Part shown: positions 1 through 47,536 of the stretch, one piece after another
How positions within the stretch are numbered: position 1 is the stretch's first letter
Layout of the letters: each line of letters starts with the position of its first letter
NCBI GenBank assembly: GCA_045543375.1
Contig: JAZQMI010000040.1
Location: 1 to 47,536 of the forward strand
Source of the DNA: Eubacteriales bacterium
GTDB taxonomy: Bacteria; Bacillota; Clostridia; Oscillospirales; CAG-272
Direction of reading: 5' to 3'
Length of the DNA stretch: 47,536 bases
Notes under the pieces: model-generated
What the model saw: only the letters and a program-made list of their open reading frames with translations
Database searches by the model: none
What the model was told of the DNA's origin: nothing
Position numbers and translations under genes: made by a program

Positions 1-116
1 ACTGCATCATGGTGCTGGACCACGGCCATATCATTGAGCGCGGCACGCACGACGATCTGATTGCGCAGAAGGGCAAATATTATCAGCTCTATACGGGTGC
101 GTTCGAGCTGGAATAA
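1..116 (+). CDS. 3' end of ABC transporter ATP-binding/permease protein (partial)
   Basis: Frame from nt 3 reads [37 protein letters not shown], the typical C-terminus of ABC exporter ATPases. Confidence 0.9.
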
Positions 117-123
117 TCTGTAA

Positions 124-167
124 CAAAAAATTCCCACAAACCGCAAGTTTGTGGGAATTTTGTTTTT
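124..167. terminator. Bidirectional intrinsic terminator
   Basis: AAAATTCCCACAAAC (127-141) / GTTTGTGGGAATTTT (147-161) inverted repeat flanked by A and T tracts between convergent genes. Confidence 0.85.
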
Positions 168-169
168 AT

Positions 170-1543
170 TTATTCGGGAATGTAGACTTTTTCCACCGTT
201 CCGTCGGGGTTATAGAAAGTCGTTTGAATCTGCTGACCGTTGGCGTCGTACTCAGTCATCTGTACTTTGATGCCGTTTTCGTCATAATCCGTCCACTTCA
301 GTCCGTTCTCGTCGCGTTCGGTATAATTTTTAGGATTTCCGTTTTCATAGTAAGTCGTACCCTTACTGCTGCTTCCATCCTCACTGTATTCACCCGAGGA
401 ACGCATATTTCCGTTGTCGTAATACTCTACTCTCTTGGATTCTTCTCCGTTGGGGTAGAGTTCAAGATAGGTGTTCTTGCTGCCGTCCTCATTCCAGGTC
501 GTAAACTTGACTTGGATTCCGTTTTCGTCAAATTCATCAAGCCAATAGGTGTTTCCATTTTCATAATAGCACGTTCCGCTGATCTGATTTCCGTTTGCGC
601 TGTATTCTCTTACGATATGGATGTTTCCGGACTCGTAGTGGCTCGTAAACTTGACCTGATTTCCGTTTTCGTCAAATTCGTCGATCGCCCAGACGTTTCC
701 GTTTTCATAGTAGGATGTTCTGCCGGCGTTTTTTCCGTTTTTATCGTACTCAACAATCTCTGCAACTGCTCCGGATTCATAGTAGTCCGTAAACTTGATA
801 CAGTTTCCGTTTTCATCGTATTCGTTGATTCTCCGGACGCTTCCATTTTCATAGTACCAGACGAGATTCGTCTGAGTTCCGTTCTCATCGTACTCACAAA
901 CAGTCTTAACGCTTCCGGATTCATAGTATTCTGCACTCTTCGTCAGCGTTCCGTTTACGGTGTATTCAAAAAGGCTTTGGATGTTTCCCGACGCATCGTA
1001 GTACGATTCCTTGATCACATTGTCGTTGGCGTCAAGCTCGGCCACTCTTTCCTTGACACCGTCCTCGTTATAGTAAGCCCAAACCGTTCCTTGCTCGGTG
1101 GACTCCGCCGTAGCGCAGAGATTACCGTTTTCATAGTAGGACACTTCGCTGATCAGCTCTCCGTCTGCGTCGTATTCACTTGCGGTAATAACGTTTCCGT
1201 TTTCATAGTAGCTCGTGCGCTTGATCTGATTGCCGTTTTCGTCATATTCGTGAACAATCTCAATGGTTCCGGATTCGTAGTAATTCTCACATCTGATCAA
1301 CTGCTCGTTTGCAGCATATTCCAATACAGACGCAATATTGCCGTTGTCGTAGTACGTCGTTTCCGTTCTCGGGAAGATTTTGCCGCCTTCAGTGGGATCG
1401 GACGGATTTTCGGGATCCTCGGGGCCTTGGTTGGGCGTGTTAGGATCATCGGGCAGATCGGGGTTCGTGTCCGGCACACCGTCACAAGAGCACATCACGA
1501 CCAAGCAAAGCAGCGTCATCATTACAATAAGAATCTTTTTCAT
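170..1543 (-). CDS. Lipoprotein with ~17 MORN-variant/YwqK-like 24-aa beta-hairpin repeats
   Basis: Lipobox-like signal MKKILIVMMTLLCLVVMCSC, Pro/Asp/Asn linker, then repeated YYENGN...EYDENG units; RBS AAGGAG upstream. Confidence 0.8.
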   Translation of the reverse strand: MKKILIVMMTLLCLVVMCSCDGVPDTNPDLPDDPNTPNQGPEDPENPSDPTEGGKIFPRTETTYYDNGNIASVLEYAANEQLIRCENYYESGTIEIVHEYDENGNQIKRTSYYENGNVITASEYDADGELISEVSYYENGNLCATAESTEQGTVWAYYNEDGVKERVAELDANDNVIKESYYDASGNIQSLFEYTVNGTLTKSAEYYESGSVKTVCEYDENGTQTNLVWYYENGSVRRINEYDENGNCIKFTDYYESGAVAEIVEYDKNGKNAGRTSYYENGNVWAIDEFDENGNQVKFTSHYESGNIHIVREYSANGNQISGTCYYENGNTYWLDEFDENGIQVKFTTWNEDGSKNTYLELYPNGEESKRVEYYDNGNMRSSGEYSEDGSSSKGTTYYENGNPKNYTERDENGLKWTDYDENGIKVQMTEYDANGQQIQTTFYNPDGTVEKVYIPE

Positions 1544-1575
1544 GAGAAAATCTCCTTTTCTTTTCTATCCTTATA

Positions 1576-2595
1576 TTATAATTGCGCAAACACGGAAAGT
1601 CCGTACTCGCACAGCGCGTGGTCCTCCTCGCCCGTGCCGCCCGAGATGCCAAGTCCGCCGACGATGCGGTCACCCACCTTCAAGGGGACGCCGCCGCCAA
1701 AGACGAGCATACCCTCGACGTTCTGAAGTCCGTAGAAGGTCTGTCCCGGCTGAACGAGTTTGGAAAGCTCCATGGTCGACATTTTGACCGAAACGGCGGT
1801 GTACGCCTTTTTGAGCGCCACGTCGTAGCTGACGAGGAATGCGTCGTCCATAACGTGCACGGCAATGGGATTACCCTGTGCGTTGCACACGGCAATGACC
1901 GCCTTTTTGCCCGTGCGAGTTGCCTCGGTCTGAATGGCCTCGATCAGCGCGGTCGCCTTTTTCAGGTCGAGCGTGATGCCGCCCATACGGCGCAACACCT
2001 CGTCAACAACGGCGTCCTGCACGCTTGCGGGAGCGCTTGACATGGGTGAAATCCCTCCATTCTCACGGCGTGCCATCTCGTCGTAATCGGCTCGGCGCGC
2101 CAGCATATACAGATAATCGGACAGACGGTTGAGATACGCCTTGGCCGCTGCGTTGGCCGCGTACTTGCGATCCATGACGGCAAGCTCTCGCTCGGCGCGT
2201 CTTGCCACCGTGCGGGCAACGTCCAGCCTTGCCGACAGCTCGCAGCAGCCGGGCAAAATGAATTTATGCTCGCGCGGGAAGGACGCCTCGACCGCATCGA
2301 TGATGCTCTCAAGGAAAGCCGTTTCCTCGGGCAGCAGCACGTGCGCCTTGTTGCGCGGCTCGGCAATGCCCGCCATGATCTTCATCAGCGCCTCTTGCAC
2401 GCGGTCAAAGTGCTCGACACACTTGACGCTGTCCTGCGTGCGCATGCCCGCGATATAAGCCTTGGCAAGCCCCATGTGCGAGGTCAGCTCGTCGATCGAG
2501 CCGAGTGTCGCAATGCGGTCGTCCGCCTTGGATATTTGCGTTGCGGACATCAGCGTCGTCATGCCGCCGTCTCCGTGTTTGGTGTAGATCTTCAT
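1576..2595 (-). CDS. pduO: ATP:cob(I)alamin adenosyltransferase PduO, two-domain form with C-terminal GlcG/HbpS-like heme-binding domain
   Basis: KIYTKHGDGGMT, GSIDELTS, ARTVARRAER, YLNRLSDYLY motifs; C-terminal ALKKAYTA...FGGGVPL...VGGLGISGG GlcG motifs. Confidence 0.93.
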   Translation of the reverse strand: MKIYTKHGDGGMTTLMSATQISKADDRIATLGSIDELTSHMGLAKAYIAGMRTQDSVKCVEHFDRVQEALMKIMAGIAEPRNKAHVLLPEETAFLESIIDAVEASFPREHKFILPGCCELSARLDVARTVARRAERELAVMDRKYAANAAAKAYLNRLSDYLYMLARRADYDEMARRENGGISPMSSAPASVQDAVVDEVLRRMGGITLDLKKATALIEAIQTEATRTGKKAVIAVCNAQGNPIAVHVMDDAFLVSYDVALKKAYTAVSVKMSTMELSKLVQPGQTFYGLQNVEGMLVFGGGVPLKVGDRIVGGLGISGGTGEEDHALCEYGLSVFAQL

Positions 2596-2644
2596 GAAAT
2601 ACTCCTCGTTGGTAATTTCGTCACTTTCGCTTTCTCAAATGCTG

Positions 2645-2741
2645 CCCTCTCACCCGCTTTGCAGGAGCTCTCCCTCGGGGAGAGCCTATCCCAAGCCTCT
2701 CCCGTGGGAGAGGTGTCGCGCCGCAGGCGGGACGGAGAGGG
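2645..2741. repeat. REP-like composite palindromic element
   Basis: Outer CCCTCTC/GAGAGGG enclosing GCTCTCCC-tcg-GGGAGAGC (2667-2685), CCTCTCCC-gt-GGGAGAGG (2696-2713) and an imperfect GC hairpin. Confidence 0.65.
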
Positions 2742-2783
2742 AAAAATTGCGGAAATCAAGCTTCTTTATGGCGTGATGCCAAA

Positions 2784-3128
2784 TCAATTCTGCTCCTCAA
2801 GCTTAAAAGGAAGCCTTTTGATCACGCGCGCGCTGTTAGCACCTGCATCACGCGCCTGTTCGGATGTTGCGTTCTCATAACGCAGTACCGCCTTGCCACG
2901 CTCCATGCCCTTGATATGCAAGGCAATGGTACTGCCGCACAGCGCGACGCCCGTGCCGAGCACGGATGCCTCGGATGCAGCGGCGGCCAGTACGGTCGCA
3001 TCACCTGCGATGGCCGCGGTGATCTCAAAAAGCACGCCCTCCTCCTCGATACCGGCACAGATCTCGCGAAGAAGCGCCGCATCGGGACGGGCAGTATAGA
3101 TCATAATGGTTGGTTTTTTTGCGATCAT
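2784..3128 (-). CDS. pduH: Diol/glycerol dehydratase reactivase small (beta) subunit
   Basis: GIEEEGV, S.LG.GV and AGANSAR.IK.LPF motifs; 4-nt overlap with the reactivase large subunit. Confidence 0.9.
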   Translation of the reverse strand: MIAKKPTIMIYTARPDAALLREICAGIEEEGVLFEITAAIAGDATVLAAAASEASVLGTGVALCGSTIALHIKGMERGKAVLRYENATSEQARDAGANSARVIKRLPFKLEEQN

Positions 3129-4948
3129 GACCGGCCCTCTCCCAGATAAGAAAGTACCAGACCCGTCGCAACCGCGTTACGTGGTCCCTCCGAGGCGCGC
3201 ACGTTTCCGCGACCGCACACAATGCGGTGCGAGGCAAATTCCTCCATAAGCATCTCGGGGATTTCAAAGTCCTCGGCCGAGCCGCCCAGCAGCACGACGT
3301 TGGGGATTTTCTTCAGATCTCCCGCAGGTGCGACCTGCCGCAACGCGCGCAATGCGTTGACAACAAACACGCGGCGCTTGGCCTCGCGACGTACCTCAAC
3401 GATCTTTTCCATGGGGATATCCTCGTCGATGCGGATCATGCCCTCGGGAGCGAGCAGCACGACGTGGCCGAACAGTCTGGGATCGATCGCGCCGTCAAAG
3501 AACTGCATACCGCCGTTCTCCAGTCGCAAATGGAACAAGCTTTCCACACGCGCCACGGGATACTTTTTGATCTGCTCGGCGGTGTGTCTGGATGCAAGCC
3601 CCAGCTCGGTCTGAATGAGCATGGAAACCAGCTCGCCCGCGCCCGCGCAATGCGTCATGCGCACCGAGCCGTCGCTGTCGATGATGGCCGCGTCGGTCGA
3701 GCCACCGCCCATGTCAAGCACGGCGATAGGGGTTTTGGTACCCGGCGTCGTCAGTGCGCCCAACGCGGCCATAACGGCCTCAACGCCCGCCACGTGAACG
3801 CGGACGCCAAGCTGGGTAGACAGCGTATCTGCGATCTGCTGCATGGGCAACTGGCACGTGCGCACCATAGCGGCAATACCGACCGCCTTTTCCATACAGC
3901 TCTCGCCTGCGATCGCACCCGAAATGGCCACGGGCGCCAGCGTATCGACGGCCAGAAGGTCGGTAATACGAATATCCTCGGCGCGCTCACCGCTCACCGA
4001 CGACATGCTTGTGCGGATACGATCAAGCATCAAGCCGACGTTGGTGTCAGCCTGTCCCTCAATGTTATGCACCTTGCCCGCGTCCTCAAGTGCCTGCATG
4101 ATGCGCACGGCACCCTCGTCGATATCGACCGTTGCGGGACGGTCGGCAAAAAAGGTGATCGAACCTGCCTTGCGCACGTTTTCGTGCACGTTACCGCCCG
4201 GCGTCTTGATGACCACCGCGCTTCTCTTGCCGATCAGCGATTTGGCGATGGGCGTGACCTTGCGCGTCTGCTCGGCGTCAAGCTCAAGCAGCGTGGCGAT
4301 GCCATAGGGGTTGGACAGCATACGCACCGACTGACCCGGCAGCGCCACCTCGATAGCGGCCAGCTTGCCCTCGGGCAGTCGCTCAATATAACGAACCTCG
4401 TCAATGATGGGGATCTTTTTCGTTTTCAATCTGTTTTCTACCAGCACCGCCTCGTCCGCCTGCAAGATAATGCCGCGGATATCCAGCCGCGCGCTTGCGC
4501 GGTTGATACGTTCGGCAACCGTTTCGTAAGTATAGGAGCGCGGTACGGTAACGATGTAGGGAGTATCGGGTCTTGCAGCGTCCAGCGACGAAAGCGCGAT
4601 CAGATAACCGACCGCCTGTCCTGCGCCCGCAGGCGTCGCGGGATTGTGCCCGATCATAGAGGACTCGGTAATGATCGTTTCGGTGATGGTTTCCATGGCC
4701 GTATCACCGATGACGGGGGCAGCTTCATTGATGCGAATGAGCGTCAGCTCGCGCATCTCCCTTCCCGCCGTCTTGAGTGCCATGTCCAGAGCCGTTCTGA
4801 TGCCGTGGACGTTGGCTACCGTTCCCTTCGTTCCCGTGGTAGGAGAGAGTGCGCTGCCGACGAAGCTCACGCGTCCCAGGTCATCCAGCGACCCAAGGCA
4901 CACCTCCGTCGTCGAATTACCGATGTCAACACCGGCAATCAATCTCAA
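3125..4948 (-). CDS. pduG: Diol/glycerol dehydratase reactivase large (alpha) subunit
   Basis: GVDIGNSTTEV, INEAAPVIGD.AMETITETIITES.MIGHNP.TP, LDMGGGSTDA, EGPRNAVATGL; 607 aa. Confidence 0.97.
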   Translation of the reverse strand: MRLIAGVDIGNSTTEVCLGSLDDLGRVSFVGSALSPTTGTKGTVANVHGIRTALDMALKTAGREMRELTLIRINEAAPVIGDTAMETITETIITESSMIGHNPATPAGAGQAVGYLIALSSLDAARPDTPYIVTVPRSYTYETVAERINRASARLDIRGIILQADEAVLVENRLKTKKIPIIDEVRYIERLPEGKLAAIEVALPGQSVRMLSNPYGIATLLELDAEQTRKVTPIAKSLIGKRSAVVIKTPGGNVHENVRKAGSITFFADRPATVDIDEGAVRIMQALEDAGKVHNIEGQADTNVGLMLDRIRTSMSSVSGERAEDIRITDLLAVDTLAPVAISGAIAGESCMEKAVGIAAMVRTCQLPMQQIADTLSTQLGVRVHVAGVEAVMAALGALTTPGTKTPIAVLDMGGGSTDAAIIDSDGSVRMTHCAGAGELVSMLIQTELGLASRHTAEQIKKYPVARVESLFHLRLENGGMQFFDGAIDPRLFGHVVLLAPEGMIRIDEDIPMEKIVEVRREAKRRVFVVNALRALRQVAPAGDLKKIPNVVLLGGSAEDFEIPEMLMEEFASHRIVCGRGNVRASEGPRNAVATGLVLSYLGEGRS

Positions 4949-5337
4949 AGCAATATTCCTCTCTTTTCATAGACCTCTGCCGCCTCCAGCACGAGCTTCG
5001 CGCAGGTCTTGGCATGGTATTTGTTGGACAACTCGCTCGCCATTTCCAAAAGCTGTGCCTTGGTGGCACGGTTGGGACGAAGCATGTTGTACATTTGCAG
5101 TATAACCTCGTCGGGTACATCGACCAGCTCTGCCGCGCGCTCAAAGTTGCGCGCCATAGGCTCGCTGTCGGCCTCCTTGGCGACCTGACCCTGACGGCGC
5201 AGCATGTCCTTGGATATTTTGATATCCTCGGCAGTGATGTCACCGCGCTTGACAGCATCCAACGTGATGTCATCCAGCTTTTTGCCCGTTTTGGAGGCAA
5301 TTCTATCTCTTTCGTTTTCACCCAAAGGGTATTTCAT
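4945..5337 (-). CDS. pduE: B12-dependent diol/glycerol dehydratase small (gamma) subunit
   Basis: YPLGE, TGKKLDDITL, NFERAAEL, YNMLRP.R.TK, EAAEVY motifs; no N-terminal extension. Confidence 0.95.
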   Translation of the reverse strand: MKYPLGENERDRIASKTGKKLDDITLDAVKRGDITAEDIKISKDMLRRQGQVAKEADSEPMARNFERAAELVDVPDEVILQMYNMLRPNRATKAQLLEMASELSNKYHAKTCAKLVLEAAEVYEKRGILL

Positions 5338-5368
5338 AGCAATCGTTTCCTTTCAAAGGACGGTCGGT

Positions 5369-6496
5369 TCAGCGATCCGTCCAGGCGATGATGGGATAGT
5401 TCGGATCGACCTGCTCGGTTTCGGCAATGTGCATGATAGCGGCCTTGACCTGATACTTGGCGCGGCACATGGGATCATTAACCGACAGAATGGGCGTTAC
5501 CTGCTCGCCCTTGGCATACTTGGCAGCGTTCTGACCGATCTTGCGGTAGGTTTCCAGCGTCATCAGGGGTGCCTGGGGGAACAGCTCCAGATTGGAGAGC
5601 GGATACAGATCCTTCTGGTGAATGACCGCCGTACCCTTGGACTGAAGTCCGATACCGATGCCCGATCCCGAAATCTTTGCGGCCTCAAGACCCATGAAGC
5701 AAACGTCGCTCGTCTTGAGCACCTTGACCACGCGGGGCGTCATGCCCTCCTCCTCGATGCCGGCCTTGACCTCGCGGATGACCTCATCCAGCGGAATACC
5801 GCAAATGGTAGCTCTGATCTCCTTCTGGAAACCGGGGCCTACGCCAATGACGACCTCCTTGGGGTCCGTTCCCTTTTCGGCAACGGGATAGCCCTTGTAA
5901 GACGTCTTATGCTCGTTGATACGCTCTCTGCCCGCCATGGACGCAGGACGCGCGCACGTAGCAGTCGGGCAAGCCGCGCTCTGCTCACGGGCGGTAGCAG
6001 CGCTTGCCATCTCACGTGCAGGCTGGGCACGCAGTGCGCTGAGCACCTTTTCAATGGCCTCCTCGGGGACGACGCCCTCAAGCTGTGCAGCCTCCTTGAT
6101 GACGGCCTCGGAGATCTTTTTGCAGATCTCATCCTCCAGCTCGACGCCGCGGTTGGTAAACAGTGCGCTCTGCGAGGACATGGGTCTGATCTCTCTTACG
6201 CTCTCGCCCTGCAATGCGCCGATGACCTTTTGCAGCATTTCCTCGGGATCGACCCCGTCAAGCTGCTCGGCCTCCTTGACAACTGCTACGGCGATCTTGC
6301 GCACGATCTCTTCGTTGATGGCCACACCGCGATGGCCCATCAGCTTTTGCGTGGTGCACTCGCGGCGAGGCTCAGCCCCCTCCAGATAGCCCACGACCGA
6401 ATTCAGCATTTCCTCGGGACGGATGCCGTCAAGCTGTGCCGATTCGGCAATGACGGCCTCGGTAATTTTTCTGCGTATATCTTCATTCAGTTGCAT
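5369..6496 (-). CDS. pduD: B12-dependent diol/glycerol dehydratase medium (beta) subunit with long, triplicated N-terminal extension
   Basis: C-terminal half has EVVIGVGP, AGIEEEG, SGSGIGIGLQSKGTAVIHQKDL.PLSNLELFPQAPL; N-terminal ~200 aa extra. Confidence 0.93.
   Translation of the reverse strand: MQLNEDIRRKITEAVIAESAQLDGIRPEEMLNSVVGYLEGAEPRRECTTQKLMGHRGVAINEEIVRKIAVAVVKEAEQLDGVDPEEMLQKVIGALQGESVREIRPMSSQSALFTNRGVELEDEICKKISEAVIKEAAQLEGVVPEEAIEKVLSALRAQPAREMASAATAREQSAACPTATCARPASMAGRERINEHKTSYKGYPVAEKGTDPKEVVIGVGPGFQKEIRATICGIPLDEVIREVKAGIEEEGMTPRVVKVLKTSDVCFMGLEAAKISGSGIGIGLQSKGTAVIHQKDLYPLSNLELFPQAPLMTLETYRKIGQNAAKYAKGEQVTPILSVNDPMCRAKYQVKAAIMHIAETEQVDPNYPIIAWTDR
6026..6496 (-). repeat. 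Three ~40-aa tandem repeats (period 57-60 aa) at the N-terminus of the medium subunit
   Basis: LNEDIRRKITEAVIAESAQLDGIRPEEML / INEEIVRKIAVAVVKEAEQLDGVDPEEML / LEDEICKKISEAVIKEAAQLEGVVPEEAI; DNA repeat TCCTCGGG...TCAAGCTG near 6060, 6240, 6411. Confidence 0.9.
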
Positions 6497-6517
6497 GATG
6501 TTGTCCTCCGTAATGGA

Positions 6518-8182
6518 TTAAAGATTTTGCGGATCGATCTGATGGGGGATATCCTTGATCTCCTCCCAACGCTCGCCATCAAGGCGATAGCCCGTACCGG
6601 GACCCATATAAGTGTTAGGCGTATTGACTGCGCTGAGCACGCGGAAATCCTTGTCAAGGATAGCCGAGGTCTGCATGTAGTCGCCGATGACGCGCTGCTT
6701 GAGCATGCTCAGGATGCGCTCTGCCACGTCCTCGTGGCCCGTTTCCGCCAACGCGCGGCAGACGTCAATGCCCGTAATGCCTCGCTTGAGCATATCCTCG
6801 CAAGCGATCAGATCGGCAGGCACGTCGCGGTCGAGCGTATCGCGCGAGCCGTGGGCGTACACGACCGCCTCGACCTGCTCGTCCGTGATCTCGGTCAGAC
6901 CAAGATACCGGAATACCGACTGCACCGCCTTGGCTGCCTTGCGGCGGACGGCCAGCACGTCCTCCTCGCGAACGGGGCGTAAGCCGCCGTCCACCTGCAA
7001 ATCGCGCTGCAGCACGTTGTAATCGTCAAAGTCCTCGGCATCGAAGTTGGAGCCGGCGAACATGTTATCGTAGTTGGGCTCGGCCGCATAGCCCGAGAAA
7101 ATGAAGTCGGTACCGGGCATCAACTCAAGCAGCGTGCGCGCTGCGCGACGCATGGGCGAGTTGGAAAAGCTCTGGTCGTTACCCGACGCACATTCAAGAC
7201 CCAGCAGCGTGGCAGCCAGATTCTCACCCAGCACCTCGCGAATGCCCGACGGCACAGATGCCGGCACGGCGATACAACTGATGGCACCGTTTTGCGTGCC
7301 CTGCGCGCCCGCGCCCTTGGTCACGTACAAGCAGCGGCACTCCAGATACAGCATCGATTTCTTTTCGCTGTAACCCATAAGCACCTCCGAGCCCGCGCCC
7401 GATGTGAAGCGCACCTTGAGGCCGCGCGAGGCGTAAGCGGAGTTCAAAAATGCTTTGGAATAGGGCGTATCGTCGCCGTCGACGAACACCTTTTCAGTAC
7501 CGTAGACCGAAACGGTTTCCGCGTAAGTCGTCAAGCCGCGGATACCGAGATCAAGCTCGGTCGCCTCCTCGGACGAGCACTGGGTCAGCACGCCGGGGCG
7601 TCCGACCTGCGAGCCGATCAGAATCGCCATGGCCGAGAACGGCGCGTAACGGGCGATACCCATGGTCGTTTCCTCCTCGGCAAAGCCGCGGAGCGCGCCC
7701 TCTGCCGCATCGGCAGCGAGCTGGACGGGATCATCTTTTAAGTTGGTGATATGCGCCTGATTGGAGGGCTTGAGTCTTGCACGCATTTTCTGCATGCCCA
7801 TCATCAGCTCGACCACGTTGAGATAGCCGATGACCTCGGTCATCTTGGCGGGCGTGATGCCCGAACAGATCTTGAGGATCTCCTTTCTCGGCACGTGAAT
7901 ATCGACGATCTTGCGCGCGATCTCGAGCGAGGGCACCGACATGGACACGGGTGCACGCTGGAGATTGATGGCGTAATCGGCGATGAAGGTATCAATGAAA
8001 TCAAACTCGGCGCGCTTTTTGCCGTCCAGCTCGACCACCTTGCCGCCCACGATCTTGATCGAGGGGGTGGGATCATAGGGGCTGTGCATGGCGACAAAGC
8101 CCATCTCGGGCCATTCACCGATGTAGCCGTCCAGATTGACCGGACGAGCATCCAGCGCTTGGAATCTCTTGGATCGTTTCAT
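6518..8182 (-). CDS. pduC: B12-dependent diol/glycerol dehydratase large (alpha) subunit
   Basis: MKRSKRF...RPVN.DG, VELMM.MQKMRAR, YAET.SVYGTE.VF.DGDDTP, YDNMFAGSNFDAEDFDDYN; 554 aa. Confidence 0.97.
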   Translation of the reverse strand: MKRSKRFQALDARPVNLDGYIGEWPEMGFVAMHSPYDPTPSIKIVGGKVVELDGKKRAEFDFIDTFIADYAINLQRAPVSMSVPSLEIARKIVDIHVPRKEILKICSGITPAKMTEVIGYLNVVELMMGMQKMRARLKPSNQAHITNLKDDPVQLAADAAEGALRGFAEEETTMGIARYAPFSAMAILIGSQVGRPGVLTQCSSEEATELDLGIRGLTTYAETVSVYGTEKVFVDGDDTPYSKAFLNSAYASRGLKVRFTSGAGSEVLMGYSEKKSMLYLECRCLYVTKGAGAQGTQNGAISCIAVPASVPSGIREVLGENLAATLLGLECASGNDQSFSNSPMRRAARTLLELMPGTDFIFSGYAAEPNYDNMFAGSNFDAEDFDDYNVLQRDLQVDGGLRPVREEDVLAVRRKAAKAVQSVFRYLGLTEITDEQVEAVVYAHGSRDTLDRDVPADLIACEDMLKRGITGIDVCRALAETGHEDVAERILSMLKQRVIGDYMQTSAILDKDFRVLSAVNTPNTYMGPGTGYRLDGERWEEIKDIPHQIDPQNL

Positions 8183-8251
8183 ATCGCATTCCTTTCAAAA
8201 GGGCGTTGGGTACAGCGCACATTGCGCGAGTATCTATATTTAGTCTTATAT

Positions 8252-8280
8252 ATTATACTACATTTCTTGTCAAAAGTCAA
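8252..8280 (-). promoter_or_regulatory. Sigma-A promoter of dehydratase operon
   Basis: Minus strand TTGACT-N17-TATAAT. Confidence 0.75.
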
Positions 8281-8406
8281 TGCGTCGCGCATGAAAAAGT
8301 GCCCCAAAAACGTCATTTTGCTCCACGATTCATATACCTTGGTGCTTTCGCATATCATTTTAGGCAAATCACTCTATTTTTTATTAACGTGAAAGGAGTT
8401 GCCGCC

Positions 8407-8961
8407 ATGTCCGACCGCCGCGCTCTCACCCACCTGCCCGTCCTGCTTCTCTGCCTTGCCATCTGCCTTTTGGCAAGCTCTTGTGCGTCCCGCAATACAA
8501 CCACGGCGCTATCTCTGCTGCTCGACACGCTGGGCTCGCAAGCTACTCTGCCCGCGGGTGATATCTACCTCTTACCCAACTCGCCCTCGTTGCGTGCGCT
8601 CAAGACGACCGACACGCAGGGGCAGTCCGTTCGCGTAGCCGACACCGCGCTGCTGTCCGCTGCGTTCGGTGATGGCGGCGGCACGAGCGTGCCGAGCGTG
8701 CTGGAGAGCAGCGTCGACGACGGTGCCATGCACTTTGCTACCGCCGCCTCGCCATTTGAGATCATCGTGCTGCATTGCGTCAGCCGCGCCGACGCAGACA
8801 AGGTGGCAGCGCTGCTGCACGAACGGTTGGACATTTTGCGCCGCGAATATCCCGACGATGACAGCACGCTTGACCGTGCCGAGGTGGTCGTCATCGGTAA
8901 ATACGCCGTGCTGCTTGTGTGTAAGGACACCAAGACCGCCCTGCACGCTGTACATCAATAA
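8407..8961 (+). CDS. DUF4358-like lipoprotein
   Basis: ATG 8407 after GAAAGGAG; lipobox LASSC; EI.V..C, L..R.D and GKYAVL.V pattern. Confidence 0.65.
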   Translation: MSDRRALTHLPVLLLCLAICLLASSCASRNTTTALSLLLDTLGSQATLPAGDIYLLPNSPSLRALKTTDTQGQSVRVADTALLSAAFGDGGGTSVPSVLESSVDDGAMHFATAASPFEIIVLHCVSRADADKVAALLHERLDILRREYPDDDSTLDRAEVVVIGKYAVLLVCKDTKTALHAVHQ

Positions 8962-8992
8962 GTTTTACACCATAAAAATATTGCATTTCCTC

Positions 8993-9021
8993 TTTACTTT
9001 TGGAAGATATTATGCTATACT
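8993..9021 (+). promoter_or_regulatory. Sigma-A promoter (extended -10)
   Basis: TTTACT-N17-TATACT with TG at -15/-14. Confidence 0.55.
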
Positions 9022-9057
9022 GATGAAAACAAATTCTCCCAGGTAAAGGAGCTTATC

Positions 9058-10500
9058 ATGAAACCTTTTGACATGACCTTCCACCGCCAGTTTTCGATGT
9101 CCACCTACAAAAATCAAAAGCTGATGCTGGGCAAAATGACCTTTTGCAAGGATTTTCTCACCGCACCCGCAGGACGCACGGATCTTTATCCAGTGCTCAA
9201 CATGACCGACGGCACAAGCGAGCACATCGTGCGTGACCGCTACATGGTCAGCGGTTGCGTTTCCCGTATGTTCTGTCAGTTTTTTCCTTACGCCACCTAT
9301 GAGATGACCGCCCGTCTGACGAGCGGCAGCGTGGGATTTTCCTTCCACCTTTCGGACGCTGAGGCGACCGTAATGATGAGCAAGGATGGCATCGCGCTCG
9401 TCTGCGGTGAGCAAAACGAGTGCGCAGCACTGCCCGAGGGACTGGACGATACCGTCACCATGATCGTGAGCTGCCGCCCCGGCTTCTTTGATATTTTCTT
9501 CAAGCAGGACGGCGCAACGTTTTTCCATCACACCTTCGCCTGCTCCGCCTTTGACACCGCGCACGATTACAAGCGCTTCTCGCTTGGCTACGCCGCCGTT
9601 TGCGTGGACGGCTTGTGCGAGGTGCGTGAGGTGCTCGCCTACCTCGACAACGGCATTTCCATTGCCGATATGCGCCCCATTCGCTATGAAAACGGCGAGG
9701 TCATGGTTGAGAACGGCAAGGTATATCTCACCGTTTCTATCCGCATGCAGGTACGCATGTTCCAGGGCGTGCTCGCTTGGCTGCCCGGCACGGCGGAATT
9801 TGAGCTGGTCGGCGCCATCTTCTACGACGCAGGCGACGGGCTGTGGTGTGGCGACGTGGCTGCCTCCATTCTTTACCACCGTGCCGAGAAGCGCTGGCTG
9901 CTCTGGGTGTGCTCGTTCAATCACGGTCACATTCTCGCGCACGCTTCGTTCGAGGGCGACCCCCGTTTTGGCATCAACGTGATCGACGTCACGCTGGCCG
10001 ACCAGCACGAGGGCGAATACGATTACACGGCGTGGGCCACGCGCGCACACGACGAGGATCCCGATTTCTTTTACGACGAGCAGCGCGGCAAGTGGTACAT
10101 GGCCATTTGCCGGATCGACCAAACTCCCGGTCGCAGAAAAGCCTACCGCTACGCCTTCTTTGAGTCCGACCGTCCCTTTGACGGCTACACCTTTATCGGT
10201 AACGGCGTGGACGGCTCGGAAACGGGCGGCTCGTTCGTGCGCATCGACGGTGAGCAGTATTTCATCTGCGGCAACGAGAACGTCAACGACTACCGTATTT
10301 ACTCCAAGGACGGCATGCAAAATGCCAAATTTGACTTCCCCGACGGCGGTTTCCGCGGCTGGGGCACGCTGCTGCCCATCAAAAAAGGCAGCCGCACCCG
10401 TTATTTCTGGATCACGTTTGACCGTCACAACGGCAGCGACTACAACTGGAGCTACGGCAATCTGCACGGCTTTGAGGGCGTTCCCGACCATCAGGAATAA
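9058..10500 (+). CDS. Cytoplasmic protein with C-terminal five-bladed beta-propeller glycosidase-like (GH32/43-clan-like) domain
   Basis: AAGGAG RBS; IADMRP, EDPDFFYDE..GKWYMAIC, ETGGSF acidic blade motifs; no signal peptide. Confidence 0.55.
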   Translation: MKPFDMTFHRQFSMSTYKNQKLMLGKMTFCKDFLTAPAGRTDLYPVLNMTDGTSEHIVRDRYMVSGCVSRMFCQFFPYATYEMTARLTSGSVGFSFHLSDAEATVMMSKDGIALVCGEQNECAALPEGLDDTVTMIVSCRPGFFDIFFKQDGATFFHHTFACSAFDTAHDYKRFSLGYAAVCVDGLCEVREVLAYLDNGISIADMRPIRYENGEVMVENGKVYLTVSIRMQVRMFQGVLAWLPGTAEFELVGAIFYDAGDGLWCGDVAASILYHRAEKRWLLWVCSFNHGHILAHASFEGDPRFGINVIDVTLADQHEGEYDYTAWATRAHDEDPDFFYDEQRGKWYMAICRIDQTPGRRKAYRYAFFESDRPFDGYTFIGNGVDGSETGGSFVRIDGEQYFICGNENVNDYRIYSKDGMQNAKFDFPDGGFRGWGTLLPIKKGSRTRYFWITFDRHNGSDYNWSYGNLHGFEGVPDHQE

Positions 10501-10552
10501 CGCGCACAGGATCGTCAAACGTCTACGTGCGCGCCCTGCTTGACATAGCATC

Positions 10553-10593
10553 AAAAAACCGCCTTGCTCCCATGCGGGAACAAGGCGGTTTTT
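10553..10593. terminator. Bidirectional intrinsic terminator
   Basis: AAAAAACCGCCTTG / CAAGGCGGTTTTT inverted repeat between convergent genes. Confidence 0.85.
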
Positions 10594-10596
10594 GTT

Positions 10597-12783
10597 TTAT
10601 TCCGTGATCTCTTGCTCAACGAGCTCGTGCTTGTCGCCATCAATGGTCAGCGTGTAGAGCTTGCCATCGTAGCGGCGCGTGACCTTGATGTGATCCCAGC
10701 CGGCCGGTAAGCAGGGCTTGAATTCGATGCCCGTCGTTGCACCGGCGCGGAAGCCGATCATGTACTCAAGCAGCACCCAGAAGTGCCATGCGACCGTACC
10801 CGTGCGATAATGCAGACTGGAATAGCCGAAGTTCTCGCTGGGATAACCAAAATAGAAATTGGAATAATACAGCGGGATCTGGCGTGACCAGGTCGGATCG
10901 TGATCGGGATTGGTGGGCAGCATGGACATCATGGTCTGATAAGCATCCTCACCGTCACCGCGCAGGCAGTCGCCCAGAATCTTGAACATGACCGAGTGGC
11001 AGTAGACCGAGCCGTTTTCGGTCGTGCCGGGCTGCTTGGCGCTGACACGTCCCCAAATGGGGTTGTACTTGGTGAAAGGGGGATCGATCAGACGGTAGCC
11101 GAAGGGTACCTTCATGCTTTCAATGGTGTTGACCACCTTTTGAAGTCGCTCTCCCGTGGCTACGCCCGAGATGATCGACCACGTCTGCGTATTCAAGAAG
11201 CGCTGCGCCTCCTCGTCGGTATGAACGCCGTAGCGAACGCCGTCATCGTTGATACCGGCGGCATACCATTCACCGTCCCACAGATGCTCGTTGATGCTCT
11301 GTTTGAGGTGATCTCTGACGTCGGCCAGATATGCATCGGGACGGATGGCCAGCAGGCGGTCCAGCGCATAGGCAAATGCCATGCTGTTCCAGCCCGACTC
11401 ACCCTTACCCTTGCGGCCGGGGCCGTTGACGGGGTCGTTCCAGTCGCCGTCGAGCATCAGGCAAAGTCCGCGCTCGCCCATCTGCGTTGCCATGTAGCGT
11501 GCTGCCTTCAACAGGTGCGTGATAATAGGCTCACAAATGGGGCTGTCCATGTAGCTGACCTCGCGCTCGTAAACGCTCGCATCGCCCGTTTTTTCCACCA
11601 CCTCAATGGTGCAAAGAATGAGCCAGATGCACGCGTCGCTGTGGCGCATGAGGCAAAGACCCGTTTCGGGTGCGCCGTCGGTGTTGTAATACTGCTTGAT
11701 GTGTCCGTTGAAGTTCTGACGCTCCAGAATGCGAATGGTGCGCGCAAGGGCGAATTCGGGGTCAAGAATGGCATAACCCAGATAGTCCTGAAGCTGGTTG
11801 CGGATGGGGCAGTATGTACCGCCGCGGTTGAGGCGGGTGAAGTAAGTCAACTGGCGCTTGAGCCAATAGTTGGTCAGATAGTTGAGCTCGGTGTCGGGCG
11901 TCTCTATGGTAAGCACTGCGCAGCGCTTATCCCAAAGTGCCTTGAGCGCCTTGAGCTCCTCCTCCACGTTGGGAAAATTGTCGGCGATCTCGACCATCTG
12001 CTCCATCGAAAGAGCGCGACCGATCTGGAAGCTGACCGAAGCACTCTCACCAGCCGCGAGCGTGAAGGCGTGGTGCGTGACACCGATGGGCACGACCCAG
12101 TCCTGCTCGTAGCTGCCGTTGACGCAGACGCCGTTCTCGACCGCTGCGGGCATGCCTTCCGTATAGTCGCAGCCGAAGAAGCGCAGGCGGTTGCACTCGT
12201 ACGAGGTGGGCTTGACATCGCTGATGATATAATCAAAGCAGATCTGCGACTTGCATCTCTCATAATCTTCGTATTTGTGATAGCCGGGCAGACCCGTGCG
12301 GTAGATAAAGCGACCCTGTGCGTCGCCTCTGGCCTCGCACTGCATGGTCATTTTTGCAAACGGGAAGGCAGCAAAGGTGGAGATATCCGCCGTTTCCTTG
12401 CCAAGATTTTTCACCGTCATCGTCCAGATCTCGCGTTTGCCCTGAACCGGAACGAACATGCGGATGCTGACTTCAAAATCCTCAAACGTTTCGGTCAGCT
12501 CCGTTTGGTACAGACGGTGCTCGCAGCGGTAGGTCTGACCGTTTCCGCGGCACAGAATATAAGGCTTGCCGTTGTAGGTCGCATAAAAATGGTTGTCACC
12601 GGTTTTGTGCTTATCGTTGGCAAAATTGGGAGCCATGCGAATGCTCTCGCCCTCCATGCGCTGATTGAGGGCAACGCGATATTCGTCGTTGAACAGATAG
12701 TTGTCAAATGAGGAGGGAGGATACGCCGTCGTTACCACGTATGCGCGGCCGTCGTCCTCAAAATGTCCGTATTCTTTTTTCAT
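10597..12783 (-). CDS. GH94 glycoside phosphorylase, divergent
   Basis: YGHFEDDGRAYVV N-terminus, catalytic GDWND, FLNTQTWSI, ENGSVYCH, TGTVAW, PCLPAGW. Confidence 0.9.
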   Translation of the reverse strand: MKKEYGHFEDDGRAYVVTTAYPPSSFDNYLFNDEYRVALNQRMEGESIRMAPNFANDKHKTGDNHFYATYNGKPYILCRGNGQTYRCEHRLYQTELTETFEDFEVSIRMFVPVQGKREIWTMTVKNLGKETADISTFAAFPFAKMTMQCEARGDAQGRFIYRTGLPGYHKYEDYERCKSQICFDYIISDVKPTSYECNRLRFFGCDYTEGMPAAVENGVCVNGSYEQDWVVPIGVTHHAFTLAAGESASVSFQIGRALSMEQMVEIADNFPNVEEELKALKALWDKRCAVLTIETPDTELNYLTNYWLKRQLTYFTRLNRGGTYCPIRNQLQDYLGYAILDPEFALARTIRILERQNFNGHIKQYYNTDGAPETGLCLMRHSDACIWLILCTIEVVEKTGDASVYEREVSYMDSPICEPIITHLLKAARYMATQMGERGLCLMLDGDWNDPVNGPGRKGKGESGWNSMAFAYALDRLLAIRPDAYLADVRDHLKQSINEHLWDGEWYAAGINDDGVRYGVHTDEEAQRFLNTQTWSIISGVATGERLQKVVNTIESMKVPFGYRLIDPPFTKYNPIWGRVSAKQPGTTENGSVYCHSVMFKILGDCLRGDGEDAYQTMMSMLPTNPDHDPTWSRQIPLYYSNFYFGYPSENFGYSSLHYRTGTVAWHFWVLLEYMIGFRAGATTGIEFKPCLPAGWDHIKVTRRYDGKLYTLTIDGDKHELVEQEITE

Positions 12784-12900
12784 GACTTGCTCCTTTCGCT
12801 ATTTTATAGTTTTACATTTTTATCATATCCGTAATTTCATCTTATGTATAGAACATTTTTTGATAAAAATACAACTTTTTTAATATTGTCGTAAATAAGC

Positions 12901-12930
12901 AAAAAGGAGCACCGCGCGGATGCTCCTTCC
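12901..12930 (-). terminator. Intrinsic terminator after spoVAC
   Basis: AAGGAGCA / TGCTCCTT stem preceded by A tract (T tract on minus strand). Confidence 0.7.
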
Positions 12931-12936
12931 CCCTCT

Positions 12937-13383
12937 TTACCACAGCGTCGTGGTCCAATAGACGACACCGTACACGGCTCCCGCCAGCGTGCCGTACAAC
13001 AGCACGGGACCCGCCACGGTAAATATTTTGGCACCGACACCCAGCACCCAGCCCTCGGCACGGCTGTCAATGGCGGGCGATACGACGGCGTTAGCAAAAC
13101 CCGTAATAGGTACCAACGTCCCCGCACCCGCAAATTTAGCGATCTTACAAAAGATGCCGAAGCCCGTCAGCACGGCGGCAACAAATACCAGCGTCACGGC
13201 CGTCAGCGTGCCTGCATCCTCCTTTGGCATACGGCAGACCGAGGTGTAAAGCGTCGTCAGCCCCTGCCCCAGCGTGCAGATCAGCCCGCCGACGACAAAG
13301 GCGTGCACGCAATCCTTTACGATGGGTGAGCGCGGTGCGTGCGCGTCGGCAAAGCGCTTGTAGCTGTCCTTGTTCATATTCAT
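12937..13383 (-). CDS. spoVAC: Stage V sporulation protein AC
   Basis: AFVVGGLICTLGQ, FAGAGTLVPITGFANAVVSPAI, EGWVLGVGAKIF.VAGPV; start reassigned to ATG after AAGGAG. Confidence 0.93.
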   Translation of the reverse strand: MNMNKDSYKRFADAHAPRSPIVKDCVHAFVVGGLICTLGQGLTTLYTSVCRMPKEDAGTLTAVTLVFVAAVLTGFGIFCKIAKFAGAGTLVPITGFANAVVSPAIDSRAEGWVLGVGAKIFTVAGPVLLYGTLAGAVYGVVYWTTTLW

Positions 13384-13413
13384 ACCGATATTCTCCTTTG
13401 AATGTTCTTGCCT

Positions 13414-13442
13414 TATTTTGCCCCGTTTGAATGTTTTCATAC
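13414..13442 (-). promoter_or_regulatory. Forespore (sigma-G/F-type) promoter of spoVAC
   Basis: Minus strand GTATG-N17-CAAAATA (GGGCAAAATA). Confidence 0.6.
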
Positions 13443-13447
13443 GGCAC

Positions 13448-13476
13448 TTGACACGTGCGCGTTTTTGCGCTATAAT
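13448..13476 (+). promoter_or_regulatory. Consensus sigma-A promoter
   Basis: TTGACA-N17-TATAAT. Confidence 0.85.
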
Positions 13477-13520
13477 GTAGATAGTGAAGACCACAGACCG
13501 AAAATGGGAGGGAAAACGAT

Positions 13521-13826
13521 ATGGCATCAACCACATGGGACGATATCTGCACCACGGTAGACAGTTGGGCAAAAAAGGCTTCTCGCAAGGTCGAGCAACT
13601 GACCGACACGGCAGCGATCCGCTTGCGCCTTTCCGCTAAAAAAGCCGAGCTGGAGGAGCAGTACACGCTGCTCGGTCGCCTGACCTACGAGCGCGAGTAC
13701 GTCGACGTACCGGCCAAGGAGGATGTGCAGCCCATCAGCGATAAGATCGCCACTTGCGTGGCAAAAATACACGCGCTGCGCGCCGAGATCGAGGCGCTTG
13801 AAGCCGAGTGCAATACCGACGAGTGA
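13521..13826 (+). CDS. Hypothetical coiled-coil protein
   Basis: GGGAGG RBS, consensus promoter and terminator flank it; helical heptad pattern, LG+L.Y motif. Confidence 0.75.
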   Translation: MASTTWDDICTTVDSWAKKASRKVEQLTDTAAIRLRLSAKKAELEEQYTLLGRLTYEREYVDVPAKEDVQPISDKIATCVAKIHALRAEIEALEAECNTDE

Positions 13827-13838
13827 TCCGATCCAATG

Positions 13839-13871
13839 CCACCGCACGATACAGCCGTGCGGTGGTTTTTT
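13839..13871 (+). terminator. Intrinsic terminator
   Basis: CCACCGCACG / CGTGCGGTGG followed by TTTTTT. Confidence 0.85.
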
Positions 13872-13900
13872 GCGCGTTTGAAAAAAATTTGTCAAATCCC

Positions 13901-13929
13901 TTGATTTCGCGTCGCGTATCTATTATAAT
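13901..13929 (+). promoter_or_regulatory. Sigma-A promoter
   Basis: TTGATT-N17-TATAAT. Confidence 0.65.
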
Positions 13930-13979
13930 ATTATTATCTATACCTATGCCAATATATTGCGGAAAGGAATTCTTCGATT

Positions 13980-14468
13980 ATGGATCGCGTTTCCAAGCAT
14001 AATTATTATCTCGATATTGCCCAGACCGTTGCCGAACGATCGACCTGCCTGCGAAAAAAATACGGTGCTATTATCGTCAAGGACGACGCCATCATTGCCA
14101 CGGGCTACAACGGCGCTCCCCGCGGCCGTCAGAATTGCAACGACCTCAATTTCTGCATGCGCGAAAAGCTGCAGATCCCGCGCGGTGAGCGATATGAGCT
14201 TTGCCGCTCGGTACACGCCGAGGCCAATGCCATCATCTCCGCTCCCCGCGATCAGATGCTGGGCGCGACGCTGTACCAGACCTGCGTGTCGCCCGAGGAC
14301 GGCTCGATCGTAGGCAACATCTGCTCGTGCATGATGTGCAAGCGCATGATCATCAACGCCGGCATCACCAAGGTCATTTTCCGCAACACGGCGGACGAGT
14401 TTTACACGGTCGACGTCAACGAGTGGATCGAAAATGACGATTCTCTTTCGGGACAGTTCGGCTATTGA
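13980..14468 (+). CDS. dCMP deaminase family (ComEB-like) zinc deaminase
   Basis: RSTCLR..YGA.IV, TGYNGAPRG, HAEANAI, C.MCKRMIINAGI. Confidence 0.92.
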   Translation: MDRVSKHNYYLDIAQTVAERSTCLRKKYGAIIVKDDAIIATGYNGAPRGRQNCNDLNFCMREKLQIPRGERYELCRSVHAEANAIISAPRDQMLGATLYQTCVSPEDGSIVGNICSCMMCKRMIINAGITKVIFRNTADEFYTVDVNEWIENDDSLSGQFGY

Positions 14469-14486
14469 TTTGAGGAAGGATCATTC

Positions 14487-15227
14487 ATGAAGCATTCTCG
14501 TTTTTCAGTTGCACTTGTGTGCGTCACACTGGCGCTGTGTACACTGCTTTGCTGCTCGTGCGGCAATCGTCTTGTCAAGCTTGTCGCCATGGAGGGCGAT
14601 ACCTATCGCAACACCCAGACCAACACCGTTTATACGGTGCTCTCGCCCTCGTATGAGAGCGTTGCGCGCGGCGAGGAATACGCTCGCCTTGACCTTTCGG
14701 GCGTTGAGTTTATTTTGCATAAAATTCCCGGTCAAGATCCGAGCGAATGGCTGTGCTCGACGTGGGGCGACGTCTACTGCCCTGCCGACTACGATATCAC
14801 GCCCTTTGAGGACTGGAATATCGACGCGCTGTACGTTTGCACCAACACAGCCGTGGTCGTCGCCGAGCTGACGCTGCGTGAGAGCGACCACCCACAGCCC
14901 ACCTTGTGCGCTGACATGTATTCGCTGCTGCAATCCGCCTATGTGAACGGTCCCGCCGTATATTATCCCTCCTACGCAAGCTCGGCGCGCACCTACACGC
15001 TGCGCTTTGCGACTAATGCGCACCCCGCGCTGTATTACAGCGTCAAGCTGATCGAATACACCGAAGACATCGTTGACACGATCGAGCTGGACGGCGTCGT
15101 GCAAGAGGTCAACCTGGGGCGCACCTTCCTCTACGACCGCTACGCCGACCGTTGCGTCCCCGTCACCGATGCCATCTTCCGCATGCTGGACGGCGCGACG
15201 CTTGAGGAGGTCTTAAGCCTTGAATAA
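14487..15227 (+). CDS. Hypothetical lipoprotein
   Basis: Signal ending LLCCSC-G; in operon between deaminase and rimI. Confidence 0.7.
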   Translation: MKHSRFSVALVCVTLALCTLLCCSCGNRLVKLVAMEGDTYRNTQTNTVYTVLSPSYESVARGEEYARLDLSGVEFILHKIPGQDPSEWLCSTWGDVYCPADYDITPFEDWNIDALYVCTNTAVVVAELTLRESDHPQPTLCADMYSLLQSAYVNGPAVYYPSYASSARTYTLRFATNAHPALYYSVKLIEYTEDIVDTIELDGVVQEVNLGRTFLYDRYADRCVPVTDAIFRMLDGATLEEVLSLE

Positions 15228-15672
15228 GCCCGTCAGACTGACAAGCGATCACCTGCGCGCGGTCGCCTCTCTTGAGCAGCTTTGCTTTGCCGAGCCTTGG
15301 AGCGAGGATGCACTGTCGCTTTTGTGCCGCGAGGGCGGGGTCGGCGTCGTCATTCCGGACGGTGAAAGCGAAACTGCCAAGGCCTACGGTGGCATGACGG
15401 TGGTGCTCGACGAAGGTTCGATCACCAACATTGCCGTCCGCCCCGACGTGCGCCGTCAAGGGCTCGGACGCGCCGTGGTGGAAGCCCTGCTTGATCGCGC
15501 TCGCTCGCTTGGCGTGACCGACGTGTATCTTGAAGTGCGTCTGTCCAACGAGCCCGCCATCGCACTTTACCGCGCGCTCGGCTTTGACGTTGTCGGCACA
15601 CGCAAGAATTTTTACAAACAGCCCACCGAGGACGCATACACCATGCACCGCCATGAGAATGCGCCACAATAA
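15220..15672 (+). CDS. rimI: Ribosomal protein S18 alanine N-acetyltransferase
   Basis: LEQLCF.EPWS, ITNIAV.P..RRQGLG, LEVR.SN..AI.LY..LGF, RKNFY..P.EDA. Confidence 0.92.
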   Translation: MNKPVRLTSDHLRAVASLEQLCFAEPWSEDALSLLCREGGVGVVIPDGESETAKAYGGMTVVLDEGSITNIAVRPDVRRQGLGRAVVEALLDRARSLGVTDVYLEVRLSNEPAIALYRALGFDVVGTRKNFYKQPTEDAYTMHRHENAPQ

Positions 15673-15690
15673 CGCAAAGGAATTTCTGAT

Positions 15691-16710
15691 ATGTACGTTT
15701 TAGGACTTGAAAGCTCGTGCGACGAAACCTCAGCCGCCATCGTTGAAATGGACGGCGAGGTGCGCAATATTCGCGCCAATATCGTCGCATCGCAAATAGA
15801 AACGCACCGTCTTTACGGCGGCGTCGTGCCCGAGATCGCCAGCCGCGCCCACGTCGAAGTCATTTCGCGCATCACACGCGAGGCACTTGACACGGCAGGA
15901 CTTACGCTCCCCGACATCGGCGCGGTCGCTGTGACCACGCATCCGGGTCTGATCGGTGCTTTGCTGGTCGGTGTCAATTTTGCCAAATCGCTGGCCTTTG
16001 CCAACGGCATTCCGTTGGTATCGGTCAATCACATTCACGCCCACGTAGCCGCCGCATATCTGGCCGAGCCGACGCTGCGCCCGCCCTTTCTTGCGCTCGT
16101 CGTATCGGGCGGTCACACCTCGCTCTACCGCGTGCACGACGAGGTGACCTTTGAGGAAATCGGCGCGACGCGCGACGATGCGGCAGGCGAGGCGTTTGAC
16201 AAGATCGGCCGCGTCATCGGCATGCCCTATCCCGGCGGTGCGGCACTCGACAAGCTGGCCTATGAGGGCGACAAGACCGCCTTCAAGCTGCCCTCCCCCG
16301 CCCTTGCGGGCGACGAGCTGGCCTTTTCGTTCAGCGGTCTGAAAACGGCCGCGCTCAATCTCATCAACTCGGCAACGCAGCGCGGTGAGGACATCGACCG
16401 CGCCGACCTGGCTGCCTCTTACACCGACGTCATCGTGCGCGCCATTGCCAAAAAGACGGGCGAAGCACTCGATCGCACCAAGGACGACACGCTGGTCGTC
16501 GCGGGCGGTGTTGCCGCCAATTCCCATCTGCGCCGCGCACTCACCGAGCTCTGCGCGTCCCGCGGTGTCAAGCTGGTTTTTCCGCCGCTCTCGCTATGCG
16601 GTGACAACGGTGCCATGGTCGCCGCTGCGGGTTATTTTGAATATCGCGCAGGCCATCTTTCCGACACCTCACTCAACGCAAGTGCGAGCGATCTGCTCGA
16701 CGGACGCTGA
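15691..16710 (+). CDS. tsaD: tRNA threonylcarbamoyltransferase TsaD
   Basis: LGLESSCDET, YGGVVPEIASRAH, VNHIHAH, VSGGHT, DDAAGEAFDK, FSFSGLKTA, DNGAM. Confidence 0.97.
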   Translation: MYVLGLESSCDETSAAIVEMDGEVRNIRANIVASQIETHRLYGGVVPEIASRAHVEVISRITREALDTAGLTLPDIGAVAVTTHPGLIGALLVGVNFAKSLAFANGIPLVSVNHIHAHVAAAYLAEPTLRPPFLALVVSGGHTSLYRVHDEVTFEEIGATRDDAAGEAFDKIGRVIGMPYPGGAALDKLAYEGDKTAFKLPSPALAGDELAFSFSGLKTAALNLINSATQRGEDIDRADLAASYTDVIVRAIAKKTGEALDRTKDDTLVVAGGVAANSHLRRALTELCASRGVKLVFPPLSLCGDNGAMVAAAGYFEYRAGHLSDTSLNASASDLLDGR

Positions 16711-16720
16711 AGCAGCGCCC

Positions 16721-16851
16721 TGTGGAAAACACGCCTGCTGTATCGCTTTATCACGATAAAACGTGAGTTTTCCACAGAAAATGACCAATCAGGACAAGCT
16801 TTTCCACCGCCGTGTGTGGAAAAGTCTGTGGAAGCTGTGGAAAATTCAACA
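16721..16851. promoter_or_regulatory. Cluster of DnaA-box-like 9-mers
   Basis: TGTGGAAAA at 16721, 16815, 16836; TTTTCCACA 16768; weaker TTTTCCACC 16800, TGTGGAAGC 16827, AATTCAACA 16843. Confidence 0.75.
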
Positions 16852-16907
16852 CGGTTTTTCAAGTCAAAATATACACGTACACTTCATTTCAAAAGGAGTT
16901 TTACGCT

Positions 16908-17615
16908 ATGAATCAGAACGAAAACAACATACATTCCCCTTCCGTCGCATTGCCCGAGCATAACGTTTCGCAGGCGGTCATCAAACGTCTGCCGCGCTAT
17001 TTCCGCTATTTGCGCGAGCTGATCCGTCAGGGAAAAATGCGCATCAGCTCGAGCGAGCTATCGGCCATGATGAACGTCACCGCCTCGCAGATTCGTCAGG
17101 ACCTCAACTGCTTCGGCGGCTTCGGTCAGCAGGGCTACGGCTACAACGTCAACTACCTGTACGCCAAGATTTCCGAGATCCTCGGCGTCGGTGCGGGACT
17201 TTGTGCCGTCGTTATCGGTATCGGTGACCTGGGTCGCGCGCTGGTGCGCTCGGACATGTTCGTCAAGCGCGGCGTGGATATCGTGGGACTGTTTGACGTT
17301 GACCCCGCCCTGATCGGCAAGAGCATGAGTGGGCTGACCGTCCGTCACGTGGATACGTTGGAGCGTTTTTGCGAGCAAAACCACGTGGATTTTGCCGTGC
17401 TGACCGTTCCCAAGAGTGCCGCCGAGGAGGTTGCCACGCATCTCTCCCGATGCGGTGTGCGCGGGCTTTGGAACTTCACGGGTGTTGAGCTTCAGCTCAA
17501 GGACGATGAAAAGCGTCCGCCCATGGTCGAAAACGTCCACCTTGGCGACTCGCTCATGACGCTGACCTATCTGCTTTGCGCCAACAAAAATGACGACGAT
17601 ACGTCGAATGAATGA
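16908..17615 (+). CDS. rex: Redox-sensing transcriptional repressor Rex
   Basis: VIKRLPRY.RYL, ISS.EL, TASQIRQDLNCFGGFGQQGYGYNV, Rossmann GIGDLG; ATG 16908 after AAGGAG. Confidence 0.95.
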   Translation: MNQNENNIHSPSVALPEHNVSQAVIKRLPRYFRYLRELIRQGKMRISSSELSAMMNVTASQIRQDLNCFGGFGQQGYGYNVNYLYAKISEILGVGAGLCAVVIGIGDLGRALVRSDMFVKRGVDIVGLFDVDPALIGKSMSGLTVRHVDTLERFCEQNHVDFAVLTVPKSAAEEVATHLSRCGVRGLWNFTGVELQLKDDEKRPPMVENVHLGDSLMTLTYLLCANKNDDDTSNE

Positions 17616-17624
17616 GGATATCAC

Positions 17625-18608
17625 ATGAACGTTACCATACATTACGGCGACGGCGTGCTTTGTCTGCCCCACGCCGTGCTTGACCGTCTGGCCGACGCCG
17701 ACGGCGACACGCTCAAGGTGTTGCTCACGCTGGCCGCCAACACCGCCGCCACCGAGCAGGATATCGCGAGCACGCTGGATATCACGACCAAAAAGGTCGC
17801 CAAGGCGATCGCCTTCTGGCAAGGGGCAGGTGTGCTTGACACGGACGGCAAGCCTGCAAAACCAAGTGCCCCCAAAACAACCACACCGCCCAAAGCGGAA
17901 CAGGGTACCGTCAAGACGGTCGTTTCTACGCCCGTCCGCCAGCACTATACCACCGAGGAGCTGACTGCGTTGCTCGAGGAACGTCGTGAGCTGACGACGC
18001 TGATGGACGAGTGTGCCCGCGTGCTTGGCAAGGTGCTCAGCACTCACGAGGTCAGCGTGCTGCTCTCGCTCATCAACGACCTTAACATCGACGGCGAATA
18101 TCTGCTGCTCGTGCTGGCGTACTGCGCAGGCATCGGCAAAAAAAGTATGCGCTATATTGAAACGCTGACCACTTCGCTGTACGACGAGGGCATCGTCGAT
18201 CTTGCCGCTCTGCAAGAGTGCCTGAAACGCAAGGAACAAAGAGCAAGTGCCGAGGGACAAATCCGCACGCTGTTCGGCATGAGCAGCCGCGCGCTGACTG
18301 CTAAGGAGAAAAAGCTGATCGACACCTGGCTGTTTACTTATCAATACGGTATGGATATCATCACGCGTGCCTATGAAATGACCGTAGACGCCATCGGCAA
18401 GCCCTCCATTCCCTACGCCAACTCCATTCTGGAGCGTTGGGCCGCGGCAAATTTGCACACGCTTGCCGAAATTGAGGCCGCCGACGCAGAACGTGTCGCG
18501 CAGGGCAAGGCGACCTCGGCAGGCAACAGCTTTGATACCGACGACTTTTTCGGTGCCGCACTCCAGCGTAGCTTTGGCGAGGATTTTACACCGAATAAAG
18601 GAAAATAA
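17625..18608 (+). CDS. dnaD: DnaD/DnaB-domain primosomal protein
   Basis: N-terminal winged helix and two DnaB_2-like domains (YIET...LY.EGI; YANSILERW); upstream of DnaC-like ATPase. Confidence 0.8.
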   Translation: MNVTIHYGDGVLCLPHAVLDRLADADGDTLKVLLTLAANTAATEQDIASTLDITTKKVAKAIAFWQGAGVLDTDGKPAKPSAPKTTTPPKAEQGTVKTVVSTPVRQHYTTEELTALLEERRELTTLMDECARVLGKVLSTHEVSVLLSLINDLNIDGEYLLLVLAYCAGIGKKSMRYIETLTTSLYDEGIVDLAALQECLKRKEQRASAEGQIRTLFGMSSRALTAKEKKLIDTWLFTYQYGMDIITRAYEMTVDAIGKPSIPYANSILERWAAANLHTLAEIEAADAERVAQGKATSAGNSFDTDDFFGAALQRSFGEDFTPNKGK

Positions 18609-18632
18609 CAATCGTGCAAGAGGAGGTCCACC

Positions 18633-19646
18633 ATGGGCTTTGAACAAAACACCTACCGTCGTATCCGAGAGGAATACGAAACCAAATATCTGCGCGCACG
18701 CGAGGACGCCGACCGCCGCCGCCGCGAGGTCGAGCTGGCCGTGCCCGCGCTCGTCGCCATTCATCAGCGACTGTCTGCACTCGGCCCCGAGGTCATGCGC
18801 ATCACGCTTCAGGTGGGGGACGAGCAGCAGCGCGAGCGTGAGATGGCAGCCCTGCGCGAGCGTAACGAGGCCTTGCTGAGCGAAAAGGCGTCGCTTCTTG
18901 GCGCGGCAGGTTATCCCGCTGATTACGACGCGCTGCGATATGAGTGCGCCGACTGCTCGGACACGGGCTTTCTTGACAGCGGTGAGATGTGCCATTGCAT
19001 GCGCGATCAGCTCATCGCCGCCAGCTACCGTGCGTCGGGTCTTGGCTCGTTGCTCGGCACTCAGACCTTTGACAACTACTCGCTCGACTATTTCAAAGCC
19101 GACGAAAAAGCATACCGCACCATGACCACCGTCGTGCACACGTTGCGGCACTACGCCGAGTGCTTCTCGACCGACCGCGCCAATGCTCTGCCCTCGGGCG
19201 GTAATCTTTTGCTCGTCGGCGGCACGGGACTTGGCAAAACGCATCTGTCCACCGCGCTCGCCAAGGCGCTGCTCGACCGCGGCTTTGACGTGCTGTACAC
19301 GGGCGCGATCAGTCTGGTCGCCGCCTTTGAGAACGCCCGCTTCGGCTCGAGCGTCGGCATGGCCGACGTGAGCGACATCGACCGCTACTACGCCTGCGAC
19401 CTGCTCATCATCGACGATCTTGGCACCGAGGTGTCCAACCAGTTCACCGTATCGGCGCTGTATAACGTTATTAACACGCGCCTCAATCTGGGACGTCCCA
19501 CCATCATCAGCACCAACCTGATGCAGGACGAGCTGCGCCGCCGTTATTGGGACCGCATCACCAGCCGCTTGTTCGGCGAATACCATATCCTTCTGTTTCT
19601 CGGCACCGACGTGCGCGCGCAAAAGATCAAGCGCTCCGCAAAGTAA
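18633..19646 (+). CDS. dnaC: DnaC/DnaI-like helicase loader ATPase
   Basis: Zn motif CADC.DTG...C.C, Walker A GGTGLGKT, Walker B LLIIDDLG, TIISTNL, RITSRL. Confidence 0.88.
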   Translation: MGFEQNTYRRIREEYETKYLRAREDADRRRREVELAVPALVAIHQRLSALGPEVMRITLQVGDEQQREREMAALRERNEALLSEKASLLGAAGYPADYDALRYECADCSDTGFLDSGEMCHCMRDQLIAASYRASGLGSLLGTQTFDNYSLDYFKADEKAYRTMTTVVHTLRHYAECFSTDRANALPSGGNLLLVGGTGLGKTHLSTALAKALLDRGFDVLYTGAISLVAAFENARFGSSVGMADVSDIDRYYACDLLIIDDLGTEVSNQFTVSALYNVINTRLNLGRPTIISTNLMQDELRRRYWDRITSRLFGEYHILLFLGTDVRAQKIKRSAK

Positions 19647-19647
19647 A

Positions 19648-19677
19648 TCATAATTCAACGGGTACTGCCCCATACTA
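19648..19677 (+). promoter_or_regulatory. Sporulation (sigma-G/E-type) promoter
   Basis: TCATA-N18-CATACTA upstream of the 19737 gene. Confidence 0.5.
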
Positions 19678-19704
19678 AACGTAACGGGCAGTGCCCGTTT
19701 TGTT
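19657..19704 (+). terminator. Hairpin/terminator after dnaC
   Basis: AACGGGTACTGCCC / GGGCAGTGCCCGTT followed by TTGTTT. Confidence 0.6.
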
Positions 19705-19736
19705 TGGCGGCATAGCCGCCGCAGAAAGGATAAGGT

Positions 19737-20195
19737 ATGGCAACGTCAAAGCTGAAAAGCGCAACGGTCGAGCTGCTCGACCGCCTTTATAAAAACGTCA
19801 GCATGGGCTCGGACTCCATCGTGGCTCTTTTACCCAAGATCGACGCCGAACAAAGCAAATTCAAAAGTGATCTGACGCTACAGCTCAACGGTTACGAGGA
19901 CTTTTGCAGCCGCATCAACGCACAACGGCACGAGGCGGGCGAGGAGTCGCTGGAGGACACGCTCATGAACAAAATGACCGCCAAGATCGGCACGACCATG
20001 GGCACGCTGATGGACTGCTCGGTCAGCCACGTCGCCTCTATGGTGATCGAAGGCTCTACCATGGGCATGAACGACGGCATCAAGCTCGTGCGCGAGTTTG
20101 AAAACACCACCGCCTCCGAGGCGTCGCTCGCGCTGGCGCGGGATATCGTCAAATTCGAAGAGGACAACATTGAGCGCATGAAGGCGTATCTATAA
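19737..20195 (+). CDS. Ferritin-like conserved clostridial protein, probably sporulation-associated
   Basis: Four-helix pattern (YKN..MG..SI, A.M.IEGS.MG, FEE.NIE.MK.YL); sporulation-type promoter; next to spoVT. Confidence 0.65.
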   Translation: MATSKLKSATVELLDRLYKNVSMGSDSIVALLPKIDAEQSKFKSDLTLQLNGYEDFCSRINAQRHEAGEESLEDTLMNKMTAKIGTTMGTLMDCSVSHVASMVIEGSTMGMNDGIKLVREFENTTASEASLALARDIVKFEEDNIERMKAYL

Positions 20196-20201
20196 AAAAC
20201 C

Positions 20202-20229
20202 GAGGGGAACTTTTCATCAAGTTCCCCTC
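20202..20229. terminator. Terminator between convergent genes
   Basis: GAGGGGAACTT / AAGTTCCCCTC with A tract on left. Confidence 0.75.
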
Positions 20230-20236
20230 TTGATCT

Positions 20237-20800
20237 TCAGCTTTCAAGTTGTCTGCCGAGAAATCCCGCAGCGGTCTGAATGAGCTTGCTCTCGACGTCG
20301 CCCGTCGGTACGGTGGTGCGGTGCTCGTCACCCATGTGAACGGACGCCACGCAGCCGATGATGTCGCCCTCGCTGATGATGGGCATGGCACAACTGATAT
20401 AGTGCTCTGCGTCGGCGTGGTGCCCCGCCAGTACGGGCAGCTTGTCCTCGCCCTCATGCCAGACGTACAGACTGCGGCCGTTGATGATGGCCTCCAGCTC
20501 GTCCGAGAGCGGCTTGTCGGCATATTCCTTGCGGGGCAGACCCGAGCTGGCGATGACCGCGTCGCGGTCACAAATGACCACTGACAGCGAGCACGTCTTG
20601 TGCAGCGTTTCGGCGTACTGCGCGGCAAATCCCGCCAACTCGCCAATGGGCGAATATTTTTTGAAAATGACCTCGCCCTCGCGGTCAGTGTAGATCTCCA
20701 AGGGGTCGCCCTCGCGAATTCTCATGGTTCTTCTGATCTCCTTCGGAATGACGACACGACCAAGGTCGTCGATCCTTCTTACAATTCCCGTTGCTTTCAT
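20237..20800 (-). CDS. spoVT: Stage V sporulation protein T
   Basis: MKATGIVRRIDDLGRVVIPKEIRRTMRIREGDPLEI AbrB domain plus GAF domain ending AAGFLGRQLES. Confidence 0.97.
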   Translation of the reverse strand: MKATGIVRRIDDLGRVVIPKEIRRTMRIREGDPLEIYTDREGEVIFKKYSPIGELAGFAAQYAETLHKTCSLSVVICDRDAVIASSGLPRKEYADKPLSDELEAIINGRSLYVWHEGEDKLPVLAGHHADAEHYISCAMPIISEGDIIGCVASVHMGDEHRTTVPTGDVESKLIQTAAGFLGRQLES

Positions 20801-20869
20801 CTATATAAAACCAAAATCCTTTCTCCATTCATCTCTGATGCGATCACCGAACTTGTTCGGCGGCGAAAA

Positions 20870-20898
20870 TAGTGTTTGCAGTCCGGCGCGATTTATAC
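20870..20898 (-). promoter_or_regulatory. Forespore (sigma-G/F-type) promoter of spoVT
   Basis: Minus strand GTATA-N14-GCAAACACTA. Confidence 0.5.
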
Positions 20899-20971
20899 GG
20901 AAATAAAGGCAAATTTTATATAAAGCAATGCCGCCCTGCCCAACTGACAGAGCGGCATATAGAATTGCTTG

Positions 20972-21946
20972 TTATCTTTGTCCCTTATCGTAAGGAATAC
21001 CTTCTGCTTTGGGTGCTCTTGACTTGTTCGAAGCAAATGCAAGAACCAAAAGCACGACGACGTAAGGAACGATGTTGTAGAAATAGATGGGAAGTCCAAG
21101 CTCCTTAAGGGCGCAGATGCCGTCGCCGTTGATATCAAGCGACGCATAGGTTGCGCCAATGCATTTGAGCAGTCCGAACAGAAGCGAGCCGAACGCGATG
21201 CCGAGGGGCTTCCAGTTGCCGAAGATCATAATGGCAAGCGCCAGAAATCCCATGCCCGCAACCGTTCCCTCGGCTGTACCGCTGGCGATGGTGGCAATAT
21301 AGATATAGCCGCCAAGACCTGCGAGGGCACCCGAGATGGTCGTGCCAAGGTATCTCATTTTGTACACGTTGATACCTACGCTGTCCGCTGCCTGCGGGTG
21401 CTCGCCGCACGCGCGAAGGCGCAGACCGTATTTGGTCTTATAGAGCAGAATGGACAGAACGATAAAGAGTGCTATGACGATATAGGTCGAAATGAACATC
21501 TTATCAAAGAAGGGCTTGAGCACGGGGTGAATATCGGGGTTGGAAATGATAAATCCGAGCGCCTTGGGCATGGAAAGTCGGTCCTGCATCGAAACGATCT
21601 TGACGATCAGCAGCGTAGCGGCGGGAGCAAGCATGTTGAGCGCCGTACCGCCGATGGTCTGGTCCGCCTTCAAATTGATAGCCGAGAAGGACAGCAGCAG
21701 CGAGAACAGCGCACCGGCCGCGGCCGCGACGAGCATGGCCACAAGATACATCAACTGTGTGTTGCCGCCGAGCATATCGCCCTTCTGCATCAGATAAACT
21801 GCAAGTGCGCCCATGAACGAGCCGAAGATCATGATACCGTCAAGCGCGATGTTGATGATACCGCTTCGCTCGGCAAAAACGCCCGCAAGCGCGACGATCA
21901 TCAACGGAATGGTGTAAACCAGCGTTTGTTGAATGAGAAAGGTCAT
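20972..21946 (-). CDS. Nucleoside/sugar ABC transporter permease (NupC/YufQ-like)
   Basis: ERSGIINIALDG, GLRLRACGEHP.AADSVGINV, GFLALA.MIFGNW.P. Confidence 0.92.
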   Translation of the reverse strand: MTFLIQQTLVYTIPLMIVALAGVFAERSGIINIALDGIMIFGSFMGALAVYLMQKGDMLGGNTQLMYLVAMLVAAAAGALFSLLLSFSAINLKADQTIGGTALNMLAPAATLLIVKIVSMQDRLSMPKALGFIISNPDIHPVLKPFFDKMFISTYIVIALFIVLSILLYKTKYGLRLRACGEHPQAADSVGINVYKMRYLGTTISGALAGLGGYIYIATIASGTAEGTVAGMGFLALAIMIFGNWKPLGIAFGSLLFGLLKCIGATYASLDINGDGICALKELGLPIYFYNIVPYVVVLLVLAFASNKSRAPKAEGIPYDKGQR

Positions 21947-23148
21947 TTGTCGTCTTCCTCCTTTGCTTGTGCTGCATCATCTGTCGTCGTGACATTTACA
22001 GTCGCCTTGGCCACCCGACGCGCAGAAAGGATATCTTTGATCAGCTTGGAGAAGCCGGCAAAGTAAATGATGACCGCAATAATCAGATCGGACACGTACT
22101 CGTTGTACGCCGTAAAGCCCGCCAGATTATATCCTCCCTTGTCAATAAAGCGCAGGAATACCGAGCTGAAAACAACGCCCAGAGGATTGTTGCTTGCCAG
22201 CAGCGCGACGGGAATGCCGTTGAAGCCGTTGTCGGGCAGCTTACCGTAGGTGTTCCAAGCGAGCTCTGCGCCACCGTTGAGATAGTAGAGCGAGGCACCG
22301 ATGGCAGCCAGACCGCCCGCGATCATCATGGACAGCATAATATTGCGTTTTTCATTCATGCCTGCGTACTTGGCCGCGTTTTTGTTATGACCGCACGCCT
22401 TGAGCTCGTAGCCAAGCGTGGTCTTATTCATGAGAATATACATACCGACCGCGATCAGAATGGCGATGAAGATGCCGACGTCGATATTCGAGCCGGGGAA
22501 TAGGCGATCCAGCCCCAATTTGGGCGTCGATACGCCGTTTGCCGTGGTGGGCAAGGTGTAGGCAGTCTTACCGCCGGCGGTGTTGATAAACTGCTTATGG
22601 TTCGCAAATACCCAACTGACGATGTTGGCAGCGATCCAGTTGGTCATGATGCAAACGATGACCTCATTGACGTTGAGAAACGCCTTGAAAAAGCCGGGGA
22701 TCAGACCCCAGAGCATGCCGCAGATCATGCCGACGACAAGCGAGAGCAGCCACACCCAGAATGCCGTTGCCGGTGTGGTGGGCACTGACAGTGCCACAAT
22801 GACCGCACCCATTGCGCCCATAAGGTACTGACCGGGCGCACCGATGTTGAAAAGGCCCGTTTTGAAGGCGATGGCAACCGACAGACCCGTCAGAAGCAGT
22901 GGTGCCGATTCAAACAGCATGTCGCCAAGCACGAATGCGATATTTCTCGCGCCACCGCTGGCAAAGGGACCTGCCAGAATGATACCAAGGCCTCGGAAGG
23001 CATCCGAGATCGGGATCTTATCCGAGGTAAGCGCCAAAATGAGCAGTACGATCCATCCGACCAAAATGCCCGCAACGATACAGAGCAAGGACGAAGTGAT
23101 CGATTTTGCGCCATCGGACGCAAGCAGTGAGCTGCACCGTTTTTTCAT
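21943..23148 (-). CDS. Nucleoside/sugar ABC transporter permease (NupB/YufP-like)
   Basis: GLFNIGAPGQ, VNEVI..IM.NWIA, GYELKACG.N..AA.YAG, GFNGI.VALL...NP.G. Confidence 0.92.
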   Translation of the reverse strand: MKKRCSSLLASDGAKSITSSLLCIVAGILVGWIVLLILALTSDKIPISDAFRGLGIILAGPFASGGARNIAFVLGDMLFESAPLLLTGLSVAIAFKTGLFNIGAPGQYLMGAMGAVIVALSVPTTPATAFWVWLLSLVVGMICGMLWGLIPGFFKAFLNVNEVIVCIMTNWIAANIVSWVFANHKQFINTAGGKTAYTLPTTANGVSTPKLGLDRLFPGSNIDVGIFIAILIAVGMYILMNKTTLGYELKACGHNKNAAKYAGMNEKRNIMLSMMIAGGLAAIGASLYYLNGGAELAWNTYGKLPDNGFNGIPVALLASNNPLGVVFSSVFLRFIDKGGYNLAGFTAYNEYVSDLIIAVIIYFAGFSKLIKDILSARRVAKATVNVTTTDDAAQAKEEDDK

Positions 23149-24722
23149 TTGGTTGCCTCCTCTCTTGACTGGCGCTTGGCGCCCGCCATATAAAGTCCAA
23201 GCTCTTGGACCGTCGTCGTCTTGGGGTCGAGCTCGCCCACGATCTCACCCTCGTACATAACGAGAATGCGATCCGACAAGCTCATGACCTCCTCAAGCTC
23301 AAGCGAAACGAGCAGTACGGCGGTTCCGCTATCTCTTGATGCGACGATCTGCTTGTGGATATATTCGATGGCACCAACGTCAAGTCCACGCGTCGGTTGA
23401 ACGGCCACGAGCAGCTTGTGCTCGCGATCCATTTCTCGCGCGACGATGGCTTTTTGCTGATTTCCGCCCGACATGGAGCGAGCCGTTGTCACAGCCCCCT
23501 GCCCCGAACGGACGTCAAAGCGCTCGATCAGCCCATCGGCGTACGTGCGGACAGCGTCAAAACGGATAAATCCACCCGACTGGAACGTCGGTTCAAAATA
23601 CCGTTGCAGCACCATGTTCTCCTCCAGAGAATAGTCCAGCACCAGCCCGTGCTTGTGTCTGTCCTCGGGGATATGGCTCATACCGTGCGTGTTTCTGTAA
23701 CGAATGCTCTTGTTGGTGATATCCTCGCCGTCAAGACGGATATGTCCACTCTCAACCTTGGAAAGACCCGTGAGCGCGTGTACGAATTCGGTCTGCCCGT
23801 TGCCGTCGATGCCCGCAATACATACGATCTCGCCCGCACGCACGTCAAAAGTCACGCCGTGAACGGCGTCCTTTTTACCCTTGCCGCCTTTGACGCGCAT
23901 GCCTTCGACCGAAAGAACGGTATCCGCAGGCTTCGCCTCCTGCTTGTCCACGACAAACTTAACGTCGCGTCCGACCATCATGTTGGACAGCTCTTCCTTG
24001 GTCGTGTCGGCAATATTGACAGTGCCAATATACTTGCCCTTACGCAAGACCGTGCACCGATCGGCAACCGCCATAATCTCATTGAGCTTGTGCGTGATGA
24101 AAAGAATGGACTTTCCCTCGTTCGCCAAGCCCTTCATGACGCTCATCAGCTCGTCAATCTCCTGCGGTGTCAGCACGGCCGTCGGCTCGTCGAAAATGAG
24201 AATTTCGTTATCGCGGTACAGCATTTTGAGAATTTCCGTTCTCTGCTGCATACCGACCGTGATGTTCTCAACCAATGCATCTGGGTCGATGTTCAGCCCA
24301 TATGTCTTGGACAGTCGCATGACCTTCTCCCTTGCCTGCTTTTTGCGCAGAAATCCCGCCGTGTTGGGCTCGACACCGAGAATAATGTTGTCAAGCACGG
24401 TGAACACGTCGACCAGCTTGAAATGCTGGTGTACCATGCCGATACCCAGTGCGTTGGCGTCGTTGGGATCCTTGATGGTAACGACCTCGCCGTTTTTGCG
24501 GATCTCACCCTTCTCGGGCTGATACAGACCGAACAGCACGCTCATCAGCGTCGACTTGCCTGCGCCGTTCTCGCCGAGCAACGCGTGAATTTCACCGCGC
24601 CGCAGCTGAAGCGTAATATCATCGTTGGCAATGATGCCGGGGAATTCCTTGGTGATGTGGCACATCTCGATCACGTAAGGATATTCCGTCGCAACAGCTT
24701 CCTTTCTTTGCTTCTCACTCAT
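23145..24722 (-). CDS. Nucleoside/sugar ABC transporter double-domain ATPase (NupA/YufO-like)
   Basis: GENGAGKST, DEPTAVLTPQE, SGGNQQK, QPTRGLDVGA. Confidence 0.95.
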   Translation of the reverse strand: MSEKQRKEAVATEYPYVIEMCHITKEFPGIIANDDITLQLRRGEIHALLGENGAGKSTLMSVLFGLYQPEKGEIRKNGEVVTIKDPNDANALGIGMVHQHFKLVDVFTVLDNIILGVEPNTAGFLRKKQAREKVMRLSKTYGLNIDPDALVENITVGMQQRTEILKMLYRDNEILIFDEPTAVLTPQEIDELMSVMKGLANEGKSILFITHKLNEIMAVADRCTVLRKGKYIGTVNIADTTKEELSNMMVGRDVKFVVDKQEAKPADTVLSVEGMRVKGGKGKKDAVHGVTFDVRAGEIVCIAGIDGNGQTEFVHALTGLSKVESGHIRLDGEDITNKSIRYRNTHGMSHIPEDRHKHGLVLDYSLEENMVLQRYFEPTFQSGGFIRFDAVRTYADGLIERFDVRSGQGAVTTARSMSGGNQQKAIVAREMDREHKLLVAVQPTRGLDVGAIEYIHKQIVASRDSGTAVLLVSLELEEVMSLSDRILVMYEGEIVGELDPKTTTVQELGLYMAGAKRQSREEATK

Positions 24723-24837
24723 AACAAGTGCTCCTTTGCTCTATATAATGCGAATGTTCTTCCTTTTTCTTGTCTGCAAGGCGTGCAGATAACAAAAAGA
24801 AAGGACATCCTCCGCCCTTCCTCTTTCACTCATTACT

Positions 24838-24873
24838 GCTCGCGGAGCCATCCCGAAGGATTGCTCCGCGAGC
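24838..24873. other. GC-rich intercistronic stem-loop between binding-protein and ATPase genes
   Basis: GCTCGCGGAGC / GCTCCGCGAGC with inner ATCC-cgaa-GGAT; no T tract. Confidence 0.65.
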
Positions 24874-24913
24874 GATATGATTTAAGACTTATCTTGTTGA
24901 CGATGGAATAAGA

Positions 24914-26020
24914 TTATTCGAAGTCAACAACAACGATCTCGAAGTTCAGCCAATTAGCGTTGTTAGCGTCGTCGGGCGTGGTTGCATCGGGAACGATCTC
25001 ACCGCTCTTGATCTTACCAAGCAGCTCGTTGTAAGCGTCAACGGTGAAGGTGGTGAATCTGGAGGTTGCGATGGGCAGACCGGTTGCATCATCAGATGCG
25101 CCCAGATTCTGGGTCTTACCTGCCAGCTCGGTGTCCCACTTACCTGCGTAGAACTGCTCAAGAACGATGGCAACGGACTCCTTCAGACCCTTGACTGCAC
25201 TCGTGATAACGAGATCGGAAGCATAGGACTGGTCGACGTCAACACCGATGATCTTGGAGCCGGGGTTAGCCTCAGCCGCCGACTTAACGCTCTCGAACAT
25301 CGAGCCGCCGCATGCGAATACCACCTCGGTACCGCCGCTGTACCAGCCGTTGATCTGAGCCTGAAGCTCTGCGGATGCGCTGAAGCTTGCGCCGTGCTGA
25401 TAGCTGTACTTCACGGTAACTGCGCCTGCCTCAAGGCCAAGAGCCTTTGCTGCTGCCTCAGCACCCTGAACAAAGCCGTAACCGAAACGGTTGCACGCGG
25501 GGTTAGAACCGCCGCCGCCACCCGTGTAGCCGAGCTTTCTGTAACCATCCATAACAGCAGCGTAGCCGGCAAGGTAACCGGACTCCTGCTCCTTGTAGAT
25601 AACTGCCGTGACGTTGGGAAGTGCATTACCATCAGCGTCAGTCAGCGTCCAGCCGTCGATGAACACGAATTTGACCTCGGGGTTCTCGATAGCCACGGTG
25701 GTCATAGCGGTTGCCTGAAGGAAACCGGGAGCAACGATGACCTTAGCACCGTTGGTGATGGCCTGGCGCATAGCAGCGATACGGTCATTGTCGGTCGCAT
25801 CGGAGCCGTTGGCAGGCTGGTAGTACTTGTAGGTCTTGTCGTTGGCCTTGGCGAACGCCTCAGCACCCTCCCAGGTGCCCTGGTTGAAGCCCTTGTCCAT
25901 GAGCTGTCCAACATCGGTAACGACGGCGATCTCGTAGGTATCCTTGCCACCGCAAGATACGAGAGCAACCATGGAAAGCAGCATGACGATACACAGAATT
26001 ACGCTTAACGTCTTTTTCAT
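24914..26020 (-). CDS. BMP-family ABC substrate-binding lipoprotein (purine nucleoside type)
   Basis: Lipobox LVSC, TDVG...DKGFNQ..WEG, GYLAGYAA, IIGVDVDQ, TSAVK; ATG 26020 after AGGAG. Confidence 0.92.
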   Translation of the reverse strand: MKKTLSVILCIVMLLSMVALVSCGGKDTYEIAVVTDVGQLMDKGFNQGTWEGAEAFAKANDKTYKYYQPANGSDATDNDRIAAMRQAITNGAKVIVAPGFLQATAMTTVAIENPEVKFVFIDGWTLTDADGNALPNVTAVIYKEQESGYLAGYAAVMDGYRKLGYTGGGGGSNPACNRFGYGFVQGAEAAAKALGLEAGAVTVKYSYQHGASFSASAELQAQINGWYSGGTEVVFACGGSMFESVKSAAEANPGSKIIGVDVDQSYASDLVITSAVKGLKESVAIVLEQFYAGKWDTELAGKTQNLGASDDATGLPIATSRFTTFTVDAYNELLGKIKSGEIVPDATTPDDANNANWLNFEIVVVDFE

Positions 26021-26080
26021 TTGTTCTCTCCTGTTTTTTCGGGGGATCCCTTTTTTTGCATACAAGTATATGCTAATTTA

Positions 26081-26109
26081 ATTATAACCAAGTCATGGCA
26101 ATCTGTCAA
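26081..26109 (-). promoter_or_regulatory. Consensus sigma-A promoter of ABC operon
   Basis: Minus strand TTGACA-N17-TATAAT. Confidence 0.85.
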
Positions 26110-26186
26110 CACTCTGATTGAAAAAAAACGCATTTTTGTCAATCTTGAACAAATTTCGTGCAAAATGCCGAACTGCCGGTCAAAGC

Positions 26187-26222
26187 AAAACAGCCGACGC
26201 GGGTTTCCCCGTGCCGGCTGTT
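26187..26222 (-). terminator. Intrinsic terminator after MFS gene
   Basis: AACAGCCG...CGGCTGTT stem with A tract on left. Confidence 0.65.
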
Positions 26223-26225
26223 CGT

Positions 26226-27419
26226 TCAGGCATTCTTTTGCTTCTTTTTGACGAAAATAAAGGTAGACGCAATACCGATCACGCCCATCGAAGCCCACAG
26301 CACGTAGACCGTATTCCAGCCAACGTTGCCCATGACCTCAGCAAACAACAGATTGGCAAGTGCGGCGGCAATATAACCGATGCAGTCGATGACGCCGTTG
26401 GCACTCGATACCTTGCCGGTCTTGCCAAGGCCGGGAATGTAGATGCTCCACAACAGTGCCGAGGTGCAGGACATTGCCATGAGCGCGAGCGCCAGAAAGG
26501 CGATGCTGAACCATCGATTTGGCGCAATAATGAGCAACGAGAACATGACGGACGAGAGCAAAAATGTCACTCTCATCATAGGAATATCCTTTTCGTGAAT
26601 GGCGTGAAAGACGGCAAGCGCCACGAAGGGCATAAACGAGCGCGCCGTGGAGATGCCCGTGTAAATGAACTTGGCACTGTCCTCGGAAAAACCAAGCTCT
26701 GCTGTCAGATAGGTGGTGATCCATTGGCTGATGGACGCCGCTGCGATCTCAACGAGGCAAGCAACGACGATATAAAAGACGATGTTTTCAATCTTGAATA
26801 CCGAGAAAACAGAGGAAATGCCTCTGACCTCGTTTTTGATGTAGCTGATGACGCCTTTTTTCTCCATGGCGGTGAAAGCCACGTACGCAGCAAAGGCAAA
26901 TGCGATAGCGACGCCGCCGGCAGCATAGAAGGCATTCCTCCAGCCGTTCATCATGGCAAACAAGCTTGCGATCAAGGGGCCTGCAAACGAAGCGAATGAG
27001 AAAAATACACAAATCAGGCGCGCGTGATTGGGTTTGGTGTTCTCAGAAATGATTTTCATCAAAGGACCGCGCAACATGGAAAGCCCAAAGCCCAAAACGG
27101 CAAAGCAGCCAATCTGCAAGCTCTCATTTCGGATCAAGGGAAAGGCCAGCATAGAGCAGCCCGACACGAATAATCCGATGCTCGCCATTTTCTTGGGTGA
27201 GAAGATATCGCCCAAAAAGCCGTTGAGCACCTGACCTGCCGCATAGAGTAACATATAGGTGGACGACAGCAACGCAATATGATCGCGTGAGAACCCGCTG
27301 CCAAGCAGCGTAGGCGTCAAAACGCCCAGAACGTGCCGCAGATAATAGTTGGCCACGTAGACGAGTATCGCACTCACACCAACGACCGCGGCCTTTTTTC
27401 CTTCTTTCAACAATAACAC
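26226..27419 (-). CDS. MFS transporter (GlpT/UhpT-like)
   Basis: ~12 hydrophobic segments; NYYLR, YAAGQ.LNG.LGD, ANG.ID..GY motifs. Confidence 0.85.
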   Translation of the reverse strand: MLLLKEGKKAAVVGVSAILVYVANYYLRHVLGVLTPTLLGSGFSRDHIALLSSTYMLLYAAGQVLNGFLGDIFSPKKMASIGLFVSGCSMLAFPLIRNESLQIGCFAVLGFGLSMLRGPLMKIISENTKPNHARLICVFFSFASFAGPLIASLFAMMNGWRNAFYAAGGVAIAFAFAAYVAFTAMEKKGVISYIKNEVRGISSVFSVFKIENIVFYIVVACLVEIAAASISQWITTYLTAELGFSEDSAKFIYTGISTARSFMPFVALAVFHAIHEKDIPMMRVTFLLSSVMFSLLIIAPNRWFSIAFLALALMAMSCTSALLWSIYIPGLGKTGKVSSANGVIDCIGYIAAALANLLFAEVMGNVGWNTVYVLWASMGVIGIASTFIFVKKKQKNA

Positions 27420-27514
27420 CTCTTTGCCCGAAATATCTCGATAATTATATCAAAAAATCAGCAAAAGAACAAGTCCTTTGCCGATTTTTTACGCGTATTC
27501 TATCATTCGTAGAC

Positions 27515-27544
27515 AAACAGCCGTGCTCGGAATGAGCACGGCTG
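27515..27544 (-). terminator. Probable terminator
   Basis: CAGCCGTGCTC / GAGCACGGCTG stem, short A tract on left. Confidence 0.6.
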
Positions 27545-27555
27545 CCATAACGGAT

Positions 27556-27924
27556 TTATTTCTTATTATGAATGATGCCGCCGATCTTGATACCGCCGTC
27601 GATCTCTTCGAAATCGAACGTACCGGAATACTTCTTGGCCTCGTCATCGCCAAAGGTAAAGGTGATATCCATCGTGCCGTCCTCGGCCTTGACGATCTCA
27701 TATTCACCGTCAAACGACGTGCTGGTTTCAAAACCAAACAAACCGGCCTTGACCTCAATGGTCACCTTATTGCCCGAGAAGGTATAAGAGGTGCCGGCGG
27801 TAACAATACTTCCACCGCCCTCGGCAACGTATGTACCCTTAAGCGTCTTAGCACAGCCGACCAGCGTCATGCACAGCGTGAGTGCAACCAGTGCGATTGC
27901 AAGCCATCTCATTGTCTTTTTCAT
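27556..27924 (-). CDS. Small beta-rich lipoprotein
   Basis: Signal with lipobox LVGC, L.GTY, YTFSG.KVT, GEYEI; own promoter and terminator. Confidence 0.75.
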   Translation of the reverse strand: MKKTMRWLAIALVALTLCMTLVGCAKTLKGTYVAEGGGSIVTAGTSYTFSGNKVTIEVKAGLFGFETSTSFDGEYEIVKAEDGTMDITFTFGDDEAKKYSGTFDFEEIDGGIKIGGIIHNKK

Positions 27925-27983
27925 GTTTGTTTTCTCCTTTATGTACATGATTTCAGCAGCGAGAGCCGCCGCTGTTTGATAAT

Positions 27984-28012
27984 ATTATAGCATAAAATGA
28001 GAAATTTGTCAA
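27984..28012 (-). promoter_or_regulatory. Consensus sigma-A promoter (extended -10)
   Basis: Minus strand TTGACA-N17-TATAAT with TG. Confidence 0.8.
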
Positions 28013-28024
28013 CGACATTTTTCG

Positions 28025-28849
28025 TCAAAGTCGACCGATCAGATCGGCGATTGCGCCGTCGTCGTGCGGGCACAAATGCATACTCGCCGCGTCAAGCACG
28101 CTTGAGTAGGCGTCGCTCGGGCAGGCACCTACGTCGGCCATCGTTATCATGGAAAGATCGTTTTCGTGATTTCCCACGCCGTAGGTCTTGACGGTGCGGC
28201 CCAGCCTTTGCTCGTACACGCGGCGCAACACCTCAAGCATGGTACCCTTGGAGCAGCCAAGTCGCTGCACCTCAAAAAAGGTGTCGGACGAGCGTGTGAA
28301 TTCAAACATCCCGTCATATCGCTGCCTCACGTCCATCGCCAGCGCGTCAAGGTCCTCCTTGGCACCGCGGAAGACAATCTTGTGCCACAGCCTTTGCGTC
28401 CACGCCTCCACGGGCGCGACCTCGACCAGATACGGTTGATCCTTGGCCTCCTCGATGAAGCGGCGCATGATGTCGGTGCGACCGTCGGTGGTAAAGCCCT
28501 GTGGCGTCGTGACGCGGAACCCCACGCGGCGGTACCCTGCTCTGGCATGGATCAACAGCTCGCGCGTCAGATCAATGTCCATAAAGGTTTCGCACAGCAC
28601 GCGCTCGGTCGCGTAATCGTACAGATAAGCACCGTTGGCAAAGATCACGGGAATGTTCGCAAGTTCCCTGGCACAGGGCAACGCCTGCAGCAGGTGTCCG
28701 TGGTGACGTCCCGTCGCAAAGGTAAACAGACCGCCCTCGGCGCAAAACGCACGCACGGCGTCCAGATTGCGCTGCACGATGCGGCTCTTTTTGCCCAGAA
28801 ACGTACCGTCCAGATCGGACGCGATCATAATGCCGTCGTATCTTGCCAT
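28025..28849 (-). CDS. Cof-type HAD-IIB hydrolase
   Basis: SDLDGTFL, ATGR, NGA, SKG, GNHENDLSM. Confidence 0.88.
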   Translation of the reverse strand: MARYDGIMIASDLDGTFLGKKSRIVQRNLDAVRAFCAEGGLFTFATGRHHGHLLQALPCARELANIPVIFANGAYLYDYATERVLCETFMDIDLTRELLIHARAGYRRVGFRVTTPQGFTTDGRTDIMRRFIEEAKDQPYLVEVAPVEAWTQRLWHKIVFRGAKEDLDALAMDVRQRYDGMFEFTRSSDTFFEVQRLGCSKGTMLEVLRRVYEQRLGRTVKTYGVGNHENDLSMITMADVGACPSDAYSSVLDAASMHLCPHDDGAIADLIGRL

Positions 28850-28867
28850 GTCGGTGACTTCCTTTCT

Positions 28868-29812
28868 TTAAAATTCTTGCGCCGTGCGTCGCAAAATGTC
28901 CAGCACGGTTGCCATATTTTCGGGCATGGGGGCTGTAAATTCCATATGCTCGCCCGTGCGCGGGTGCGTCAGCTTGAGCTTGCCCGCATGCAGGCATTGA
29001 CCAGAGATGAGCGACTTGTGCGTCGCTTCAAAACGAGTGCCCGCGCCGCCGTACACGCCGTCGCCAAGCAACGGATGTCCAAGCGAGGCCATATGAACGC
29101 GGATCTGGTGAGTGCGTCCCGTTTCCAGCTCGCAACGAACGTGTGTGAACTGTCCGAAACGCTCGACCACGGTATAATGCGTGATCGCCTCGCGGGCGTG
29201 CACGCCCGTGCCGCGCAGCACGGCCATTTTTTTGCGGTCGGCAGGGTGACGCCCGATGGGCGCGTCGACCGTTCCGCTCTCCTGCTTGAAATTGCCCAGC
29301 GCGACAGCCTCATACACGCGGCTGACCGCGTGCGTTTTGAGCTGCTCGGACAGATGCAGGTGTGCCGCATCGTTTTTTGCAACGACGAGCAGACCGCTCG
29401 TATCCTTATCAATCCGGTGCACAATGCCGGGGCGGATCACACCGCCCACGCCCGACAGCGACGTGCCGCAATGGTGCAGCAACGCATTGACCAGCGTGCC
29501 GCTCTCATTGCCCGCCGCAGGGTGCACCACCATGCCTTGGGGCTTGTTGACGACAACGATATCCTCGTCCTCGTATACGATATCCAGCGGAATATTCTCG
29601 GGCATCGCCTCGCTCGGCTCGGGCTCGGGCAGCTCGATGGACAGCTCGTCACCCGTGCCAAGCTTTGCATTTTTGGCACACGTCTTACCGCCAAGCAGCA
29701 CGCTGCCCTCCTCCAAGAGGCGTGCCGCCGCCGAGCGGGAAAGTCCCGTCACCTCGGCGACGATCACGTCGGCGCGCAGTCCGTTCTGCTCTGCCGTTAC
29801 TGCCCAATTCAT
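28868..29812 (-). CDS. rluD: RluA-family (RluD-like) pseudouridine synthase
   Basis: S4 domain, NKPQGMVVHP, VHRIDKDTSGL, LETGRTHQIRVH; start overlaps lspA stop. Confidence 0.92.
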   Translation of the reverse strand: MNWAVTAEQNGLRADVIVAEVTGLSRSAAARLLEEGSVLLGGKTCAKNAKLGTGDELSIELPEPEPSEAMPENIPLDIVYEDEDIVVVNKPQGMVVHPAAGNESGTLVNALLHHCGTSLSGVGGVIRPGIVHRIDKDTSGLLVVAKNDAAHLHLSEQLKTHAVSRVYEAVALGNFKQESGTVDAPIGRHPADRKKMAVLRGTGVHAREAITHYTVVERFGQFTHVRCELETGRTHQIRVHMASLGHPLLGDGVYGGAGTRFEATHKSLISGQCLHAGKLKLTHPRTGEHMEFTAPMPENMATVLDILRRTAQEF

Positions 29813-30330
29813 GCCGCTCCTCCGTCGCCGTTGGCGGGAGGCTCGGCTTGCTTGGCCTTTGCCTCGTCGCGCATGGTGAGAATGCAGTAGAGCACCATCA
29901 TGCCCGCGCCGATACACACGCAGCTATCCGCCACGTTGAAGATATACGACCAGATGCCGCAAAAATCAATGAAATCCACGACGTAGCCGAGCGCGATGCG
30001 GTCGATCATGTTACCCACGCCACCGCCCACGATGAGTGCCAGCGTCCAGCGCAGTAATCTGCTGTTCTCGGAAAAACGCAAGAGGTAGACGACCACGGCA
30101 ACGATGGCAACGGTCGAAAAGATCATGAACACCCAGCGCTGCTCGGAAAACGAGCCGAACGCCGCGCCGCGGTTTTCAAGATAGGTCAACTTCAGAAAAT
30201 TCGGTATGAGCGTCACCGACCCGATCGGCTTCAGATAGGTGACGACCAACCATTTGCTGAATTGGTCGAGCACGACGAAGGCCTCCGCGATAAGCAGATA
30301 TAGCCAGGGGCGGTTCTTGCGGTCGGTCAT
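29809..30330 (-). CDS. lspA: Lipoprotein signal peptidase II
   Basis: LDQ.SK, NRGAAFG, GG..GN.IDR, VVDFI, FNVAD. Confidence 0.95.
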   Translation of the reverse strand: MTDRKNRPWLYLLIAEAFVVLDQFSKWLVVTYLKPIGSVTLIPNFLKLTYLENRGAAFGSFSEQRWVFMIFSTVAIVAVVVYLLRFSENSRLLRWTLALIVGGGVGNMIDRIALGYVVDFIDFCGIWSYIFNVADSCVCIGAGMMVLYCILTMRDEAKAKQAEPPANGDGGAA

Positions 30331-30331
30331 A

Positions 30332-33142
30332 TCAGTCCTCCAGATTGACAAGGCACTTGGCGCAAAGGAAACCGTCCTCGCTCTGTTTGCCTTCAGTCGA
30401 GTAGCTCCAGCAACGGTCGCACTTGCAGCCGTCGGCGCCCTCAACGAGCACGCCGATGCCCGACACCGTTTCGGTCAGCGCGCCCTCAACGGCCTTACCC
30501 TTCTCAAGCTTAACGCCCGAAACGATGAACACCGTCTTGAGCATATCGCCAAACGAAGACAACAGCTCGTACTGTGCGTCGTCCTCGGTGTAAACGGTCA
30601 GCTTGGCATCCAGCGACTTACCGATCTTCTTATCGGCTCTTGCGATCTCAAGCGCCTTCATGACGTCGTCACGCAGCTCGAACAAAGCATTGTAGCGATC
30701 AGCCTCGCTGCCCAGCTCGTAGCATTCGCAAGCGGCGGGCATACGGTTGAGGAATACGCTCTCGGTCTTATCGCTCGCAAGGTGCGGCATGCACTGCCAG
30801 ATCTCCTCTGCCGTAAAGGACAGAAGCGGTGCCATCAGTCTTACCATGGCGGAAAGCGTCAGGTACATGGCCGTCTGTGCGCTGCGGCGCGCGGGAGAGC
30901 AGGCGCGCTCGGTGTAAACGCGATCCTTGGTGATATCCACGTAAAGCTTGGACAGCTCGGTGGTGCAGAAATTGGTCAGATCGTGATAAATGGTATGGAA
31001 GCAATAGCCCTCATAACCCTTCATGGCGCGGCGGATGAGATCGTTCAATCTCGACAGCAGCCAGCGGTCGATCTCCTGCATGTCCTTGACGTCGACCATA
31101 TCCTTGTTGGGATCGAAGTCGTTCAGGTTTGCCAGAATGATACGCGAGGTGTTGCGGATCTTACGGTAAGCCTCGGAGAGCTGCTTGAAGATCAGATCGG
31201 AGCAGCGGACGTCCACCTGATAGTCGGCAGACGCGACCCAAAGGCGCACAAGGTCAGCACCGTACTTGGCGACCATATCCTGCGGATCGACGCCGTTACC
31301 GAGCGACTTGTGCATGGCGCGGCCTTCACCGTCAACGACCCAACCATGGGTCAGAACGGTCTTGAAGGGTGCCGTCGTGCCGCCCTTGGCACCGATGGCC
31401 GTCAGCAGCGATGCCTGGAACCAACCGCGGTACTGGTCTGCGCCCTCAAGGTACAGATCTGCCGGCCAGGACTGCTCGGGCCAGCCCTTGCCGCCCTCGT
31501 CCTCGAGCACGGCAAAGTGGGTAGAGCCGGAGTCGAACCAGCCGTCCAGCGTGTTCTGCTCCTTGATAAAGTGCGTCTTGCCGCACTTGGGGCAGACGTA
31601 GCCCTCGGGCAGAAGATCCTTGGCATCCATGGCGAACCAGCAGTTGGAGCCGTGTTCCTTGAACATATCGGACACCTTGGCGATGGTTTCTGCGTTGCAG
31701 ATGGTTTCCTTACAATCCTCGCAATAGAAGACGGGAATGGGCAGACCCCAATGACGCTGACGCGAGATGCACCAGTCGGCTCTCTCACCCAGCATCTGCT
31801 TCATGCGCTCGCCGCCCCAGGCGGGCAGCCAGCTCACGTCGTCGCAGGCCTTGACGGCATCGGCGCGGAAGGCGTCGACCGAGCAGAACCACTGCGGCGT
31901 GGCGCGGAAGATGATGGGAGATTTACATCTCCAGCAATGGGGATATTCGTGCTCGAATTCCTTGGAGGCGAACAGTGCGCCGCTCTCGGTCAGGTCGGCC
32001 AGAATGGCAGCGTTGGACTCGTCGTAGTACATACCGGCAAACTTGCCTGCGTCCTCGGTCTGATAGCCGCGATCGTCGACGGGCACGATGATGTCAATGC
32101 CGTAGCGTTTGCAGGTCTGGTAGTCGTCGGCACCAAAGCCGGGTGCGGTGTGGACACAGCCCGTACCGCTGTCCATGGTGACGTAATCAGCCATGAGCAC
32201 GACACTCTCGCGGTCAAGGAAGGGGTGCTGCGTCTTGATGAATTCGAGCTCCTTGCCCTGCATGGTGGCAACAACCTTGAAGTTCTCGACACCGCCCTCG
32301 AGCATGGTCTTGGTGACCAGCGCCTCGGCGATGACGTAATACTCATCGTTCGCCTTAACGACGGCATAGCTCTCGACGGGGTTGAGCGCGATGGCAAGGT
32401 TGCCGGGCAGCGTCCAGGTGGTCGTCGTCCAGATGATGAAATAAGTCTTGGAAAGATCGCAGACATTTGCCAGCTTTCCCATATCATCCTTGACGCGGAA
32501 CTTGACGTAGATAGACGTACACTTGTCGGTCTTGTACTCAATCTCGGCCTCGGCCAGAGCCGTTTCATCCTTGGGGCACCAGTAAACGGGCTTCAGGCCC
32601 TTATAGATGTAGCCCTTACGGAACATCTCGCCGAACACCTTGACCTCACGCGCCTCAAAGGCGGGGTCCATGGTGGTGTAGGGGTTGTTCCAATCAGCGA
32701 CAAGACCCAGACGCTTCATCTGACCGCGCTGGATATCAATGAAATCCTGCGCGAAAGCGTGGCAGGCGCTGCGGAATTCGGGAATGCTCATGGCCTTACG
32801 GTTGAGCTTGTTTTTCTTGATGATGGCCGACTCGATGGGCATGCCGTGGTTGTCCCAACCGGGAACAAAGGGCACGCGATATCCCATCATGGAGCGCGAC
32901 TTGTTGATAAAGTCCTTGAGCGTCTTATTCAAGGCGTGACCCATGTGGATGTTGCCGTTCGAGAAGGGAGGGCCGTCGTGCAGCACGAAGGTGGGGCAGT
33001 CGGCGTTGTTCTCAAGCATTTTGTTGTAAAGATCGATCGACTCCCAGTATTCGAGCATCTTGGGCTCGCGCGTGGGAAGATTTGCCCGCATTTCAAACGA
33101 TGTTGTGGGCAGGTTGAGTGTGGATGTGTAATCCTTTGCCAT
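30332..33142 (-). CDS. ileS: Isoleucyl-tRNA synthetase (type 1)
   Basis: LHDGPP, HMGH, DWCISRQR.WG, EG.DQYRGWF, AMHKS, C-terminal CDRCW...CAKC; Ile T-box upstream. Confidence 0.98.
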   Translation of the reverse strand: MAKDYTSTLNLPTTSFEMRANLPTREPKMLEYWESIDLYNKMLENNADCPTFVLHDGPPFSNGNIHMGHALNKTLKDFINKSRSMMGYRVPFVPGWDNHGMPIESAIIKKNKLNRKAMSIPEFRSACHAFAQDFIDIQRGQMKRLGLVADWNNPYTTMDPAFEAREVKVFGEMFRKGYIYKGLKPVYWCPKDETALAEAEIEYKTDKCTSIYVKFRVKDDMGKLANVCDLSKTYFIIWTTTTWTLPGNLAIALNPVESYAVVKANDEYYVIAEALVTKTMLEGGVENFKVVATMQGKELEFIKTQHPFLDRESVVLMADYVTMDSGTGCVHTAPGFGADDYQTCKRYGIDIIVPVDDRGYQTEDAGKFAGMYYDESNAAILADLTESGALFASKEFEHEYPHCWRCKSPIIFRATPQWFCSVDAFRADAVKACDDVSWLPAWGGERMKQMLGERADWCISRQRHWGLPIPVFYCEDCKETICNAETIAKVSDMFKEHGSNCWFAMDAKDLLPEGYVCPKCGKTHFIKEQNTLDGWFDSGSTHFAVLEDEGGKGWPEQSWPADLYLEGADQYRGWFQASLLTAIGAKGGTTAPFKTVLTHGWVVDGEGRAMHKSLGNGVDPQDMVAKYGADLVRLWVASADYQVDVRCSDLIFKQLSEAYRKIRNTSRIILANLNDFDPNKDMVDVKDMQEIDRWLLSRLNDLIRRAMKGYEGYCFHTIYHDLTNFCTTELSKLYVDITKDRVYTERACSPARRSAQTAMYLTLSAMVRLMAPLLSFTAEEIWQCMPHLASDKTESVFLNRMPAACECYELGSEADRYNALFELRDDVMKALEIARADKKIGKSLDAKLTVYTEDDAQYELLSSFGDMLKTVFIVSGVKLEKGKAVEGALTETVSGIGVLVEGADGCKCDRCWSYSTEGKQSEDGFLCAKCLVNLED

Positions 33143-33185
33143 GTTGGTGTTTCTCCTTTTCGTTTGTTTTTGACCTCGCGGCGGG

Positions 33186-33474
33186 AAACAAAACACGCCC
33201 CACAGCCGCATGCGACTATGAGACGGAACAAGTAAATTCCGCGGTACCACTCACGTTGCGTCCCATGAAGGGAACGCCTCTCACGGCTGCGCCGAGCGGC
33301 ACAGCACCCGACCTTAACGCGGTCAAACGGACGCGACTACTCGGACAAAAACTCTCGCCTTGCCGTTCGCCCCGTCAGCTCCGAAGGGATACGCAACACC
33401 GTCCGCCGCGCCGTCACACCAACCCTGCGCTCTCTGTAGACTTCGTAGTGTCTTGCTTCTTCATCATAACTTTT
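33186..33474 (-). ncRNA. T-box riboswitch leader, Ile specifier
   Basis: AGAGA and GGTGTGA stem-I motifs, specifier ATC (33388-33390), T-box AACGTGAGTGGTACCGCG (33240-33257), terminator 33186-33225. Confidence 0.92.
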
Positions 33475-33480
33475 CATCAT

Positions 33481-33509
33481 ATTATAGCATAGATTTTTTT
33501 GCTTGTCAA
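33481..33509 (-). promoter_or_regulatory. Sigma-A promoter of ileS leader
   Basis: Minus strand TTGACA-N17-TATAAT with TG. Confidence 0.85.
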
Positions 33510-33518
33510 CACATACAC

Positions 33519-33550
33519 AAAAAAAGAACCACCGCACGGTGGTTCTTTTT
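33519..33550 (-). terminator. Intrinsic terminator of the GRE operon
   Basis: AAAAAGAACCACC / GGTGGTTCTTTTT inverted repeat directly after the GRE stop. Confidence 0.85.
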
Positions 33551-33552
33551 CT

Positions 33553-35754
33553 TTATACCTGCACTCTTGCGATCATTTCGTCCTGAAGCTCGCGCGGCAA
33601 GTCGACGAACACGGCCGACACGCCCCAAAGGCGGACGATCAGGTCGCGGTAGGCGTCCGGATTTTGCTGTGCGGCACGCAATGCCTCGACGCTGAGCACG
33701 TTGGGCTGGTGTTGAAGCCCACCCTTGGCAAAATAGGTCGTGAGCAGTTGGCGGAAGATGGCCTCACCCTCGTTGCCCTCAAACACCGAGGCGTAATAGT
33801 TCACCATGACGCACATATTCCACTGGCACAGCCGTCCGTCGATCTTGGCGGCTGACGACAGCGTAGCCGTTGCGCCCTCACTTGCCGTGCCGCTCTCGGG
33901 TGCCAGCGTGACCGCCACGGGTGTGCCCGCATGGCGTCCCTCGGGCGTCGCCATCAGCTTTTGACCCGTCGGCACGGGGTGCGGCTGATGAATACCGCCC
34001 AAAATCACGCCGCCGTCGCTCGTGCGATATTTGGTCAGCTCCCTCAAGCAGAAGTCAAACAGATCGCAAGCGATCGCGTCGACGGCATCGTCGTCGTTGC
34101 CCCACTTGGGTGCGTTCCACAAGCGTCGGCGCAACAGCTCCTGTCCCTCGCCTTGGTAGTCCGCCTCGCAAGCAGCCACCACCTCGGCAAGCGTTGCCTG
34201 TCCTTTATCATACACGACGTGCTTGATAGCGGCAAGCGAGTTGACCGCCTCGGTCGCCGTACCGAAAAAGACACCGCGTGCGCGAATGGGATAGGGCTCG
34301 TAGATCATATCACACGCCACCTCCAGCGTGCCGTGATACAGCGCGCTGAGCAGCGGCAAGGGCGACATGGGGCTTTTGTTGCGGCAGGCGGGCTGAATAC
34401 CACGACGAAGTCCTTCAAAATACTCGTCGTAGCGCCCGTCGCGGTACAGGTATAGATTGGCCTGTGCGCGATTGTGCGTTTCAATGCCCTGCGCAATATT
34501 TTGCGCCACGTGAGCCTTGTAATCCTCCAGCAGCGCGTCAAAATCCGCATATGGTTTTCCCTGCTTCAAAAGCTCCATGAGCAAATTGGCGAGCATGGGG
34601 TTGCAGACGTAGAAAAAGTCGCCCTTGCCGGGAACGTTGACGTCCTGACAAAGATCAAAGCCGTAGCTGCGCGCGTCGGCCTCATTCAAGCCCGCCGCGC
34701 TCAGATTGGCGACAAAGGCCTCGTCGTTGTAGTACGACACGAAATTACAACCACTCACGGTCAGCTTTGATGCCATCTCCAAAAACTCGGGTGGGTTGCA
34801 AGGGTGCAGGCGCAGATTGAACTCGGGCTCGGGCAATCGGACGCGGTCGATGGCGCGAAGAAACATCATAGTGACCTCACTGACCGCGTTCTCGCCACTT
34901 GGCAGCACGCCGCCAAGTGTAACGACAAGCTGCGAGGAATATTTGTTCAGATAGGTCGTGTTCAGATCGGCCTGATCGTACATTTTCAGCAAAAGACAGC
35001 ACAAAAGCTCCTGTGCCATCTCGTGCGGCGTATCCTTCAGATAGGGGGCAAGTATCACATCAAGGCGCCCGTAGCAAATGAATTCAAAGCTTTCGATGAT
35101 GCAGCCAAGGTGTCCGAACCAAAGTAGCTGCACGGCCTCGTAAAAGGTGTCGGGGGCATCCGTTGCGATCTTACGGCAAATGCGCGCGATCTCGCCAAGG
35201 CGTGCCATCTCGTGCTGCTCCGTACTCTCCCCCACCAGACGCTCCGCCTCGTCGGCGTAGCGCAAAATAAGCGTTTGCAGCCCCTCATAAGCAATGCGCA
35301 CCGACGACAAAAACTCGCGCTGTTCCCGCGTGCAGCCCTCTCGCTCTTCGCGTGCGCGCACGTCGTCAAGAATACCGCCGATGCCGCGCGAGAGAAGAAT
35401 GGACAGGTCGGGCGTGTAGTGCGTTTTGTTGGTATAGCTCTGGTCGACACCAAAGCGCTTGATCTCATCCGCGCGAAGATAGGGGATCTTGGTCGGCAGG
35501 TGATAATCAAAGATGCTGTGTCCGTCGAGATTGCTCTCGTGCGGCGTAAAATAAGTGCGCGTACCCACGATCAGCTCGCGCACGCCGATGTACAGCGGCA
35601 TACGCGCAAAAATGAGTGAAAGTGCCATGGCCTTGCGTTCGGCAATGCTCAAAGGCAAGGTCGATACGTCAAGATCGTTCGGCAACGGCGCGCGCTTGCA
35701 TTTATTGGCACCCGACACCGTCATCTCGCGTAGAAAATCAATTCTGTCGCTCAT
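33553..35754 (-). CDS. Glycyl radical enzyme (PFL-like superfamily) of unknown function
   Basis: ELIVG, P.TFYEAVQL.WF, GRLD, TLGG, YYND, PKWGNDD, ATPEGR.AG.P, Q.NV, P..Y.DLIVR..G.S..FV.L; 733 aa from ATG after AAGGAG; adjacent activase. Confidence 0.92.
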   Translation of the reverse strand: MSDRIDFLREMTVSGANKCKRAPLPNDLDVSTLPLSIAERKAMALSLIFARMPLYIGVRELIVGTRTYFTPHESNLDGHSIFDYHLPTKIPYLRADEIKRFGVDQSYTNKTHYTPDLSILLSRGIGGILDDVRAREEREGCTREQREFLSSVRIAYEGLQTLILRYADEAERLVGESTEQHEMARLGEIARICRKIATDAPDTFYEAVQLLWFGHLGCIIESFEFICYGRLDVILAPYLKDTPHEMAQELLCCLLLKMYDQADLNTTYLNKYSSQLVVTLGGVLPSGENAVSEVTMMFLRAIDRVRLPEPEFNLRLHPCNPPEFLEMASKLTVSGCNFVSYYNDEAFVANLSAAGLNEADARSYGFDLCQDVNVPGKGDFFYVCNPMLANLLMELLKQGKPYADFDALLEDYKAHVAQNIAQGIETHNRAQANLYLYRDGRYDEYFEGLRRGIQPACRNKSPMSPLPLLSALYHGTLEVACDMIYEPYPIRARGVFFGTATEAVNSLAAIKHVVYDKGQATLAEVVAACEADYQGEGQELLRRRLWNAPKWGNDDDAVDAIACDLFDFCLRELTKYRTSDGGVILGGIHQPHPVPTGQKLMATPEGRHAGTPVAVTLAPESGTASEGATATLSSAAKIDGRLCQWNMCVMVNYYASVFEGNEGEAIFRQLLTTYFAKGGLQHQPNVLSVEALRAAQQNPDAYRDLIVRLWGVSAVFVDLPRELQDEMIARVQV

Positions 35755-35771
35755 GATACACGCTCCTTTCT

Positions 35772-36590
35772 TTACTGCTTTTTGAAAAGATACTCGTAAC
35801 GCCCGATTGCCTTGAGTGCTCTTGAGGCATCGCCGACGTAGGTGCAATCAAGGCCGAGCGTTTCATATTTACTCTTACCCAGCGTATGATACGGCATGAG
35901 TGTCACGCGCTCGACGCTCGGCAATCCGTTCACAAAATCTGCGATGCGGCGCATCTCGTCCCCGTCGTCGTTAAAGCCGGGAATGACGGGCACGCGCACC
36001 CACATGGGTTTACCAAGCGAGGACAGCCGTCTTGCGTTGTCCAAGATCAGCGCGTTGTCCGCGCCGATCCAAGCGCGATGACGCGCAGCGTCCATGCACT
36101 TGATATCATACAGATAAAGGTCGCACACCTCCAAGGTTTTTTCAAACGCCGACCACGGCACAGCACCCGAGGTATCGATCGCCGTATGTACGCCCTCGGC
36201 CTTGATGGTACGCAACAGCTCGGTCGCAAAATCGGCTTGCAGCAAACACTCGCCGCCTGACAGCGTGACGCCGCCGTCCGCGCCATAATAAGCGCGGTCG
36301 CGCAGTACCAAGTGCACCGCTGCCTCAAGCGTCATACGCTCGCCGCACACCGACAGTGCCCCCACGGGGCACGCATCCGCCGCTTGGAGCGACGAACGGT
36401 CACCGCAACGTCCGCAACCCATGCATTTTTCTTTAAAAAATTGCAATTCGGGCGCAGCAGACAGCCCTTCGGGGTTATGACACCAGGGGCAGCGCAAGGG
36501 ACAACCCTTGAAAAAGACGGTCGTGCGAATGCCCGGTCCGTCGTGCACCGAAAAGCGTTGCACGCGAAAAACAGTAGCGGTACTGCTCAT
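35772..36590 (-). CDS. Glycyl-radical enzyme activating enzyme (radical SAM)
   Basis: HDGPGIRTTVFFKGCPLRCPWCHNPE, GGVTLSGGE, DTSG, YDIK, R.PVIPGFND, PYH.LG..KY. Confidence 0.95.
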   Translation of the reverse strand: MSSTATVFRVQRFSVHDGPGIRTTVFFKGCPLRCPWCHNPEGLSAAPELQFFKEKCMGCGRCGDRSSLQAADACPVGALSVCGERMTLEAAVHLVLRDRAYYGADGGVTLSGGECLLQADFATELLRTIKAEGVHTAIDTSGAVPWSAFEKTLEVCDLYLYDIKCMDAARHRAWIGADNALILDNARRLSSLGKPMWVRVPVIPGFNDDGDEMRRIADFVNGLPSVERVTLMPYHTLGKSKYETLGLDCTYVGDASRALKAIGRYEYLFKKQ

Positions 36591-36603
36591 CAAACTGCTC
36601 CTC

Positions 36604-37074
36604 TCAAAGGTTTTTTGCTCGCTCCTTGACTGCCGCCACAAAATCGGGCAGCTCATGCTCGTAGCTTCCGCTCATATAAGGGCTGGCCATGATAAAATCG
36701 GCCGTCGCGCGATTGTTGGCGATGGGAATGTCATACACCTGCGCGATGCGGAGTAGTGCCTTGACGTCGGGATCGTGGGGCTGTGCGGTCAACGGGTCGG
36801 AGAAGAAAATGACCACGTCCACCCTTCCCTCCACGATACGCGCGCCGATCTGCTGATCACCGCCCAGAGGACCGCTGTTAAATCCGCGCACGGGCAAGCC
36901 TGTATGCTCGGCGACCATTTTGGCCGTCGTGCCCGTACCGCAAAGAAAATGATGCTCCAGGATCTTTTTGTTTTTGAGGCACCAGTCGATCAGTTCTCTC
37001 TTTTTATTGTCGTGGGCAATGAGGGCAATGTTCTTTTGCCCCTCCATTACCACCTTGACCATTTGCTCTGCCAT
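36604..37074 (-). CDS. mgsA: Methylglyoxal synthase
   Basis: IALIAHDNKK, GTGTT, SGPLGGDQQIGA, DPL...PHDPDVKALLR, A.NRATAD. Confidence 0.97.
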   Translation of the reverse strand: MAEQMVKVVMEGQKNIALIAHDNKKRELIDWCLKNKKILEHHFLCGTGTTAKMVAEHTGLPVRGFNSGPLGGDQQIGARIVEGRVDVVIFFSDPLTAQPHDPDVKALLRIAQVYDIPIANNRATADFIMASPYMSGSYEHELPDFVAAVKERAKNL

Positions 37075-37110
37075 AATACTTATCCTTTCTTACTTGGCGT
37101 TTCTGCAACA

Positions 37111-37139
37111 AGTATACCACGCTTTTGATAATAAAGCAA
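37111..37139 (-). promoter_or_regulatory. Sigma-A promoter of mgsA-activase-GRE operon
   Basis: Minus strand TTGCTT-N17-TATACT with TG. Confidence 0.6.
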
Positions 37140-37249
37140 CCGCTTTTTGCCAAATTGTCACACTTTGGTGGCAGTATTGTTTCAATTTGGTCAAAAAGCG
37201 TTTATATTTGTAGCGTATAATAGTAGCATCAACTGCCAAGGAGATTTTC

Positions 37250-37678
37250 ATGAAACAACGTATTCACCGCCCCCGCCGCCCGTGGCGCGAGCGTCTTTAT
37301 TCCTTTATGATCGGTCGCAACGGTGCCGATGCACTCAGCCGCGGACTACTCATGCTGTACCTGATCGTGTGCGTGCTCAATCTGTTTTTGCGTTCCTATA
37401 TCGTCTACGCACTCGGCTACGCCATCATCATCTATTCGCTGTTCCGCATGTTTTCGCGTAATCTGCCCGCTCGGCGACGAGAAAATGCATGGTATTTGCG
37501 CGTCAAAGGGAAAGTCACCGGCTTTTTCAAGCTGCAAAAGAACAAATGGCGCGATCGCAAAACGCACGCCTACCGCAAATGCCCCGCCTGTAAAAGTGTG
37601 CTGCGCTTGCCCAGACAAAAGGGCAAGCACACCGTCAACTGTCCCCGCTGTCACAATCGTTTTCAAGTCAAAATATGA
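37250..37678 (+). CDS. Small membrane protein with C-terminal zinc ribbon
   Basis: FM.GRNG.D.L, two TM segments, FRMFSRN...R..EN, CPAC...CPRC. Confidence 0.8.
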   Translation: MKQRIHRPRRPWRERLYSFMIGRNGADALSRGLLMLYLIVCVLNLFLRSYIVYALGYAIIIYSLFRMFSRNLPARRRENAWYLRVKGKVTGFFKLQKNKWRDRKTHAYRKCPACKSVLRLPRQKGKHTVNCPRCHNRFQVKI

Positions 37679-37720
37679 GAAAATCCCCCCCGCACGGAAT
37701 GTGCGGGCGGGATTTTCGTT
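37679..37720. terminator. Bidirectional terminator
   Basis: GAAAATCCC..CCCGCAC / GTGCGGG.GGGATTTTC between convergent genes. Confidence 0.7.
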
Positions 37721-37726
37721 TATCCG

Positions 37727-40423
37727 TTATCTGTATCTATCCTTTTTTCTCATATAGAAAATAATAACAAGAAGAATGATAATGATGCAGATCAGAAGGA
37801 TCAGCCAGAACAGCCACATGCAGGGACGCTCCGGCTCTTCGGGTACAACAGGCTCACCAGGTTCGTCGGGCGTCTGCGTAGGCTCAAGCTGAGGGATTTC
37901 CTCAGTTCTGCTTGCACTTCCGCAGGTGGTGCAGGTGTAGGTCTTGACACCGGCAGCCTCCTCGGTCGCCTCGACCGTTACCTCACCCTCGTTCCAGGTG
38001 TGCTCAAGCGCGGGAATGACCTCGGTCTTGACGTAAGCACAGACCGAGCAGGTGTAGGTCTTGGTGCCCTCAACGCCGCAAGCTGCCGGCGTGATCTCCT
38101 CTACCCAGGCGTGTGCCTGCTCGCCGATGCGATCTCCACAGCTGCATGCGATCCAGTGGTGCGTGTCGTTGACCGACCACTGAGCCGAGGATACCGTCTG
38201 GTGCGTGTGTTCAAGCACGGGGATCTCCTCCGTCTTGGTCTCGCGGCAAACGGTACAGATATGCGTCAGAACGCCGGGTGTCTGCTCGGTGGCTGCCGTC
38301 GTGACCGTGCCGGCATCCCAGGTGTGATCGCTCAAGGGGATCTCCTCGGTCTTGGTATAGGCGCAGGCGGTACAGGTCAGCTTCATCGTACCCTTGCTCT
38401 CACAGGTTGCTGCAAGCACAACCTCCTGCTCCCAATCGTGTCCGTTCACGTTGGCGCGTTCGCCGCAAAGGCACTCGTACCAATGCTCAGTATCACTATG
38501 CTTCCACGTGTTGATATAAACGTGCACGTGGCTCAACGAGGGGGTCTCCACCGTCTTGGTGTCACCGCAGTCCAGGCAGGTCAGCAGCTTTTCACCGGTA
38601 GAGCTCTCGGTCGCAGGCTTGGTGACGACACCGTCGTCCCACTTGTGCGCGGTGTACTCCCATTCCAGGCAATCCATGCACTGGTGCTTTTGCTCGTTCT
38701 CGTCTACGCTCGACCACTCACCGTAGTTGTGAGGTGCCTTGCTGCCGTACTCGCTGTGACAAGCATCGCAAATTGCCTTTGCCGAACAGGTGGCCTGTCC
38801 ACCGGCATGCTGCTCGCGTCCGTCCGTTGCGTTACAGCCATCGCGCAGACACTCGTAGTAATGGTAGTTGACGTTGGAGGAATACGTCGTTGCGAAATCG
38901 TGACCCAGCTCGGTGCCGTAGCTGAACGTCTCGTCGCCCTTGTGACCGCATGCGCAGCTCTTATAATACAGTGCTGCCTGCGTGCAGTTTGCCTCGGACT
39001 TCAGATATTCGGGCTTAGCGACCTCTTGGTCGTGAACGTGATCGGCAAGCGCACCGTAGGATTGTCCGCAAGCGTCACACACCGCCTGTGCAGAGCAGGT
39101 CGCCTGACCGCCCGCATGCGCGCCGCGACCGTCGGTCACGGTACAGCCGTCACGCAGGCACTCGTAGTAGTGCTCGGTATCGTTGGAGGTGTAAGTCTTG
39201 GAGAAATCGTGACCACGTGCCGTGCCGAACGTAAAGGTTTCGCTCGTTGTCTCACCGCACACGCAGCTCTTGTAATATACGGCCGCGTGCTCGCAATCCG
39301 CAGCACTGACCAGGAAGGCGTCGTCTACGACTTCCTTATAATCGTGAGGCAGCGGAGAGCCGACCGTAAACGTGTTGGTATCTGCCAGACCACAAGCCGA
39401 GCAGCTAAAGTAGTAGCTGGCTGCGTTTTGGCAATCAGCCGCACTTGCCAGATATTCGTCGGCCACGACCTGCGCATCAAACTCGTGAGTCAGCGGCGCA
39501 CCGACCGTGAACGTGTTGGTGTCTGCCAGACCGCAATCCGGGCAGCTGTAATAGTAGGTAGCGGCGTTGTAGCAATCCGCGGCGCTTGCCAGATAGGCTT
39601 CCGTCGCGATTTCGGCGTCAAAGGTGTGAGGCTTGCTCTCTCCGTCGCCGCATCCCGAGCAGACCTTCTCATGCTCGCCCGTTTCTCCGTTCGGAGTCCA
39701 GTTACCGTAATTATGAGGCTCGCTCTCTACGCCGTGGCAGACAGTGCACTCGCGCTCGTGCTTTTGCGAGCCCTTATAGATCCAACCGTCATACTCACCC
39801 ACATAGGTGTGAGGAACCGGTGCAAGCAGCTCACCGCCGCTCGTGTAGGTGTCACAATCGGGGCAATAGATGCCGGCTGCATTGCCCTGCCCCTGGCAGG
39901 TCGAGGGCTCGGCGTCCTTGTAGTAAGCGTTGGCGTGGGGGCAAGTGACGGTCAGCGTTGCCGTCGTCGTGGTCGTGCAGGAAACGGCGGCACCGGTGGC
40001 ATCCTGCAGTCCAGTCATTGCACAACTGATCTGGGTCTGTTCGAGTGCCGCAGTATCCAACACCCTGAAGGTTACCGTCAGAATGGTACCGTTTACATTG
40101 CCGGAAGCGGGAAAACCGTTCATACCGAGGAAAGCAAATACAGCCAATCCGGTAGACGGATCGAAGGATGCCATCATGGTGTTAACGTGAACGGTGCCAC
40201 TCACGGGCTCGAGTACGTTCGGATCGTAAATCATTTCAATTCCACCGGACTTCAGGTCGGGAGCGCCGGAAAGTGTGACCGTAACCGTCACGGTTTCTCC
40301 GCGGCCGGCACCGGTCTTATCAACGCTGACATCAGCCGTTGCCGCAGAGTTGGCAAAGGCAGGAAAAGCCGTCAAAGCAAGCACAAGCATTACGATAACA
40401 CTTGCGAGTAAAAATTTTTTCAT
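37727..40423 (-). CDS. Membrane-anchored cohesin-domain protein with Cys/His-rich repetitive stalk
   Basis: Signal peptide (AFA); cohesin pattern GETVTVTV.L...IYDPNVLE...GTIL.VTF.V.D.A; ~19 H..C/CxxC modules; C-terminal TM plus RKKDRYR. Confidence 0.82.
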   Translation of the reverse strand: MKKFLLASVIVMLVLALTAFPAFANSAATADVSVDKTGAGRGETVTVTVTLSGAPDLKSGGIEMIYDPNVLEPVSGTVHVNTMMASFDPSTGLAVFAFLGMNGFPASGNVNGTILTVTFRVLDTAALEQTQISCAMTGLQDATGAAVSCTTTTTATLTVTCPHANAYYKDAEPSTCQGQGNAAGIYCPDCDTYTSGGELLAPVPHTYVGEYDGWIYKGSQKHERECTVCHGVESEPHNYGNWTPNGETGEHEKVCSGCGDGESKPHTFDAEIATEAYLASAADCYNAATYYYSCPDCGLADTNTFTVGAPLTHEFDAQVVADEYLASAADCQNAASYYFSCSACGLADTNTFTVGSPLPHDYKEVVDDAFLVSAADCEHAAVYYKSCVCGETTSETFTFGTARGHDFSKTYTSNDTEHYYECLRDGCTVTDGRGAHAGGQATCSAQAVCDACGQSYGALADHVHDQEVAKPEYLKSEANCTQAALYYKSCACGHKGDETFSYGTELGHDFATTYSSNVNYHYYECLRDGCNATDGREQHAGGQATCSAKAICDACHSEYGSKAPHNYGEWSSVDENEQKHQCMDCLEWEYTAHKWDDGVVTKPATESSTGEKLLTCLDCGDTKTVETPSLSHVHVYINTWKHSDTEHWYECLCGERANVNGHDWEQEVVLAATCESKGTMKLTCTACAYTKTEEIPLSDHTWDAGTVTTAATEQTPGVLTHICTVCRETKTEEIPVLEHTHQTVSSAQWSVNDTHHWIACSCGDRIGEQAHAWVEEITPAACGVEGTKTYTCSVCAYVKTEVIPALEHTWNEGEVTVEATEEAAGVKTYTCTTCGSASRTEEIPQLEPTQTPDEPGEPVVPEEPERPCMWLFWLILLICIIIILLVIIFYMRKKDRYR

Positions 40424-40470
40424 ATTGGTCTCCTTCGTATATGTTTTTATATCGCACACATTTTAACGCG

Positions 40471-43400
40471 TTACGTCAGCGGATATTGCGCGGGGAAGAA
40501 CGTGTGGAAAAGCAGGTAGATCGCATCGTCCATCGTCACATCGCCATCGCGATCGTAATCACAAGGCTGCTCAACGGGATACTGCGACGGGAAGATGGTA
40601 TAGAACAGCAGATAAATAGCATCTTCCATGCTCACTCCCTCCACGCCGTCGATGTCACCGGGAACGTAGGGCGTGATCTCCACAAACTCTCTGCCGTATT
40701 TCTCGGCGTAAGCCTGTGCGGTCGAGTCGGCGTAGCCGTAGATCACGGCAGTCGCGCTGATGGTATCCTCGGCATCGAAGATATCGACCTCATTCGAACG
40801 GATGGTGATCTTGGTCAAGCCGTCGCAATCGGCAAAAGCAGACTCGTCGATGCTTTCCACAGCCTCACTGATCGTGATCTCCTCAAGAGCATCGCATCCG
40901 TAAAATGCGCCGTATCCGATTGCCGTCACAGCGTCGGGAATCACGATGGAGGTCAGGCAGCTATAGGCAAACGCCGCATCGCCGATCACCGTCACGGTGC
41001 CGTTATTGGGAATCACGCTCGACTGACAACCTGCGATCAGCGTAGCCGTTGCGACTTCGATGATGCAATTCTGGGCGGAGTAGTAAACGGGGTTGCCCGC
41101 TGCTACGGTCAGGGTGGACAAGTTTTGAGCGCAAAGCGCGGCAAGGCCGATGTGGGTAACGCTCTTGGGAAGAGTAAAGGAGGTCAGTCCGGTTTCGAAG
41201 AAGGCACCTTCGCCGATAGAAACGATCGAACCGGGAAGAATGACCTCGGTCAGCTCAGCCAGACCCTCGAACGCGTAATCGCCGATCTCGGTAACGGGCA
41301 AGGTGAAGTAAGTTGCGGGAACGGTAACCTTCGTTTCCGTACCCGTGTAGCCCGTCAGCACGTACGCCGTACCCTGGGCGTTCAGCGCAAATTCCAGACC
41401 GTCAAGTGCTGCAAACGTGCGGTTGTACTTGGTCGCGTATTTCTCTGCGGTCGAACCAAGGTAACCGTAGATTGCCACGCCGGACGGGATGGTATTTTTG
41501 CTGTCCTCCAGAATAACCGTAGAGGAAAGCAGTGTAATACTTTGCAGCGTTACGCCATCGGTAATGGCCGTTGTGGTGGTGGCATTGGTGGGGGCCGCCT
41601 GCATGCCGCGAGGAACAAGAATGTCGGGAGGAAGCTCAACGGTGCCACCGCCGCCCTGCGAGTTGGTCGCAAACGCGCTCTTGGTCACGCGCACAACGGG
41701 AAGGCCGGCATAGACCTCGGGAACGATCACGTGCACGTCCGTGCCCTCGTAGCCCGTGACGCTGTACTGCGTGCCCGCAGCGTTGAGCGTGTAGACGAGG
41801 CCCTCAGTGCCCAGCGTAAGATCGGGCTGCTCGGGTTCGGGTTCGGGCTCGGGCTCCAACGCCTCGAAGACTCTGCCGTTCATTTCAGCGTACGTCTGAG
41901 CCGTTGAGCCCATGTAGCCGTGTATGGTGGCACTTGCCGAAATCGTATTGGCACTTTGATCGATATCCGCATGCGGGGACAAGAACGTGATGCTTTGGAG
42001 CTCGCTACAGAAGAAGGCCATCAGATCGACGCTCTTCACCTTTGCGGGAATGACGATCTCGGTAATGGCAGTAGAGGCGAATGCATTCATTCCGATCACG
42101 TTAAGGCTTTCGGGAAGGGTGACGCTTGCAAGATTCATACAGTTTGCAAATGCGTTGTCTCCGACGTGCGTCACGCCCTCGGGAATGACGACCGATTCGA
42201 TCTCGTAATCTTCGGAAAAAGCAGAGTCGCCAATGGAGGTCACGCTGCCGTCCGCAGGGATCTCAAAACTGCCGTATCCAAGCAGCAACATACCGCTCTT
42301 GTTTTCAATCAGACAGTTGCCGACGACGGTGTATGCCGAGTTTTCAGCGTCGACCGTAAAGCTCGTCAAAAAGTCCATACCCTTAAAGGCCAGTTCACCG
42401 ATCTCGGTCACGCTGGCGGGAAGATGAACGCTTTCGATGCCGCAGCCCGAGAAGGCTCGGATACCAATGCTCTCCACGCCCTCGGGAAGCGTGATCTCAG
42501 TGATCGCGGAATTGCAGAAAAATGCGTAAGCGCCGATGCGCTTGATGCTTCCGTCCGTCGGAATCACGCAGTCGGGCGTGCCCAGAAGCAGCGTTTGGCT
42601 GTCCAGCTCGATCAGGCAACCGTCCGTGACGGCGTAGGCGGTATTGCCCTCAGCCACCGTCAAGGTTGTCAGCTCCTTGCAGGCATAGAAGGCGCCCTCT
42701 GCAATCTTGACGACACCGCTCGGGATCTCAACGCTTTCGAGCCCGTAGCAGGAATCAAACGCGTAGCAAAGAATGATCCGAGTATCCTCGTGAATCGTAA
42801 GGGAACCGGTCACCTCCGCGGGGGCCAACACCAACGCATGGTACGGATTTGATTCGTTTCCAAGATACAGCGAGCCCTCATAAGTATGGAAGCCCAACGA
42901 CGCGCAATCGTCAAACGCATGCTCCTCAATGTCCGTCATGGTGTTGGGGATCGAGATATCCGTCAGTGCTTCACAGCCGCAGAAGGCATATGCGCCGATG
43001 GACGTCACGCCCTCGGGGATCACAAGGGAAGACAACTGATCGCAGCTGTAGAAGGCATACGCGCCAATGCTCTTGACGCTGCCCGGAATTTCAACACTTT
43101 CAACGTTGGAAATGCTGAAAGCCCAATCGTCGATGGCCGTTACGGGCAGGTCCTGATAAGTAGCGGGAATGACAAGCTCGGTCAAGGAACCGTAATAGCT
43201 CTTGACGACGTAGCTCTGCTCGTCGTCACCGAGCACGTAGGCGATGCCCTGCTCGTCGGTCAATATCTCCTCCTGCTCGGGCGGTGCGGGCGTATCCCCG
43301 GCGTTTCCGCCCTCTCCTTGATCGGGAGCGGTACCGGTATTATCGTTCGCGCCAGCATCACCCTCGGGGGTATCCTGCGCGTTGCCCGGAGGTGTCGGAG

Positions 43401-43533
43401 CAACGGGTTGCGTTGTGTCGTTCGCGTCGGGCTGTGTGTCCTGGGCGCTGACACCAAGTGTAAGGCTTGAGGTAAGTAGCAATGCAAGCGCCAAAAGGAC
43501 GCTACAGAGCTTTCGGCTATTTCTGCTTTTCAT
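40471..43533 (-). CDS. Secreted BspA-type leucine-rich repeat protein with C-terminal dockerin
   Basis: Signal peptide; many IP.xVTxIGxxAF repeats; C-terminal duplicated GDIDG..GVSMEDAIYLL / DYDRDGDVTMDDAIYLL. Confidence 0.88.
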   Translation of the reverse strand: MKSRNSRKLCSVLLALALLLTSSLTLGVSAQDTQPDANDTTQPVAPTPPGNAQDTPEGDAGANDNTGTAPDQGEGGNAGDTPAPPEQEEILTDEQGIAYVLGDDEQSYVVKSYYGSLTELVIPATYQDLPVTAIDDWAFSISNVESVEIPGSVKSIGAYAFYSCDQLSSLVIPEGVTSIGAYAFCGCEALTDISIPNTMTDIEEHAFDDCASLGFHTYEGSLYLGNESNPYHALVLAPAEVTGSLTIHEDTRIILCYAFDSCYGLESVEIPSGVVKIAEGAFYACKELTTLTVAEGNTAYAVTDGCLIELDSQTLLLGTPDCVIPTDGSIKRIGAYAFFCNSAITEITLPEGVESIGIRAFSGCGIESVHLPASVTEIGELAFKGMDFLTSFTVDAENSAYTVVGNCLIENKSGMLLLGYGSFEIPADGSVTSIGDSAFSEDYEIESVVIPEGVTHVGDNAFANCMNLASVTLPESLNVIGMNAFASTAITEIVIPAKVKSVDLMAFFCSELQSITFLSPHADIDQSANTISASATIHGYMGSTAQTYAEMNGRVFEALEPEPEPEPEQPDLTLGTEGLVYTLNAAGTQYSVTGYEGTDVHVIVPEVYAGLPVVRVTKSAFATNSQGGGGTVELPPDILVPRGMQAAPTNATTTTAITDGVTLQSITLLSSTVILEDSKNTIPSGVAIYGYLGSTAEKYATKYNRTFAALDGLEFALNAQGTAYVLTGYTGTETKVTVPATYFTLPVTEIGDYAFEGLAELTEVILPGSIVSIGEGAFFETGLTSFTLPKSVTHIGLAALCAQNLSTLTVAAGNPVYYSAQNCIIEVATATLIAGCQSSVIPNNGTVTVIGDAAFAYSCLTSIVIPDAVTAIGYGAFYGCDALEEITISEAVESIDESAFADCDGLTKITIRSNEVDIFDAEDTISATAVIYGYADSTAQAYAEKYGREFVEITPYVPGDIDGVEGVSMEDAIYLLFYTIFPSQYPVEQPCDYDRDGDVTMDDAIYLLFHTFFPAQYPLT

Positions 43534-43577
43534 ATCTTTGCCTTTCCTTTCCGTGGTTATATAGTTATACAAATTAT

Positions 43578-43606
43578 ATTATAGCATAGCGCTGCCGCTT
43601 TGTCAA
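43578..43606 (-). promoter_or_regulatory. Consensus sigma-A promoter of LRR-dockerin/cohesin operon
   Basis: Minus strand TTGACA-N17-TATAAT with TG. Confidence 0.85.
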
Positions 43607-43813
43607 CCGCGATTTGCACGGTCGGAAAATTTGTTTTCAGAAAATTCGCAGCCCAAAAATATAACAAAAAGTAGGAATATTATCTTAATTTTGTTTTATT
43701 TTGCATGCACATCACATATGAAATCGTCGCTTACATCACGCACTTCCGTCGGTGTTGTGCACAAAGCACGGTGAAAAAAGCAGTTTTGTTTTGATTTTTT
43801 GTATATTTTAGAC

Positions 43814-43853
43814 TTGACAAAGCATATCTTGATATGGTATAATGTGTTATAAT
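43814..43853 (+). promoter_or_regulatory. Strong sigma-A promoter(s) pointing into an ORF-less region
   Basis: TTGACA-N18-TATAAT with TG, plus second TG-n-TATAAT at 43845-43853. Confidence 0.7.
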
Positions 43854-43859
43854 GAAAAA

Positions 43860-44245
43860 CTCGTAAATGCGACTTTTTTAATCTATTGCGTTTTCACGTG
43901 ACGCATAAATTTCAGTCGTCCGCCCGTGGCGGACACCTTCAAAGCAGAAGTTCACGCAGCGAAGCACCCGATCCTCGGAACACGGACTTGCAACACCGTG
44001 CTCCGCGCAGGGCATCAGAACCCAAGACCTTACGGTGCTACCGTTCGGGCAGATGGCAACCAAGGGACGGATTTGCGCACGCGCAAGCCGATGATAAGAC
44101 TTATCTCCTTCTCATCATCGGACCGTGCTTCGCTTGAGCTTATTTGTCTGCCGCTCCGTGCATACCCTCCATTTTCTGCACGGAGTAACGGCAAATCATA
44201 CATCAAAACAAGCGGCGACGTCAGACGACGTCGCCGCTTGTTTTT
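43860..44245. ncRNA. Candidate structured non-coding RNA, family unassigned
   Basis: At least seven stems incl. long-range AGCGAAGCAC/GTGCTTCGCT; lies between a promoter and a terminator; no ORF with a usable RBS. Confidence 0.5.
44205..44245. terminator. Bidirectional intrinsic terminator
   Basis: AAAACAAGCGGCGACGTC / GACGTCGCCGCTTGTTTT. Confidence 0.88.
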
Positions 44246-44247
44246 CG

Positions 44248-45687
44248 TTACAAAATCATTTGCTCTTGCCCACGCTCAAGCTTTTTCTTGACAATGGCGA
44301 CCATAATAAAATGTGCCGTCAAGGTAATGATCCAAGAAACGGGGTAAGACAGGAACAGGCACTCGATGGTGTGCCACTTTTGGAAGATGGTCAGGATCCA
44401 CACCACGCGCAAAGCGCATGCACCCGTCAGAGAGATCATCATGGGCATAAAGGTCTTGCCCATGCCGCGCAGCACGCCGCAGCCGACCTCCATGATGCCG
44501 CACAGGAAATAAGTCGTGACGATGATGCTCATACGCAGCATGCCGTAGTCGATGGCAGCGCTCTCATCGACGAAAAAGCCGAGAAGCGGGCGACCGAAGA
44601 TGAGCACGATGGCACCCATAGCAGCGCCTGCCGCCACGGTCAGCCCGATGCAAGAGAAAATAACGCGATTGATGCGTTCGAATTTGCGCGCACCGACGTG
44701 CTGACCGACAAAGGTGATAGCCCCTTGGTAAGCCGCGTTTTGCGCGGTGTAGACGAAGCCCTCCACGTTGCTCGCAGCAGCGCTGCCGTTGACCAGTGCC
44801 TCAACGCCGAACGACTGGATCGAGGACTGAATGAGCACGTTGGAAAAGCTGAACAGCACGCCCTGAACACCTGCGGGGATACCGATCTTGAGCATGAGTG
44901 CAACCTTTTCGCGCTTGATGGTCAGATGGCGCAGCGAAAGGCGGCAGGAATCCTTGACGAAGAAGGTCATGTAGACGACCGTCATGATGGCGGCCAGATA
45001 CTGCGATGCTGCCGTGGCGATGCCCACGCCCACAGCACCCATGCCAAAGCCAATGACCATCCAAAGGTTCAGCAGCACGTTGGCAAGTCCCGAGATACCG
45101 AGAAAGATGAGCGGACGCACCGAGTCACCCTTGGCGCGCAGCGCCGCAGCGCAATAGTTATACACCATGATGCCGGGCACACCGACCATATAGGCCTTGA
45201 TATAGGGCACCGCCTCGACCATGATACCGTCGAGCGTTCCCATCATGCGCAGTGCCGGCTCGGATATGAAAAAGCCCAGAACGCCGACCGCCACGCCCAT
45301 GATCAGCGACAGCGAAAAGGCGGTATGTACGACGTCGGAAACGTCTCGGTCGCGCTTGGCACCCGTGTACTGCGCCACGCTGACGCTGACGCCCGTGGCA
45401 AGTCCGATGAACAGGTTAACGATGAGGTTGATGAGCGAGCCACACGAGCCGACCGCTCCCACGGCCGTATCGGTGGCAAACTGCCCGAGCACGATCATGT
45501 CGGTGGCGTTATATAACAGCTGCAGCATGCTTGAGAGCATGAGTGGCAGGCAAAATGCGATCAACTGCGGCAAAATAGGACCTACGGTCAGATCCTTTTT
45601 GGGCTTGCTTCGATAGGTTCTGTGCCGACGGTGGAGCGAGGCCATGGCCGACGGCGGTCCAAAATGAAAGGGTGCGCTTCTTTTCAT
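44248..45687 (-). CDS. MATE family efflux transporter
   Basis: DLT.GPI, LQLLYN..D..VLG, LRAKGDS.RPL, VGQ.VGA, G.LRGMG; 12 TM pattern. Confidence 0.95.
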   Translation of the reverse strand: MKRSAPFHFGPPSAMASLHRRHRTYRSKPKKDLTVGPILPQLIAFCLPLMLSSMLQLLYNATDMIVLGQFATDTAVGAVGSCGSLINLIVNLFIGLATGVSVSVAQYTGAKRDRDVSDVVHTAFSLSLIMGVAVGVLGFFISEPALRMMGTLDGIMVEAVPYIKAYMVGVPGIMVYNYCAAALRAKGDSVRPLIFLGISGLANVLLNLWMVIGFGMGAVGVGIATAASQYLAAIMTVVYMTFFVKDSCRLSLRHLTIKREKVALMLKIGIPAGVQGVLFSFSNVLIQSSIQSFGVEALVNGSAAASNVEGFVYTAQNAAYQGAITFVGQHVGARKFERINRVIFSCIGLTVAAGAAMGAIVLIFGRPLLGFFVDESAAIDYGMLRMSIIVTTYFLCGIMEVGCGVLRGMGKTFMPMMISLTGACALRVVWILTIFQKWHTIECLFLSYPVSWIITLTAHFIMVAIVKKKLERGQEQMIL

Positions 45688-45784
45688 GATATTCCTCCAA
45701 GGGTGACATTCCAAAACGTCACCTACAACATTACCTATTATACACCCTTTCGCATGAAAGTCAAGGGTCGCGGCAACAATTTCA

Positions 45785-45813
45785 TTGACAAAATGCATAT
45801 TTCATGTTAGAAT
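45785..45813 (+). promoter_or_regulatory. Sigma-A promoter (extended -10)
   Basis: TTGACA-N17-TAGAAT with TG. Confidence 0.75.
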
Positions 45814-45868
45814 GATAACACCATAGCGGCAGCGTGCTCTGCCGCGCTGTTTTGGGAGGATTCCACTC

Positions 45869-46411
45869 ATGATTTTGATGTTTTTGGCAAACGGTTTTGA
45901 GGAGGTCGAGGCGCTCACCCCGCTCGATCTACTGCGTCGCGCAGGCGAGCGCGTCGTGACGGTCGGTATCGGCGGCCGAGAGATCACGGGCTCGCACGGT
46001 ATCACGGTGCTTGCCGACACGGACGACGCTCATCTGCCAGAGGAGGCGGCCGATATGGTCGTTTTACCCGGCGGCATGCCCGGCGCGTCCACGCTGGACG
46101 CATCTTCCGTGGTGGAGCGCGTGCTTGCCGACGCCGCCGCGCGTGACGCGTTTCTGTGTGCCATTTGTGCCGCGCCCATGATCCTTGGCAAGCGCGGTTA
46201 TCTAAAGGATAAGCAGGCGACCTGCTTCCCCGGCTTTGAGCAATATCTTGACGGTGCGACTGTCCGCCGTGACGTCGGTGTTGTGCGCGACGGCAATCTC
46301 ATCACGGCCGCCGGTATGGGCGTCGCTTTGGAATTCGGACTTGCGCTCGTGGCAGCATTGCAGGGCGACGAGGTCGCTGCCAAGCTGCGCGCGACCGTTC
46401 AGGCAAAATAA
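45869..46411 (+). CDS. DJ-1/PfpI (YajL/ThiJ-like) deglycase/glyoxalase family protein
   Basis: GFEEVEA..P.D.LRRAG, LPGGMPG, AICAAP, ATCFPG, DGN.ITA.G.G. Confidence 0.93.
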   Translation: MILMFLANGFEEVEALTPLDLLRRAGERVVTVGIGGREITGSHGITVLADTDDAHLPEEAADMVVLPGGMPGASTLDASSVVERVLADAAARDAFLCAICAAPMILGKRGYLKDKQATCFPGFEQYLDGATVRRDVGVVRDGNLITAAGMGVALEFGLALVAALQGDEVAAKLRATVQAK

Positions 46412-46441
46412 TCAAATCCAACATCGACACAGAAAGGAGAG

Positions 46442-47407
46442 ATGTGCATGAACCGCTTACAGCGTCCGCACCGTCAAAACCGTTTTTGGCGCGATCGCCG
46501 CTTTTGGATCGACAACGCGCACGCGCTGCTCGTGCTGTCCACCTATCTGCTGCTTCTCTTCTCCCGCCTGATCGACACCGCCTTGCTGTCGCATGACAAC
46601 GAATACCTGGGCGTGGTGCTGCTCCAAATTCTCATTTTTCTCATTCCGGGACTTATCTATTGTAAGCTGCGCGGCACCGCCTTTACCGAGCGGTTGCGCC
46701 TGCGCCTTCCCCGCCCCTCGCACGCTCTGTTTTTGATTTCCGCGCTTGTCGTGCTGATCTCGGGCTGCTTGCTCATCAGCATCGTCACGGGCGGCATCGG
46801 CACGCTGGACGACGGCTTTACACTGTACGACACCTTCTCGGCCAAGGGCGCGGGCGGTGTCGGAAACGTTCTTTATCTGCTGCTTGCCTACGCCGTCCTC
46901 CCCGCCATTTGCGAGGAATTCATTTACCGCGGCGTGCTGTGCGTCACGCTTGAGGAACGCGGACTTTTGCCCACTGTGCTATACAGCGCACTTGCCTTCG
47001 GTATGCTGCATTTTGAGTTCTCGCATCTACCCGTATACGTGTTCGCAGGGCTGCTGCTTTGTGCCGTACTGTACTGCACGCGCTCACTCGCGGCGACCAT
47101 GCTGGTGCATCTGCTTTACAACGTGTTCGGGCTGTTCGGTCAGCCGGCACTCACAGCCTTTTACCGCTACACCGACTCGACCGAGCTGTTCTCCTTCCTT
47201 TTGACCTTTGTTTTCTTGCTTTCCGCCGTTATATTCTGCGGAGAGGCGTCGCGCATCTACCGTTCGTACAGCCGCGCGGGCGTTGCCGCACCCTACCGCG
47301 TTGACCTGCCGCGCGAGGAGCTGCCCGACAGATTGCGCCGCACGCTGCTGCCGCCCGTCGGCGTCATTTGCATTGTGGTATACGTTTTGGCGTGTATTTT
47401 CATTTAA
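46442..47407 (+). CDS. CPBP (CAAX/Abi) intramembrane metalloprotease
   Basis: EEFIYRG, FGMLH, HLLYN motifs; multiple TM segments; start may be ATG 46448. Confidence 0.9.
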   Translation: MCMNRLQRPHRQNRFWRDRRFWIDNAHALLVLSTYLLLLFSRLIDTALLSHDNEYLGVVLLQILIFLIPGLIYCKLRGTAFTERLRLRLPRPSHALFLISALVVLISGCLLISIVTGGIGTLDDGFTLYDTFSAKGAGGVGNVLYLLLAYAVLPAICEEFIYRGVLCVTLEERGLLPTVLYSALAFGMLHFEFSHLPVYVFAGLLLCAVLYCTRSLAATMLVHLLYNVFGLFGQPALTAFYRYTDSTELFSFLLTFVFLLSAVIFCGEASRIYRSYSRAGVAAPYRVDLPREELPDRLRRTLLPPVGVICIVVYVLACIFI

Positions 47408-47415
47408 GAGATTAC

Positions 47416-47451
47416 GAGGGAAAACCCCACTTGTGGTTTTCCCTCTTTTTC
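47416..47451 (+). terminator. Intrinsic terminator
   Basis: GAGGGAAAACC / GGTTTTCCCTC followed by T tract. Confidence 0.85.
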
Positions 47452-47536
47452 GCGCAAGCGCGAAAAATTCACCCTTTCGGGCGCTTTTGAACGATTAGGG
47501 TATTCCGCGCGTTGCGACGCGCGGCAAGGGTTCCAC

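Follow-up and report, generated by a model that had tools for sequence, protein, structure and literature searches.

Three tandem encapsulation-peptide-like modules at the N-terminus of a B12-dependent diol dehydratase medium subunit from one genus of uncultured gut Clostridia

In the prevailing view, single encapsulation peptides (EPs) drive the assembly of metabolosome cores, with valency supplied solely by the oligomeric state of the enzymes that carry them, and PduD of the Pdu microcompartment reportedly bears one such peptide at its N-terminus, as Fan and Bobik are said to have described in 2011. The window analysed here, the whole 47.5-kb contig of a 130-contig metagenome-assembled genome (81% complete, 4.6% contaminated), encodes a diol dehydratase medium subunit that instead begins with three copies of a helical unit, which raises the question of what these copies derive from and what they do for the enzyme. 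We favour, with a probability of roughly 0.6, the reading that they form a natural array of three EP-derived modules that recruits the dehydratase to the single PVM-like microcompartment of its genus and probably crosslinks cargo bearing single EPs.

The subunit is encoded in a six-gene minus-strand operon, pduC-D-E-G-H-O, together with two further dehydratase subunits, two reactivase subunits and a PduO-type adenosyltransferase (Table 1). Translation of the minus-strand ORF 6496..5369 gives a 375-aa medium subunit of a B12-dependent diol dehydratase, which scores above the curated cut-offs of both family models (PF02288, 120 bits against 27; NF011616, 265 bits against 248) and whose gene is adjoined by those for PF02286 and PF02287. 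The PF02288 match spans residues 230-333 only, the alignment to the beta chains of solved glycerol and diol dehydratases begins at residue 205/206, and the NCBIfam medium-subunit model aligns from residue 145, which corresponds to helix 2 of unit 3 and not to helix 1. The small subunit has no extension, as the initial annotation had stated: its 130 aa cover positions 5-132 of the 133 in PF02287, and it aligns to the long PduE-type NCBIfam model only at positions 43-170 of 174, so that the N-terminal part of that model is missing from it. Rfam detected no riboswitch near the dehydratase operon, and we found no shell genes in the 47.5-kb window.

Table 1. Features of the dehydratase operon and of the medium subunit, in window coordinates.
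Feature	Position	Strand	Remarks
Unit 1, residues 1-40	6377..6496	-	helix 5-19, loop, helix 27-38
Spacer 1, residues 41-57	6326..6376	-	near-invariant C47, H55, G57
Unit 2, residues 58-97	6206..6325	-	helix 62-78, loop, helix 84-96
Spacer 2, residues 98-117	6146..6205	-	ends in invariant R116 and near-invariant G117
Unit 3, residues 118-157	6026..6145	-	helix 122-136, loop, helix 144-156; aligns with the single EPs of sister PduD proteins
Linker, residues 158-199	5900..6025	-	Ala-rich, fast-evolving
Dehydratase medium-subunit core, residues 200-375 and stop	5369..5899	-	PF02288, NF011616
Large subunit, PduC-like, 554 aa	6518..8182	-	PF02286; no extension
Small subunit, 130 aa	4945..5337	-	PF02287; no N-terminal extension
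Reactivase large subunit	3125..4948	-	PF08841 and PF18427
Reactivase small subunit	2784..3128	-	PF02288
PduO-type adenosyltransferase fused to HbpS-like domain	1576..2595	-	last gene of the operon
Promoter-like TTGACT-17 nt-TATAAT	8252..8280	-	5′ of the large-subunit gene in the divergent intergenic region; by eye

The three 40-aa units and their spacers of 17 and 20 aa occupy 6026..6496 exactly, and are followed by a linker in which 11 of the 42 residues are Ala. Pairs of units share 22/40, 18/40 and 21/40 identical residues, and their local alignment scores of 103–119 compare with means of 24–28 for shuffled sequences (z 16.4–19.1; 1000 shuffles each), which bears out the earlier description of a 375-aa beta subunit with three copies of about 40 aa, 17–20-aa spacers and an Ala-rich linker. 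Searched by tblastn across the whole 1.8-Mb genome of origin, each unit retrieves just its two sister copies (E 7e-7 to 4e-10); the best match after these has an E value of 0.3.

The initial annotation had further proposed that the repeat is a multiplied PduD EP. In the available portion of PMC8217296, an EP is defined as an amphipathic alpha-helix of about 15–20 residues. Helix 1 is 15–17 residues long in each unit as assigned by DSSP on the AlphaFold2 (AF2) model, the array is N-terminal and joined to the core by the 42-aa Ala-rich linker, and shell genes of the PF00936 family are present in all 12 carrier genomes tested, with PF03319 also found in the genome of origin. Sister PduD proteins (L030, L031, P0052, P0066) carry one N-terminal EP-like helix and a linker, and the closest PduD proteins outside the genus, with cores 78–84% identical, start with a single EP-like helix and a short linker. 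In a MAFFT alignment that does not include the validated Salmonella peptide itself, the single helices of the sister proteins fall on helix 1 of unit 3, placing this helix at the position of the PduD EP. Each helix 1 also keeps two acid-to-base i,i+4 pairs, and the excerpted text of PMC12339742 ties the E7/R11 pair of the PduP EP to antiparallel EP association. Both the placement and the pairs lend support to the proposal. By hydrophobic moment, five of the six helices rank in the top 3–7% of shuffles, helix 1 of units 2 and 3 being in the top 6–7%; helix 1 of unit 1 is not distinguishably amphipathic, with 1005 of 2000 shuffles reaching its moment.

Some relatives carry just one complete unit: a single helix-loop-helix is found in two metagenomic PduD proteins (P0051, P0064) and in the PduD of genus g7, the other PduC-bearing genus of the same family. 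The existence of PduD with one helix, PduD with one unit and arrays with three units points to a stepwise history, which as read from these sequences likely ran from one helix to one two-helix unit and from there to three units. Orthologous units are 68–77% identical on average as against 42–48% among the units within one protein, indicating that the triplication predates the diversification of the genus and that the copies have not been homogenised.

AlphaFold2 predicts a helix of 15–17 residues, a loop and a helix of 12–13 residues in each unit, and unstructured spacers between them. It gives no confident tertiary fold for the array (pLDDT 25–66 within the full-length model, whose mean is 60.3), and on the array alone, the prediction that had been suggested at the outset, it returned the helix-loop-helix of every unit with no confident packing among them (pLDDT 47, pTM 0.25). 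The alignments behind these models are shallow, at 33–38 close relatives, so with confidence this low the units may yet adopt a closed six-helix fold. One alternative that we consider unlikely is that the three units form a single structured helical domain unrelated to targeting, for example an adaptor in cobalamin handling or one that engages the PduO-type adenosyltransferase or the reactivase; the low AF2 confidence would then mirror the shallow alignment. Against such a domain stand the position of helix 1 at the single EP of the sister proteins, the distinctness of orthologous from paralogous units and the predicted disorder of the spacers between them. Database searches also returned no relative of it: Pfam holds no family that matches the array above noise, even at E≤10, and the best PDB match has an E value of 0.41. 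The initial annotation had named an unrelated known domain among the findings that would speak against it, and none was matched in Pfam or the PDB. The ESM Atlas gave no usable match for P0036.

Conservation within the array does bear on this alternative. It is highest in the loop and helix 2 (0.84–0.85), lower in helix 1 (0.75) and lowest in the spacers (0.64), and the spacers are only partly ‘poorly conserved’, as they contain near-invariant Cys, His-x-Gly and Arg-Gly positions. Constraint on the loop, helix 2 and parts of the spacers exceeds what EPs joined by inert linkers should require, and the unit may therefore have an activity that canonical EPs lack; this excess favours a structured domain and counts against the simplest form of the EP-array reading.

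For selection we compared thirteen pairs, in some of which dS was saturated, so that dN/dS of the array was obtained for seven operon-type pairs and that of the core for seven. Among the operon-type pairs that gave values, dN/dS is 0.008–0.12 for the array and 0.008–0.06 for the core. The dN of the linker is the highest in every pair, and linker identity ranges over 19–86% as against 89–99% for the core in the operon-type rows. The array is thus under strong purifying selection, which makes it very improbable that the extension is not made or is functionless, with an internal Met as the true start and the repeat as a neutral expansion. Two NCBI-sourced annotations from this clade could be read in that sense, namely P0047 and P0044 (219 and 223 aa), which take as their start an internal Met within unit 3 or just past it, so that the array is missing from the deposited proteins; the DNA of L036:10001-11122 and L037:10001-11101 nevertheless encodes the full 370–375-aa frame. 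In two metatranscriptome runs, low-depth RNA contigs, some without differences, match parts of the small-subunit, core and large-subunit genes and leave 5872-7383, which includes the repeat, without coverage, which at this depth is no evidence of absence. RNA libraries may contain DNA, so these contigs are at most a weak hint of operon transcription and are silent on the repeat. A GGAGG Shine-Dalgarno sequence (SD) lies 8 nt ahead of the first ATG, which itself follows the pduC stop by only 21 nt, and both speak for translation from that start, as does an architecture that is intact in all 13 genomes of the genus.

All 13 of those genomes, from one genus of uncultured gut Clostridia, carry the array. 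Of 401 genomes of the window's family, 8 have it, all belonging to one genus, and it was found in none of the remaining 393, which represent 96 other genera. Besides the window's own genome, PduC is encoded by 6 of the 7 remaining genomes sampled from this genus and by 2 of 3 from a second genus; none turned up in the 95 further genera sampled. Residues 1-165, used in a word-indexed search, returned 31 proteins of 308–379 aa, 30 of them annotated with PF02288, the exception being the chimera P0008. The search with the N-terminal repeat region that the initial annotation had called for was carried out with phmmer and the 165-aa N-terminus against 1.84 billion representatives, and gave 7 matches, all from the same family or fragments and chimeras of it; a single 40-aa unit would probably be too short for detection in that search. 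Pattern scans of 185,579 species genomes yielded 11 loci, of which 10 show the six-gene operon as far as their contigs extend, and no shell genes were found within the fetched flanks of these 11 loci. We set aside P0008, for its chimeric C-terminal half, and P0035 and P0043 as fragments, and likewise P0038-P0042, P0050 and P0146-P0149 as fragments or chimeras.

The array survives without the enzyme. In four proteins (P0025, P0026, P0027, P0032) the array is 54–64% identical to that of the window's protein and the core only 37–64%, as compared to cores 89–99% identical in operon-type relatives, and one of them, P0026, scores 163.5 bits against NF011616, under its cut-off. One of the four is found in locus L017, between a hexapeptide transferase gene and a PduO-like gene, with no gene for a large, small or reactivase subunit beside it; PduC was not found in that genome (87% complete, 1% contaminated), whose shell locus is intact. 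The core of this orphan falls short of the NCBIfam cut-off and has a higher dN (0.44–0.46) than its array (0.32–0.35), the reverse of all operon-type pairs. Its position directly upstream of the PduO-like gene would suit a structured adaptor domain. That PduO-like gene (L017:5076-6269) is itself longer, at 397 aa, and matches the adenosyltransferase domain at E 4e-19 as against E 7e-45 for the window's protein, a weaker score that suggests it may be diverging along with the orphan.

Other loci have dispensed with the core altogether. In a metagenome scan we found two contigs, 90.6% identical over 1156 nt, in which the ORF ends directly after unit 3 and a hairpin and T-run follow the stop; the two ORFs differ by 22 synonymous and 1 nonsynonymous changes (dN/dS 0.012), a level of constraint that again speaks against a functionless repeat. 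The protein database holds 11 clusters of such free-standing arrays of 157–159 aa, 80–100% identical to each other, and a terminator-like hairpin and T-run follows the stop in all three free-standing loci read. In L053, from the same genus and the only locus in which promoter and SD were read, the free-standing gene has a promoter-like TAGTATAAT, an SD and a terminator, and its neighbours are unrelated, encoding a xylose-isomerase-like TIM barrel, a metallophosphoesterase and citrate synthase. The absence of PduO, reactivase or any pdu gene near the free-standing form is difficult to reconcile with such an adaptor domain. The L053 genome (G414) additionally encodes the fused form, a single PduC and a single shell locus, and is the sole genome with both fused and free-standing forms, a co-occurrence established at the level of the bin, which is 2.9 Mb in size with 8% contamination. 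In the array tree (FastTree, midpoint root, support values not considered), coreless and decayed-core forms fall in both major groups. The maintenance of the array in the absence of a working enzyme core fits a scaffold role, an idea already raised in the initial annotation. More tentatively, and with rather less confidence than we place in recruitment, the free-standing 157-aa protein could be a dedicated metabolosome core scaffold, a three-valent EP array without cargo that nucleates and crosslinks EP-tagged enzymes in the role that the short repeat-only CcmM has in beta-carboxysomes, with the fused form ancestral and the two-helix unit a new EP module whose helix 2 and loop make a specific contact. 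As a separate observation, four paralogous ORFs of about 500–610 aa without a Pfam match adjoin the free-standing gene (L053:1028-8088; G414:C49) and show 73–79% DNA identity to the ORF downstream of the free-standing gene in L034.

Each of the 12 carrier genomes tested has one BMC shell locus, located elsewhere than the dehydratase operon. In the genome of origin, every shell gene lies on a different contig from the operon, C49, which encodes four BMC-H proteins, a tandem-domain BMC-T, one further BMC-domain protein and one BMC-P, along with PduL, a PduS-like flavoprotein, PduV and a Zn-alcohol dehydrogenase. Both PduL and the latter dehydrogenase begin with what resembles a single EP followed by an Ala/Pro-rich linker. 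This locus is broken by the assembly, with the acetate kinase gene at the end of contig C17, and the aldolase and aldehyde dehydrogenase expected between C17 and C49, where the assembly has a gap, were not found. Two relatives with long contigs (L026, L028) have the complete locus, in the order acetate kinase, PF00596 class II aldolase, aldehyde dehydrogenase, Zn-alcohol dehydrogenase, shell genes (BMC-H, BMC-T, BMC-P) and PduL; there the aldolase has a C-terminal EP-like tail and the aldehyde dehydrogenase an N-terminal EP-like helix. The available text of PMC8217296 describes PVM-like loci as the aldolase-signature type of gut bacteria, and by their PF00596 aldolase and shell proteins L026 and L028 are of this type, an assignment made without the catalogue's own HMMs. 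The arrangement is not that of a PDU-type locus, in which the dehydratase genes lie among the shell genes.

The initial annotation had allowed that the array might scaffold the enzyme without a shell and had suggested a check for shell genes, which proved to be absent near the operon and yet present in every carrier tested. A shell-free enzyme body into which the array condenses the dehydratase would account for the lack of shell genes in the window and in the flanks of the 11 related loci, and in synthetic systems EPs can condense without shells, according to the excerpts of PMC12339742. We nonetheless regard such a body as quite improbable: a complete shell locus (BMC-H, BMC-T, BMC-P) with EP-bearing cargo is present in each of the 12 carrier genomes tested, so the suggestion of a scaffold possibly without a shell is not supported, and propionaldehyde requires an aldehyde dehydrogenase and PduL, both of which are encoded in the shell locus.

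As a side observation on this locus, a ParA-like ATPase gene (PF13614) directly follows PduV at G000:C49:6637-7735 (L009), an arrangement that recurs at L026:14876-15667 and L028:6987-7856. In the genome of origin, the next ORF overlaps it and encodes 120 aa with many Lys, Ala, Pro and Thr residues, and the two presumably resemble the McdA/McdB-type positioning pairs of carboxysomes.

Returning to recruitment by a three-module array, each module would consist of a helix resembling an EP, then a conserved loop, then another amphipathic helix, and spacers would link the modules. The array would thereby confer what the available part of PMC12339742 terms ‘intrinsic valency’, the use of serial copies on one chain, here three modules per beta subunit and six per holoenzyme if the enzyme assembles as alpha2-beta2-gamma2 like its solved homologues. 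It would bring the dehydratase, encoded far from the shell genes in an enzyme-only operon, into the aldolase-type (PVM-like) microcompartment, and would probably crosslink the single-EP cargo there, namely aldolase, aldehyde dehydrogenase, Zn-alcohol dehydrogenase and PduL, whereas the repeat-only protein would knit cargo by itself. We infer from these features that the array binds the shell or other EPs and condenses cargo. Gene content suggests a pathway in which the aldolase would yield lactaldehyde, the EP-tagged alcohol dehydrogenase would reduce lactaldehyde to 1,2-propanediol, the dehydratase would convert 1,2-propanediol to propionaldehyde inside the shell, and aldehyde dehydrogenase, PduL and acetate kinase would complete the route. 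This pathway corresponds to the second of two scenarios discussed in the excerpted part of PMC6620236, which leaves open whether propanediol dehydratase works inside the fucose/rhamnose (Pvm-type) compartment. A dehydratase that carries targeting modules despite a distant shell locus bears on that question as the excerpt frames it, and surveys that gather only genes near shell genes, as described in the available portion of PMC8217296, would miss such dehydratase loci.

The array shares with the PduD EP its protein family, its terminus and the succession of an amphipathic helix and a poorly conserved linker, but differs in having three copies rather than one, each with an additional conserved loop and second helix, and in its partly conserved spacers. 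The system also departs from Pdu in that the operon lies far from the shell genes, in that the shell locus is aldolase-type and not PDU-type, and in that the small subunit is without the additional EP that PMC4594438 reports on PduE. Until now, serial EPs have been presented as a matter of synthetic design (PMC12339742). In that work, EP1, EP2 and EP3 fusions to mNeonGreen showed partitioning in vivo that rises with copy number, three copies being the most built, and the EP3 design self-quenched in vitro. Common to these constructs and the array are serial copies of an EP and a linker on one chain. Those constructs are engineered repeats of the PduP EP on a monomeric reporter, whereas the array is natural, sits on an oligomeric enzyme, is built of two-helix units and also exists without cargo. 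Full-text searches across the main texts of openly accessible articles turned up neither natural tandem EPs nor a protein made of EPs alone. A natural array of three units makes it possible to examine directly how cargo loading depends on intrinsic valency.

Repeated binding modules on linkers also crosslink cargo in the carboxysome scaffolds CsoS2 and CcmM, the latter having a full-length and a short repeat-only form. The likeness is one of working, with repeat modules on linkers and with a form fused to an enzyme-like domain alongside a repeat-only form. There is no sequence or domain relationship, as judged by the lack of a Pfam match to SSUL or CsoS2 repeats; unlike in CcmM, the repeat-only form here is a separate gene and not the product of an internal start, and the organelle is a metabolosome, not a carboxysome. 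A different parallel is the catalytically inactive, EP-bearing aldehyde dehydrogenase that is proposed as a lumen scaffold in the excerpt of PMC4594438. There too an enzyme paralogue keeps its EP and loses catalytic constraint, like P0025, P0026, P0027 and P0032, but the enzyme family is another one, and here it is the targeting part that occurs three times, with one lineage having lost the enzyme part completely.

Several other features of the window lie outside this argument. Directly downstream of the operon, at 170-1543 on the minus strand, is the gene for a 457-aa protein with DUF2963 and MORN-variant repeats, in a region with a G+C content of 0.49 versus about 0.58. A pyruvate formate-lyase-like glycyl radical enzyme (764 aa), its radical SAM activase and then an MGS-like domain protein are encoded at 33553-36656 (minus strand), with no shell genes nearby. 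A T-box leader (RF00230, 94.8 bits) at 33216-33476 on the minus strand lies 5′ of a class I tRNA synthetase gene (30332-33250), and the same strand encodes, at 37727-43572, two very large proteins, of which the 910-aa one has a cohesin domain and the 1033-aa one BspA-type leucine-rich repeats.

Follow-up and report, generated by a model that had tools for sequence, protein, structure and literature searches.

The gene at positions 33553–35754 of the analysed window (the whole 47,536-nucleotide stretch of DNA), read on the minus strand, and the activase gene beside it may well constitute a functional two-gene cassette, whose oxygen-sensitive glycyl radical enzyme (GRE) represents a conserved, unstudied clade; we hold this prediction with moderate confidence. 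That the enzyme belongs to a distinct uncharacterised clade is supported, at the sequence level, by conserved motifs, by 100% support in the tree, by NCBIfam cut-offs that were not reached by any model and by the CxE motif of characterised eliminases and isomerases. Members of the clade carry C-Q-D instead and, judging from their alignment, are the first conserved group in the present analysis to have aspartate systematically in place of the eliminase glutamate. The first-pass annotation had proposed a likely new GRE class. A distinct, uncharacterised clade is indeed what we found; new chemistry seems less likely, as the clade nests among CxE GREs and retains the cysteine, the histidine and the acid.

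The frame is open over 733 aa (P0001) without stops, with the ribosome-binding site AAAGGAG placed 8 nt 5' of its ATG at 35754. Pfam detected a PFL-like domain (PF02901, 5.5e-90) and a Gly_radical domain (PF01228, 2.2e-17), and the barrel together with the C-terminal glycyl radical domain places the protein in the PFL-like division of the GRE superfamily. The AlphaFold2 model was confident along the whole chain (mean pLDDT 94.7, pTM 0.93) and matched solved GREs with TM scores of 0.76–0.83 at an identity of only 22–26%. Translation, Pfam and model agree with the intact scaffold noted at first pass, with catalytic Cys369 (codon 34648–34650) and radical Gly711 (33622–33624), codon positions that arithmetic on the translation reproduced. 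The short length remarked on is real and is accounted for by the N-terminus, His112 aligning with His164 of glycerol dehydratase. A claimed insertion after the Cys loop did not hold up: residues 112–731 align end-to-end with residues 155–772 of 2f3o, an enzyme from A. fulgidus (620 versus 618 residues), and the stretch left unaligned against 1r8w measures 122 versus 111 residues. On these alignments, the segment behind the Cys loop is a divergent helical segment with no sizeable insert.

Three motifs had been singled out, and all were found in the translation: the Cys loop YGFDLCQDV (residues 364–372; 34639–34665, minus strand), which includes Asp371 (34642–34644), the Gly loop RLWGVS (residues 708–713; 33616–33633, minus strand) and IHQPHP (residues 588–593; 33976–33993, minus strand), located at the end of barrel strand 583–588 in the secondary structure of the model. 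In alignment A1 (26 sequences, 57–96% identity) F366, D367, C369, Q370, D371, W710, G711, V712 and S713 were invariant, as were His112 and, within IHQPHP, H589, Q590, H592 and P593. C369 and G711 were invariant in alignment A2 as well, and His112 was retained in 13 of 13 CQD representatives. Of the related genome-locus ORFs, 49 extend over the Cys loop and every one of them has [LV]CQD; R[LM]WGV occurred in 54 of 55 related-locus ORFs, the sole exception being a fragment without that region. The two loop motifs, whose conservation in homologues the annotation had wanted checked, are kept across 57–96% identity and down to 35%.

By HMMER alignment, C369, D371 and H112 (codon 35419–35421, minus strand) correspond to C433, E435 and H164 of glycerol dehydratase (GD), the roles of which are described in section 5.6.1 of the review PMC13450708; H112 is the proposed general acid. 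Opposite GD His281 and Ser282 the query has E224 and F225, the former of which is not conserved. Sections 5.6 and 5.7 of the same June 2026 review give CxE for every characterised GRE eliminase and isomerase. The CQD family has an invariant C369-Q370-D371 in its place, and alignment bears out the earlier reading of an aspartate at the glutamate position. The review also states a GRE fingerprint, RVxG[FWY]x6-8[FL]x4Qx2[IV]x2R, from the literal form of which RLWGVSAVFVDLPRELQDEMIAR deviates by having L in place of V, V in place of [FWY] and M in place of [IV]. It retains the Arg, the Gly, the Leu, the Gln and the last Arg. These deviations are common to the whole CQD family.

An alignment of 137 rows comprised the query and 136 full-length representatives of clusters formed at 50% identity. 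Of these representatives, 13 carry CQD with R[LMV]WG and are 58–35% identical. Twelve of the 13 form one clade with the query (100% local support, stem 0.45). The clade lies within a group of short GREs (36 rows, 97% support) whose other members have D-G-C-x-E. In P0160, which belongs to the clade, neither the Cys nor the Gly is present. Across 185,579 species genomes the family has 64 loci; it spans more than 120 sequence clusters and is widespread in uncultured Clostridia of gut and rumen. Existing annotation offers 'hypothetical protein' or generic labels only, and ESM Atlas matches were confined to generic 'formate C-acetyltransferase family' clusters. Nothing on the family was found in a library of PMC and bioRxiv papers; subscription-only papers or supplementary similarity-network tables could list the cluster. 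Uncharacterised GRE clades are acknowledged as common in section 7 of the review PMC13450708.

Where the clade stands relative to characterised GREs was judged from NCBIfam cut-offs, from PDB matches and from the motif of the Cys loop. No NCBIfam model reached its cut-off for the GRE, in line with the initial statement that it matches no recognised class. The best match was TIGR01774, the PFL2/glycerol dehydratase subfamily model (326.3 bits versus a cut-off of 678.2), while the HypD, CutC, HpsG/HpfG, PflD-type, HPAD and IAD equivalogs scored 145–244 bits versus 1000–1150 and the PFL model TIGR01255 63 bits versus 994. PFL resembles the query in superfamily and in its self-sufficient pair of activase and enzyme, but the Cys-Cys pair of the formate lyases (PFL, TdcE) contrasts with the single Cys (L-C-Q) found here. 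The storage residue is G711 and not the Ala, Ser or Thr of an aminoacyl radical enzyme (AARE). Fe-S small subunits as in X-succinate synthases (XSS) or HPAD were absent from the cassette, and no small-ORF cluster recurred among ORFs of at least 80 aa.

Directly upstream lies the cognate activating enzyme, a radical SAM protein (35772–36590, minus strand) that exceeds the TIGR02494 cut-off (314.8 versus 174 bits). Its start is likely the ATG at 36590, which is preceded by a GAGGAG ribosome-binding site. Only 17 nt separate it from the GRE gene, and in 36 of 39 related loci an activase occupies this position on the same strand. A co-varying peculiarity of the core-family activases is their reduced, 4-Cys insert. 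Further upstream, 13 nt from stop to activase ATG, is the methylglyoxal synthase-like gene mgsA (36604–37074, minus strand; Pfam MGS). On the other side, directly 3' of the GRE stop, a GC-rich hairpin between A and T runs (33524–33552) is homologous to one that follows mgsA in the congener G015. Blastn synteny and junction sequences delimit the cassette to approximately 33523–36603 (minus strand). Comprising the activase and GRE genes, it is a 3.1-kb insertion separating mgsA from its terminator. The cassette was not found in 12 congeners and is without counterpart in two same-genus genomes that share the flanks.

In this host genome the mgsA promoter probably drives transcription of the cassette. 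As a functional partner mgsA was rejected: its adjacency to the cassette is unique to the host genome, and the orthologues in G011 and G015 (88–91% identity) adjoin the ileS T-box leader without a cassette. mgsA is outside the conserved unit of the CQD family. An Rfam scan of the whole window returned the ileS T-box only and no riboswitch clue.

The closest known systems are the B12-independent GD of C. butyricum (1r8w) and the propanediol (PD) dehydratases (5i2g, 9rco), which are the best sequence matches of the query (1.2e-74) and share its ten-stranded barrel (TM 0.81–0.83). Cys, His (H164/H112) and the acid at Cys+2 take equivalent positions, and each enzyme has its own TIGR02494-type activase. 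However, GCVE in these dehydratases contrasts with CQD in the query, where Leu replaces the Gly before the Cys; their Gly loop reads RVAGYS versus RLWGVS, and the N-terminus of the query is about 52 residues shorter. Fold similarity is comparable for the isomerases YbiW and PflD (8id7, 8id0, 8yjo; TM 0.81–0.82, 23–24% identity), which act on 1,5-anhydroglucitol- and 1,5-anhydromannitol-6-phosphate and pass their product to an aldolase (review PMC13450708, section 5.7). This carbohydrate link and aldolase parallel the DeoC and sugar-kinase neighbours of CQD GREs, but the isomerases have CxE, and the query scores 244 bits against PRK09983 (cut-off 1109). YbiW and PflD are also linked to PTS systems, while the neighbours of CQD GREs include ABC transporters and an FGGY kinase. 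Nearest in the tree are unassigned short GREs that read RVWGFS at the Gly loop and D-G-C-x-E at the Cys loop (e.g. representatives P0142–P0156 and a host paralogue on contig C117). Like the query they are about 700–750 aa long, with Trp before the radical Gly and Asp two residues before the Cys; unlike it, they keep CxE, and the residue that follows their radical Gly is aromatic. Since none of them is characterised, they provide no functional anchor.

Taken as a whole, the data are best explained by an eliminase-like 1,2-elimination or isomerisation of a hydroxylated substrate through Asp371 and His112, a proposal to which we give roughly even weight. The activase would take an H atom from Gly711, and the glycyl radical would then generate a thiyl radical on Cys369 that abstracts an H atom from a hydroxylated substrate. 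Asp371, in the role of the CxE glutamate, would deprotonate the substrate hydroxyl while His112 protonates the neighbouring leaving group, so that the net reaction would be a dehydration or a related isomerisation yielding a carbonyl product. More speculatively, the substrate could be carbohydrate-derived, a polyol or deoxy-sugar precursor, and its product would supply a DeoC-type aldolase as well as an iron alcohol dehydrogenase (Fe-ADH). In the host genome, the cassette was inserted behind mgsA. Retention of the Cys, of the GD His164-equivalent and of an acid at Cys+2 indicates eliminase-like chemistry. Because these residues coincide with nesting in a CxE group and with the folds of diol dehydratases, a variant 1,2-eliminase or isomerase appears the more economical reading compared with a new class.

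The competing view, that CQD and the Val after the Gly mark another mechanism outside the eliminase/isomerase scheme (for instance a redox-neutral rearrangement, or the making or breaking of a C-C bond), strikes us as unlikely, although several observations speak for it. CQD is invariant where the characterised eliminases and isomerases covered by the review PMC13450708 have CxE, and the Gly fingerprint given there is departed from at three positions; the stem of the clade is long, and the reduced activase insert co-varies with it. Yet Glu to Asp is a conservative exchange, the His general acid is kept, the clade sits among CxE enzymes, and neither a PFL-like second Cys nor HPAD- or XSS-type small subunits are present in the cassette.

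Gene neighbourhoods, counted with HMMs over all ORFs, proved variable among loci. In four divergent lineages (L001, L015, L016, L031) the order GntR-DeoC-FGGY kinase-(Fe-ADH)-activase-GRE is found on one strand and tightly spaced; in L001, L015 and L031 the Fe-ADH gene immediately precedes that of the activase, and L054 holds a remnant of the GntR-DeoC-kinase operon. The operon-bearing loci are dispersed across the GRE tree, their kinases share 55–77% mutual identity, and DeoC passes its equivalog cut-off (195 versus 117 bits). Two distant members (L043, L051) have a XylF-like sugar ABC transporter directly 5' of the activase-GRE pair. The operon context hints at a sugar or polyol substrate. 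Linkage to the kinase or DeoC was seen in only 6 of the 32 loci whose upstream sequence extends to 4.5 kb or more, kinases in the genomes of L002, L003, L009 and L040 are only 31–36% identical, and no kinase of this type reached E < 1e-10 in the host genome, which is 81% complete. In the L027 genome the GntR/kinase/DeoC module stands by itself on a separate contig, and it may therefore be a self-sufficient deoxy-sugar module merely travelling with the cassette. A scan of metagenome contigs added 23 loci, mostly short or duplicate, and no new kinase/DeoC context. Other recurrent neighbours, namely GH78 rhamnosidase (5 loci), GH29 fucosidase (4), sulfatases (3) and adenine deaminase (5), give divergent functional hints.

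Tentatively, and with rather low confidence, the clade could comprise radical dehydratases that convert sugar alcohols or sugars (e.g. ribitol, D-arabitol or their phosphates) to a 2-deoxy-aldose. Within the operon, the FGGY kinase would phosphorylate this product, cleavage by DeoC would give glyceraldehyde-3-phosphate together with acetaldehyde, and the latter would be reduced by the adjacent Fe-ADH. If true, gut anaerobes would possess a glycyl-radical path to deoxyribose-type sugars besides ribonucleotide reductase, and a redox-neutral fermentation of polyols.

The same neighbours can be read in favour of a divergent or non-orthologous C3 diol dehydratase (1,2-propanediol or glycerol) with a rebuilt active site that, paired with an alcohol dehydrogenase, would serve as an electron sink in the manner of the known GD and PD enzymes' dehydration. 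GD and the PD enzymes are the best sequence and fold matches, the Fe-ADH adjoins the activase in three loci, and GH78 and GH29 recur. Rhamnose and fucose yield 1,2-propanediol. Two genes would suffice if generic dehydrogenases took the aldehyde, such as the AdhE-like gene on contig C45 of the host genome. Still, we regard this as quite improbable: identity to these dehydratases is merely 24–26%, the GD His281-Ser282 pair is replaced and Glu has become Asp, no microcompartment shell genes recurred among the neighbours (ORFs of at least 80 aa), and the invariant polar residues H589, Q590, H592, N646, N652, Y653 and H682 may point to a different, possibly larger polar substrate.

Random drift in a decaying, non-functional gene, for which broken relatives (L004 split, L054 with 339 aa left, L056 and L058 as C-terminal pieces of about 200 aa) and P0160 could be cited, is highly implausible and, judged by the conservation data, effectively refuted, given the open frame with its good ribosome-binding site, motifs invariant at 57–96% identity and kept down to 35%, the confident model and the intact activase adjoining.

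GREs act in gut trimethylamine, p-cresol, H2S and hydroxyproline metabolism and are relevant to the host. To our knowledge, every newly assigned GRE clade has so far exposed a new pathway. Once assigned, the substrate of the CQD clade would test the mechanistic need for the CxE rule and may reveal a fermentation route for carbohydrates or polyols. It would also provide an entry to the five other unassigned short GREs of the small host genome, which encodes a true PFL as well, on contig C122 (1145 bits).

At 33553-35754, on the reverse strand, lies an ORF whose 733-aa translation is a glycyl radical enzyme (GRE), with a good ribosome-binding site, AAAGGAG, 8 nt 5' of its ATG. Pfam recognised the PFL-like domain (5.5e-90) and the glycyl radical domain (2.2e-17). 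The first-pass annotation, made from the sequence alone, had described an intact GRE scaffold with the Cys loop YGFDLCQDV, the Gly loop RLWGVS and the motif IHQPHP; we recovered all of these, and the codons it had given for Cys369 (34648-34650) and Gly711 (33622-33624) are correct. The protein is indeed short, owing to an N-terminus that is about 52 residues shorter. However, the insertion reported after the Cys loop is absent: 620 query residues align with 618 in 2f3o from A. fulgidus, and the stretch unaligned against glycerol dehydratase (PDB 1r8w) exceeds that enzyme by only 11 residues. In the HMMER alignment with 1r8w, C369-Q370-D371 fell on C433-V434-E435 and H112 on H164. By this alignment, the predicted thiyl Cys and general-acid His are retained, with Asp in place of the Glu of all characterised eliminases and isomerases. 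Sections of a June 2026 review (PMC13450708) describe CxE as kept in all six C-O eliminases, CutC, the C-S lyases and the three isomerases; from the GRE fingerprint printed there, RVxG[FWY]x6-8[FL]x4Qx2[IV]x2R, the query deviates at three positions. An AlphaFold2 model, with a 60-sequence alignment as input, was confident over the full length (mean pLDDT 94.7, pTM 0.93).

We analysed the conservation of these motifs in several sets of homologues. A word-indexed search (8000 candidates scored) returned 344 proteins at E <= 1e-10. The best 120 of them are all 707-738 aa long and share 57-96% identity with the query. Where a name is given, seven rows read 'hypothetical protein' and one 'formate C-acetyltransferase', the sources being MAGs of Clostridia, Oscillospiraceae or Ruminococcaceae. 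F366, D367, C369, Q370, D371, W710, G711, V712 and S713 were invariant in a 26-sequence alignment, as were H589, Q590, H592, P593, Q681, H682, Q683, P684 and N685. A scan in which each of 185,579 species was represented by a single genome yielded 64 loci, nearly all from gut, rumen or faecal MAGs, in which 55 GRE ORFs were called; [LV]CQD occurs in all 49 that cover the Cys loop and R[LM]WGV in 54 of the 55. Finally, HMMER run without filters over 1.84 billion cluster representatives gave 5023 GRE-like proteins, from which the best 150 were taken and the 136 of at least 650 aa aligned with the query. Thirteen of these 136 carry CQD, at 58% down to 35% identity, all with Trp preceding the radical Gly and with the His retained, while the representatives next after them show D-G-C-x-E with RVWGFS. 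Judged from these sequences, the odd motifs are conserved features rather than decay.

A FastTree tree of 143 rows (local supports only, characterised enzymes not among the rows) united the query, 12 of the 13 CQD representatives and the representative P0160 in a CQD clade of 14 rows, fully supported (100%) and set off by a long stem (0.45), nested in a group of 36 short GREs (97% support). The remaining CQD representative, P0138, was placed outside and paired with a CxE sequence. P0160 (734 aa) lies within the clade at 99% support without the catalytic Cys (DILAN) or the glycine loop (VYYKNQF); it could be a paralogue that lacks catalysis or the product of an assembly error. Distance from known families was judged by NCBIfam, PDB sequence matches and Foldseek, not by tree anchors. 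The best NCBIfam match was the subfamily model TIGR01774 (326 bits, below its cut-off of 678), and no NCBIfam equivalog was reached (all 63-244 bits versus cut-offs of 994-1150). The best PDB sequence match scored 255 bits. Foldseek returned glycerol dehydratase, 1,2-propanediol dehydratases, A. fulgidus PFL2, PflD, CutC, HypD and YbiW at TM 0.79-0.83 and 22-26% identity, with no standout match.

The radical-SAM activase is the only constant partner of the GRE, and the context beyond it varies. Of the 39 related loci in which the GRE is full-length and no less than 1 kb of sequence precedes it, 36 have the activase as the immediate upstream gene on the GRE strand. This does not apply to L007, where an 858-aa ORF parts the two genes (5313-7995 region), or to L017 and L032, which have no activase in the locus. 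In L017, two family members, both full-length, are encoded on opposite strands, at ~1000-3200 (-) and 7995-10184 (+) of its 11-kb locus. In activases of the core family (L001-L062), the ferredoxin-like insert is shortened and contains only four Cys (CxxCxxC...CP), which suggests a single auxiliary cluster. The usual eight Cys are present in the activases of distant CQD-clade members (L043, L046, L049, L051, L052) and of two paralogues in the window's own genome (contigs C32 and C44).

The most informative context pattern is a tight same-strand array of GntR, DeoC, FGGY kinase, Fe-ADH, activase and GRE in L001, L015 and L031, which recurs without the ADH in L016. DeoC scored 195 bits, above its equivalog cut-off of 117, and the kinase is xylulokinase-like (334 bits, below the cut-off of 380). 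A remnant of the array persists in Merdimmobilis hominis An559, where the kinase directly abuts a 339-aa C-terminal GRE fragment (L054:7977-8996). Among the 32 loci whose upstream sequence extends for 4.5 kb or more, six have the kinase. Their positions are dispersed across the GRE tree, requiring at least five changes, and array kinases are mutually 55-77% identical, a pattern that fits a long-standing association disrupted time and again. Some observations speak against an obligatory link: the genomes of L002, L003, L009 and L040 have kinases only 31-36% identical, in that of L027 the GntR/kinase/DeoC module lies by itself on a different contig, and no such kinase was detected at E < 1e-10 in the window's own genome (81% complete). 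In the distant members L043 and L051, the genes immediately upstream of the activase and GRE encode a permease, an ABC ATPase and a XylF-like binding protein. L043 carries, in addition, a sensor set (binding protein, histidine kinase and AraC-type regulator) and an FGGY kinase from a different subfamily. Other recurrent neighbours were GH78 rhamnosidase (5 loci), GH29 fucosidase (4) and sulfatases (3). An adenine deaminase (Adenine_deam_C + Amidohydro_1) with no apparent link to the GRE follows it by 3-24 nt in L009, L011, L015, L018 and L042; three of the five (L009, L011, L015) share an upstream GH13 gene, and in four a peptide-type ABC transporter comes next (the L018 contig ends first).

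The gene encodes an intact GRE, accompanied by its activase and conserved as a clade, and we are confident that it is a functional member of a distinct, uncharacterised one. The first-pass observation is correct, and its reading as a likely new GRE class is partly supported: the enzyme is a variant within the known superfamily and belongs to one of many unassigned GRE clades; the review sections cited speak of entire clades still without validation. The CQD clade is notable for its systematic replacement of Glu by Asp, its modified glycine fingerprint and, in several lineages, a suggestive sugar-catabolic operon. Because the Cys, His and acid geometry is retained and dehydratases are the nearest folds, we give eliminase- or isomerase-type chemistry about an even chance. 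A thiyl radical would abstract hydrogen from a hydroxylated substrate, and 1,2-elimination or isomerisation, aided by Asp371 and His112, would lead to a carbonyl product. Speculatively, the substrate could be a carbohydrate-derived polyol or sugar, and the product might reach DeoC and an alcohol dehydrogenase; a polyol-to-2-deoxy-sugar route specifically is unlikely. A genuinely different chemistry seems equally unlikely. A divergent C3 diol dehydratase is slightly less probable again; such enzymes are among the Foldseek matches, none of which stands out. That the gene is decaying is highly improbable, since its odd motifs are conserved across homologues.

In the window, the activase (TIGR02494, 315 bits, above the cut-off of 174) starts with an ATG at 36590, 13 nt past the stop of a methylglyoxal synthase-like gene (mgsA, 36604-37074), and ends 17 nt before the GRE start. 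A hairpin abuts the GRE stop, followed by a perfect sigma-70 promoter (TTGACA-17-TATAAT with TG extension) and, 3' of it, an ileS T-box leader at 33216-33509 (-) (94.8 bits versus a gathering score of 93). Promoter and leader control ileS (30332-33250) and mark the downstream boundary of the GRE operon. At E <= 1e-100, the GRE was not found in 12 same-genus genomes (58-99% complete) or in 24 other genera of the family. Of 24 genomes representing other families of the order, a single one carries it (56% identity). In two congeners (G011 and G015), orthologous mgsA (88-91% identity) lies directly beside the ileS leader and is followed by a homologous terminator hairpin, and window segments 37674-36617 and 33522-28037 are contiguous, the distance between them being 530 nt in one congener and 90 nt in the second. 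Since the congeners join the mgsA flank to the leader and terminator without the 3.1-kb activase-GRE pair, the pair is an insertion between mgsA and its terminator; precise loss elsewhere is less parsimonious. The adjacency to mgsA is incidental. Close mgsA orthologues exist in those two congeners only; 48-50% matches occur in several others, and matches at 36-41% in 11 of 12 (none found in G009, 58% complete). A second methylglyoxal synthase-like gene in the window's own genome (C69:6850-7200) is 39% identical to the window copy. Upstream of the cassette, two large surface-type proteins are encoded: one of 910 aa (37727-40459, -) that has a cohesin domain at its N-terminus, then many Cys-rich repeats and, at its C-terminus, a membrane anchor, and a BspA-type leucine-rich-repeat protein of 1033 aa (40471-43572, -).

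The same genome (1.8 Mb) encodes seven PFL-like GREs. Besides the query these lie at C122:1176-3542, C24:4676-6811, C44:3754-5832, C41:19524-21728, C117:7086-9149 and C32:5001-7211 (loci L065-L072). The C122 protein is a true PFL (TIGR01255, 1145 bits versus 994). The five further short GREs (687-736 aa) have the Cys loops GCWE, GCYE, GCYE, ACWE and GCHW, and none reached any NCBIfam cut-off. No activase was detected beside the GRE on C24; an activase ORF adjoins those on C32, C41, C44 and C117. Among the related loci, the GRE of L004 (8001-10202) is split into 257 and 473 aa. Pieces of about 200 C-terminal aa that keep the Gly loop occur inside long contigs (L056:7971-8606 and L058:7920-8519), and may be either what is left of a longer GRE or GrcA-like spare glycyl-radical domains.

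Follow-up and report, generated by a model that had tools for sequence, protein, structure and literature searches.

We identified an operon of two genes that probably forms a surface-display cassette, in which the dockerin of a secreted LRR protein (gene 1) would be held by the cohesin of a membrane-bound protein (gene 2) and the LRR domains would be shown at the cell surface. The operon lies in a 47,536-nt stretch of Oscillospirales DNA, hereafter called the window. Both proteins are predicted to be exported via Sec. The gene 2 product would stay in the membrane by its C-terminal helix, with its basic tail inside the cell, and a stalk of ~685 residues with 17 Cys/His modules would extend the single N-terminal cohesin off the membrane and through the wall. 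The gene 1 product, which has no anchor of its own, would be captured non-covalently by dockerin-cohesin binding, probably with Ca2+. This may let its BspA-type LRR domains act on the cell surface as a module for binding (an adhesin).

Operon structure and genomic context

Gene 1 and gene 2 are one transcription unit on the minus strand, with a single consensus promoter, a 47-nt gap, and a single strong terminator (Table 1), all of which the first-pass annotation had reported. A promoter scan found no further minus-strand promoter-like site between the two genes. The terminator hairpin (37679-37717) was overlooked by a consensus terminator scan; it lies directly 3′ of the gene 2 stop, and equally stable folds occurred in 0 of 200 shuffles. 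The gene 1 ORF spans 40471-43572 (minus strand), with a likely start at the ATG at 43533, preceded by GGAAAGG. The ORF of gene 2 spans 37727-40459 (minus strand; 910 aa), and translation probably begins at the ATG at 40423, preceded by GAAGGAGA. Short contigs from RNA library X20 matched both genes, but these were not counted as transcription because DNA carry-over is possible.

Comparison with the two closest congeners showed the operon to be an indel: in both of them, the MATE gene adjoins a 142-aa zinc-ribbon gene where the operon would sit. No direct or inverted repeats were found at the flanks of the 6.6-kb indel, nor was a mobile-element mechanism identified. In an independent bovine-gut assembly, one 13,274-nt contig spans the intact operon, differing from the window operon by 216 substitutions and by 4 single-base indels, which cancel each other out pairwise.

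Table 1. Features of the two-gene operon and its surroundings (positions in the window)
Feature	Position	Strand	Basis
Operon promoter, sigma-70-type, TTGACA-17-TGnTATAAT	43578..43606	-	12/12 consensus matches plus TG extension
Gene 1, secreted LRR_5 (BspA-type) protein, 1020 aa, with C-terminal dockerin-like tail	40471..43533, stop included	-	ORFs, Pfam
Gene 1 signal peptide, residues 1-30, ending ...GVSA, followed by QD	43444..43533	-	Read by eye from sequence, not by a predictor
Gene 1 LRR_5 repeat region, three blocks with short linkers between	40789..43188	-	Pfam, genome scan
Dockerin-like tail, ~65 aa, two loop-helix segments each closing with DAIYLLF.T.FP.QYP	40474..40674	-	Profile search
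Intergenic gap, 47 nt (gene 1 stop to gene 2 ATG), with gene 2 ribosome-binding site GAAGGAGA	40424..40470	-	
Gene 2, predicted type-I membrane protein, 898 aa: signal peptide, cohesin, Cys/His-rich stalk, TM helix	37727..40423, stop included	-	ORFs, Pfam
Gene 2 signal peptide, residues 1-24, ending ...PAFA, followed by NS	40352..40423	-	Read by eye, not by a predictor; model helix 2-18
Cohesin domain, residues 44-168 of the 910-aa ORF	39956..40330	-	PF00963
Stalk, about residues 161-845, ~685 aa, with a Pro/Glu-rich spacer after it	37889..39943	-	Sequence
C-terminal TM helix, then basic tail MRKKDRYR	37754..37822	-	Sequence
Intrinsic terminator hairpin, then U-rich run UUUUCUCAUAUUUU	37679..37717 (about)	-	-31.5 kcal/mol, z = -6.3
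~6.6 kb without counterpart in the two closest congeners	37675..44304	.	Genome comparison

Gene 1 and its repeats

The expectation that gene 1 encodes a secreted BspA-type LRR protein was borne out by a signal peptide read by eye and by a strong match to LRR_5 (PF13306; E 2.8e-107, 354 bits, cut-off 27.7), which covered six stretches in the Pfam search and seven at E ≤ 1e-5 in the genome scan. Between the signal peptide and about residue 100, the protein has a Pro/Thr/Asp/Gly-rich linker. The streptococcal LRR adhesin family HupY/LrrG (NF047961) gave 162.7 bits, below its equivalog cut-off of 1250, and the likeness, judged from the alignment score, is repeat-level similarity only. The relative P0001 was 98% identical across gene 1 and 99% identical in the tail region.

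The C-terminal tail of gene 1

As judged from its sequence, the tail of gene 1 is a dockerin of a recognizably distinct subfamily, an assignment that we regard as well supported. Both copies of DAIYLLF.T.FP.QYP that had been noticed earlier are present at the gene 1 C-terminus. The dockerin proposed by the first-pass annotation failed the PF00404 check that had been suggested for it and was upheld by another route. Dockerin_1 (PF00404; cut-off 22.9 bits) had no match in the whole gene 1 protein at E ≤ 0.1, a PF00404 genome scan gave nothing at the tail locus, and the 75-aa tail alone matched no Pfam family at E ≤ 10. Because PF00404 does not match the tail, the dockerin call rests on profile A1, built from 10 tails of this subfamily, which matched the window tail with an E of 2.5e-39. 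Searched against the PDB at E < 1, A1 gave 22 matches, 21 of which were dockerins or dockerin-bearing cellulases; the alignment with the top match (2y3n_B, E 4.9e-6) spans both loop-helix segments. Searched singly, the tail gave only three PDB matches, all of them dockerins (E 0.13-0.86). Among relatives, PF00404 reached its cut-off on the tail in 5 of 64 proteins and E ≤ 1e-3 in 15 of 64. The sole PF00404 match in the host genome (C58, E 0.033) was dismissed as antisense to a real surface-protein gene.

The tail is a tandem duplicate of an EF-hand-like loop followed by a helix (model helices 18-29 and 50-61, after the loops), and its two halves are identical at 17 of 29 positions. The canonical Ca loop of dockerins is a 12-residue EF-hand-like loop that usually has Asp or Asn at position 5. 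The second loop of the tail, DYDRDGDVTMDD, is canonical, and the first, DIDGVEGVSMED, has Val at position 5. The structural model was mediocre (pLDDT 72). Foldseek against the PDB placed dockerins in 8 of the 10 best rows, with non-significant E values of 0.8-3.3 and TM scores of 0.33-0.4, and a wide VIA-align search of the PDB gave nothing above Z 3.

The tail subfamily comprises at least 2,799 clusters (50% identity) at E ≤ 1e-10, and in 107 of the 150 representatives listed the tail forms the very C-terminus. LRR_5 was the cargo in 34 of the 64 tail proteins scanned; peptidoglycan hydrolases, peptidases, transglutaminase-like proteins, lectins, and cohesins were also found, and none of the 64 had CAZyme cargo. 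An earlier suggestion that the tail has its own specificity class is not supported as worded and applies at the level of sequence only, where the subfamily is distinct.

Gene 2 and its stalk

The domain order anticipated for gene 2 (signal peptide, N-terminal cohesin, long stalk, TM helix) was recovered. The cohesin matched PF00963 with an E of 1.2e-10 and 42.1 bits (cut-off 24.1) over profile positions 3-136 of 139, at 39956-40330 where ~39945-40340 had been noted, so that PF00963, like PF13306 for gene 1, exceeded its cut-off; the genome scan gave 46.8 bits. Solved cohesins were also matched by phmmer. A model based on an alignment of 2 sequences placed beta strands over residues 29-156, with a pLDDT of only 50-66. 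Identity with other cohesins of the system was only 24-28%, and BLASTP detected no significant similarity to the cohesin of genome G139. A word-based homologue search with the gene 2 cohesin recovered only itself and one ortholog, P0156, which resembles gene 2 (P0155) in architecture and is uniformly about 57% identical. When metagenome contigs were scanned with gene 2, none of 18 pattern matches was confirmed.

The stalk contains 17 modules with C-x(1,2)-C, each with a Cys or His up to ~25 residues upstream (often ~10). A downstream His is found in 16 of the 17, mostly 12-18 residues away, and is absent after the last module (residue 831). The whole 898-aa protein has 52 Cys and 37 His, and DNA repeats D2-D4 lie within the stalk. 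The stalk is probably metal-stabilized. No Pfam family matched the stalk. In the ESM Atlas, the top score (0.89) came without a named family, and zinc-finger or zinc-ribbon names came up at no more than lead level (0.83-0.85). The full-length model of gene 2 (mean pLDDT 37, stalk ~22) was unusable for the stalk fold. The stalk is homologous to that of another TM-cohesin protein (29% identity, E 5e-27), and the Cys/His repeat is an uncharacterized extracellular module present in many such proteins.

The putative TM helix, read by eye and not by a TM predictor, coincides with the most confident part of the gene 2 model (869-897, pLDDT ~84). Neither LPXTG nor an SLH match was found in gene 2 by Pfam and sequence inspection; its C-terminal part consists of a Pro/Glu spacer, then a hydrophobic helix, then KKDRYR. 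One cohesin protein from another genome (G101) carries LPGTG. The Pfam search detected no CAZyme family in gene 1 or gene 2, in agreement with the first reading of the sequence.

Tails and cohesins in the host genome and in relatives

The host genome (81% complete) contains one cohesin and one tail of this type, separated by 47 nt plus a signal peptide, and neither a dockerin-bearing CAZyme nor a multi-cohesin scaffoldin was found in it. The proposed count of this dockerin type therefore yielded a single tail with LRR cargo; 13-25 tail proteins occur only in other genomes, which also carry TM-anchored cohesin proteins (L050, L051, L052, L054, L076). What had been described as a modular system consists here of one socket and one plug, and modularity was seen only elsewhere.

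The order of a tail gene followed by a gene encoding a signal peptide, a cohesin, CxxC repeats, and a TM helix recurs in G073, G139, and G289, which represent three families. In a Ruminococcus MAG, the gene downstream of the tail gene has two cohesins and a conventional dockerin. Of the 10 low-copy genomes examined, 7 had a cohesin within the tail ORF or at most 2 kb away in the same orientation, and in the other 3 the two were on separate contigs. Cohesins also directly precede the tail within single proteins (P0004, P0006, P0007, P0025, P0038, P0043, P0059, P0092, and others), and 10 of the 64 tail proteins scanned had a cohesin at E ≤ 1e-3. In a sample of the order, consisting of related and hence non-independent genomes, a Pfam cohesin (E ≤ 1e-5) was present in 17 of 20 tail-positive and 163 of 380 tail-negative genomes. 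This co-occurrence alone is weak evidence, as cohesins are very common in the order (180 of 400 other genomes).

Joint swapping of cohesin and dockerin between strains was considered and rejected. P0002 is a mosaic, yet its dockerin is 88-90% conserved; P0156 is uniformly ~57% identical; and the contigs of run X1 stop at 39571 and 40637, with none joining across, and are not evidence for it.

Partnership of the two modules

Comparative genomics supports the pairing well. A cognate pair is the simplest explanation of these data, because the order of tail gene and cohesin gene is conserved across several families and the two modules occur one to one in this genome. The partner of a tail need not be the adjacent cohesin, however, because proteins in which a cohesin is fused to the tail allow self-assembly or adaptor roles. 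Both modules might be real but not mutual partners, with the dockerin docking instead on cohesins of other cells or species of the rumen or gut, or the cohesin taking up dockerin proteins of neighbours, and with co-transcription due only to their having travelled together. Foreign partners abound in the habitat, as the frequency of cohesins and the size of the tail subfamily show; an indel comprising the operon distinguishes this genome from its congeners; and the fused proteins indicate that partners can be other molecules. The conserved gene order and the one-to-one count argue against such cross-docking, as does the specificity of known cohesin-dockerin systems, which is usually species-restricted, and we consider it unlikely.

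It is also improbable that the tail, instead of functioning as a dockerin, is a Ca-binding or structural C-terminal domain or a sorting tag, with gene 1 released or held otherwise and the cohesin-like Ig domain of gene 2 serving as the binding tip of an adhesin. This would fit the failure of PF00404, the degenerate first loop, the non-significant structure searches, and a position at the exact C-terminus in most representatives listed, as in sorting tags. The A1 profile, however, matches almost exclusively dockerins and does so across both repeats, PF00404 does match some relatives at E ≤ 1e-3, and the association of the tail with cohesins, by linkage or by fusion, is persistent; moreover, we know of no C-terminal sorting signal with a duplicated EF-hand-like loop-helix. 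A third arrangement is compatible with a working dockerin: the near-symmetric tail may bind in two orientations or bridge two stalks, or gene 1 may oligomerize, giving surface clustering or a lattice instead of simple display. Symmetric dockerins are associated with a dual binding mode, and the two tail halves are alike. The internally symmetric group 4 dockerins of Ruminococcus flavefaciens have been proposed to structure the cell surface (PMC2930009). With a single cohesin per stalk and a single dockerin per LRR protein, we regard clustering as very unlikely.

Comparison with known systems

The cassette follows the principle of the cellulosome on a small scale and without enzymes, a variant already known in outline. 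As in the classical cellulosome (Clostridium thermocellum type), a cohesin and a dockerin of two Ca-loop/helix repeats would form a plug and socket, but the window system has no multi-cohesin scaffoldin, CBM, SLH or sortase anchor, or dockerin-bearing CAZyme. Cellulosomes and amylosomes have a scaffoldin with at least two cohesins and several dockerin-bearing CAZymes; here there is one cohesin and one tail (81%-complete genome), and neither protein has a CAZyme domain. Nor is gene 2 a sortase- or SLH-anchored scaffoldin of the ScaE/OlpB type. The novelty first attributed to the system was overrated, since LRR-dockerins, predicted TM-anchored single cohesins, and an adjacent one-cohesin/one-dockerin pair are already in print.

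The closest parallel in gene content is ClcC/ClcD of Cellulosilyticum lentocellum, adjacent genes encoding that genome's only cohesin and only dockerin, for which a heterodimer was shown experimentally (PMC13487519, 2026). The window genome likewise has one cohesin and one dockerin in adjacent genes. ClcC/ClcD enhances cellulase activity and is CAZyme-related, whereas the window cargo, compared by description only, is a BspA-type LRR without a CAZyme, and the window cohesin is borne by a TM-anchored stalk rich in Cys and His. In the amylosome of Ruminococcus bromii, the cell-anchored cohesin of Sca2 binds an LRR-dockerin protein, as shown by binding experiments, and the authors noted a possible role of LRRs in interactions with proteins or with the host (PMC4611034, 2015). 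A dockerin-tagged LRR protein on a cell-anchored single cohesin is what we predict for the window. Sca2, however, has a predicted sortase link to the wall and also binds amylases, in a system of 4 cohesin proteins and many dockerins (PMC4611034), in contrast to the TM anchor, 1:1 pair, and operon without GH13 in the window.

Group 4 dockerins of R. flavefaciens FD-1 carry LRR, transglutaminase, or cohesin cargo, and a non-cellulosomal, surface-structuring role was suggested for them (PMC2930009, 2010). The tail subfamily resembles them, by description only, in cargo spectrum (LRR, transglutaminase-like, peptidases, cohesins) and repeat symmetry. Group 4 dockerins, however, are part of a cellulosome with 200 dockerins, in which they bind to the sortase-anchored ScaE (PMC2930009), and none was among the PDB matches of A1. 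TM-anchored monovalent cohesin scaffoldins have been predicted in H. luporum, C. cibarium, and Lachnoclostridium MSJ-17 (PMC11557425, 2024) and in R. difficilis, HUN007, JE7B6, and zg921/zg924 (PMC13463774, 2026). Like gene 2, they combine a single cohesin with a C-terminal TM helix and were proposed as membrane anchors for dockerin proteins; those of R. difficilis carry adhesion-type domains, including LRR (PMC13463774). Their genomes encode 15-80 dockerin proteins with partners mostly unassigned, whereas the partner in the window is indicated by the operon, and the accessible text of both papers describes no Cys/His-repeat stalk for them.

More tentatively, the cassette may exemplify, in its smallest version, an as yet unclassified "adhesosome" that is widespread among Oscillospirales of the rumen and gut. 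In such a system, a DAIYLLFYTFFPxxYP dockerin subfamily largely invisible to Pfam would tag LRR adhesins, peptidoglycan hydrolases, transglutaminase-like proteins, and lectins, not CAZymes; the cognate cohesins would sit on membrane stalks of a new extracellular Cys/His (probably zinc) repeat; and the plug and socket genes would travel as one transferable cassette, with the interacting modules adjacent in the DNA. If the pair binds, it would be a natural minimal cohesin-dockerin module without a CAZyme link, devoted to displaying a binding protein and usable as an orthogonal plug-and-socket for protein display. In gut Clostridia, adhesion and surface organization would then be no less a task of cohesin-dockerin systems than the digestion of fibre. 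The Pfam threshold leaves out thousands of dockerins of this subfamily, an annotation gap because of which the numbers of dockerin proteins given for rumen and gut genomes are probably underestimates.

Operon architecture and transcription signals

The gene for the LRR_5 protein (gene 1) and the gene for the cohesin protein (gene 2) are 47 nt apart, and each is preceded by a good ribosome-binding site. Upstream of gene 1, a consensus scan found a perfect extended sigma-70 promoter. The terminator hairpin behind gene 2 was missed by a consensus terminator scan, whose terminator-like matches within genes were at chance level (7 observed vs 7.1 expected). Its folding energy was −31.5 kcal/mol (z = −6.3), and none of 200 shuffled sequences folded as well. 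The promoter scan, the spacing and the hairpin folding bore out the layout given in the first-pass annotation, with a single promoter, a 47-nt gap and a single terminator. An RNA library contained short contigs matching both genes, which does not in itself prove transcription.

Coordinates of the operon and its features in the window
Feature	Position	Strand	Description
Promoter	43606-43578	-	Extended sigma-70, TTGACA-17-TGnTATAAT, perfect; consensus scan
Gene 1	43533 (ATG) to 40471 (stop)	-	ORF, 1020 aa
Gene 2	40423 (ATG) to 37727 (stop)	-	ORF, 898 aa
Cohesin of gene 2	39956-40330	-	PF00963, 42.1 bits vs cut-off 24.1
Terminator	about 37679-37717	-	Hairpin, then U-rich run, directly 3' of gene 2

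Two further signals were observed between the operon and the MATE transporter gene. Another perfect consensus promoter (TTGACA-18-TATAAT with TG; 43814-43843, plus strand) lies in the spacer that precedes the operon, which is 675 nt long and AT-rich, and is directed at the 3' end of the MATE gene; no obvious ORF follows it. An 18-nt inverted repeat, perfect and with a loop of 4 nt (44205-44244), just 3' of the MATE stop codon (at 44248), is probably that gene's terminator.

Domains of the two proteins

The gene 1 protein begins with a signal-peptide-like segment (...GVSA|QD) and a low-complexity linker, followed by three BspA-type LRR_5 blocks, as had been proposed (PF13306, E 2.8e-107, 6 stretches; Pfam). 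It ends in a 65-aa tail in which a loop followed by DAIYLLF.T.FP.QYP is present twice. The gene 2 protein has a signal peptide (...AFA|NS) and the predicted N-terminal cohesin, which exceeded the PF00963 cut-off, covered positions 3-136 of the 139 in the profile and matched the cohesins of A. cellulolyticus ScaB and C. thermocellum CipA among PDB sequences. The stretch of ~685 residues after the cohesin matched no Pfam family; its C-terminal end consists of a Pro/Glu spacer, then a hydrophobic helix, then KKDRYR. No LPXTG signal or SLH repeats were found in either protein, nor, in agreement with the first-pass annotation, any CAZyme domain (Pfam).

This stalk contains 17 C-x(1,2)-C pairs, each with a Cys or His no more than about 25 residues upstream; 16 of them also have a downstream His, mostly 12-18 residues away. 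The whole protein has 52 Cys and 37 His. Because of this four-ligand spacing, the modules can be read as putative metal (zinc) knuckles. ESM-Atlas neighbours of the stalk were weak and carried zinc finger or zinc ribbon names at scores of 0.83-0.85.

A short tandem Cys/His module of ~35-47 aa (C or H, then C-x(1,2)-C, then H; often ...CT..G...Y.C..CG.....) was observed at window 37889-39943, in the homologous proteins P0005, P0008 and P0147, and at loci L054, L076, L090 and L092 of relatives' genomes. It is common in secreted Clostridia proteins of the cohesin/tail system, belongs to no Pfam family and may be an extracellular metal-binding repeat.

The tail as a probable divergent dockerin

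The proposed C-terminal dockerin of gene 1 was not recognized by PF00404 (Dockerin_1), either in the whole protein, at the tail position in a genome scan, or with the tail alone at E≤10. When the tail alone was compared with PDB sequences, three weak matches were obtained (E 0.13-0.86), all to dockerins. A profile of ten such tails (A1; the window's tail and those of the homologous proteins P0002-P0010) gave 22 PDB matches at E<1, 21 of which were dockerins or dockerin-bearing cellulases. The best of these (2y3n_B, 4.9e-6; 3ul4_B, 2.2e-5) aligned over both loop-helix repeats. The second loop of the tail, DYDRDGDVTMDD, agrees with the canonical EF-hand-like dockerin loop, and the first, DIDGVEGVSMED, deviates from it at position 5; the two halves are identical at 17 of 29 residues. 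Among 64 related tail proteins scanned, PF00404 was found at E≤1e-3 in 17, in 15 of them on the tail itself, and its cut-off was reached on the tail in five.

An AlphaFold model of the tail (23 sequences; pLDDT 72) placed two helices where expected. Dockerins ranked first in a Foldseek search with this model, without significance, and VIA-align found nothing. By profile homology and motif, the tail thus appears to be a divergent dockerin; the PF00404 check proposed earlier did not confirm it, nor did the structure searches confirm the fold.

Searched against 1.84 billion representatives, the A1 profile retrieved 6,071 cluster representatives at E≤1e-3; tightening the threshold to E≤1e-10 left 2,799, and to E≤1e-30, 24. 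Two DAIYLL-like motifs were present in 122 of the 150 representatives listed, and the last motif lay within 25 residues of the C-terminus in 107. Among the 99 of these with an initial M and a length of 300 aa or more, a signal-peptide-like start was seen in 72 and three or more CxxC in 34.

For the cargo, 64 of 154 stored tail proteins were scanned with Pfam (C-terminal motif, 300-1350 aa, M start, without P0001 and P0002, up to 49,500 residues). LRR_5 was found in 34, cohesin (E≤1e-3) in 10, CHAP in three and transglutaminase-like domains in three; Amidase_3, Big_3, Flg_new, Ricin-B, C-type lectin, CARDB and DUF285 also occurred. No glycoside hydrolase, lyase or esterase family was detected in the 64. 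Given these counts, LRR plus tail is the commonest architecture of a large non-CAZyme dockerin family.

The neighbouring cohesin as probable partner

We counted tails and cohesins in the window's genome (1.8 Mb, 130 contigs, 81% complete), as the first-pass annotation had suggested for this dockerin type, and found exactly one of each. The tail (E≤1e-15) occurred in 20 of 400 other genomes of the order, as a single copy in nine, and in 14 of 178 genera with the window's own genome counted. All 10 low-copy tail genomes searched contained a cohesin. In three genomes (G073, G139 and G289), the tail gene is directly followed by a gene with the architecture of gene 2, namely a signal peptide, cohesin, 4-7 CxxC, C-terminal TM helix and basic tail. 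Gene 2 and the G073 protein are 29% identical in the stalk (E 5e-27) and 24% in the cohesin (E 1e-17). Cohesin and tail are within a single ORF in G169, G175, G052 and again G139, are separated by 1.9 kb of one strand in G104, and are on different contigs in G071, G101 and G138.

Pfam cohesins (E≤1e-5) were found in 17 of 20 tail-positive and 163 of 380 tail-negative genomes, related genomes not being independent. Cohesins are so widespread in the order that this co-occurrence alone is weak evidence. Given the fusions, the adjacency and the one-to-one count together, the gene 2 cohesin is most likely the partner to which the gene 1 tail would bind.

Genomes with 13-25 tail proteins also carry TM-anchored cohesin proteins and multi-cohesin ORFs. 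In a Ruminococcus sp. MAG (L023, 2627-5555), a CHAP-CxxC-cohesin-tail gene is followed 16 nt on by one for a signal peptide, two cohesins and an ordinary dockerin; the latter product looks like an adaptor that would connect FPxxYP-dockerins with an ordinary cohesin-dockerin system.

Across the order, Pfam cohesins (E≤1e-5) occurred in 180 of 400 other genomes and, including the window's own, in 94 of 178 genera, far above the number suggested by known cellulosome producers. A 281-aa single-cohesin protein (L081, G101:C11) has a sortase signal at its C-terminus, made up of LPGTG, a hydrophobic stretch and RRKR; since its counterparts have a plain TM helix, the anchors of cohesin proteins are interchangeable.

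Proposed mechanism, alternatives and precedents

In the mechanism that we consider likely, both proteins would be exported, and the gene 2 product would be held by its TM helix, its N-terminus facing outwards. Its modular stalk would cross the wall and present the cohesin, the gene 1 protein would dock through its tail with Ca2+, and the LRR blocks would serve as a binding surface.

Set against the single cohesin and single tail of the window's genome, we regard cross-docking of the modules to foreign partners as unlikely. Slightly less probable still is the alternative that the tail does not work as a dockerin, as the PF00404 result might suggest and the A1 matches to known dockerins argue against. 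A lattice or dual-binding role seems very improbable; a surface-structuring role was proposed for the internally symmetric group 4 dockerins of R. flavefaciens FD-1, whose cargo is LRR, transglutaminase or cohesin (PMC2930009).

The surface-display interpretation made earlier is partly supported: fusion, adjacency and the one-to-one count favour the pairing, and every element has precedent. An R. bromii LRR-dockerin protein binds all four cohesins, sortase-anchored Sca2 among them, and Amy4 of that species (cohesin and dockerin) binds itself (PMC4611034). In addition to the group 4 proteins, 28 LRR modules on dockerin proteins are described in R. flavefaciens FD-1 (PMC2930009), several genomes are predicted to encode single cohesins that carry a C-terminal TM helix (PMC11557425; PMC13463774), and adjacent C. 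lentocellum genes encode one cohesin and one dockerin protein that form a heterodimer (PMC13487519). A search for 'dockerin' together with 'BspA' returned nothing on a system of this kind. The literature searched contained no description of LRR cargo, TM anchor and Cys/His stalk in one cassette, of how large the DAIYLLFYTFFPxxYP subfamily is and what cargo it carries, or of a recurrent tail gene-cohesin gene order; the supplements of PMC11557425 and PMC13463774 may list such proteins.

Genomic context and alleles

The flanking genes are housekeeping genes (MATE transporter, Rce1-like protease, methylglyoxal synthase, glycyl-radical enzyme and activase, tRNA ligase). In both of the closest congeners, whose MATE proteins are 72-77% identical, the MATE gene lies immediately beside the 142-aa zinc-ribbon and methylglyoxal synthase genes, and nothing corresponds to window 37675-44304. 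Across 12 genomes of the genus, the tail gave one weak match (4.5e-4) and was otherwise absent. The operon is therefore most simply explained as a gain, seen as a 6.6-kb indel; it has no flanking repeats and no clear G+C departure. The 142-aa ORF itself (37250-37678, plus strand) has hydrophobic segments and a CPxC...CPRC zinc-ribbon-like C-terminus, no Pfam match, and 63-69% identity to its congener copies, which are also beside methylglyoxal synthase; it is convergent on the operon's terminator.

Elsewhere in the window's genome, LRR_5 proteins have their own C-terminal TM helix and basic tail (contigs C34, 7154-12940, and C32, 28491-30188) or a lipoprotein-type Cys after the signal peptide (C19, 19697-21823, and C91, 31-843); only gene 1 carries a dockerin. 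The pair looks like a two-piece version of the organism's single-chain anchored LRR proteins.

Bovine-gut metagenomes from four or more studies contained the operon, with half or almost half of the sampled words matched. A 13,274-nt contig covers all of it with 216 substitutions and four single-base indels compensating in pairs, consistent with selection for the reading frames.

The homologous protein P0002 is 95-100% identical to gene 1 over most of residues 1-680 (falling to 0.90 in a single window of 40 residues), 0.88 over 681-720, 53-75% over 721-960 (the third LRR block) and 88-90% over the dockerin. On this comparison it reads as a mosaic allele of gene 1, and the pattern suggests recombination or diversification within one binding block. 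In sequencing run X1, two long contigs match the window from either side and cease matching at 39571 and 40637. The interval between takes in most of the dockerin, the whole cohesin and the stalk's first modules; the break may reflect an allele that diverges in precisely the interacting parts, or an artefact of assembly.

Follow-up and report, generated by a model that had tools for sequence, protein, structure and literature searches.

A putative stand-alone structured RNA gene with anti-Shine-Dalgarno-like loops, found so far in a single species of the Clostridia

Introduction

What kind of element occupies the approximately 0.4 kb between a strong promoter and a terminator, in a gap flanked by two genes that are both read in the opposite direction? 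This question is raised by contig JAZQMI010000040.1 of the Eubacteriales bacterium assembly GCA_045543375.1 (1.8 Mb in 130 contigs, 81% complete), the first 47,536 nucleotides of which constitute the stretch of DNA analysed here and referred to below as the window. The first-pass annotation, made from the letters and their open reading frames, had described at this place a multi-branched structured element of doubtful strand and had offered three readings for it: a novel ncRNA, a divergent 6S RNA or a structured mobile element. To our knowledge, regulatory RNAs have hardly been described from the uncultured Clostridia-like bacteria of the gut, and species-restricted sRNAs are common in bacteria in general. 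In the following, the locus, the transcription signals, the predicted fold, the comparison with known families, the search for homologues and the variation among strains are presented, and the resulting interpretations are weighed.

Genomic setting

The element lies within a 675-bp gap between two minus-strand genes: a gene for a BspA-type leucine-rich-repeat (LRR) protein of 1020 aa (positions 40471-43533; Pfam LRR_5 in 6 stretches, E 2.8e-107) and a gene for a MATE transporter (44248-45798; MatE, E 1.9e-42), whose stop codon occupies positions 44248-44250. No gene is located downstream of the element on the plus strand. The promoter scan detected two perfect sigma-70 sites in the gap, oriented apart, one belonging to the element and the other (43606-43578, minus strand) placed directly upstream of the LRR gene, and a repeat scan of the spacer between these divergent promoters yielded nothing convincing. 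A cohesin-domain protein is encoded at 37727-40459, between a zinc-ribbon gene (37250-37678) and the LRR protein, and the neighbours identified by Pfam are cohesin, LRR, MATE and DJ-1 proteins.

In the two closest species, whose MATE proteins are 73-77% identical to that of the window, the gene order is the same: class I aminoacyl-tRNA synthetase, MGS-domain gene, zinc-ribbon gene, MATE, DJ-1 and CAAX protease. The window keeps this order, plus two additional blocks. One (33553-36656) holds a pyruvate-formate-lyase-like gene and that of its activase; the other, between the zinc-ribbon gene and MATE, consists of the cohesin protein, the LRR protein and the RNA gene, a stretch of 6.5 kb that is absent from both sister species. 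An orthologue of the cohesin protein was found in none of 400 genomes of the family at E<=1e-40, and none was found for the LRR protein either: 77 of the 400 family genomes did produce matches to it at E<=1e-30, but these were partial in length (<=58% identity over <=422 residues) and are therefore not counted as orthologues. Since neither protein of the block has an orthologue among the 400 family genomes, the 6.5-kb stretch to which the RNA belongs is species-specific. Nothing that would mark it as mobile, be it an integrase, a transposase or a repeat, was seen.

Transcription signals

The strong promoter that had been noticed at the outset proved to be a sigma-70-type promoter on the plus strand (43814-43843), with TTGACA, an 18-nt spacer and a TG-extended TATAAT, matching all 12 of the 12 hexamer positions; the start is predicted at approximately 43850-43852. 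The terminator was likewise recovered, both by reading the sequence and in the folds, although the consensus terminator scan did not list it. It is a two-way intrinsic terminator (44205-44249, both strands) whose hairpin begins about 355 nt beyond the predicted start: positions 44205-44222 pair with 44227-44244 across a 4-nt loop, a 14-bp G+C-rich stem being lengthened in this way to 18 bp, and there is a U-run on either side, TTTTT following the hairpin on the plus strand and a T-rich run on the minus strand. A distance of 3 nt separates the terminator from the stop codon of MATE, for which reason it is regarded as common to the element and the convergent MATE gene. The predicted primary transcript, from the promoter to the U-tract, would extend over 43851-44249 on the plus strand and be approximately 395-400 nt long.

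Predicted fold

The multi-branched fold is exceptionally stable when judged against dinucleotide shuffles: the minimum free energy (MFE) of 43850-44245 on the plus strand was -155.5 kcal/mol compared with -110.3 +/- 5.9 for the shuffles (z -7.72, equalled by 0 of 100), and after removal of the leader and the terminator (43910-44200) a z-score of -4.95 was still obtained, equalled by 0 of 200 shuffles. The minus strand gave z-scores of -6.09 for the whole unit and -3.88 without leader and terminator.

All of the helices named in the first-pass annotation were present in the minimum-energy fold of the plus strand. The transcript would begin with an AU-rich 5' leader (43853-43905) containing two weak hairpins (43853-43880 and 43887-43905), which is poorly constrained, with a mean unpaired probability of 0.49 in the partition function. 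It is followed by hairpin H1 (43915-43937), made up of the 7-bp stem GUCCGCC/GGCGGAC (43918-43934) and a G-C pair between 43915 and 43937. Next comes the multi-branched core domain (43944-44147), closed by three helices stacked on one another (5 + 6 + 10, or 21 pairs in all), including AGUUCA/UGAGCU (43949-54/44135-40) in the minimum-energy fold and AGCGAAGCAC/GUGCUUCGCU (43958-67/44125-34) with 10 perfect pairs. The core encloses a four-hairpin sub-domain, a UUUGCG/CGCAAG hairpin and hairpin P4 (44088-44121); its inner stems are CGGA.CACGG/CCGUG.UCCG, ACGGU/ACCGU, UUUGCG/CGCAAG and CCGAUGAU/AUCAUCGG, and the whole makes a five-way branched architecture with long perfect helices. Between the core and the terminator stands the 3' hairpin P5 (44149-44193; 5 + 9 bp), with the stem UGCCG-CUCCGUGCA/UGCACGGAG-CGGCA. 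The core fold is without covariation support because no homologue was found.

The two largest apical loops of the RNA are those of P4 and P5, and each displays a motif resembling an anti-Shine-Dalgarno (anti-SD) sequence: the loop of P4 shows CUUAUCUCCU with CUCCU, and the 14-nt loop of P5, UACCCUCCAUUUUC, shows CCCUCC. In the partition function these loops had unpaired probabilities of 0.98-0.99 (P4) and 1.00 (P5), in full agreement with the earlier claim that CTCCT and CCCTCC are exposed.

Known RNA families and coding potential

None of the 4227 families of Rfam 15 matched the element at gathering score in a cmscan run over the whole window, whose only Rfam match, a T-box leader at 33216-33476 with 94.8 bits, served as a positive control. 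A permissive scan of 43550-44300 on both strands at E<=10 returned ten noise matches to miRNA, snoRNA and sRNA families, mostly located on the terminator palindrome, and ARAGORN detected no tRNA or tmRNA in 43000-45000. The first-pass annotation had seen no signature of RNase P, tmRNA, SRP or a common riboswitch, and Rfam and ARAGORN lead to the same result: RNase P RNA (RF00010/RF00011) had no match on the element, tmRNA (RF00023) was negative both in Rfam and with ARAGORN, and SRP RNA, riboswitches, T-box and other cis-leaders contributed 0 families at gathering score. The RNase P RNA and the tmRNA of this genome were found on other contigs (C80:200-551, 234 bits, and C41:15172-15562, 156 bits, respectively), together with a full-length 6S-like match (C122:20197-20420; 42.5 bits, just below the cut-off of 46.4), and the element is therefore none of these. 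The proposal of a divergent 6S RNA was abandoned because of this separate 6S-like locus elsewhere in the genome; in addition, RF00013 had no match on the element at E<=10 and the fold is multi-branched. RNAIII (RF00503) and RsaE (RF01820), considered as sequence families, were not among the matches at E<=10. A CsrB-type sponge for CsrA on the minus strand was not supported, as just two loops bear GGA; the CsrA gene (PF02599) was not found in the genome, an absence which is unproven with an assembly that is 81% complete.

The two long plus-strand frames, of 83 aa with a TTG start and 121 aa with a GTG start, had no Pfam match, and neither possesses an ATG or a Shine-Dalgarno sequence as read from the sequence. 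The coding potential is not credible and a coding role was rejected. The end of the 83-aa frame, LIIGPCFA, resembles a DAHP-synthase motif; the rest of the frame does not and has no Pfam match, and the resemblance was attributed to chance rather than to a pseudogene.

Copy number and search for homologues

The element is single-copy in its own genome, and no match was obtained in phages and plasmids by blastn or in viral contigs with two 20-mers. The notion of a structured mobile element was not upheld as such by these results, yet the element does sit inside the 6.5-kb stretch that is absent in two sisters. Structured elements of the known repeated or mobile kinds (ωRNA/HEARO, retron ncRNA, REP-like) were also rejected, given the single copy and the cohesin, LRR, MATE and DJ-1 genes in the neighbourhood.

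BLAST of the element found nothing in 60 relatives and nothing in 400 genomes of the order, sampled over 30 families, at E<=1e-4. At E<=0.01, the 400 family genomes produced only pieces of 20-43 nt, in 21 genomes; 13 of the 22 match places listed were inspected by eye and look like unrelated coding sequence, four of them falling on one conserved 'LIIGPC' gene. A covariance model, R1, based on one sequence, that of the core, folded into its MFE structure (self-score 232.9 bits), had no match in 12 genus genomes at E<=1 and none in 68 MATE-bearing loci; matches at E<=1 occurred in 3 of 150 family genomes, the best of them with 21.5 bits and an alignment full of broken pairs. Orthologues of MATE are present in all 12 genus genomes, and the element was downstream of MATE in 0 of the 10 best genus loci; the 58 MATE loci from metagenomes were all <=67% identical. 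Over a genome collection of 185,579 species, an exact 21-mer gave 0 matches and a two-loop pattern gave 8, from unrelated phyla and none like the element. All of these negative results are those of a first-pass filter and a one-sequence model, applied to genomes that are samples of their groups. The element is an orphan, found in one species so far, and its function can only be inferred, because no relative appeared in any collection searched.

RNA-library contigs and strain variation

The 31-mers of the element occurred in 20 listed runs belonging to 10 studies of bovine or gut metagenomes, and 4 of those 20 runs were RNA libraries. The contigs of four runs (X3, X6, X7 and X19) were aligned to 43300-44800. 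RNA run X6 gave a single contig of 314 nt (43888-44201), and RNA run X19, from a different study, a contig of 168 nt (43984-44151); in both of them the flanking genes were uncovered, so that the sole contigs on the 1.5 kb fall within the element. The missing cover of the flanks is no more than a hint, since sequence of low depth is lost from contigs, and contigs show no strand, ends or level, the ends of those from X6 and X19 being different. Such unstranded contigs hint at a discrete and relatively abundant transcript, and the approximately 40 nt missing at each end would be as expected if both ends of a transcript running from 43851 to 44249 had been lost for low depth. Run X3, the kind of which was guessed to be DNA, contains a 12.6-kb contig spanning the whole stretch. 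The element-limited contigs from RNA libraries of two studies, an own promoter and terminator and the lack of an Rfam match support the first of the three initial readings, that of a novel ncRNA.

Within the unit, ten positions distinguish the strain contigs from the window. Compensatory changes were confined to the terminator, where 44208 A>G together with 44241 T>C (X3 and X7) replaces A-U by G-C, and to H1, where in X7 a G-C pair has become A-U through 43915 G>A and 43937 C>T, the register having been checked by hand. In X7, the first hairpin of the leader is disrupted by three changes (43864, 43870 and 43871); in X3 and X7, a predicted C-G pair is broken by 43968 C>A, and 43852 A>G is located at the predicted 5' end. 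Within P4, 44115 T>C (X3 and X19) converts A-U to A.C on the plus strand and to G.U on the minus strand, and in P5 no variant was present in X3, X7 or X6. In the promoter, X3 and X7 both have 43834 A>G within the spacer and no change in either hexamer.

The distribution of the changes was uneven. Run X7 had 7 changes in the 118 positions of 43851-43968 versus 0 in the 236 positions of 43969-44204 (Fisher p 4e-4, with a boundary chosen post hoc), and run X3 had 17 in 555 positions of the MATE 3' end versus 1 in the 236 positions of the core 43969-44204 (p 0.02), while its upstream flank, with 7 changes in 551 positions, did not differ significantly from the core (p 0.45). At the strain level, the core is nearly invariant.

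Strand of the functional RNA

The doubt about the strand expressed at the beginning was a fair one: thermodynamics does not settle the question, and the geometry of the promoter favours plus. The accompanying claim of about four A-C mismatches on the plus strand comes down to two 1x1 mismatches in the reference (43980.44001 and 44096.44113), and a third is created by the variant 44115. The plus-strand fold contains 5 G-U pairs, which are A.C on the minus strand, and 2 A.C mismatches, which are G.U there; the minus-strand fold contains 9 G-U pairs and has a lower absolute energy than the plus-strand fold, while the z-scores are better for the plus strand. The change 44115 T>C costs 4 kcal/mol on plus and 0.6 on minus, and the energies of the natural variants taken together are mixed as to strand. 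The plus strand is quite probably the functional one.

A slim chance is left to the functional RNA being the minus strand, or one member of a sense/antisense pair, in which case the loops would read AGGAG and GGAGGG and might act as a CsrA-type sponge or a ribosome decoy. Such an RNA would have both plus-strand A.C mismatches as G.U pairs, with a third one added by 44115 T>C, a change that is nearly neutral there; it would also have the lower MFE and could use the bidirectional terminator. It would, however, have no good promoter: the best one on this strand matches 9 of 12 positions and is situated inside the terminator; a transcript begun from it, at about 44188, would not include the end of the RNA contig at 44201. 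Read-through from the MATE gene would be blocked by the MATE terminator, which stands between that gene and the element. The z-scores favour plus, the 5 G-U pairs of the plus-strand fold would turn into A.C, and a CsrA gene was not found in this 81% complete genome.

Anti-SD loops and possible targets

The motifs CUCCU and CCCUCC are complementary to the core of the Shine-Dalgarno sequence. CUCC or CCUC in two hairpin loops was reached by 2 of 200 dinucleotide shuffles. The element shows one feature of anti-SD riboregulators of the RNAIII/RoxS-RsaE kind, namely exposed C/U-rich motifs complementary to SD; the motif alone is weak evidence because pairing with SD sequences in general is open to every loop rich in C and U. 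A search for targets by exact complementarity found at most 13-14 nt, which is the chance level, blastn-short gave a best E-value of 0.14, not above chance, and a crude ranking by duplex energy over 1515 crudely defined gene starts produced nothing above chance, the start sites of the LRR and cohesin genes having an unremarkable rank genome-wide. Hfq was not found in the genome at its 81% completeness.

Taken together, the preferred reading, held tentatively and at a little below an even chance, is that of a stand-alone, lineage-specific structured ncRNA gene (about 395 nt, plus strand) acting as a trans riboregulator through its anti-SD loops. Transcription would proceed on the plus strand from the consensus sigma-70 promoter and end at the two-way intrinsic terminator, and the RNA would then act in trans: the exposed loops UCUCCU of P4 and CCCUCC of P5 may pair with the ribosome-binding sites of target mRNAs and thereby block or modulate their translation, while the structured core might provide a scaffold, a stability domain or a site for a protein partner. 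Because no gene for Hfq or CsrA was found, an Hfq-independent riboregulator of the RNAIII/RoxS kind is proposed, weakly and by analogy.

Alternative interpretations

A serious rival is that the invariant core has a protein-binding or purely structural role. An RNA working through its folded core, as a protein-sequestering RNA, a scaffold or a small 'ornate' RNA with incidental anti-SD loops, is unlikely but retains an appreciable probability. It would agree with the strain-invariant part being the entire core 43969-44204 and not the loops alone, with the long perfect helices and the five-way branching, and with the failure to find a specific target; the neighbourhood, on the other hand, suggests no partner, there is no likeness to 6S, CsrB-type, ROOL, GOLLD, OLE or raiA RNAs at E<=10, and an RNA with no homologues offers no support for tertiary contacts. 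Another view, that the locus has no function and is a chance or relic palindrome-rich spacer transcribed from a chance consensus promoter, has a small probability. An orphan with neither homologue nor target might well be of that kind, and perfect helices with few wobbles are what young sequence would have, but 0 of 100 and 0 of 200 shuffles folded equally well, the strains have preserved the core and the hexamers of the promoter while varying in the 5' leader and in MATE, and two compensatory changes have occurred.

The succession of promoter, long structured leader and terminator is also what a cis-regulatory leader (for example a riboswitch, T-box-like element or attenuator) looks like, and such a leader could have been orphaned when its downstream gene was lost on the gain of the cohesin and LRR genes or by rearrangement. 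The position at the edge of the 6.5-kb indel relative to the two sister species and the lack of a following plus-strand gene would be explained in this way. The orphaned leader is nevertheless very unlikely: no riboswitch or leader family matched at E<=10 although the T-box of the same window was recognised at 94.8 bits, the terminator is the two-way one of MATE and not an attenuator with an alternative antiterminator, and a near-invariant core among strains would be unexpected for a relic. A length of about 400 nt, strong structure, a strong promoter and a shared two-way terminator might by analogy recall type I toxin loci of Firmicutes, and an mRNA for a small protein, or for such a toxin with a highly structured message, was considered as well. 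It has a minimal probability, with no ATG-initiated frame preceded by a Shine-Dalgarno sequence, with long frames that start from TTG or GTG inside helices and are Arg-rich, not hydrophobic, and free of Pfam matches, and with no convergent antisense promoter, as regards a toxin locus.

Relation to known regulatory RNAs

The RNA of the preferred reading, the trans riboregulator, has its nearest counterparts among RNAs that target ribosome-binding sites. RNAIII of staphylococci is a multi-hairpin RNA that works without Hfq. Like it, the element would be a multi-hairpin RNA of a few hundred nucleotides, confined to a narrow lineage and provided with an own strong promoter and terminator; in RNAIII (RF00503), pyrimidine-rich apical loops pair with the Shine-Dalgarno regions of targets, and for the element the same pairing may be supposed. 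The element differs from RNAIII in having no sequence or structure match to it, no hld-like peptide gene and no adjacent quorum-sensing locus. Both RNAIII and RsaE inhibit through C-rich regions acting on SD sequences, in the manner of RoxS, and RoxS/RsaE (RF01820) are widely conserved RNAs of about 100 nt. The C-rich regions of RoxS bind SD sequences and inhibit the initiation of translation (PMC5419742). Exposed C-rich motifs are shared by the element, and so may be the independence of a hub protein, RoxS/RsaE not being known to act through one and no Hfq having been found here; the element differs in being approximately four times longer and multi-branched, in carrying CUCC instead of CCCC motifs, in being known from one species and in lacking an Rfam match.

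With 6S RNA (RF00013), which is abundant, the element shares the nature of a stand-alone structured RNA with its own promoter, but its fold branches where that of 6S RNA is a rod with a central bubble, and it has no match to the model. ROOL (rumen-originating RNA), GOLLD and raiA are, like the element, strongly structured non-coding RNAs of gut or rumen Firmicutes; the element differs in having no match to their models at E<=10, in being shorter than ROOL and GOLLD, and in being found outside any prophage or tRNA context.

The element represents a new gene for a structured RNA, familiar in its general kind, probably expressed and seen so far in a single species, with a mechanism that we infer. 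A bolder proposition is doubtful: that it is the founding, single-species member of a new class of multi-branched RNAs of about 0.4 kb, highly expressed in the bovine gut and encoded in one species-specific stretch with a cohesin/dockerin-type pair of surface proteins, which would either be an RNAIII-like master regulator titrating ribosome-binding sites by means of two anti-SD loops on a rigid core, or have a core that binds protein or forms a higher-order RNA structure. No long-standing question becomes newly testable through this element; its textbook transcription signals, its very stable fold and the metatranscriptome contigs from two studies make it a concrete candidate for experiment.

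The promoter of the RNA gene is divergent from that of the cohesin and LRR genes, and a co-regulation of the RNA with this cassette is for that reason possible. Should the RNA be an RNAIII-like regulator tied to a cohesin/dockerin surface cassette, it would connect control by RNA with what Firmicutes of the rumen and gut display on their cell surface. In this connection, the C-terminal end of the LRR protein contains, by reading of its sequence, two candidate dockerin-like repeats.

Genomic surroundings of the structured RNA element

Two divergent sigma-70-type promoters (each 12/12), that of the LRR gene on the minus strand and that of the predicted structured RNA element on the plus strand, flank an AT-rich spacer of 240 bp (window 43573-43813; 31-41% G+C), which carries an 8-bp palindrome, TGTGCACA, at 43756-43763 together with short repeats, and may be a shared operator region. 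Inside the element, one frame of 44106-44134 (+), whose DNA forms the 3' strand of hairpin P4 and of the helix closing the multi-branched core, reads 'LIIGPCFA'. In four genomes of the family, BLAST gave matches of this segment (22-29 nt, 90-96%) within a conserved gene for a biosynthetic function; they were judged to be chance.

Elsewhere in the same genome, positions 20197-20420 (+) of contig C122 matched the 6S RNA model over its full length with 42.5 bits, slightly below the gathering score of 46.4; this locus is probably the real 6S RNA of the organism.

The minus strand at 37727-43533 encodes a cohesin-domain protein (898-910 aa) and a BspA-type LRR protein (1020 aa). The latter ends in two dockerin-like repeats (judged by eye), which suggests a cohesin-dockerin surface-display pair. 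No orthologues of either protein were found among 400 family genomes searched, and on this sequence sampling the pair is species-specific.

Between the synthetase and MGS-domain genes lies a block (33553-36656, -) that encodes a glycyl-radical enzyme resembling pyruvate-formate lyase, along with the radical-SAM activase of this enzyme; the block was absent at the matching position in two sister species (G010 and G006). The class I aminoacyl-tRNA synthetase gene itself (30332-33250, -; tRNA-synt_1, E 3.3e-135) has on its upstream side a T-box leader (33216-33476, -; 94.8 bits, gathering score 93).
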